From a plasmid, in sequence record NZ_CP136144.1: a stretch of DNA of 24,484 nucleotides. One strand, given 5' to 3'. Each line of letters opens with the position of its first letter. Within the stretch, counting starts at the first letter, position 1. Shown one piece after another: positions 1 to 24,484 of the stretch. The notes beneath the pieces are model-generated. The model saw nothing but the letters and a program-made list of their open reading frames with translations, did not search any database and had not been told where the DNA came from. Made by a program: the position numbers and the translations under genes.

Positions 1-870
1 ATGAGGTTTCAGGTGAGAACTGTAACAGGGTTAACGAAAGTCAGGCATAGAAATGAGGTTGGCGTTACTCTGGCATCTCTTTCTCTTTCAGCGAAAAGAG
101 TCTTGTTTCTTGCACTTTGTCAGATTGACTCAAAAGAAATGTTGAATGATGAAATTTTAGAAGTTGATGCCGATCTTTTTTCTAAAACAACCACTTTGGA
201 TAAGTACGCCGCATATGCAGCATTAAAAGAAGGTGCAAAAGTTCTGGCTTCAACAACATTAGTGTTGAATAGAGATGATTTAAAAAATCTATCTAATGAA
301 CTGGGTATCGCTACATCTAAAAATAAGATGCCTGACAGACTGGATTTAAACTTAACTGAATTCTGTGCTTATTATGATCATCTGGCAATAGTTCGCATTA
401 AGTTCACTAATACAGCGAAACGATATTTTTCAAAACTTATTGGTTCTGAAAATAGATATACCACACAGGTGTTAAAATCTGTTGTTATATTGAACAGTGT
501 AAACTCCACAAACTTGTATCAGGTTATCAGAAAATACTATAGCTTAAATCCTGCGAGTAAATCCTTCGAAATTTCAGTTGATCAACTTAAAGACGAAATG
601 GGACTTTATCATATTGAAAATGGTGAGAAGGTATACAAATATCCAAAGTACTCTTTTTTTATTCGTGATGTTATAAATAAAAGCATAAAGGAAATAATAG
701 AAAAAACAGAGATAAAAACTATAAAGTTTACCGTTGTAGGAAAAAAAGGGCGTATGGTTCATATGTTAAAATTTGAATATTCTCTTAATGAAGACACGTC
801 TATTTCTGATGAAGATACTAAATTCTTGGAGAAGTTTGATAAGGTAATTTCATATAAACAGAAAGGATAA
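1..870 (+). CDS. pir: Plasmid replication initiator pi (Rep_3-type, R6K pir-like), 289 aa
   Basis: Translation closely resembles recalled R6K pi protein (N-terminal ...KVRHRNE...LASLSLSAKRVLFLAL...DSKE, C-terminal ...KTEIKTIKFTV...GR.V.MLKFEY). Lies immediately downstream of the iteron array and operator at the window end (circular context). Confidence 0.85.
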   Translation: MRFQVRTVTGLTKVRHRNEVGVTLASLSLSAKRVLFLALCQIDSKEMLNDEILEVDADLFSKTTTLDKYAAYAALKEGAKVLASTTLVLNRDDLKNLSNELGIATSKNKMPDRLDLNLTEFCAYYDHLAIVRIKFTNTAKRYFSKLIGSENRYTTQVLKSVVILNSVNSTNLYQVIRKYYSLNPASKSFEISVDQLKDEMGLYHIENGEKVYKYPKYSFFIRDVINKSIKEIIEKTEIKTIKFTVVGKKGRMVHMLKFEYSLNEDTSISDEDTKFLEKFDKVISYKQKG

Positions 871-874
871 TATT

Positions 875-1726
875 ATGGAACAAATAAAACTACACAAAGA
901 TAGTAATGTTTCAATAATCGTTATTCCAAATCATTTACTCAAAAATATCGGATGGGATGATGGTACGTTATTGGATGTGGTAAAATCAGATAATGCACTT
1001 CATATTAGAAGAAAGGAAGACGTCGTAGACTTAGTCACTAAACCTTGCGTGGATATTTTAACCGCTACGTTTAAAAATATTAAACCTGGAAAAATTATAA
1101 AGTATAATAGCAAGCTGAATGAAAGTCTTAATAAGCTCCACGTCTCAGCAAGGAGAGTCTTTTTTATTTGTTTGTATCTTTATTTTAATGGTAGGTATAA
1201 CTCAGATGGGTCTATTTTAATCAGAGCTGATAAGTATGCTGAATTTATTGGTATAGATCGCACAATGGCATACAAACAGATGAAAGACGCAGCAGATTAT
1301 TTTTCTTCCAATATAAAATTAATATCTCTTTGTGATTATATAAAAAATGAAGGGCTATTAAGAGTAGCTCTTTCTACTGAGACAATAAATTTTATTTCTG
1401 CTGTAGATGGTAGAAAATATCAAACTACAGTTGTATTGTATCAGTCTGCTGTAAAACTCAGTGGTCGATATTCATGGAATTTATATCAGTTGATAAAATC
1501 TCGGCTATTAGATAAATCCGGTGCTTTTAGCATTAAACTGGATGAATTAATGATTGAATTGAACTCTAGAGTAAATTTGGAATTTAAAGATTATAAAAAA
1601 TCAGTTATTGGTCGGTCTATAGACGAAATTGTAGAAAAAACAGAAATTAAAAGTATTAAATGCGTTAATGCTGAGAGGCAGGGTAGAAGAGTCAGCAAAG
1701 TCCGTTTTGAGATCGAAATGAGGTAA
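875..1726 (+). CDS. bis: Second Rep-like protein paralogous to pi (bis-like), 283 aa
   Basis: Starts 4 nt after the pir stop (operon). C-terminus (IVEKTEIKSIKCVNAERQGRRVSKVRFEIE) parallels the pi C-terminus (IIEKTEIKTIKFTVVGKKGRMVHMLKFEYS). Matches the pir-bis arrangement of IncX plasmids. Confidence 0.6.
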   Translation: MEQIKLHKDSNVSIIVIPNHLLKNIGWDDGTLLDVVKSDNALHIRRKEDVVDLVTKPCVDILTATFKNIKPGKIIKYNSKLNESLNKLHVSARRVFFICLYLYFNGRYNSDGSILIRADKYAEFIGIDRTMAYKQMKDAADYFSSNIKLISLCDYIKNEGLLRVALSTETINFISAVDGRKYQTTVVLYQSAVKLSGRYSWNLYQLIKSRLLDKSGAFSIKLDELMIELNSRVNLEFKDYKKSVIGRSIDEIVEKTEIKSIKCVNAERQGRRVSKVRFEIEMR

Positions 1727-1729
1727 CTC

Positions 1730-2176
1730 ATGGCTAAAATCTATCAATTCCCCCAGGGGGATGAACGCGGTAAATTCAGGGAAGAAATCGCCAGAGAACG
1801 TAAGAAACGTTTTGCTGTGAAAACAGGGAGCACCTTTGTTAAGTGGCTTGGATGGACCTGGTTTTATCTTCGTCTTCTGGCCGCCAGTGTTTTACATTTT
1901 ATCTCTGTTTTTGTGTTAGCCATTCTTGGTGCGTTTAAATGGGCTGTGTTCTGGCTGGGGGGTATTTTGTGTGTCATCACCTGGTATCATCTCGATCACC
2001 AGTTATGGACGCCACAAAATCTGACTATACCGGTGATTACGGCAACCTGGATTTTGGGACTGCTGGCTGAGCCTCTGATGGAGCTGCTCAACAAAACTAT
2101 GCCCTGGCACAAGTTACTTGTTCCCGAACCTGCGGACGAAAGCACCGAGAACAGTAGCGAGATAAGCCAGCAATGA
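1730..2176 (+). CDS. Hypothetical small membrane protein (two hydrophobic helices), 148 aa
   Basis: ATG 4 nt after the bis stop. Hydrophobic stretches LGWTWFYLRLLAASVLHFISVFVLAILGAF and WAVFWLGGILCVITW. No recognisable family. Confidence 0.45.
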   Translation: MAKIYQFPQGDERGKFREEIARERKKRFAVKTGSTFVKWLGWTWFYLRLLAASVLHFISVFVLAILGAFKWAVFWLGGILCVITWYHLDHQLWTPQNLTIPVITATWILGLLAEPLMELLNKTMPWHKLLVPEPADESTENSSEISQQ

Positions 2177-2210
2177 TGCTACTCAGCAGTTATGCCAGTC
2201 CCTGCCTTTT

Positions 2211-2315
2211 CACTGCGATGCAGGATAGGGCAAACGCCGCAAAATGACGTCTCTGACGCCATTCCGCAACGTTTGCCCGGTGACCTACAGTCGGTTCTTA
2301 TTGGAGATGTTTATG
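2211..2315. repeat. oriT-like inverted-repeat copy A (~105 bp; partner at 19423-19527)
   Basis: About 89 bp are identical bar one mismatch to the reverse complement of 19439-19527, and similarity continues through the RBS and ATG of the downstream gene. Contains an internal imperfect palindrome (caaacgccgcaaaatgacgtctctgacgccattccgcaacgtttg). Confidence 0.6.
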
Positions 2316-2666
2316 AAATATCTGGTCAAAGAGTTTATTAACGAGAAATATTCTAAGGCTGTTAATATTTTAAAGGATAATCTTAAAGAATACTATCATG
2401 TTTTTTATGGTGTGAGATTAAGTGAGATTCTTTTTCCTACCAGTGAATATGGCACAGATGCTTTCTTTAAAGAATTTGAATTAATTAACAGTGTAATACT
2501 TCCATTAGTAATATTTGATTTTATAGACCGAAAGCCGATCATGGTTATCGGCTTTGAGGAAGTGCCTGGGATTGATTCACTTATTGACTCTGGTATGGAA
2601 GTTGTTTTGTTAGATGGTTTAAGCGATCTGCTACTGGTTGAAAAATTGATGCCATTGTTTGATTAA
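2313..2666 (+). CDS. Hypothetical protein, ~117 aa
   Basis: ORF 2244-2666 in the track. The N-terminal 19 aa are an artefact of reading through the inverted repeat. GGAG at 2303-2306 favours the ATG at 2313. No family recognised. Confidence 0.45.
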   Translation: MKYLVKEFINEKYSKAVNILKDNLKEYYHVFYGVRLSEILFPTSEYGTDAFFKEFELINSVILPLVIFDFIDRKPIMVIGFEEVPGIDSLIDSGMEVVLLDGLSDLLLVEKLMPLFD

Positions 2667-3120
2667 ATCCCTGGAAATACATGTTACCCATTCGTATTAA
2701 TGCATTTTACACGAACGATGTTTATTCCATTTACCTGTTTTCATAACTTCTCCCCTACGGAGAACTAACCAAACTGATCTGCATCTATGATCTTAATTAT
2801 ATAAAATTTGGGGGGCGTGATTCTAATGTCCTCATTGTATTGGTAACAATCTTTTTTCCATCGTTTTTATTTTGATATTTAATATTGCTCTCAATTGATT
2901 TTTACCGTTTCTTCATTCAATGATATGAGCGTCAAATTGATTAGATAATGGTGATTTTTACCCTCTATCATCAAAGCTTGTGAAGCTATTAATATACAAA
3001 AAATTTTCAGTCGTTTTTCTATTGTCTCACATATTTTTAAGAGAGAATCTGTATGCTGTTCGCCATTCACTTATGTAGGCCACTTCGTACTAATCGCTTC
3101 AATCTAAAGAACTTCACTTT

Positions 3121-3160
3121 TCCTTAGCGTTTGTTATCGCAGAAATTCCCACGGAACCCC
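3121..3160. repeat. Direct repeat copy 1 (gttatcRcagaaattcccacggaMccc core) downstream of the ParA-like gene
   Basis: ~36/40 nt match to 4510-4550, same orientation. Confidence 0.5.
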
Positions 3161-3203
3161 TAAGACGGTAAAAGGGGTGCCGGCGTACAATCCCTAAAAG
3201 ATA

Positions 3204-4268
3204 TTAAACGAAATTTTGGATTATATAATCAGCTAAAACGTCATGTTCTGCCGACATAGTCTGCATTAGGGCTTTCTGAGGTCCTGACCAAGCCCCTCTG
3301 GCCAACACCCCCCTAGTAGGTGCTACGGTAGATAAATATCTGAGCGGGACCCCCTGTAAGATACTATCTGGAGCCATAACATTTAGGTCTTCAACTTTTG
3401 CGACAGGAGTGTCTGGAGTAAAAGAAGCCACTGCTGAGTATGTTTTTATAGATGCTAATTTGGGGCGAAGGTCATTTTTTACTGAATCAATTATTTTATC
3501 TCTATGGGCTGCATCAGCCGCGATCTCTGATGAGTTTTGTTGGCCTGGATTCTTTCTTTTATCAAATCCGTTGAAGACCCAACCTGCAAATTTAGGTGAA
3601 CCTTTTTGGCTTATTAGAGAGTTATTTTGGGCTGAAGTTCTTCTAATACCCTGTTCCCAGTCGTCTCTAAATTTTGGTAAAGTTTCACCAATGAGTCCTA
3701 TGCAGTAAGCCGAAAATATATCGGCAGTACATGGAACCAAGAAATAATCAGAACAGTAGAGAGCCGATCTGACTATCGTATTAAATGACGGCGGTACATC
3801 AATAAGAACATAATCGTATTCACAATTATTTAACTCTTGAGCTTTACTAGCAATTAAACTAGGTATCAAGAATCTGTTTACTGCGTTTCCAGCAATTAAA
3901 TCTGTACCTACACTAATCACATCTGAAAGATTATTGAGCCAAAAGTCACCTGGAGCTATGTCTAACCTTCCTGAGCCAGGCTCCATGGGAAATTGTGGTG
4001 GGAATGTATGTACGACAGGGAGAATATCTTGTTGTATAAATGGTTGGCAAAATGCTCTTATCGTTTTACCATAAGGATTATTTGCATCCCTCTTTAAAAG
4101 GTCAGAGAAGCCAGTCTCACCAAGTAAAGCTATTGATAAATTGCATTGAGGATCGAAATCTATCAGCAAAACAGATTTTCCCTTTGCCGATAGAGATACA
4201 CTTAAGTTCCAAGTCAGGGTCGTTTTTCCTACCCCGCCTTTGTTGTTAAATAGTGAAATAGTTTTCAT
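3204..4268 (-). CDS. ParA/MinD-superfamily ATPase, 354 aa (orphan; no adjacent ParB-like gene)
   Basis: Deviant Walker A KGGVGKTT near the N-terminus (MKTISLFNNKGGVGKTTLTWNLS...LLIDFDPQCNLS). Long C-terminal extension compared with typical ParA proteins. Confidence 0.7.
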   Translation of the reverse strand: MKTISLFNNKGGVGKTTLTWNLSVSLSAKGKSVLLIDFDPQCNLSIALLGETGFSDLLKRDANNPYGKTIRAFCQPFIQQDILPVVHTFPPQFPMEPGSGRLDIAPGDFWLNNLSDVISVGTDLIAGNAVNRFLIPSLIASKAQELNNCEYDYVLIDVPPSFNTIVRSALYCSDYFLVPCTADIFSAYCIGLIGETLPKFRDDWEQGIRRTSAQNNSLISQKGSPKFAGWVFNGFDKRKNPGQQNSSEIAADAAHRDKIIDSVKNDLRPKLASIKTYSAVASFTPDTPVAKVEDLNVMAPDSILQGVPLRYLSTVAPTRGVLARGAWSGPQKALMQTMSAEHDVLADYIIQNFV

Positions 4269-4509
4269 TTTATTCCTTTCTTAGGCATTTTCAATGTTTA
4301 GAAATAACTACATCGGAGAATAGTGTAATACGTAATCGATTGCTTGATACCCGTATATAACCATCAACATGCACGACAAACCTTAAAATTGAAGTTTCCG
4401 TACAGTTTCTCATTCCGACAGAGTTTGTCACGCAAAAATTTACAGGTTTATAGATTTAATTTTCTTTAACTAACTGCAGGGGCTGAAGATTTCTTTCAGT
4501 GAGAAATCG

Positions 4510-4550
4510 CTTAGCGGGTGTTATCACAGAAATTCCCACGGACCCCATTT
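4510..4550. repeat. Direct repeat copy 2, in the upstream region of the ParA-like gene
   Basis: Partner of 3121-3160. Confidence 0.5.
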
Positions 4551-4691
4551 TGTCCGAACTCCTACTGATAGATTAAATCCTGAATCATCTAAGTTTTGCA
4601 GAATCAAGTAACTATTGGCTGTTGTACATAGCCAGGGCTGCTTTGAGAACAGTTGTTTTGCGTCGGCCTGTCTGTTCGCTTCGGCTTCCAA

Positions 4692-4922
4692 TTATTCGTT
4701 CTCTTTGAGCCAGTTATCTACAAGCTGGTTCACCACGTCAGTGATTGATGTACCTTTCCTGGCGCATGCAGCCTTAAACCGGGTGTGCTTTTCTTCATCA
4801 AAATTAACGTTAACACGTTTGATTTTTCCAGATGATACTGGTGCTGTTACTACTCGTTCCAGATCTCTGTTTTCACCAAAGGTCATTTTTTTTACTGACG
4901 TATGCGCTTTTTCAAGTGACAT
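4692..4922 (-). CDS. parG: ParG-type ribbon-helix-helix centromere-binding protein, 76 aa
   Basis: 76 aa, directly downstream of the parF-like gene. Matches my recollection of TP228 ParG in length and sequence. Confidence 0.6.
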   Translation of the reverse strand: MSLEKAHTSVKKMTFGENRDLERVVTAPVSSGKIKRVNVNFDEEKHTRFKAACARKGTSITDVVNQLVDNWLKENE

Positions 4923-4973
4923 TCAGGCTACTCCGGTTTTTATATTTATTTGATTATATGAGTAAATGTGTAA

Positions 4974-5594
4974 TTACTCAAACATTCTAACTATCTCTTT
5001 TGTAAGGATTTCTATTTCACCTTTTGCAGCACCATCACTGGATTCAAACACGCTGTCGCCATCAAGAATTGATTTCACGTAAACCTGACGTTGTGTAATA
5101 GCTGTACGAAATGCTTTAACACCGGTGTCTTTGATACTTTCTTTAAGCACATTCAACATGGTTGCCATTTCTATCTTACGGGTGATCAGAAAGCGGGCTT
5201 CAACTTTGCGGCTGTAAGCCTGTGCTTCCAGAACAGTAACGACGCTTCCTGCTGCGGAGAAATCCAGAGGGCTGGGGGTGACAGGGATAATTACCAGATC
5301 GCTTACCATGACGGCTGCGGAGGTGATTACTGAGAGTGAACCTGCCCCGTCCACAATAGCAAAGTCATAGTCCGCCAGATCTTTTCGGATTCCATAGACG
5401 TCTTTTTCAGATGCTGCTGTAAATACGTCAAATGCTGCCTTGCCCGCTTTGCTCCAGTTCGTCAGGCTCATTTGTGGATCTGTATCTACCACAGCAATGT
5501 TGTATCCGCTCCTGCTCAACGCAGTGGCTATGTTGATTACGGCAGTTGTTTTACCTGAACCCCCTTTCGGATTCAGAAATGAGATCACCTTCAT
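4974..5594 (-). CDS. parF: ParF-type small ParA (type Ib) partition ATPase, ~206 aa
   Basis: Walker A KGGSGKTT (MKVISFLNPKGGSGKTTAVINIATAL). GAGGA RBS 7 nt upstream of the internal ATG at 5594 (track ORF extends to 5624). ParG-like gene immediately downstream. Confidence 0.75.
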   Translation of the reverse strand: MKVISFLNPKGGSGKTTAVINIATALSRSGYNIAVVDTDPQMSLTNWSKAGKAAFDVFTAASEKDVYGIRKDLADYDFAIVDGAGSLSVITSAAVMVSDLVIIPVTPSPLDFSAAGSVVTVLEAQAYSRKVEARFLITRKIEMATMLNVLKESIKDTGVKAFRTAITQRQVYVKSILDGDSVFESSDGAAKGEIEILTKEIVRMFE

Positions 5595-5599
5595 ACTCA

Positions 5600-5790
5600 A
5601 ATCCTCAATTGTGTGTCTACTCAATTACTCCTGTGAGTTTTTGAGTTTATCATACTCTTTGTATGAGTAAAGGTTAATATGAGTTTATGTGTATATGAGT
5701 TAAGGAGTATCTGCTCATTTGAGTTGTCTTGTGTATATGAGTGTTTGAGTTTATGAGTGTGTAGTGACAAGGTCACATCTACTCATTATT
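5600..5790. promoter_or_regulatory. parH-like centromere/operator: array of GAGT/ACTC tetramer boxes spaced by AT-rich spacers
   Basis: At least 9 GAGT plus 3-4 ACTC boxes (tgagtttttgagttta...tatgagtaaaggttaatatgagtttatgtgtatatgagtta...) between the divergent parF and resolvase genes. Confidence 0.5.
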
Positions 5791-5888
5791 TGTTTTTTGG
5801 TTCTTTTAGAGTGTGCCTTTCCTGTCGATCCACTTTCTGGTGCATTTTGGGTATAGTGGTGTGACCTTATGCGAACTGGTTCTGTAAT

Positions 5889-6533
5889 ATGACTTCAAAT
5901 GCACCAACAAGCTTTGTCCGCGCTTATCTGAGAGCTTCAACAGCAGAACAGGATGCTTCGCGTGCCCAGGAAACTATCGAGGCTTTTGCCAGGGAAAGAG
6001 GCCTGATTATTTGCAGCTACTATATTGAGAATGAATCCGGCTCCCGTCTTGAGCGCCCGGAACTTTTTCGTCTTCTGAGAGATTGCCAGCAAAATGATAT
6101 TTTGCTTATCGAGGATGTGGACAGACTTTCCCGCCTGTCAGGGGAAGACTGGAATACGCTGAAGAAAATGATCCGGCAGAAAGACATCCGGGTTATGGCG
6201 GTGAATGTGCCGACGACCTGGATTAATTCTGGTATGAGTGAGTTTGACAGTCGGTTGTTTGCAGCCATTAACGATATGCTGCTGGATATGCTGGCCGCTG
6301 TTGCCAGAAGGGACTATGAACAACGGCGGGAACGGCAGAAACAAGGGATAGAGAAAGCAAGGAAAGACGGCAAATATAAAGGGCGTAAACCTAATCAAGC
6401 CAGACATGATGCAATTATCAGGTTGATTGAGAGCGGAAGCTCCTGGACACAGGTACAGAAAATACTGGGGTGCAGCCGTGGCACAATAAGCAGTGCGCTA
6501 AAACGTAAAACCGGGCAGAAATCCAGTAAGTAG
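5889..6533 (+). CDS. Serine recombinase / resolvase (multimer resolution), 214 aa
   Basis: N-terminal catalytic motif YLRASTAEQD, C-terminal HTH (SWTQVQKILGCSRGTISSALKR). Transcribed divergently from parF. Palindrome gtgacaaggtcac at 5764-5776 may be a res subsite. Confidence 0.8.
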   Translation: MTSNAPTSFVRAYLRASTAEQDASRAQETIEAFARERGLIICSYYIENESGSRLERPELFRLLRDCQQNDILLIEDVDRLSRLSGEDWNTLKKMIRQKDIRVMAVNVPTTWINSGMSEFDSRLFAAINDMLLDMLAAVARRDYEQRRERQKQGIEKARKDGKYKGRKPNQARHDAIIRLIESGSSWTQVQKILGCSRGTISSALKRKTGQKSSK

Positions 6534-6636
6534 AGGGGGCTAATATATCTGAAAGGCAGGGTATTAACTCAGGAGGTTGGGTGTGTGGTGTTTAGTCAAT
6601 GTAATTGAATATTGTAACTAAAATATGGTTTTATTA

Positions 6637-6664
6637 AAGGCCGGAGGTGGTTAGCCCCCGGCCT
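6637..6664 (-). terminator. Stem-loop (aaggccgg...ccggcctt) downstream of the dinQ-like ORF
   Basis: 8-bp perfect stem. On the minus strand it is followed by TTTAATAAAA (imperfect U-tract). Confidence 0.35.
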
Positions 6665-6681
6665 TAGTTACGTCTCCGCCA

Positions 6682-6765
6682 TCAGCCCATCAACTGGAGA
6701 AGGTAGCGAATCAGTTCAAGAAGCGAGATTAGCGCCCCCAGAACGATGATTGCTTTATCAATCAT
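6682..6765 (-). CDS. dinQ: DinQ-like 27-aa hydrophobic peptide (type I toxin candidate): MIDKAIIVLGALISLLELIRYLLQLMG
   Basis: Manually translated 28-codon minus-strand ORF, absent from the track (<60 aa). Very close to my recollection of E. coli DinQ (MIDKAIIVLGALIALLELIRFLLQLLN). An inverted repeat CTCCAT-tat-ATGGAG sits immediately 5' of the start. Confidence 0.5.
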   Translation of the reverse strand: MIDKAIIVLGALISLLELIRYLLQLMG

Positions 6766-6838
6766 CCGTTTACTCCATTATATGGAGCAGACTCCCGATA
6801 CTTACTCTTACACTGCCTGTCATATCGGTTGTTCTTCG

Positions 6839-6875
6839 ATGTTGGTTGAAGACAGTTCCACTCCAGCCAGAGCAC
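6839..6875. repeat. Repeat unit 1 (atgttggttgaagacagttccactccagccagagcac)
   Basis: ~31/37 identity with 7026-7062. Candidate sRNA-like element. Confidence 0.4.
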
Positions 6876-7025
6876 TGACAACAGCACCACCTGTTTTTCA
6901 GCCAGGACTTAAAATCGCTTAATCCTTGCGGGAAGGCTGGAGTTATAACGGTTCAGAACCAACCAGCGTATTATACGCATAAGCGGATACGGTTGCATTC
7001 CATATCATGTAGACATATTATGTCT

Positions 7026-7062
7026 ATGTTGGTTGAAGAGAGTTCTTCTCCAGCCAGAGCCA
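7026..7062. repeat. Repeat unit 2 (atgttggttgaagagagttcttctccagccagagcca), preceded by palindrome tagacatattatgtcta
   Basis: Direct repeat of 6839-6875, immediately upstream of a strong terminator. Confidence 0.4.
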
Positions 7063-7080
7063 CCAACTCAAGGCTGGAAA

Positions 7081-7119
7081 GCACAAAAAAGCCCGATTAG
7101 CAGTCGGGTTTTTTTGTGC
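7081..7119. terminator. Bidirectional rho-independent terminator (gcacaaaaaagcccgattagcagtcgggtttttttgtgc)
   Basis: Perfect stem cccga/tcggg flanked by an A-run on one side and a T-run on the other. The whole element is palindromic. Confidence 0.6.
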
Positions 7120-7707
7120 CTGTTGTTCAGTTGTACTTCCGTTTTTTCCCCTTCATTTGAGGGATTTTTCTTTCATTTTTTGTTGCGGCCAATACTGCTG
7201 ATCGCGTAGGCCAACAGAACGATGCCGTTACCGGCATTATCATGAATCCCGTTTTTTCAGTAAGTTGCAGCATACAAAGTAATTAAAAAAACGTCATTTC
7301 TTGTTGATGTATGCAGTAGCGGTGGTGCGCTACGTGAAATCTGGAAAATGTTGGCGGGTAAGTGACTCAATTTTTTAATCTCCGCACCTGTTTTTCTGGA
7401 CGTGCCAGCAATTATGACCTGAAGCAGAGGTGCGTCCGACAACAAGAATTCCGATCACCAAAAAAAAATTTGGACATTTTTTCCGATAATGCATTTTTGT
7501 CAGAGGAATATGAACGACAGGGCAGGGTGAAAAGGAAGCGGTTATCCTGAATAACCCAGGATATGGGCACATATGCCGGAACAGGGCACCAGATAAAGGA
7601 ACAGAACATGTGAATGTTGTAACTAATGAGGTATGGACAGAATCACCTGAATGTCCAAGTGTGCGAGGAATTAAACAAGGGGCGTAAAAAAAGCCGCTTA
7701 CGCAGCC

Positions 7708-7818
7708 TCAGTTTTCTCTTGAACTCCTGAAGTCTATGTAGTTGATAAACTCAATAATATAGTAGGCAACCACGCCTGTACCTATATAGATAGCGCCTAA
7801 TTCCAGTAACTCACTCAT
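7708..7818 (-). CDS. Small hydrophobic peptide, 36 aa (MSELLELGAIYIGTGVVAYYIIEFINYIDFRSSREN)
   Basis: AGGAG 9 nt upstream of the ATG. Followed on the minus strand by hairpin GCUGC-GUAA-GCGGC plus U7. Single predicted TM helix. Manually translated. Confidence 0.3.
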   Translation of the reverse strand: MSELLELGAIYIGTGVVAYYIIEFINYIDFRSSREN

Positions 7819-7919
7819 TGAAGCGTACTCCTGAATAACACTCTATTGCACATAGTAGCAAGCCAGATCCCGCGCAACCAGTATAAGGGGTCTGACGCTC
7901 AGTGGAACGAAAACTCACG

Positions 7920-10900
7920 TTAAGCAACGTTTTCTGCCTCTGACGCCTCTTTTAATGGTCTCAGATGTCCTTTGGTCACCAGTTCTGCCAGCGTGAAGGA
8001 ATAATGGCCGAGCATATTGATATGTCCGTGGCAAAGCGGGGAGAGGCGTGCGATATCTTCATCATTCAGTGTTTCACCCTGCGCCCGGAGATGATCCAGG
8101 GCTGCCTGCATATAAATAGTGTTCCATAACACGACGGCGTTAGTGACCAGCCCCAGTGTGCCCAGTTGATCTTCCTGACCGTCGGTATATCGTTTTCTTA
8201 TCTCACCTTTTTGACCGTGACAGATGGCTCTGGCAACGGCATGGCGACTTTCTCCCCGATTAAGCTGGGTCAGAATGCGCCGGCGGTAATCTTCATCATC
8301 AATATAATTAAGCAGATACAGCGTTTTGTTGATGCGCCCCACTTCAATGATTGCCTGAGTCAGTCCGGAAGGACGTTCACTTTTCAGCAATGAACGGACC
8401 AGCACTGAAACCTGTACTTTGCCCAGCTTCAGGGAGCCAGCGGTCCGGATCATTTCGTCCCACTGAAGGACTATTTTTCGGGGATCTGATTGCCCTCTGG
8501 CAATATCATTCAGCACGCCATAGTCGGCATCATGGTCCATTCGCCAGAAAACCGAAGCACCGGCATCAGCCAGGCGTGGAGAAAACTGGTATCCCAGCAG
8601 CCAGAAAAGGCCAAAGACAAGTTCGCTGGCACCTGCTGTATCGGTCATAATTTCGGTTGGATTCAGCCCGGTCTCCTGTTCCAGAAGACCTTCCAGCACA
8701 AAGATAGAGTCCCTCAGCGTCCCCGGTATAACGATGCCATGAAAGCCGGAATACTGATCGGACACAAAGTTGTACCAGGTGATCCCTCTGTTATTACCAA
8801 AGTATTTGCGGTTCGGTCCGGCATTGATTGTTCTGACTGGCGTAACAAAGCGCATTCCATCTGCAGATGCCACTTCTCCTCCACCCCATATCTGTGCCAG
8901 TGGCAGCGTTGCCTGAAAATCAACCAGTCTGGCATTAGCGCTGGTGATAGTTTCAGCCCGCAGATAGTTCGCTTTTGTCCAGTTCAGCCGGTGTCGGGTC
9001 AGTGCAGGAACATTTGATCTGATCAGTGGTTCCAGACCGATATTGCAGGCTTCAGCCATCAGCACGGCGCTGATGCTGACGGGCAGATCATCAACTCTGG
9101 CACTGGCTTCACTAGCATGGAAAAACTCATCAGCAAATCCGGTATGGGCGTTAATTTCGAGCAGCAACTCCGTTAAATCCACCGGAGGGAGTAGATCACT
9201 GATCATTTTGCTCAGTCGTTTCAGACTGTCCGGCTCATCAAGACTGGCGAGGGGAGAAATTGTCAACCGGGGCTTCGGGCCAGAAACATCGAGTTCGACA
9301 GCCTCATTTTCGCAAAGACGTGCAGCAACCTGTCTGTAACGACTATCAAGCTGATGACCCAGAGATTTTATTGCTTCCTGCGGGTCTGTCGGGTGCCCCA
9401 AAGAACGATAAACCTTAATCCGGTTTGCCTGCCAGTCAGCACCCTGTAGTAATCTTGCACGAGGATCTCCCCACCGGTTACTGCCGGTAACGTAGACATC
9501 CCTCCGCCTCAGACTATCCTGCAGTTTACTGAGAAAGCAGAGCGTGTATCCCCTGCGGGTGATATGTTTTTCCTTGTTAATCACCAGCCGTTTCCATGAC
9601 CGACTGATAATTTCCGTTGGTGCGTCGTCAAAAAACTGCCGCCGTGAGCTGAACTCCCGGCTGAGGTAGTCACAGGCATTCAGAGTGGTAACCCCGGCAG
9701 GTGCGGATGAAAATTTAACGGTATTCAGCAGATGGGGCAGGAAACGACGAACGCGCCCGTACTGCTCCACCATTTCTTCATGAAAATTATCGTCTGAGGG
9801 CCGGGCAATTTCACGGACAAGCGTGATGATTTCAGCCAGCTTTTGCCTTGGGATGTAGCTGAACACCTCAGCACGAATCGATTCGTCCGGTGTTTCTTCT
9901 TTCAGCAGGTACGAACATGCGCTGGCGAGCGCCAATGCAGATTTATCCAGATCCTTCAGCGAGCGGAGCCGTTTTTTCTGCCCAATCTTTCTGGCGTCAC
10001 GGATGATAACGGCCAGCATGGCGTCCAGAACGTCCAATGCATCATCCAGCGCCAGCGTTTCCCATGCAAGGACAAAGGCAACCAGAACCGCCATCCTTTT
10101 CTGCGGTGACATCCTGGCAATATTGAACACCGAAGTCATACCAGCATAACGTGCGAGATTTTTCAGGCGCACAGCCGGGAGTGTACTCAGGTTTTCAGCA
10201 TGCAGGCCAAAATCGTTCAGAGTTTTCCAGCGTTCAATTGCTTCATTAAACGCCGGACCACTGATGGTCACAGGGCCCTTTTTCAGTGATTCCAGTAAAG
10301 ACAGGCGGCTGCAATCAGTTGGCCCCAGCAGCATCTCCAGCTGTGAACGCTGTTCGGCTGACGGTATCAGTGCCAGTTTGTTCCACAGGCGCAACGTCGC
10401 CTTTTCCCTTACCTCTGAAATCAACCGGGTCAGCGTAGTGGCTCCGGGGAGAATAATACGATGTTGCATAAGCCACCCTGTCGCCAGATCGAAAAGCAGG
10501 CCAGGACGTTCGTTGCTTATCCAGCTCCGGGTATATAAAAGACGGGTAAGGCGAAATGTCCAGGGCCAGGCAAATTCACGATACTGATAGTGCTGACGTA
10601 TCAGCGCTGCATGCTCACGGCGGGTATTTTCCCTCTGACCGTATTCTGCAAGAACGGTGATATCACGAATCCCGAGCTGTCTGGCGGTAAAATGCCGGAC
10701 GCCGGAAGGAATATGATTCATATCGGTGAGGAAGGTGCCCAGAAAACGGACACATCCAATTTGCAGGGCAATGCCCAGACGGTTGTGATCACCTCTGCTT
10801 TTTCCGATAAATTCCTTGTCTGCTTCATCAAGGTGAAAATATCGTGCCAGCTGAAGCTCATCCGGTTCACCGGTGAATCTGCCATAGCTTTCAGTCTGCT

Positions 10901-10925
10901 CAGTGGTCAGAAAGTCAACGGGCAT
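7920..10925 (-). CDS. tnpA: Tn3-family transposase TnpA, 1001 aa
   Basis: Track ORF 7920-11084. True start is MPVDFLTTEQ at 10925. Typical Tn3 TnpA sequence. Confidence 0.9.
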   Translation of the reverse strand: MPVDFLTTEQTESYGRFTGEPDELQLARYFHLDEADKEFIGKSRGDHNRLGIALQIGCVRFLGTFLTDMNHIPSGVRHFTARQLGIRDITVLAEYGQRENTRREHAALIRQHYQYREFAWPWTFRLTRLLYTRSWISNERPGLLFDLATGWLMQHRIILPGATTLTRLISEVREKATLRLWNKLALIPSAEQRSQLEMLLGPTDCSRLSLLESLKKGPVTISGPAFNEAIERWKTLNDFGLHAENLSTLPAVRLKNLARYAGMTSVFNIARMSPQKRMAVLVAFVLAWETLALDDALDVLDAMLAVIIRDARKIGQKKRLRSLKDLDKSALALASACSYLLKEETPDESIRAEVFSYIPRQKLAEIITLVREIARPSDDNFHEEMVEQYGRVRRFLPHLLNTVKFSSAPAGVTTLNACDYLSREFSSRRQFFDDAPTEIISRSWKRLVINKEKHITRRGYTLCFLSKLQDSLRRRDVYVTGSNRWGDPRARLLQGADWQANRIKVYRSLGHPTDPQEAIKSLGHQLDSRYRQVAARLCENEAVELDVSGPKPRLTISPLASLDEPDSLKRLSKMISDLLPPVDLTELLLEINAHTGFADEFFHASEASARVDDLPVSISAVLMAEACNIGLEPLIRSNVPALTRHRLNWTKANYLRAETITSANARLVDFQATLPLAQIWGGGEVASADGMRFVTPVRTINAGPNRKYFGNNRGITWYNFVSDQYSGFHGIVIPGTLRDSIFVLEGLLEQETGLNPTEIMTDTAGASELVFGLFWLLGYQFSPRLADAGASVFWRMDHDADYGVLNDIARGQSDPRKIVLQWDEMIRTAGSLKLGKVQVSVLVRSLLKSERPSGLTQAIIEVGRINKTLYLLNYIDDEDYRRRILTQLNRGESRHAVARAICHGQKGEIRKRYTDGQEDQLGTLGLVTNAVVLWNTIYMQAALDHLRAQGETLNDEDIARLSPLCHGHINMLGHYSFTLAELVTKGHLRPLKEASEAENVA

Positions 10926-11646
<721 letters not shown>

Positions 11647-11816
11647 TACGCCTATTTTTATAGGTTAATGTCATGATAATAATGGTTTCTTAGACGTCAG
11701 GTGGCACTTTTCGGGGAAATGTGCGCGGAACCCCTATTTGTTTATTTTTCTAAATACATTCAAATATGTATCCGCTCATGAGACAATAACCCTGGTAAAT
11801 GCTTCAATAATATTGA

Positions 11817-12689
<873 letters not shown>

Positions 12690-12898
12690 CTGTCAGACCA
12701 AGTTTACTCATATATACTTTAGATTGATTTAAAACTTCATTTTTAATTTAAAAGGATCTAGGTGAAGATCCTTTTTGATAATCTCATGACCAAAATCCCT
12801 TAACGTGAGTTTTCGTTCCACTGAGCGTCAGACCCCTAAAAGAACTTTCCGCTAAGCGATAGACTGTATGTAAACACAGTATTGCAAGGACGCGGAAC

Positions 12899-13438
12899 AT
12901 GCCTCATGTGGCGGCCAGGACGGCCAGCCGGGATCGGGATACTGGTCGTTACCAGAGCCACCGACCCGAGCAAACCCTTCTCTATCAGATCGTTGACGAG
13001 TATTACCCGGCATTCGCTGCGCTTATGGCAGAGCAGGGAAAGGAATTGCCGGGCTATGTGCAACGGGAATTTGAAGAATTTCTCCAATGCGGGCGGCTGG
13101 AGCATGGCTTTCTACGGGTTCGCTGCGAGTCTTGCCACGCCGAGCACCTGGTCGCTTTCAGCTGTAAGCGTCGCGGTTTCTGCCCGAGCTGTGGGGCGCG
13201 GCGGATGGCCGAAAGTGCCGCCTTGCTGGTTGATGAAGTACTGCCTGAACAACCCATGCGTCAGTGGGTGTTGAGCTTCCCGTTTCAGCTGCGTTTCCTG
13301 TTTGGGGTCGTTTGCGGGAAGGGGCGGAATCCTACGCTAAGGCTTTGGCCAGCGATATTCTCCGGTGAGATTGATGTGTTCCCAGGGGATAGGAGAAGTC
13401 GCTTGATATCTAGTATGACGTCTGTCGCACCTGCTTGA
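12899..13438 (+). pseudogene. Truncated IS91-family (ISCR2-like) transposase, N-terminal zinc-finger portion only (179-aa reading frame)
   Basis: CESCHAEHLVAFSCKRRGFCPSCGARR zinc-binding motif typical of the IS91/ISCR Tnp N-terminus. Frame ends just inside the strB 3' region. Confidence 0.5.
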
Positions 13439-14246
13439 TCGCGGCCGCGATAGCTAGATCGCGTTGCTCCTCTTCTCCATCCGCGTTCCAAGCTGCGGAA
13501 AGGCACCCATAAGCGTACGCCTGGTCGAGCAGGCGACGCGGATCGACGTCCAGCGCACGAGAGAATGCGTCCGCCATCTGTGCAATGCGTCTAGGATCGA
13601 GACAAAGGTCGTCTCTGTCAGCCGGATCGTAGAACATATTGGCGGCGCCAAAGCCCACTTCACCGACCAGACCGACGGGATCTATCACCAGCCAGCCGCG
13701 ACTGGAGAACATGATGTTTTCATGATGCAGATCGCCATGTAGCCCACGCAGTTCCGAGGCATTGCTCATCATTTGATCGGCTATAATCGCCGCGTGGACG
13801 TAGTCAGTTTGACAACCTGCGTTTTGATCATCGCGCGCCCGCTGAAACAAAGCTGCAAAGCGATCCCGGATCGGGAGAAGGGCAGAAGGCAGGGGTTCCT
13901 CAGATGCGGCATACAGCTTCGCCATTAGTTCCGCTGCAATTTCGGTCGCCTGGTAGTCGCCGTGCTCGGCAACGATGTGAGAGAGCATTCGCTCCCCGGC
14001 ATATTCGAGCAACATCAGATTGTTCTCACGACCGAGCAACCGGACTGCTCCCCTCCCATTGCGCCATACCAGATAGTCGGCCCCGCGCAGTTCATCAGCA
14101 ATGTCTTTTATAGGTTTCAATCCCTTGACGATTGCAGGAGTCCCGTCTGGCAATGAAACTTTCCAAACGAGGCTGGAAAAGGTGTCCGCAATGAGAACAG
14201 GTTGCGAAACGTGCCAATGAGCAGGAAAAACAGGCGGCATGAACAT
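13410..14246 (-). CDS. strB: Aminoglycoside 6-phosphotransferase APH(6)-Id, 278 aa
   Basis: MFMPPVFPAHWHVSQPVLIADTFSSLVWKV... Start overlaps the strA stop (ATGA). Confidence 0.9.
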   Translation of the reverse strand: MFMPPVFPAHWHVSQPVLIADTFSSLVWKVSLPDGTPAIVKGLKPIKDIADELRGADYLVWRNGRGAVRLLGRENNLMLLEYAGERMLSHIVAEHGDYQATEIAAELMAKLYAASEEPLPSALLPIRDRFAALFQRARDDQNAGCQTDYVHAAIIADQMMSNASELRGLHGDLHHENIMFSSRGWLVIDPVGLVGEVGFGAANMFYDPADRDDLCLDPRRIAQMADAFSRALDVDPRRLLDQAYAYGCLSAAWNADGEEEQRDLAIAAAIKQVRQTSY

Positions 14247-15049
14247 CAACCCCAAGTCAGAGGGTCCAATCGCAGATAGAAGGCAAGGCGTTCGCGGTCG
14301 GGGGCTTCGATCCCCAATACATTGAATAGGACAGCGAAGGCGCGCTCTGCTTCATCTGGCGCTGCCCAGTTCTCTTCGGCGTTAGCAATCATGAGTGCCA
14401 AATCGGCATAGCGATCTGCTGTTCCGAGCCGCCCAAGGTCGATCAGACCCGTGCATTGAAGAGTTTTAGGGTCCACCATGAAGTTCGGCATGCAGGGATC
14501 ACCATGGCAAACAACCATATCGGTGCGCTCTTGGTCGAGCCGCACCGGTAGCTCTCGTTCGACACGAGCCAAAAGATCGAGCTGCGGCGTACTCTTGTCC
14601 TCGTCCGGTAAGAAGTCGGGATTGACGGCATTGCGGGACACCACATCAACGGCGCGTCCGAACATTCGCGACAGCCTGCGCTCAAACGGACATTGATCAA
14701 CCGATAGGCTGTGAACAGCGCCAAGTTGCTGCCCCATTGACGGCCACGCTTTGAGCAAATCCGCTCCAGACAGATCAGCCGCCGGTACTCCCGGAATTGC
14801 CGTTATCACCAAGCATGCACCCTCCTGTTCCTCCTGCCAGTTGATGACCTCGGGGCAAGCCACACCTCGACCTTTGAGCCAAATGAGGCGGTCACGCTCT
14901 CCAGCGAGCTCACCGCGGCGGGAAGCAGGTGCGATTTTCGCGAAGGCATGCCCGTCACCACGTCGAAAAACAAAATCACCAGATTCTCCGCCTCTGACAG
15001 GCAACCAGTCAGAATGCGATTCACCAAAAAAAATATTAGTTCGATTCAA
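14246..15049 (-). CDS. strA: Aminoglycoside 3''-phosphotransferase APH(3'')-Ib, 267 aa
   Basis: MNRTNIFFGESHSDWLPVRGGESGDFVFRRGDGHAFAKIAP... Confidence 0.9.
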   Translation of the reverse strand: MNRTNIFFGESHSDWLPVRGGESGDFVFRRGDGHAFAKIAPASRRGELAGERDRLIWLKGRGVACPEVINWQEEQEGACLVITAIPGVPAADLSGADLLKAWPSMGQQLGAVHSLSVDQCPFERRLSRMFGRAVDVVSRNAVNPDFLPDEDKSTPQLDLLARVERELPVRLDQERTDMVVCHGDPCMPNFMVDPKTLQCTGLIDLGRLGTADRYADLALMIANAEENWAAPDEAERAFAVLFNVLGIEAPDRERLAFYLRLDPLTWG

Positions 15050-15109
15050 TGGAGGTTCCTTCAGTTTTCTGATGAAGCGCGAATATAGAGAAATATCCCG
15101 AATGTGCAG

Positions 15110-15925
15110 TTAACGAATTCTTGCGGTTTCTTTCAGCGCCGCCAATACCGCCAGCCCGTCGCGCAAGGGGCGCGGCTCGTGTGTGCGGATGAAGTCAGCT
15201 CCACCTGCGGCGGCGGCAAGCTCTGCAGCGAGTGTCGCGGCCCCGACATCCCCCGGACCACGGCCTGTGAGCGCGCGCAGAAAGGATTTGCGCGAAACAG
15301 ACAGAAGCACCGGCAAATCGAAGCGCAGCCGCAATTCATCGAACCGCGCCAGCACCGAGAGCGAGGTTTCGGGAGCAGCCCCCAGAAAAAACCCCATGCC
15401 GGGATCAAGGACAAGGCGGTTGCGTTTGATACCGGCACCCGTCAGCGCCGCGATGCGCGCGTCAAAGAACGCCGCAATGTGATCCATGATGTCGCCAGCG
15501 GGTGCCTCGCGCCGATCTGCCTGCCCGTCTTGCACCGAATGCATAACGACGAGTTTGGCAGATGATTTCGCCAATTGCGGATAGAACGCAGCGTCTGGAA
15601 AACCGCGAATATCATTGAGATAGGCCACACCACGCGACAAGGCATAGGCTTGCGTCGCGGGTTGATAACTGTCGAGCGAGACGGGAATGCCATCTGCCTT
15701 GAGCGCGTCCAGCACCGGCGCGATACGCGCGATTTCTGTGTCGGACGAAACAGGCGCGGCGTCGGGATTGCTGGATGCCGGACCGAGGTCGATCACATCT
15801 GCCCCCTCGGCCATCAGCTTACGCGCCTGCGCAATGGCTGCGTCTGGCGCCAGATACCGGCCTCCATCGGAGAAACTGTCCGAGGTTATGTTGACGATGC
15901 CGAAAATGATGAGCGATTTATTCAT
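15110..15925 (-). CDS. sul2: Sulfonamide-resistant dihydropteroate synthase Sul2, 271 aa
   Basis: MNKSLIIFGIVNITSDSFSDGGRYLAPDAAIAQARKLMAEGADVIDLG... Confidence 0.9.
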   Translation of the reverse strand: MNKSLIIFGIVNITSDSFSDGGRYLAPDAAIAQARKLMAEGADVIDLGPASSNPDAAPVSSDTEIARIAPVLDALKADGIPVSLDSYQPATQAYALSRGVAYLNDIRGFPDAAFYPQLAKSSAKLVVMHSVQDGQADRREAPAGDIMDHIAAFFDARIAALTGAGIKRNRLVLDPGMGFFLGAAPETSLSVLARFDELRLRFDLPVLLSVSRKSFLRALTGRGPGDVGAATLAAELAAAAGGADFIRTHEPRPLRDGLAVLAALKETARIR

Positions 15926-16213
15926 GGGGGCTTCTATAATAATAATAATCGAGCATGAGTCTCATACGGATGCTCGGGTCGAAAGGGAATCCCCAGGCGA
16001 GTAACCTGTTTGCGGTGCTCCATTAGCTGCAGGAGCAGAATAGCATACATCTGGAAGCAAAGCCAGGAAAGCGGCCTATGGAGCTGTGCGGCAGCGCTCA
16101 GTAGGCAATTTTTCAAAATATTGTTAAGCCTTTTCTGAGCATGGTATTTTTCATGGTATTACCAATTAGCAGGAAAATAAGCCATTGAATATAAAAGATA
16201 AAAATGTCTTGTT

Positions 16214-17033
16214 GGCACTGTTGCAAATAGTCGGTGGTGATAAACTTATCATCCCCTTTTGCTGATGGAGCTGCACATGAACCCATTCAAAGGCCGGCAT
16301 TTTCAGCGTGACATCATTCTGTGGGCCGTACGCTGGTACTGCAAATACGGCATCAGTTACCGTGAGCTGCAGGAGATGCTGGCTGAACGCGGAGTGAATG
16401 TCGATCACTCCACGATTTACCGCTGGGTTCAGCGTTATGCGCCTGAAATGGAAAAACGGCTGCGCTGGTACTGGCGTAACCCTTCCGATCTTTGCCCGTG
16501 GCACATGGATGAAACCTACGTGAAGGTCAATGGCCGCTGGGCGTATCTGTACCGGGCCGTCGACAGCCGGGGCCGCACTGTCGATTTTTATCTCTCCTCC
16601 CGTCGTAACAGCAAAGCTGCATACCGGTTTCTGGGTAAAATCCTCAACAACGTGAAGAAGTGGCAGATCCCGCGATTCATCAACACGGATAAAGCGCCCG
16701 CCTATGGTCGCGCGCTTGCTCTGCTCAAACGCGAAGGCCGGTGCCCGTCTGACGTTGAACACCGACAGATTAAGTACCGGAACAACGTGATTGAATGCGA
16801 TCATGGCAAACTGAAACGGATAATCGGCGCCACGCTGGGATTTAAATCCATGAAGACGGCTTACGCCACCATCAAAGGTATTGAGGTGATGCGTGCACTA
16901 CGCAAAGGCCAGGCCTCAGCATTTTATTATGGTGATCCCCTGGGCGAAATGCGCCTGGTAAGCAGAGTTTTTGAAATGTAAGGCCTTTGAATAAGACAAA
17001 AGGCTGCCTCATCGCTAACTTTGCAACAGTGCC
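16214..17033 (+). mobile_element. IS26 (820 bp) with 14-bp terminal IRs GGCACTGTTGCAAA
   Basis: IRL at 16214-16227, IRR at 17020-17033. Flanking 8-mers differ (gtcttgtt vs aaaaaatc), so no target-site duplication. Confidence 0.9.
16277..16981 (+). CDS. tnpA: IS26 transposase Tnp26, 234 aa
   Basis: MNPFKGRHFQRDIILWAVRWYCKYGISYRELQEML... Confidence 0.9.
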   Translation: MNPFKGRHFQRDIILWAVRWYCKYGISYRELQEMLAERGVNVDHSTIYRWVQRYAPEMEKRLRWYWRNPSDLCPWHMDETYVKVNGRWAYLYRAVDSRGRTVDFYLSSRRNSKAAYRFLGKILNNVKKWQIPRFINTDKAPAYGRALALLKREGRCPSDVEHRQIKYRNNVIECDHGKLKRIIGATLGFKSMKTAYATIKGIEVMRALRKGQASAFYYGDPLGEMRLVSRVFEM

Positions 17034-17358
17034 AAAAAATCTTCTCCTGCTCTTTTACTTCATTTATGACACTTAGAGGAACTTCAGCAGGATATTCACC
17101 AAAACTGACCAGTCCATAAACATTTTTCATCCGGGTAAAGCAGGATGGATGTACAACCTCAAAATCCAGAAGAACGAATACATAACCGGGAAACATTGGC
17201 ATGATTTGTCCCCTGTATGCACTACAGTCACGCCTCTTATAGAAAGTGCGTATAACTGGATTGTAGTAAGCGATACCGCTCCGGGATAACTGCAACAGAA
17301 CCGACTGATGAAAATGCGGAGAACACTGAAGCAGGTAAAACTGTTTCTGTCCTTTCAT
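17034..17358 (-). pseudogene. actX: NusG/RfaH-family (IncX ActX-like) gene, 3' end truncated by IS26 (~108 native codons, then reading into the IS26 IR)
   Basis: NGN-domain-like YLLQCSPHFHQSVLLQLSRSGIAYYNPVIRTFYKRRD...PMFPGYVFVLLDFEVV. No KOW domain. The track ORF 16927-17394 continues into IS26. Confidence 0.45.
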
Positions 17359-17503
17359 ACTCAATCCCCGATATACGGATGTGACAAAACACAAGCCAAC
17401 CGTGGTTGCTTGTGAGAAATCACGCCCCTATGAAGAGAGACTTTTTACTATTGCGCGAAGTTTATACTACAAGTGGCTTATGCTAAGTTCAACACATAAA
17501 ACA

Positions 17504-17638
17504 GATCTTTCGATCTTGATAAATCAATTTTACTTTCATTTATTCCACATAAGCAACAAAACACAGAATATTCATCTTTTGCAGATCTATTTTTTAGATC
17601 GATAGATCGAATGATAGCTAAAACGCAGAATTTCGATC
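17504..17638. promoter_or_regulatory. GATC cluster (6 Dam sites in 135 bp) in the relaxase/actX-like intergenic region
   Basis: GATC at 17504, 17512, 17584, 17597, 17605 and 17635. Expected frequency is about 1 per 256 bp. Confidence 0.4.
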
Positions 17639-17710
17639 TGTTTTTAAGGTGAAAAGATGAGCAAGCGAACTAAAATAAAGATTTTTCTTTCATAATCAAT
17701 ACATTAAATC

Positions 17711-18877
17711 TTATAAACCCCAAAACTTAATCCCTGTTTTCAGCTTCTGTTCTGACTGTAACGTGGATGCTTTCTGCTGCGTAAACTGCGCCATTCGCTG
17801 TTGTTGCTTCAGCAGCATATCAGGGCTGTTCAGTACCAGCTCTTTGCTGGCTGAAGGTGTTCTGTCTACGCCCTTAACCCCCAGATTTTCTAACTGCCAC
17901 TCATTTCTGTGAACCGTTTTCCAGCCATGCTGAACACCGTTTTTATCGAGCGCCGGGATTTTTACTTCTTTCTGACCAAGTTTCTTCAGTCTGACAAGAT
18001 CACCTGCTTTAACGCTTTCCCGCGAACATAAGCCCCCAAAATCAGCCCCCCAGTATGTTTTCTCAACCCCCTTGTTAAGAGTCTTTAGCTTTATAAAATG
18101 TTGCTTAGACTTTGTTTTATCGTTCTGATAATGGTCATAGCCAATATCAACAACCTCATAAACACCTTTCTGTCTTTTTGGTGCTGTATTATGTGCATCT
18201 TTAACAGACTGATTAAGTCCATGCTGTTGCTTATGGGTCGCTTTAACGTCATAACCTTTTAACTTCAACTCTTCACAAAAACCTGTACGAATTTCCCGTA
18301 AATCTTTTTTCCTGATATCAGCGCGTTTACCGTCATTATCTCGGATACGAAAAACAACATGAACGTGAGGATGTTCTTTCTTGTCACAGTGGTATCCAAG
18401 AACAAAACGGTGATTAGGATATTTTTTCTGCATCGTTTTCCTGACAGACTCCAGCAAATCTTCAGGCTTTGCTTTCGCTGAAACTGGAGGCGAGAAGACA
18501 ATATTCTGTGTGATTTTTTTATTTTCTTTACCTTTATCATTCATCACATGCTGAGGATCATTAGCACGATCTATCATGTGCTCTTTAGCCTCCAGAATTT
18601 CGTCACCAGTCCATACCCGACCGCTTTCACTCATCACTGGTAGCTCTGACTCACGGCTCATATAATCAATACTGTTCCGAATCCCCTGACGAGTAACAGC
18701 ACCTCCAGATATTTTGACAACAACCTCCTTACTGGCACCCTTGCGGTTGATACGTTCCTGAACATTGCGGCTATAGTTCTTTCCACCATTTTTGACTTTA
18801 TGAGCGAAAGCTGACTTACGACCATTTTCTGATGACTTTCGTTTAACACGATATTCTTTATCAACGTAAACGCCCAT
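17711..18877 (-). CDS. taxC: Conjugative relaxase (MOB-P/Q-type His-triad), ~388 aa
   Basis: HCDKKEHPHVHVVFRIRDNDG = HxDx(3)HxHxH relaxase motif III. N-terminal Tyr (MGVYVDKEY). GGAG RBS. The track ORF starts at a GTG at 18883; the ATG at 18877 is preferred. Confidence 0.65.
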   Translation of the reverse strand: MGVYVDKEYRVKRKSSENGRKSAFAHKVKNGGKNYSRNVQERINRKGASKEVVVKISGGAVTRQGIRNSIDYMSRESELPVMSESGRVWTGDEILEAKEHMIDRANDPQHVMNDKGKENKKITQNIVFSPPVSAKAKPEDLLESVRKTMQKKYPNHRFVLGYHCDKKEHPHVHVVFRIRDNDGKRADIRKKDLREIRTGFCEELKLKGYDVKATHKQQHGLNQSVKDAHNTAPKRQKGVYEVVDIGYDHYQNDKTKSKQHFIKLKTLNKGVEKTYWGADFGGLCSRESVKAGDLVRLKKLGQKEVKIPALDKNGVQHGWKTVHRNEWQLENLGVKGVDRTPSASKELVLNSPDMLLKQQQRMAQFTQQKASTLQSEQKLKTGIKFWGL

Positions 18878-18879
18878 AA

Positions 18880-19425
18880 TCACATCTCCACTTTATTTGA
18901 AACAGTTCTCCCTTTACATAACATAATGTAATTCTCAAACTGATTCTTAAGATTAAAAATTTCTGTTGTAAGACGCTCCGCATCCTGATAGAAACCATCT
19001 TTATCAAGAACCCTGGTCTGATCATTAACAATGATATAATGGAAATTACGACCGATCTTATCAATTGAATTACGGCAACGATTCATCATCAGCAGTTCCT
19101 GGTCAAAGAAATCCAGTTCATTTTCAAGTGTCGTTTGTATGCGGTAACGACATTCTCGGGATAACGTCCATCCGTGACGATTAGCAGCTCTTTCAATATC
19201 AGCCCTTTGTTTACCTGTTAAGTACATCGTTGTTTTGATAAAATCATTATTATCAAAAAACGTATTTATACCCTTACTGCCAGCTTTACTTTTTAATAAA
19301 GCATTTGCTAAAAGTTTCATGCCTTTAGCTACTGTTAAAGCTGGTTCATCTGGATAAAGAGTTTTAAGGCAATCCAGCAAATCATCATGCTGATTTTCAT
19401 CAATTCTGAATTGAACTTTTTTCAT
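18880..19425 (-). CDS. taxA: Relaxosome accessory protein (MobC/TaxA-like), ~181 aa
   Basis: Immediately upstream of the relaxase gene, 2-nt spacing. Contains LTGKQRADIERAANRHGWTLSRECRYRI. Start is the ATG at 19425 with a GGAG RBS. The track's N-terminal 23 aa come from reading into the inverted repeat. Confidence 0.5.
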   Translation of the reverse strand: MKKVQFRIDENQHDDLLDCLKTLYPDEPALTVAKGMKLLANALLKSKAGSKGINTFFDNNDFIKTTMYLTGKQRADIERAANRHGWTLSRECRYRIQTTLENELDFFDQELLMMNRCRNSIDKIGRNFHYIIVNDQTRVLDKDGFYQDAERLTTEIFNLKNQFENYIMLCKGRTVSNKVEM

Positions 19426-19527
19426 AAAATTCTCCGACAAGAACCGACTGTAGGTCACCGGGCAAACGTTGCGGAATGGCGTTAGAGACGTCATTTTGCG
19501 GCGTTTGCCCTATCCTGCATCGCAGTG
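19423..19527. repeat. oriT-like inverted-repeat copy B (partner of 2211-2315)
   Basis: Reverse complement matches copy A, with one mismatch over ~89 bp. Lies directly upstream of the taxA-like accessory gene, where an oriT is expected. Confidence 0.6.
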
Positions 19528-19750
19528 GATCTGGCACCGCTCATAAATTGTGCTTGAGCATCAACAAAAATGCAAAAAGGCCGATGTTGTCATGGCTGAA
19601 CATACGTGCGTCTGCGACCGGAAACTCGATCAATGCGGTAAGGACAGTGCCGTCAGGTTCGCTCCGCGAACGGTCTGGCAGGAAGCGCAAGCGCAGTCCC
19701 GCGCAATATATCAGAAAGCACCTCCCGAAATACGGGAGGGCTTCGGCTAT

Positions 19751-20023
19751 TCAGCTAAGGTTGCTCTGTTCAGGTTGCTGAGTGTAGCCTTCCATGCCCT
19801 GACGGGCATCAAAAAGCCAGCGCCGGAAGTTACTCATTCTTTCAAGGTTAGCTTTGCTTGGTTTTTTGCCACGATTACCACTTAATATCCGCCATACTCG
19901 TATTCCTGCTTTATTAGTCCAGTGCAGAACAATTTCTCCTTTGCTGTTAAAAGCAAGAGAAAAACGTACAGCGCCTTGCCGCAACTCTCCACTGACAAAG
20001 GACACAAAATCAGATTTTGTCAT
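19751..20023 (-). CDS. Hypothetical protein, 90 aa
   Basis: GGAGG 6 nt upstream of the ATG. Follows the 48-aa ORF by 16 nt. Confidence 0.45.
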   Translation of the reverse strand: MTKSDFVSFVSGELRQGAVRFSLAFNSKGEIVLHWTNKAGIRVWRILSGNRGKKPSKANLERMSNFRRWLFDARQGMEGYTQQPEQSNLS

Positions 20024-20039
20024 AAAGCCTCCGGTTTAT

Positions 20040-20186
20040 TTATCTGTTCTCTTTTGTGTCTTTTTTTTCCAGTGCTTTTCTGAGTAATGCCATATACTCA
20101 GGAAAGACATGGAATGGCATCAAAGGGAAAACCGGACGCCCACCCTTTTCAACGTCATTTATTGCTGATAATATGCGTTCCGACAT
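20040..20186 (-). CDS. Hypothetical small protein, ~48 aa (MSERILSAINDVEKGG...)
   Basis: AGGA RBS before the internal ATG at 20186. The track ORF starts further upstream, inside the palindrome. Confidence 0.35.
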   Translation of the reverse strand: MSERILSAINDVEKGGRPVFPLMPFHVFPEYMALLRKALEKKDTKENR

Positions 20187-20216
20187 TTTATTCCTCGCAA
20201 CAGAATCAAGTGTCAC

Positions 20217-20245
20217 GGTATCAGGTTGCCCCACAACCTGATACC
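20217..20245. promoter_or_regulatory. Perfect 12-bp inverted repeat GGTATCAGGTTG-ccccA-CAACCTGATACC (operator or leader hairpin)
   Basis: Seen directly. Lies between the 59-aa and 48-aa genes and is not followed by a U-tract. Confidence 0.4.
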
Positions 20246-20255
20246 ATCTTTATCT

Positions 20256-20435
20256 TTACTTTATTAACTTCTCAATTGCTTCTTTTTTTGCTTTCTCCTG
20301 TTCTGATGGTGGGTATGCAAGGTCATACCAGTTATCAATACAACGAATAACTCTTTCTTTAGATAATCCACATTGCTCAAACCAAAATTTTATATTTCGG
20401 TTTAATGATGCTTTTGCGCTAAACTCTCTTTCCAT
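20256..20435 (-). CDS. Hypothetical small protein, 59 aa (MEREFSAKASLNRNIKFWFEQCGLSKERVIRCIDNWYDLAYPPSEQEKAKKEAIEKLIK)
   Basis: Manually translated. Below the track's 60-aa cut-off. Weak RBS. Confidence 0.3.
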   Translation of the reverse strand: MEREFSAKASLNRNIKFWFEQCGLSKERVIRCIDNWYDLAYPPSEQEKAKKEAIEKLIK

Positions 20436-20454
20436 TTTCAGACCTTTACTAAAA

Positions 20455-20469
20455 GGGGGAATATCCCCC
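20455..20469 (-). terminator. Rho-independent terminator GGGGGATATTCCCCC + TTTTT (minus strand) for the 109-aa gene
   Basis: Perfect 5-bp GC stem with 5-nt loop and T5 on the minus strand, 9 nt after the stop at 20478. Confidence 0.6.
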
Positions 20470-20477
20470 CTGATTAA

Positions 20478-20807
20478 TTAGTAGTAAGAAGAAAATCGAT
20501 GTTTTTCTTCCGGTAGAGTTTTATACGCAGTTTCAAAATCTTCGATTTTGATTGCCAGCTCATCACCAAAATCTTTTATCTGGCGCTTAAAACATTCACC
20601 AGTAAAATCATTTAAAACGGGAGTTTTAAAGCCGACCATTGAATCGGTATATTCTGAATTAGCGCGAATCTCGCGAACGGTGACGGTTTTTTTACCGTGA
20701 ACGGAAAGAACCTGGTAGAAGGTTACATTGGTTTGCTCATAGCCCCATGATGATACAAAGACATCACCAACAGAGACAGTATCATTTTTAAAAGTTAATA
20801 CTTTCAT
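20478..20807 (-). CDS. Hypothetical protein, 109 aa
   Basis: ATG preceded by GGGAG, within the conserved leader cassette. No family recognised. Confidence 0.5.
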   Translation of the reverse strand: MKVLTFKNDTVSVGDVFVSSWGYEQTNVTFYQVLSVHGKKTVTVREIRANSEYTDSMVGFKTPVLNDFTGECFKRQIKDFGDELAIKIEDFETAYKTLPEEKHRFSSYY

Positions 20808-20900
20808 TTTTAGCTCCCGCCCGTTTGGGCAACTGGATCATGGTAAGGAACTATTCCTGACCTACAAACAAATTATACCATCAAATGATGGTAATGCAAT
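20808..20900 (-). promoter_or_regulatory. Promoter/operator/leader cassette copy 1: -35 TTGCAT, 16-nt spacer containing palindrome TACCATCAAATGATGGTA, -10 TATAAT, then conserved leader cccaaacgggcgggagc
   Basis: Read on the minus strand. ~85% identical to 22549-22642. Confidence 0.55.
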
Positions 20901-21143
20901 TTATTTAGTCTCTTTATTCTGATTTTTTTCTCGCTTTACTAGCTGGTAATCGGGATGTTCATCAGCCAGGAGCAAAAGTAATTCATACGTACCAGCGGCT
21001 AGACCGCGAGATGTTTTGCCGGATGTTTCTTTGGCCTGCCAGGCTGATAACGAAAAACCAAACCGTTTAGCGGCTTCCTGCTGCGTAAAGCCAGCTTTGA
21101 TACGAGCTTGTTTCACCTCTTCAGGTGTGGGTTTAAAACTCAT
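20901..21143 (-). CDS. XRE-family helix-turn-helix DNA-binding protein, 80 aa
   Basis: TQQEAAKRFGFSLSAWQAKETSGK HTH. Last gene of a three-gene operon with overlapping stop/start codons. Confidence 0.55.
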   Translation of the reverse strand: MSFKPTPEEVKQARIKAGFTQQEAAKRFGFSLSAWQAKETSGKTSRGLAAGTYELLLLLADEHPDYQLVKREKNQNKETK

Positions 21144-21414
21144 GATTTAGTACCTTCACAATAGTATCTGTATAGAATTGCAATAAAATTGGATCATCAA
21201 TTTCATCTTTAACGTTACAGAATTCTTCATAATAAAATGATTTATGGAAAACAACCTTTTTAGTTGTTTTTTTATCCGCTTCTTTAGAGCGAACTTTCAT
21301 TAGTTTTTCAAGTTCAATAAACAAACGTGTTGCATCTTCAGACACAACAATCCTGTATGTTACATTACCTTTATTTTTCCTGTCGCTCAGGACTTCATTC
21401 ATCTTTTGCCTCAT
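21133..21414 (-). CDS. Hypothetical protein, 93 aa
   Basis: Overlaps the upstream gene by ATGA and the downstream gene by 11 nt (translationally coupled). Confidence 0.45.
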   Translation of the reverse strand: MRQKMNEVLSDRKNKGNVTYRIVVSEDATRLFIELEKLMKVRSKEADKKTTKKVVFHKSFYYEEFCNVKDEIDDPILLQFYTDTIVKVLNHEF

Positions 21415-21977
21415 AGCTGTTTAATAAACCCCGCTACCTTTATGAGCTGATCCACACTCAGGCCACGTATTACCATTTCAAAACCGCCGCCCCGTTCTGA
21501 CACGTTACCATCTAACCCATTCTCAACTTTAAAACCGGTCAATGTCCCATGCCAGCTATCAAGACGTATTAAACGAGATAGCATTCCTTTCAGAATTTGC
21601 GTTTGCTCCCGTTTTTTTTGTAACTGCCTTTCATATTCCATTGCCTTCTCTACATTTTCGAAAGCATCTGTCAGGATTTTCTTTTCAATATCGGCGGCAA
21701 TTTCTACAGGGTTACGTTCTGGCGATACAGTGCAAGTATGGTAAGGACTTCGCCAACTTCGACTATCTACGCTTCCAATGATAACTAACCTTCCCTTCTC
21801 CATTCGAATATGTATAGAGTAATTTTTATACTGAGGCGAGGTTAGTTTTATCCTGTACTGGCAATCATCGAGCAGGTTTACACGCCAGCCGTTCCCCAGG
21901 ATTCGACATACGATTTCAAAAACGGGTTGATACCGTTCAAAAAACTTATCGTTTTGCATATTCCTCCCAACTGACAC
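21411..21977 (-). CDS. Hypothetical protein, 188 aa
   Basis: GGGAGGAAT ATG. First gene of the operon. No family recognised. Confidence 0.5.
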   Translation of the reverse strand: MSVGRNMQNDKFFERYQPVFEIVCRILGNGWRVNLLDDCQYRIKLTSPQYKNYSIHIRMEKGRLVIIGSVDSRSWRSPYHTCTVSPERNPVEIAADIEKKILTDAFENVEKAMEYERQLQKKREQTQILKGMLSRLIRLDSWHGTLTGFKVENGLDGNVSERGGGFEMVIRGLSVDQLIKVAGFIKQL

Positions 21978-22009
21978 CTTCGTTATTTAGTGAACATATT
22001 TATAATAAT

Positions 22010-22029
22010 AAGGGGCTTTCGCCCCCTTC
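22010..22029 (-). terminator. Stem-loop GGGGGCGAAAGCCCC followed by TTATTATTAT (minus strand), downstream of the J-domain gene
   Basis: 5-6 bp GC stem immediately after the stop at 22033. Confidence 0.45.
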
Positions 22030-22032
22030 TGG

Positions 22033-22548
22033 TTACGCTCTGGTTTCCACTTGTTGCCATCCCGTCGCCCTGCGCTGTCCGGTCGAACCATATTTTGCGC
22101 GGATTTCCTCTATCGTGTGTTCTTCACGGTTCCAGTAACTTTTATGTTCTTCCGGACGATAAAACCATTGTTTTTTCTTTGCGGCCCATTTACACCCGAT
22201 TTCTTTTAACGTTTCTTTATGAGTAATGGTTTCACCACTAATCCATACCCAATTACCAATAACTTCATAGACAATTCCAGTCAGGCCGGAAAGAGTATTC
22301 AAAACTTTTTCCAGATCTTCACCGTAGTTGTAACGTGCGTTTTCATCAGTGCTTTGAAACTGATTAATTTTGTCAATGTTAGCCATGAGAAAATCAAACG
22401 CAGCGTTAACTGCTTTCATCAGTTCGGCACCCAGTGGATTACGATCTGGATGATATTTTAAAGCCGCTTTTCTGTAGGCCGCCTTGATGTCCTTTTCAGT
22501 CAGATCGCCGGATAAACCAAAAATGTTTAATGCTTCCTGAATATTCAT
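22033..22548 (-). CDS. J-domain (DnaJ N-terminal domain) protein, 171 aa
   Basis: MNIQEALNIFGLSGDLTEKDIKAAYRKAALKYHPDRNPLGAELMKAVNAAFDFL, with the HPD motif. C-terminal ~100 aa unrecognised. True start at 22548 (the track ORF extends upstream through the leader). Confidence 0.65.
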   Translation of the reverse strand: MNIQEALNIFGLSGDLTEKDIKAAYRKAALKYHPDRNPLGAELMKAVNAAFDFLMANIDKINQFQSTDENARYNYGEDLEKVLNTLSGLTGIVYEVIGNWVWISGETITHKETLKEIGCKWAAKKKQWFYRPEEHKSYWNREEHTIEEIRAKYGSTGQRRATGWQQVETRA

Positions 22549-22642
22549 TTTTCGCTCCCGCCCGTTTGGGCTGCTGGAATCTGGCAGGGAACCATTCCCA
22601 ACCAACAAACTCATCATACCATCATATGATGGTATGGCAAGT
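22549..22642 (-). promoter_or_regulatory. Promoter/operator/leader cassette copy 2: -35 TTGCCA, 16-nt spacer with perfect 20-bp palindrome ATACCATCATATGATGGTAT, -10 TATGAT, conserved leader and GGGAG RBS
   Basis: Homologous to 20808-20900. Confidence 0.55.
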
Positions 22643-22897
22643 TTTTTATGCCCGTCAGGGCATGGAAGGCGACACACCAGACGCCGAATAGAATTGCCAT
22701 TCCCGAATCGCCGGAAACAAACCAGCTTAATTAAGATCAGGGACATCCCCCCTCCCTGCAAAGCCCATTACCGGACTAACAACACGCAATTAGCCTTTCG
22801 CAGTTAGCGCGTAAGCTTGCGAACGGTACGCCGTGACGGTGTGTAGCATCTGCGCGTCTGAGCGGCTGCAGCCGCGAATTACGGGGCGGGTTTCAGT

Positions 22898-23179
22898 TCA
22901 GCGCATATCTGCAATCTGATAAACTTCGCTGCTTTCCCTTCTTCCAACAGCAATAACGAGTAAAACGACTTTCTCATCAATGACTTGATATACAAGTCTG
23001 TAGCCAGATGCACGAAGTTTGATTTTATAGCGATCAGCATGACCATGTAACCGGGCTGCGGGTACGCGTGGATTTTCCAGCCGTTCTGCCAGCTTCTTTT
23101 TGAATTGTTCACGGATGGTGTGGCCGAGTTTCTGCCATTCCTTCAGTGCTCTGCGGTCAAAAGCCAGTTCATAGGTCAT
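22898..23179 (-). CDS. relE: RelE/ParE-family toxin (RelE/StbE-like), 93 aa
   Basis: MTYELAFDRRALKEWQKLGHTIREQFKKKLAERL...YKIKLRASGYRLVYQVIDEKVVLLVIAVGRRESSEVY. Very close to my recollection of E. coli RelE. Confidence 0.8.
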   Translation of the reverse strand: MTYELAFDRRALKEWQKLGHTIREQFKKKLAERLENPRVPAARLHGHADRYKIKLRASGYRLVYQVIDEKVVLLVIAVGRRESSEVYQIADMR

Positions 23180-23420
23180 CCAGGTTAACCTTCACAATTT
23201 CCGGGTTTTTCATGCGCTCATCAGCAACAGCGTTTAACTCAGCATCTTCAGCGAGTTCCCGATAGTAGGCGTAAAGTTTTGGTGGAACGCAATAGAACGC
23301 CGGTTCGTTTCGGTTCAGGATCGCAACAGCGTCCCCTTCACCTTCAGCTACGGTTCCCATAGGATTTTTTTTCAGGTCAGTAATACTGGCCGCTGTGGTT
23401 GTCAGAATTTGATAGCTCAT
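23169..23420 (-). CDS. relB: Antitoxin (RelB/StbD / Phd-YefM-like), 83 aa
   Basis: Overlaps the toxin gene by 11 nt and is upstream of it. Small acidic protein. Confidence 0.65.
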   Translation of the reverse strand: MSYQILTTTAASITDLKKNPMGTVAEGEGDAVAILNRNEPAFYCVPPKLYAYYRELAEDAELNAVADERMKNPEIVKVNLDDL

Positions 23421-23830
23421 AAGTCCTCCGCTTGTCTTATTGGCATAATAGCATCTTTAAAAGTACTCTTAAAAGTGCTTGTGTTGAGAAAAACATCAGA
23501 ACAGGTGAGGTATGGCTCTTTCCGACATCGCCTTAAAACGCTCTGTAACGCGTTCTGAGCGTTTTTTCCCGTTTCGTTATAGTCAGCTACGGTTTAACGG
23601 TTTTTAACGCCGCTCAACGCTTTTTAGCGGCCTTGTTGCTGTGATCTGTTGCCATGATCCGGATAGGAGTTCAATCTTGATCAAAATTTCCTCAAGGCAA
23701 CGACTGTTTTGTAAATACCCTCTAAAACGCGCTGTATCGCATTCTGAGCGATTTTTTCGATTTCACATGGTTTTCCTCATGGTTACATCGAACAAAGCGT
23801 TAGAAAGCGATTCAGGGCTTCTCAGTGAAA

Positions 23831-23865
23831 GATCCAAAAAGGATCAATCAACGGATCGTATGATC
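23831..23865. promoter_or_regulatory. GATC cluster (4 Dam sites in 35 bp, ~8-12 bp spacing)
   Basis: GATC at 23831, 23842, 23854 and 23862. A further 3 GATC lie at 23643-23682. Confidence 0.4.
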
Positions 23866-23894
23866 TGAACTCTTCTGGTTTTGAGAAAGGAGAC

Positions 23895-23951
23895 ACCGCT
23901 CGCCGCAGCCGAACGACCGAGCGTAGCGAGTTAGTGAGCGAGGAAGCGGAA
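23895..23951. other. ~57-bp segment near-identical to ColE1/pMB1 (pBR322/pUC) sequence lying between ori and bom
   Basis: accgctcgccgcagccgaacgaccgagcgtagcgagttagtgagcgaggaagcggaa, against the recalled pUC/pBR322 ...ccgctcgccgcagccgaacgaccgagcgcagcgagtcagtgagcgaggaagcggaag. Confidence 0.45.
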
Positions 23952-24062
23952 CAGCACAGGGATAACATCAGGCAATTACGCGCAGTGGTTAAAAAGCGAG
24001 CATATTGTTTTTATGTGTGGTTGTCCTGGTTCAGAGTGATCTGTCCTCCGGGTTTACGCAAA

Positions 24063-24071
24063 GTTATCCAC
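24063..24071 (+). promoter_or_regulatory. DnaA box TTATCCACA (consensus), with a second near-consensus TGTATCCACA at 24293-24302
   Basis: Exact 9-mer match. The two boxes flank the AT-rich block and iteron array. Confidence 0.55.
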
Positions 24072-24162
24072 AGGCTCTGTGCATTTAAAAAACTTATCTT
24101 TTCTTCTTGATCTTAAAAACTTAAAAACTTAGAGAGCCGTAACCTCATGAAAAACATAATAA

Positions 24163-24294
24163 AAAAACGCTAAAGTTGAGAGGATTTTTAACATAAGTTG
24201 AGAAGATTTTTAAGTAAGGTTGAGAAGATTTTTAACTAAAGATGAGAGGATTTTTAAGTAAGGTTGAGAAGATTTTTAACTAAAGATGAGAGGA
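24163..24294. repeat. Six tandem 22-bp iterons (aRgWtgagaRgatttttaaSNN): gamma-origin-like Rep-binding array
   Basis: Units at 24163, 24185, 24207, 24229, 24251 and 24273. Units 3-4 are repeated exactly as 5-6. Preceded by AT-rich block 24100-24160. Confidence 0.85.
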
Positions 24295-24391
24295 TTTTTA
24301 AGTGTATCCACAGATTTAAAAAAGATCATGAAAAACATAATGTTATGAATTCATTTTAATGTGAATACATAAAGATCTTTATATCTAAAGG

Positions 24392-24441
24392 TGATAAGCT
24401 TTTTAAGAAAAGGTTGTAGTTTGTAGTTGATATACAACCTT
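24392..24441. promoter_or_regulatory. pir promoter-operator: iteron-like half-site GATAAGCTTTTTAAG plus inverted repeat AAGGTTGTA-N14-TACAACCTT
   Basis: 13/15 match to the iteron core. IR arms begin with the iteron's AAGGTTG. Lies 45-90 bp upstream of the pir ATG (circular). Confidence 0.45.
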
Positions 24442-24484
24442 TCAGGGGTTATCATTTAGTCAATTGATATGGCTTATTCTATAT

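Follow-up and report, generated by a model that had tools for sequence, protein, structure and literature searches.

The window analysed here, that is the whole 24,484-bp stretch of record NZ_CP136144.1, is a complete circular IncX1 plasmid that has been opened at its first rep ATG. It is taken to be circular because the distance from the first rep gene to stbD in the near-identical plasmid p44A_3 (NZ_CP140789), 1,064 nt, matches the distance across the window ends, where the same 1,064 nt bridges end and start, and because an open reading frame (1-870) starts at base 1. The backbone is ~98-99% identical to that of pOLA52 (NC_010378). Two inverted copies of one element separate a cargo arc from an arc of replication and maintenance genes (Table 1), one copy running into the start of ddp3 and the other into the start of taxA. 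The cognate relaxosome set, consisting of the TaxC relaxase, TaxA/Ddp1 and Ddp3, is present with all members above the curated NCBIfam cut-offs, and the DDP3 model aligns from residue 1 of the protein read from the start at 2313. The translation of taxC contains the histidine motif HCDKKEHPHVH, which together with the Pfam Relaxase domain agrees with the histidine triad and N-terminal catalytic tyrosine region that characterise MOBP relaxases.

Little could be added about the accessory proteins from other resources. Pfam gave nothing above threshold for TaxA or Ddp3, and a search for solved structures related by sequence found none for TaxA or TaxC and one chance-level match for Ddp3 (E = 0.98). 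A sub-threshold Pfam match of Ddp3 to DUF2726 (E = 0.043), which reaches E = 0.00096 for the variant in CP099007.1, where the protein is annotated as DUF2726, offers a starting point for working out how this uncharacterised relaxosome or origin protein folds.

Several other features of the plasmid deserve mention in their own right. A single iteron array precedes the tandem Rep3-family genes, which share only 24% identity (E = 2e-18); the double arrangement is also found in p44A_3 and CP099007.1, and pOLA52 and R6K have a single rep gene. A Tn3-family transposon (7886-12837) carrying tnpA, tnpR and blaTEM has perfect 39-nt inverted repeats (7886-7924 and 12799-12837), and strB-strA-sul2 lie at about 13410-15925. 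An Rfam scan of the whole window gave one match, unrelated to the repeat, to the AgrB antisense RNA (7029-7116, plus strand; 63.4 bits against a gathering score of 40), which adjoins a direct repeat (6836-6873 and 7023-7060) in a region whose pOLA52 equivalent is annotated with DinQ-like type I toxin (dqlB) genes. Two ~105-nt leader regions (20803-20907 and 22544-22648), 81% identical, immediately precede two minus-strand genes, ORF 20478-20807 and the DnaJ-domain gene, each leader having three short hairpins and then a shared Shine-Dalgarno (SD) sequence and ATG at its end, and a 72-nt segment (19744-19815) recurs as an inverted repeat of 74% identity at 22642-22713. A common regulatory leader is one possible function of these leaders and the 72-nt segment; another is to act in the leading region as a promoter or priming signal in single-stranded form.

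Table 1. Features of the 24,484-bp IncX1 plasmid that bear on the two inverted copies; LIR, long inverted repeat; a slash marks a predicted nick.
Feature	Coordinates	Strand	Evidence or content
LIR, ddp3-side copy (probable IncX oriT)	2211..2318	- (predicted transferred/nicked strand)	Repeat; alignment to both R6K copies; PMC3402527, PMC3332091
LIR, taxA-side copy (probable IncX oriT)	19420..19527	+ (predicted transferred strand)	Repeat and alignment
Nick motif TATCCTG/C, ddp3-side	2220..2227	-	Motif scan; predicted nick 2221/2220
Nick motif TATCCTG/C, taxA-side	19511..19518	+	Motif scan; predicted nick 19517/19518
Hairpin, ddp3-side, 51 nt, 24-bp arms, 3-nt loop, 5 G.T pairs	2228..2278	-	Folding
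Hairpin, taxA-side, 23-bp stem, 5-nt loop	19460..19510	+	Folding
Conserved box AAGAACCGACTGTAGGTCACC (nicked strand), between hairpin and gene start	2279..2299	-	Near-invariant across IncX1, X2, X3, X5
SD GGAG (2303-2306) and ATG (2313-2315) of ddp3	2303..2315	+	Inside the repeat
ddp3 (DNA distortion polypeptide 3, 117 aa)	2313..2666	+	NCBIfam NF041452 DDP3, 165 bits (cutoff 140)
SD (19432-19435) and ATG (19423-19425) of taxA		-	Both within the repeat
taxA/ddp1, relaxosome accessory protein, 181 aa	18880..19425	-	NF041451 DDP1, 235 bits (cutoff 150)
taxC/ddp2, MOBP-class relaxase	17711..18877	-	NF041450 MobP1, 431 bits, above cutoff; Pfam Relaxase 1.2e-11
Two tandem Rep3-family initiator genes (1-870, 875-1726) and bis (1730-2176)	1..2176	+	Adjoin the ddp3-side copy
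Gamma-origin iterons, six 22-bp repeats and one degenerate copy	24173..24406	+	Between the two copies
Cargo arc			par genes, Tn3-blaTEM, strAB, sul2, IS26
Replication/maintenance arc			Small ORFs, DnaJ-domain gene, stbDE, iterons, two rep genes, bis

In a repeat search of the window the two copies came out as an inverted pair of 108 nt each, 95% complementary, and base-by-base comparison places the five mismatches at 2255 (G versus A), 2300, 2302, 2308 and 2309. Their longest exact inverted match is 44 nt, against a maximum of 18 and a mean of 15 nt in 30 shuffles of the window. The original prediction, made from the letters of the window, held that 2211-2299 equals the reverse complement of 19439-19527 bar one mismatch, and this proved exact, position 2255 being the sole difference. 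It was also right that similarity continues through the GGAG and the ATG, but the genes do not have near-identical 5′ ends as it went on to say: the resemblance stops after ATG AAA, and the starts of ddp3 and taxA have in common the ribosome-binding site and the first two codons only. Paralogy of Ddp3 and TaxA was considered as an explanation of the common start and rejected (BLASTP E = 34). The description of the copies as 17 kb apart and read by inward-facing genes is true only of the linear display. On the circle the copies are separated by 17,101 nt across the cargo arc and by 7,167 nt across the replication and maintenance arc, ddp3 and taxA read outward from the latter, and the inward-reading appearance is due to the point where the circle was opened.

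Both copies are built to the same plan. Read 5′ to 3′ on the nick-bearing strand, each runs from the complement of the gene's ATG and SD through the box AAGAACCGACTGTAGGTCACC and a 51-nt hairpin directly into TATCCTGCATCGCAGTG. The nick consensus of the MOBP/RP4 type is YATCCTG/Y, and in both copies the hairpin ends in ...GCCC and is followed directly by TATCCTGC, which is the layout of a MOBP-type nick region, with YATCCTG/Y lying 3′ of a same-strand inverted repeat. By analogy with the RP4-type consensus the cut would fall at GCCCTATCCTG/CATCG, within the string GCGTTTGCCCTATCCTGCATCGCAGTG that spans the nick site; TATCCTAC is a substituted form of TATCCTGC. The 16-nt core GCCCTATCCTGCATCG is present only at the two LIR copies and occurs nowhere else in the window with up to three mismatches. 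The shorter pattern YATCCTGY is found eight times in the window (2.55 expected), and the six sites outside the copies (including 9515-9522, plus strand, and 17087-17094, minus strand) were taken as chance occurrences, having neither the extended core nor an adjacent hairpin.

The internal palindrome had been described as ~45 bp long; it exists, but spans 51 nt, with two 24-nt arms and a 3-nt loop. Fold prediction gave a stable hairpin in each copy, on the nick-bearing strand. Folded as single-stranded DNA, the minus strand of the ddp3-side hairpin reaches -24.4 kcal/mol (z = -4.9), and its plus strand, where internal loops interrupt the stem, -19.8. A similar picture emerges for the taxA-side hairpin, where the A at the equivalent of 2255 leaves a 23-bp stem and a 5-nt loop: the plus strand reaches -23.9 kcal/mol (z = -4.05) and the minus strand, again with internal loops, -18.9. 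Uninterrupted pairing is thus seen only on the nick-bearing strand, owing to the fact that the five imperfect positions are G.T on that strand and C.A on the other. The box beyond the hairpin (2279-2299 in the ddp3-side copy) is a candidate accessory-protein binding site; its GACTGTAGGTCAC part is kept also in the ColRNAI plasmid pINF300.3 and in pEC224_8, both of which are without ddp3 and taxA.

Avila, Nunez and de la Cruz are said to have placed, in 1996, oriT-alpha and oriT-beta of R6K in its ~100-bp long inverted repeats. We compared the window with R6K (NZ_LT827129, IncX2), an IncX3 NDM-5 plasmid, an IncX5 KPC-3 plasmid, a divergent IncX1 plasmid and pOLA52, and two copies were found in the same places in every one of these. 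In the window, pOLA52, R6K and the IncX3 and IncX5 plasmids the inverted copies flank the replication region, beside taxA-taxC on one side and rep-bis-ddp3 on the other. Similarity to known IncX oriTs is clearly present, since each of the two copies is 83-85% identical to each R6K copy over the LIR (~100 nt). The ddp3-side copy probably corresponds to R6K oriT-beta and the taxA-side copy probably to oriT-alpha.

The alignment covers 15 sequences, including relaxase-less small plasmids. A 31-nt core, CATTTTGCGGCGTTTGCCCTATCCTGCATCG, which comprises the nick-proximal arm and the nick region, is invariant throughout (the nick-motif columns at 2220-2227 in 15/15), and the distal arm and loop are variable. 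Across the 15 members 96.4% of the hairpin cells pair, compared to 40-54% when the partner column is slid. Of the two hairpin arms only the distal one varies, always by one-sided changes (G.T to A-T, or C-G to T.G), and the 15 sequences hold no two-sided compensatory changes and no excess of covariation over shuffles, owing to the fact that the nick-proximal arm never varies. G.T cells number 49 on the nicked strand versus 2 on its complement in the 15 members, which are related sequences whose cells are not independent events. Comparative support for the hairpin consists of the slid controls and this strand asymmetry.

The literature on these plasmids points the same way. Two oriTs in long inverted repeats, one near taxC and the other near repX/ddp3, are given as a hallmark of IncX plasmids (PMC3402527, PMC3332091; both cite Avila et al. 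1996), and the dual functional oriTs of R6K are credited to Avila et al. 1996 (J Mol Biol 261:135) in the citing passages of PMC5587640, PMC11915502, PMC10123127 and PMC3402527. For R6K, Avila et al. 1996 are reported to have found that either copy alone is nicked by the relaxase and can be mobilised. In PMC8623487, IncX1 oriTs were annotated by reference to that of pOLA52. A very close analogue of the window plasmid is pECTm80, a 21.4-kb IncX1 plasmid without pilX that carries oriT-alpha and oriT-beta inside its alpha and beta LIRs; it was not mobilised, the sole helper tried being of the non-cognate RK2 type (PMC3332091).

When the R6K alignment, the nick motif and hairpin, the neighbouring genes and the IncX papers are considered together, the core of the original prediction, an oriT-like element paralleling the two oriTs of R6K, is borne out. 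We put at roughly 0.9 the probability that the two copies are two origins of conjugative transfer, that is, IncX LIRs homologous to R6K oriT-alpha and oriT-beta. The expectation that one of them would sit where an oriT belongs, upstream of the relaxase accessory gene, agrees with the finding that the taxA-side copy holds the SD and ATG of taxA/ddp1 (DDP1, 235 bits).

The element is by no means confined to IncX backbones. In PLSDB it occurs at 3,979 places in 2,455 plasmid records, of which mobility typing classes 1,550 as conjugative, 304 as mobilizable and 601 as non-mobilizable. For instance, the hairpin and nick core are found in pEC224_8 (2.9 kb, rep_cluster_2335; L008 2792-2883) and in pEC24-7 (1.5 kb, Col(MG828); L009 536-600), neither of which has an annotated relaxase gene. 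Among small plasmids of unrelated replicon with the same lack of an annotated relaxase gene, the Col(MP18) plasmid pFHI_NMBU_10_05 (3.4 kb) keeps the nick and proximal arm with a diverged distal arm; IncX-type cores in this set map to L012 (about 159-195) and to L011 (3257-3292), the latter truncated to the proximal arm and nick. In the ColRNAI plasmid pINF300.3 (L006 2353-2445 and 19778-19870) the core lies upstream of a mobC-type gene. The core is thus kept without adjacent ddp3 or taxA, which argues for an oriT function rather than a gene-expression signal. Small plasmids carrying only an oriT of the R6K-like family have been described as “hitchers” (PMC10123127), and the presence of the same core on tiny relaxase-less plasmids suggests that they depend on the IncX-type machinery of a co-resident plasmid to move.

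These small plasmids bear directly on the possibility that oriT function is confined to the taxA-side copy, with the ddp3-side copy mainly an expression or operator element for ddp3, or a relic of duplication. It is true that the SD and ATG of both genes lie inside the repeat and that the relaxase genes adjoin one copy only. However, in every IncX lineage examined the ddp3-side copy shows no more variation in its nick core and hairpin than the taxA-side copy does, the part of the repeat that is shared with the genes is the least conserved part, and the hairpin plus nick persists in small plasmids without ddp3 and taxA. Both R6K copies are, moreover, reported as functional where PMC5587640 and PMC3402527 cite Avila 1996. 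The original prediction had itself called each copy the promoter and ribosome-binding site of its gene, and this stands for the shared SD and ATG but not for the promoter: there is no consensus sigma-70 match in or beside either copy, and the best that could be picked out by eye is a weak candidate with 7/12 matching positions (TTCCGC, an 18-nt spacer, TACAGT). We consider it very improbable that the ddp3-side copy is mainly an expression element or a relic.

Slightly less probable still is that the LIRs are mainly the alpha and beta vegetative origins, sites of DNA distortion dependent on Ddp1, Ddp2 and Ddp3, for which transfer is secondary. The repeats do flank the gamma-origin iterons and the rep genes, and alpha and beta origins have been linked to LIRs and Ddp proteins (PMC3332091, PMC4207749, citing Flashner et al. 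1996). Against this, iteron-like sites (up to 3 mismatches in 19 nt) are found only at 24173-24406 and none lies near either copy, in a search that half-iterons would escape; the invariant part of the repeat is a relaxase-type nick region; and the same core is conserved in the relaxase-less small plasmids, whose replicons are unrelated. A role in alpha and beta replication may equally be an addition to transfer rather than an alternative to it.

The last possibility, that the repeats are substrates for homologous inversion and that the plasmid exists as two isomers, is geometrically sound, as the original prediction of an invertible accessory region supposed, with 108 nt of 95% inverted identity being long enough for RecA-dependent exchange and the concerted evolution of the copies implying some exchange between them, but we give it almost no weight: when the predicted bis-LIR-taxA junction of the isomer was built and searched in plasmid records, it was covered to at least 80% of the query in 0/2,079 matching records, versus 767/2,082 for the native junction, and related molecules did not show both orientations.

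Taking the two copies as origins of transfer, we can propose how they would work. The relaxosome genes, the motif positions and the strand-specific fold are as described above, and the steps that follow draw on the general workings of MOBP relaxases for where the nick falls, which way transfer runs and what the proteins contact. TaxC would assemble on each copy with the help of TaxA and probably of Ddp3, recognising the invariant nick-proximal hairpin arm and TATCCTG/CATCG. It would cut one strand after the G of TATCCTG, stay on the 5′ end and lead the strand into the recipient 5′ to 3′. Since the copies are inverted, the predicted cuts fall on opposite strands, 19517/19518 on the plus strand and 2221/2220 on the minus strand. 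From either nick, the 7.2-kb replication and maintenance arc would enter the recipient first and the relaxosome genes last, the final stretch to be transferred being the neighbouring relaxosome gene and the hairpin. On the single strand that is transferred the imperfect positions of the hairpin are G.T, and its proposed role there is to re-form as a signal for termination and recircularisation. The inner ends of the copies also hold the start codons of taxA and ddp3 with their ribosome-binding sites.

This geometry does not allow two transferable arcs to be released by nicking at both copies, as had been suggested. One motif is on the minus strand (2220-2227) and the other on the plus strand (19511-19518), leaving one nick site per strand, and double nicking would therefore produce two nicked full-length strands; separate arcs would need directly repeated oriTs. 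The window has no type IV secretion or coupling-protein genes. IS26 (about 16214-17033) interrupts the NusG-like gene actX (16927-17394) downstream of taxC, pointing to the loss of the mating-pore genes in an IS26-bounded deletion. Since taxC, taxA, ddp3 and both putative oriTs are kept and the mating pore is missing, the plasmid is predicted to be mobilisable only with an IncX helper. MOB-suite classes the near-identical p44A_3 as mobilizable.

The comparisons also bear on how the two copies relate to each other. Within each of six plasmids they are 94-99% identical, while identity between three lineage groups (IncX1 and IncX3; R6K; pE16 and IncX5) is 75-86%. When copies from different plasmids are paired in all combinations, mean identity is 84.5% for same-side and 84.4% for cross-side comparisons, and just outside the repeat it collapses to 6-9 of about 22 positions. 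By these measures of sequence identity the two copies evolve in concert. In CP099007.1 the ddp3-side copy has the taxA-type spacer at 3/4 variable positions between the conserved box and the ATG (L010 1840-1858), which suggests a longer gene-conversion tract between copies.

Genes of leading regions are known to use the transferred strand as template (PMC11541004). In the window, the open reading frames at 19751-23420, which include the DnaJ-domain gene, small ORFs and stbDE on the taxA side of the arc, are encoded on the minus strand and are hence transcribed from the plus strand, which is also the strand that the taxA-side oriT is predicted to transfer. For the two rep genes and bis the situation is mirrored: they are encoded on the plus strand and transcribed from the minus strand, the one predicted to leave from the ddp3-side oriT. 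The orientation of the arc genes, read off the window's ORF list and, for the other plasmids, the annotations of their records, is the same in R6K, pOLA52, IncX3 and IncX5, and fits the template rule for both oriTs at once. We offer, as a speculative and rather doubtful extension, a two-way leading region, in which both nicks point into the 7.2-kb arc, the entering strand templates the genes nearest to it, the pair is homogenised by gene conversion and the hairpin is tuned to the transferred strand. A two-way leading region, concerted copies and a transferred-strand hairpin were not found stated in the IncX literature searched, though older R6K papers, which lie outside that search, may cover them.

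The genes blaNDM, mcr-1, blaKPC, qnrS and oqxAB are spread by IncX plasmids, and what these plasmids and their reduced derivatives can transfer depends on the oriT pair. For the plasmid studied here the prediction is that any co-resident IncX helper should be able to mobilise it, taking blaTEM-1, strAB and sul2 along. The observations on concerted evolution and gene orientation are modest ones.

Several known systems can be set beside the element. One is the oriT of RP4 and other IncP plasmids, which has the same TATCCTG/C a few nucleotides 3′ of a same-strand inverted repeat and an accessory gene reading away from the oriT; RP4 differs in having a single oriT, shows no wider sequence similarity, and the hairpin described here is much longer, with 24-bp arms. 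The hitchers pEC224_8 and pEC24-7 have the same hairpin-plus-nick core, but as a single copy, with no relaxase gene and without the segment that contains the ribosome site of taxA or ddp3. In the IncX1 group, pOLA52 (Norman et al. 2008) and pECTm80 have LIRs that are 94-99% identical to ours at the same positions and with the same flanking genes, differing by few point changes, whereas the cargo here consists of Tn3-blaTEM, strAB and sul2. R6K (IncX2) likewise has two inverted copies, by ddp1/taxA-ddp2/taxC and by pir-bis-ddp3, flanking the gamma origin, with 83-85% LIR identity, an identical 31-nt core including TATCCTGC and the same order of hairpin and then nick. Its hairpin differs in the distal arm and loop, where several positions that are G.T here are A-T and two are mismatched, and the host plasmid here differs from R6K in being IncX1, in having two tandem rep genes and in being without a type IV secretion system. 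The paired IncX/R6K oriT is thus already known, and the understanding of the family is unchanged by the present example.

What the first reader, a model, noticed from the sequence alone, without database searches (positions are those of the whole stretch)
6682..7119. DinQ-like type I toxin ORF with adjacent paired repeats and a bidirectional terminator: candidate plasmid type I TA locus
- **Toxin ORF.** A 27-aa ORF (minus strand, 6682-6765) encodes MIDKAIIVLGALISLLELIRYLLQLMG. This is an amphipathic single-helix peptide nearly identical to my recollection of chromosomal DinQ. A perfect hairpin CTCCAT-tat-ATGGAG abuts its start codon, which could occlude the RBS.
- **Neighbouring repeats.** 70-350 bp away lie two ~37-bp direct repeats (6839-6875 and 7026-7062). 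The second is preceded by a palindrome and followed by a strong terminator. This recalls the duplicated agrA/agrB antisense sRNAs next to chromosomal dinQ.
- **Function and caveat.** Together with parFG/resolvase, this would serve as a post-segregational-killing element. Complementarity between the repeats and the toxin mRNA is only ~9-11 nt by eye.
Basis: partly seen in the sequence, partly recalled or inferred. Interest (0 to 1): 0.6.

Follow-up and report, generated by a model that had tools for sequence, protein, structure and literature searches.

The report
Plasmid dinQ/agrB type I toxin-antitoxin
This is an intact plasmid copy of the already described dinQ/agrB toxin-antitoxin module, a 27-residue membrane toxin kept silent by a small antisense RNA; it is real and well formed, but ordinary and already annotated in public databases.

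Summary
The 27-aa ORF (6682-6765, minus strand) passes NCBI's DinQ model: 55.5 bits against a cut-off of 30. RefSeq annotates it as dinQ on an IncX1 plasmid that is identical over the 641 bases compared.

The anatomy, however, was misread.
- **Repeat 2** (7023-7060) is the 5' end of a single AgrB-like sRNA. Rfam RF02891 matches 7029-7116 on the plus strand at 63.4 bits (gathering score 40).
- **Repeat 1** (6836-6873) is not a second sRNA. It lies inside the toxin's 5' UTR and is the antisense target.
- **Complementarity** is therefore 34 base pairs (-61.7 kcal/mol), not 9-11 nt. It equals chromosomal agrB:dinQ (-62.8).
- **The target site** ends 72 nt upstream of the start codon, exactly as in the chromosome.
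- **The CTCCAT/ATGGAG hairpin** is the family's experimentally established SD-sequestering hairpin.

Compared with chromosomal dinQ, this copy has no LexA box, no agrA paralogue, a consensus TATAAT -10 and an ATG start.

Related plasmid DqlB/agrB loci were shown to be addiction modules in 2025, so this is already known.

One side observation: in about three quarters of PLSDB plasmids carrying this dinQ allele, the segment holding both promoters is missing. In all six that I sampled, recombination between the two repeats had deleted it.

The parts
6637..6665 (-). Predicted dinQ transcription terminator: an 11-bp GC-rich stem-loop followed by UUUAAUAAAACC.
   Evidence: Fold. It aligns with the chromosomal dinQ terminator. 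The simple terminator scan did not flag it because the T tail is weak.
6682..6765 (-). Toxin gene dinQ: 27 aa, ATG start, single hydrophobic helix.
   Evidence: ORF. NCBIfam toxin_DinQ NF041472 scores 55.5 bits against a cut-off of 30; the DqlB model scores only 14.3. RefSeq annotates dinQ, WP_000565612.1, at the same coordinates on NZ_CP047580.1.
6773..6787 (-). SD-sequestering hairpin, 'hairpin 3:4' of the dinQ model. The SD GGAG is at 6773-6776.
   Evidence: Sequence. It aligns with A182-G187 and U167-U178 of chromosomal dinQ mRNA. The local fold is -10.3 kcal/mol against -6.2 to -7.0 for the chromosomal hairpin. It is conserved with compensating changes in 13 loci.
6838..6876 (-). Antisense target site in the toxin 5' UTR.
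   Evidence: Aligns with G88-A119 of dinQ mRNA. It forms a 34-pair duplex with the sRNA 5' end at -61.7 kcal/mol. The site ends 72 nt upstream of the start codon, as in the chromosome.
6936..6948 (-). 'Sequence 1' equivalent: the 5'-proximal element that can pair with sequence 2 in the full-length mRNA.
   Evidence: Alignment mapping. The 1:2 duplex is -20.6 kcal/mol, with one compensatory G-C to A-U change relative to the chromosome.
6963..6998 (-). Predicted dinQ promoter and start site: +1 at 6963, -10 TATAAT at 6975..6970, and -35 ATGCAA at 6998..6993. There is no LexA box.
   Evidence: Alignment to the chromosomal +1 (L002:1798), which I fixed by matching all the landmarks published in PMC5066626. 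There is no CTG-N10-CAG between 6766 and 7030. The assignment is inferred; no transcript was mapped.
6993..7021 (+). Predicted sRNA promoter: TTGCAT (6993-6998), 17 bp, TATTAT (7016-7021). Its -35 hexamer occupies the same 6 bp as the dinQ -35 on the other strand.
   Evidence: Both hexamers sit at the same positions in 14 sRNA copies from the window, the chromosome and the plasmid loci. The site falls below the consensus-scan threshold.
7010..7026 (.). 17-bp perfect palindrome TAGACATATTATGTCTA overlapping the sRNA -10. Its role is unknown.
   Evidence: It is not conserved in the other loci examined.
7029..7119 (+). AgrB-like antitoxin sRNA. It comprises a 5' antisense segment (about 7026-7062, 'repeat 2'), an internal stem-loop, and a terminator with bidirectional symmetry (7081-7119).
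   Evidence: Rfam RF02891 AgrB scores 63.4 bits (gathering score 40), E = 6.7e-10, over the full model 1-84. The fold is -43.4 kcal/mol, z = -6.9. The terminator is shown.

Best explanation
The region 6632-7119 is an intact dinQ/agrB-family type I toxin-antitoxin module on an IncX1 plasmid backbone.

Inferred by homology:
- The minus strand is transcribed from a LexA-independent sigma-70 promoter (+1 about 6963) into a roughly 330-nt mRNA.
- Its 27-aa ORF encodes a membrane-active toxin.
- Its Shine-Dalgarno sequence is locked in a hairpin (6773-6787).

Shown by family models and by base-pairing computed here:
- The plus strand gives, from a back-to-back promoter, an AgrB-like sRNA of about 90 nt (7029-7119).
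- The first 35 or so nucleotides of the sRNA are a diverged direct-repeat copy of a UTR segment.
- They therefore pair over 34 bp with the toxin 5' UTR, 72 nt upstream of the start codon.

By analogy with chromosomal dinQ/agrB, pairing would sequester the UTR element that otherwise opens the SD hairpin and would trigger RNase III cleavage, so no toxin is made while the sRNA is replenished.

By analogy with the validated plasmid DqlB/agrB systems, loss of the plasmid would stop sRNA supply, and the longer-lived toxin mRNA would kill or arrest plasmid-free segregants. This would complement the neighbouring ParF/ParG partition genes and the resolvase. That last step is inferred and untested for this allele.
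For: - Toxin identity: the NCBIfam DinQ equivalog scores 55.5 bits against a cut-off of 30, 23 of 27 residues are identical to chromosomal DinQ, and RefSeq annotates the ORF as dinQ.
- sRNA identity: Rfam AgrB matches at 63.4 bits against a gathering score of 40, over the full length.
- Colinear homology with the chromosomal locus runs from terminator to sRNA terminator, at 82% mean column identity on the mRNA side.
- All the published mRNA landmarks map onto the window.
- The cognate duplex is -61.7 kcal/mol with 34 pairs. Shuffled sRNA gives -25.4 +/- 3.1 with a minimum of -39.4.
- Across 13 loci, cognate pairs average -58.6 and non-cognate pairs -39.0 +/- 8.4. The target always ends 68-75 nt upstream of the start codon, so sRNA and target co-vary.
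- The SD hairpin is conserved with compensating changes.
- The sRNA promoter hexamers are positionally conserved.
- Mechanism in the chromosomal system: PMC3567139 and PMC5066626.
- Toxicity, rescue by agrB and plasmid stabilisation for plasmid DqlB/agrB: PMC12365149 (pOXA-48) and PMC12317039 (IncX3 pOXA-484).
- Context: ParA/ParG and a resolvase lie immediately upstream, and the replicon is typed IncX1.
Against: - No transcript, toxicity or stability data exist for this allele.
- Thermodynamic folding predicts the SD hairpin stays closed (P unpaired about 0) after almost every 5' truncation tested. The exception is a form starting about 100 nt upstream of the start codon, where it reaches 0.42.
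- The chromosomal switch, by contrast, is reproduced in silico.
- The same negative result is seen for an IncX3 dqlB locus (L008), so this test is weak either way.
- The generic promoter scan found no site above its threshold.
- About three quarters of plasmids carrying this dinQ allele lack the segment that holds both promoters, and all six sampled had lost it by a repeat-to-repeat deletion. The module is therefore dispensable for IncX1 persistence.
- E. coli chromosomal AgrB retains 15 Watson-Crick pairs plus one G-U, contiguous, with the plasmid UTR at about -37 kcal/mol. This could blunt killing in E. coli hosts.
Confidence: 0.85

Rival explanations
1. It is a damage-inducible (SOS) toxin like chromosomal dinQ, as the RefSeq product name says. 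LexA would repress it, and it would act during DNA damage rather than in plasmid maintenance.
For: The RefSeq product name is 'damage-inducible type I toxin DinQ', and the peptide is close to chromosomal DinQ. A LexA-like motif was proposed at -119 of a plasmid dqlB (PMC12211044).
Against: - There is no CTG-N10-CAG anywhere between the start codon and the sRNA.
- The chromosomal operator CTGTATGATTATCCAG aligns to C-GTATAATACGCTGG, so both half-sites are lost.
- The counterpart of the proposed dqlB motif is at 6891-6905 and has 9-nt rather than 10-nt spacing. It also lies inside the transcribed UTR, within a conserved stem.
Confidence: 0.04
2. Both repeats are 5' ends of antisense sRNA genes, a duplicated agrA/agrB pair.
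For: Two direct repeats match at 34 of 38 positions. The chromosome does carry two tandem sRNA genes.
Against: - Rfam finds only one AgrB match in the whole window.
- Repeat 1 has no terminator downstream, and its similarity to the sRNAs stops just after the repeat, whereas the sRNAs share about 50 further bases through their terminators.
- Repeat 1 aligns with the AgrB-binding site inside the dinQ 5' UTR.
- It sits at the family-constant distance from the start codon.
Confidence: 0.02
3. The locus is a silent or decaying relic that no longer makes toxin.
For: The SD hairpin is stronger than in the chromosome and is predicted never to open after early 5' truncations. Most plasmids with this dinQ allele lack the promoter-bearing segment, and the six sampled carry a promoter-less deletion derivative. 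Selection for the module is therefore weak.
Against: - In the window every element is intact: ORF, SD, target site, both promoters with a consensus TATAAT, and both terminators.
- The sRNA and its target retain 34 pairs, which mutation would erode without selection.
- The inter-repeat segment is kept in 71 PLSDB records, at 95-100% identity in 70 of them.
- An IncX3 dqlB locus (L008) gives the same in-silico picture, so the folding result carries little weight. L008 is in the same Inc group as the validated pOXA-484, but its identity to the validated locus was not checked.
Confidence: 0.1
4. The module is functional but its main role is not segregational killing. It might act in abortive infection against phage or in competition between co-resident plasmids.
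For: Type I and other TA modules have been given such roles in general (my own background knowledge). The sRNA specificities differ between Inc groups, which is compatible with plasmid-plasmid competition.
Against: Nothing in the sequence points to it. The only functional data for plasmid relatives show addiction and stabilisation (PMC12365149, PMC12317039).
Confidence: 0.05

Closest known systems
Escherichia coli chromosomal dinQ-agrAB (arsR-gor intergenic region; Weel-Sneve 2013, PMC3567139; Kristiansen 2016, PMC5066626)
   Same: - 27-aa toxin, 23 of 27 residues identical.
- Colinear mRNA with the same SD hairpin and the same position of the antisense site (72 nt upstream of the start codon).
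- A divergent, non-overlapping sRNA with a 5' antisense segment, an internal stem-loop and an A-run/T-run terminator.
- Equal duplex strength, -61.7 against -62.8 kcal/mol.
   Different: - No LexA operator.
- One sRNA instead of two.
- ATG rather than GTG start, and a TATAAT rather than TATGAT -10.
- A stronger SD hairpin.
- The distal half of the antisense segment has been rewritten on both partners, so cross-pairing drops to about -37 kcal/mol.
- It sits on a plasmid next to partition and resolvase genes.
Plasmid DqlB/agrB addiction modules (pOXA-48 IncL, PMC12365149; pOXA-484 IncX3, PMC12317039)
   Same: - Same family and same architecture on conjugative plasmids.
- A single AgrB-like sRNA, with about 35 nt of complementarity to the toxin 5' UTR.
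- The module occupies the same backbone slot after the resolvase gene in some IncX1 plasmids (L005).
- For these relatives, toxicity, antitoxin rescue and plasmid stabilisation were shown experimentally.
   Different: - The toxin here is the 27-aa DinQ type rather than the 31-aa DqlB type. The DqlB model scores only 14.3 bits against a cut-off of 35.
- DNA similarity to the dqlB loci is about 70-80%.
- The antisense specificity differs.
tisB/istR-1 of E. coli
   Same: A small hydrophobic toxin and a divergent trans-acting sRNA that pairs in a long 5' UTR. The primary transcript is inactive and is activated by 5' processing (as discussed in PMC5066626).
   Different: There is no sequence relationship. 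tisB is LexA-controlled and uses a ribosome standby site rather than an SD hairpin switch.
hok/sok of plasmid R1
   Same: A plasmid type I module that kills plasmid-free segregants. Translation is locked by mRNA folding and released by processing.
   Different: Sok is a cis-encoded overlapping antisense RNA and activation is by 3' processing. The families are unrelated. Rfam sok matches occur in other plasmid loci I fetched but not in this window.

Membership tests
dinQ/agrB (DinQ-Dql) type I toxin-antitoxin family | Toxin is a 27-31 aa single-helix hydrophobic peptide recognised by the curated DinQ or DqlB models. | tested here: met
   NF041472 toxin_DinQ scores 55.5 bits against a cut-off of 30.
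dinQ/agrB (DinQ-Dql) type I toxin-antitoxin family | An AgrB-type sRNA is encoded nearby on the opposite strand without overlapping the toxin gene. | tested here: met
   Rfam RF02891 matches 7029-7116 (+) at 63.4 bits against a gathering score of 40, with the full model matched. The sRNA starts 264 nt from the toxin start codon.
dinQ/agrB (DinQ-Dql) type I toxin-antitoxin family | About 31-35 nt at the sRNA 5' end are complementary to the toxin 5' UTR upstream of the RBS. | tested here: met
   34 pairs at -61.7 kcal/mol. The site ends 72 nt upstream of the ATG, and the range is 68-75 nt in 13 loci.
dinQ/agrB (DinQ-Dql) type I toxin-antitoxin family | A hairpin sequesters the Shine-Dalgarno sequence (hairpin 3:4). 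| tested here: met
   CUCCAU-AUA-AUGGAG at 6773-6787, -10.3 kcal/mol. It is conserved with compensating changes across the loci.
dinQ/agrB (DinQ-Dql) type I toxin-antitoxin family | Mutually exclusive pairings 1:2, 2:3 and 3:4 open the SD after 5' processing. | tested here: inconclusive
   The elements are present, and the pairwise energies rank as in the chromosome: -20.6, -16.9 and -10.3 kcal/mol. Global folding does not open the SD after early truncations, although it does for the chromosomal mRNA.
dinQ/agrB (DinQ-Dql) type I toxin-antitoxin family | The peptide is toxic and the sRNA neutralises it. | not testable with these tools
   Shown only for chromosomal DinQ (PMC3567139) and plasmid DqlB (PMC12365149, PMC12317039).
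dinQ sensu stricto (SOS regulon member) | A LexA operator overlaps the toxin promoter. | tested here: not met
   There is no CTG-N10-CAG between 6766 and 7030, and the aligned operator has lost both half-sites.
dinQ sensu stricto (SOS regulon member) | Tandem agrA and agrB sRNA genes. | tested here: not met
   One AgrB match in the window against two in the chromosomal locus.
Plasmid post-segregational killing module | Stabilises its replicon by killing plasmid-free segregants, with an unstable antitoxin and a stable toxin mRNA. | not testable with these tools
   The context is compatible: an IncX1 backbone with ParA/ParG and a resolvase adjacent. No half-life or stability data exist.

The most novel reading that the evidence does not exclude
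The direct repeat that gives a trans-encoded type I antitoxin its specificity is also a built-in recombination substrate. It removes the toxin promoter and the antitoxin promoter together, which would be a non-lethal exit from addiction.

- The toxin segment is present in 294 PLSDB plasmids, but the 147-bp inter-repeat segment is present in only 71.
- All six sampled short forms carry the exact 187-bp repeat-to-repeat deletion.
- The hybrid repeats are of two types, so there were at least two crossover points.
- The relic is still annotated as dinQ.

Taken together with the loss of LexA control and the retargeted antisense segment, the IncX1 allele would show a chromosomal SOS toxin converted into a plasmid addiction module and then repeatedly disarmed. 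I found no description of this in the papers I searched.
Probability: 0.3. Interest if true: 0.4.

Novelty: already known. Interest (0 to 1): 0.15.

Why it matters
As a finding it mainly confirms existing annotation.
- The dinQ/dql family, plasmid copies included, was defined in 2016.
- Plasmid relatives were shown to be addiction modules in 2025.
- RefSeq already labels this ORF.

Its practical value is modest.
- The sRNA gene is not annotated in the RefSeq record I examined.
- The product name 'damage-inducible' is probably misleading for the plasmid copy.
- Many annotated 'dinQ' genes on IncX1 resistance plasmids look like promoter-less relics. This matters when toxin-antitoxin content is counted from gene calls alone.

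Tried and rejected
- **Promoter scan.** The generic sigma-70 scan of 6500-7300 found nothing at its threshold. I assigned the promoters by alignment to the mapped chromosomal start sites and by positional conservation instead.
- **LexA control.** I searched for CTG-N10-CAG and for 20-mers resembling the consensus, and found none at the promoter. The motifs found in dqlB UTRs match the consensus poorly (8-12 of 20) and coincide with a conserved RNA stem, so I did not count them as operators.
- **In-silico test of the processing switch.** I tried full-length mRNA, the +44-equivalent form, all 5' truncations, UTR-only constructs and a blocked sRNA site. The chromosomal behaviour is reproduced but the window's is not. 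The IncX3 locus L008 behaves the same way, so the test cannot discriminate.
- **Full-length duplex prediction** was inflated by long-range spurious pairs: shuffles averaged -50.7. I replaced it with the 37-nt antisense segment.
- **Other Rfam matches** (Thr and Trp leaders, STnc420, BSR0739) are far below their gathering scores. The two leader matches sit on the sRNA terminator region, so I treated all four as chance.
- **Palindrome at 7010-7026.** It is not conserved in the other loci, so I propose no operator role.
- **Supplementary tables of PMC5066626** are not held, so I could not check whether this exact allele is among the 14 dql genes listed there.

Full report
**What is there**

- The minus-strand ORF at 6682-6765 encodes MIDKAIIVLGALISLLELIRYLLQLMG.
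- CTCCAT-tat-ATGGAG lies at 6773-6787. Its GGAG sits 7 nt from the ATG.
- Two direct repeats, 6836-6873 and 7023-7060, match at 34 of 38 positions. The best 38-mer match in 200 shuffles of the region was 26.
- A perfect 17-bp palindrome lies at 7010-7026.
- An 18-pair hairpin at 7081-7119, with an A-run before and a T-run after, scores as a terminator on both strands.

**Identity**

- The peptide matches NCBI's curated DinQ model NF041472 at 55.5 bits against a cut-off of 30. The sister DqlB model scores only 14.3 bits.
- Chromosomal DinQ, read from an E. coli chromosome (L002), differs at four positions besides the GTG initiator.
- Rfam's AgrB family RF02891 matches 7029-7116 on the plus strand over the full model, at 63.4 bits against a gathering score of 40. 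It is the only Rfam family above threshold in the whole window.
- The 641 bp around the finding are 100% identical to many plasmids of E. coli, Salmonella, Klebsiella and Shigella. RefSeq annotates the ORF on them as dinQ. These plasmids are typed IncX1.
- The module sits directly after the ParA/ParG partition genes and a resolvase gene.

- I aligned the window with the chromosomal arsR-gor region.
- I fixed the chromosomal dinQ +1 at L002:1798, the only position at which all the landmarks published in PMC5066626 read correctly. These are U16-C28, G94-G106, U167-U178, A182-G187, G88-A119, G5 and A40.
- Transferred through the alignment, the predicted start of the plasmid mRNA is 6963.
- Repeat 1 is the counterpart of the experimentally defined AgrB-binding site G88-A119 (window 6873-6842). 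The hairpin next to the start codon is the SD-sequestering 'hairpin 3:4'.
- Repeat 2 is the 5' end of the sRNA.
- Because the toxin mRNA is read from the minus strand and the sRNA from the plus strand, a direct repeat in the DNA produces antisense complementarity between the two RNAs.
- The duplex has 34 pairs at -61.7 kcal/mol. Chromosomal agrB:dinQ gives -62.8, and shuffled sRNA segments give -25.4 +/- 3.1 with a minimum of -39.4.
- There is only one sRNA gene. Repeat 1 has neither the terminator nor the downstream sequence that the sRNAs share.

**Comparative support**

- I fetched 12 further toxin/sRNA pairs from plasmids of several replicon types (IncX1, X3, X4, I-gamma/K1, K2/Z, F types) plus the chromosome. 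I located their sRNAs with Rfam.
- In a 13 x 13 matrix of toxin UTRs against sRNA 5' segments, cognate pairs average -58.6 kcal/mol and non-cognate pairs -39.0 +/- 8.4.
- The target site always ends 68-75 nt upstream of the start codon, and 72 nt in both the window and the chromosome.
- The distal half of the antisense segment differs between loci but changes on both partners together.
- The SD hairpin is present in all 13 toxin loci examined (a partly different set that includes the IncL/M locus L010), with compensating substitutions such as CUCCAG/CUGGAG and CUCCCUU/AAGGGA.
- The sRNA -35 and -10 hexamers sit at fixed positions in all 14 sRNA copies. In the window they read TTGCAT-17-TATTAT.

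**Differences from chromosomal dinQ**

- The LexA operator that overlaps the chromosomal promoter (CTGTATGATTATCCAG on the mRNA strand) aligns with C-GTATAATACGCTGG, so both half-sites are lost. No CTG-N10-CAG exists between the start codon and the sRNA.
- A LexA-like motif proposed for a plasmid dqlB at -119 (PMC12211044) has its counterpart at 6891-6905, but with 9-nt spacing and inside a conserved UTR stem.
- The predicted -10 is a consensus TATAAT, and the start codon is ATG rather than GTG.
- The SD hairpin is stronger, -10.3 against about -6 to -7 kcal/mol.
- There is no agrA paralogue.
- The two predicted -35 hexamers occupy the same six base pairs on opposite strands (6993-6998).
- These differences fit a constitutively transcribed plasmid module rather than an SOS gene. 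The product name 'damage-inducible' is probably inherited from the family model.

**Mechanism**

*Shown here:* family membership of both genes, colinearity with the studied locus, the strength, specificity and position of the RNA duplex, and conservation of the SD hairpin.

*Taken from experiments on relatives:*
- DinQ is a toxic inner-membrane peptide.
- The primary transcript is translationally inert.
- AgrB binding keeps the SD closed and directs RNase III cleavage (PMC3567139, PMC5066626).
- Plasmid DqlB/agrB loci are toxic, are rescued by agrB, kill after plasmid loss and stabilise a test plasmid (PMC12365149, PMC12317039).

*Inferred:* the window's module does the same.

*Unresolved:*
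- Thermodynamic folding reproduces the chromosomal switch. The probability that the SD is unpaired rises from 0.08 to 0.5-0.7 after 13-44 nt are removed.
- It predicts that the window's SD stays closed, except for a form starting about 100 nt upstream of the start codon, where the probability is 0.42.
- An IncX3 dqlB locus (L008) behaves the same way, so the test does not argue against function. The activating step nevertheless remains unknown.

**Side observations**

- *Deletion of both promoters.*
  - The toxin segment occurs in 294 PLSDB plasmids at 80% coverage or more, but the inter-repeat segment occurs in only 71.
  - All six short forms I fetched have a precise 187-bp deletion from repeat to repeat, which removes both promoters.
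  - The surviving hybrid repeat is of repeat-2 type in one plasmid and of repeat-1 type in five, so there are at least two crossover points.
  - The window carries the intact minority form.
- *Possible cross-talk.* E. coli chromosomal AgrB still forms 15 Watson-Crick pairs plus one G-U, contiguous, with the plasmid UTR over the element it must sequester, at about -37 kcal/mol. Partial cross-protection in E. coli hosts is therefore possible but untested.

**Verdict**

- This is a genuine, intact type I toxin-antitoxin module.
- It is already known. The family, including plasmid copies, was described in 2016. Plasmid relatives were validated in 2025, and one survey reported dqlB homologues in 53% of IncX plasmids (PMC12365149). 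The toxin gene is annotated in RefSeq.
- Interest is low.
- The repeat-mediated loss of both promoters is the only item that may be new.

Noticed in passing
window 6836-7060; loci L004 (938-1047) and L016-L020 (about 881-990): In about three quarters of PLSDB plasmids carrying this dinQ allele, the inter-repeat segment that holds both promoters is missing: 294 records carry the toxin segment and 71 the inter-repeat segment. All six sampled short forms have a 187-bp deletion exactly from repeat 1 to repeat 2. There are two types of hybrid repeat, so at least two crossover points. The relic is still annotated as dinQ.
   Followed up: partly
window 7010-7026: A perfect 17-bp palindrome, TAGACATATTATGTCTA, overlaps the predicted -10 of the sRNA promoter. 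It is absent from the other sRNA promoters compared, and its role is unknown.
   Followed up: partly
window 6993-6998: The predicted -35 hexamers of the toxin promoter (ATGCAA, minus strand) and the sRNA promoter (TTGCAT, plus strand) occupy the same six base pairs, so the two promoters might compete for RNA polymerase. In the chromosomal locus they appear to be adjacent rather than coincident (my reading of the sequence; not checked by a tool).
   Followed up: no
window 6842-6873 versus L002 2110-2145: Chromosomal AgrB and AgrA of E. coli keep a 15-17 bp contiguous match to the plasmid toxin UTR (about -37 to -38 kcal/mol), near the extreme of the shuffle distribution. Host sRNAs might therefore partly neutralise the plasmid toxin.
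   Followed up: partly
L005 745-2040 versus window 5889-7116: IncX1-type backbones carry either a DinQ-type (27 aa) or a DqlB-type (31 aa) toxin/sRNA cassette in the same slot immediately after the resolvase gene.
   Followed up: no
L013 219-1633; L015 391-1626: Some IncF and IncK2/Z plasmids carry two tandem dqlB loci. In L015 each toxin gene has its own AgrB-like sRNA with a distinct antisense specificity.
   Followed up: no
window 12864-12879: CTGTATGTAAACACAG is a good match to the LexA box core. The window holds 11 CTG-N10-CAG sites against 4.8 expected. I did not examine what lies downstream.
   Followed up: no
window 7329-7442 and 7920-11084: Past the sRNA terminator the backbone is broken by mobile-element remnants. 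One is an integrase fragment, annotated as a pseudogene in the near-identical plasmid p94EC-4. The other is a 1054-aa minus-strand ORF in a region where p94EC-4 has a different insertion; a Tn3-family transposase is my guess and was not checked. The window and p94EC-4 differ at many positions within the first 14.2 kb.
   Followed up: no
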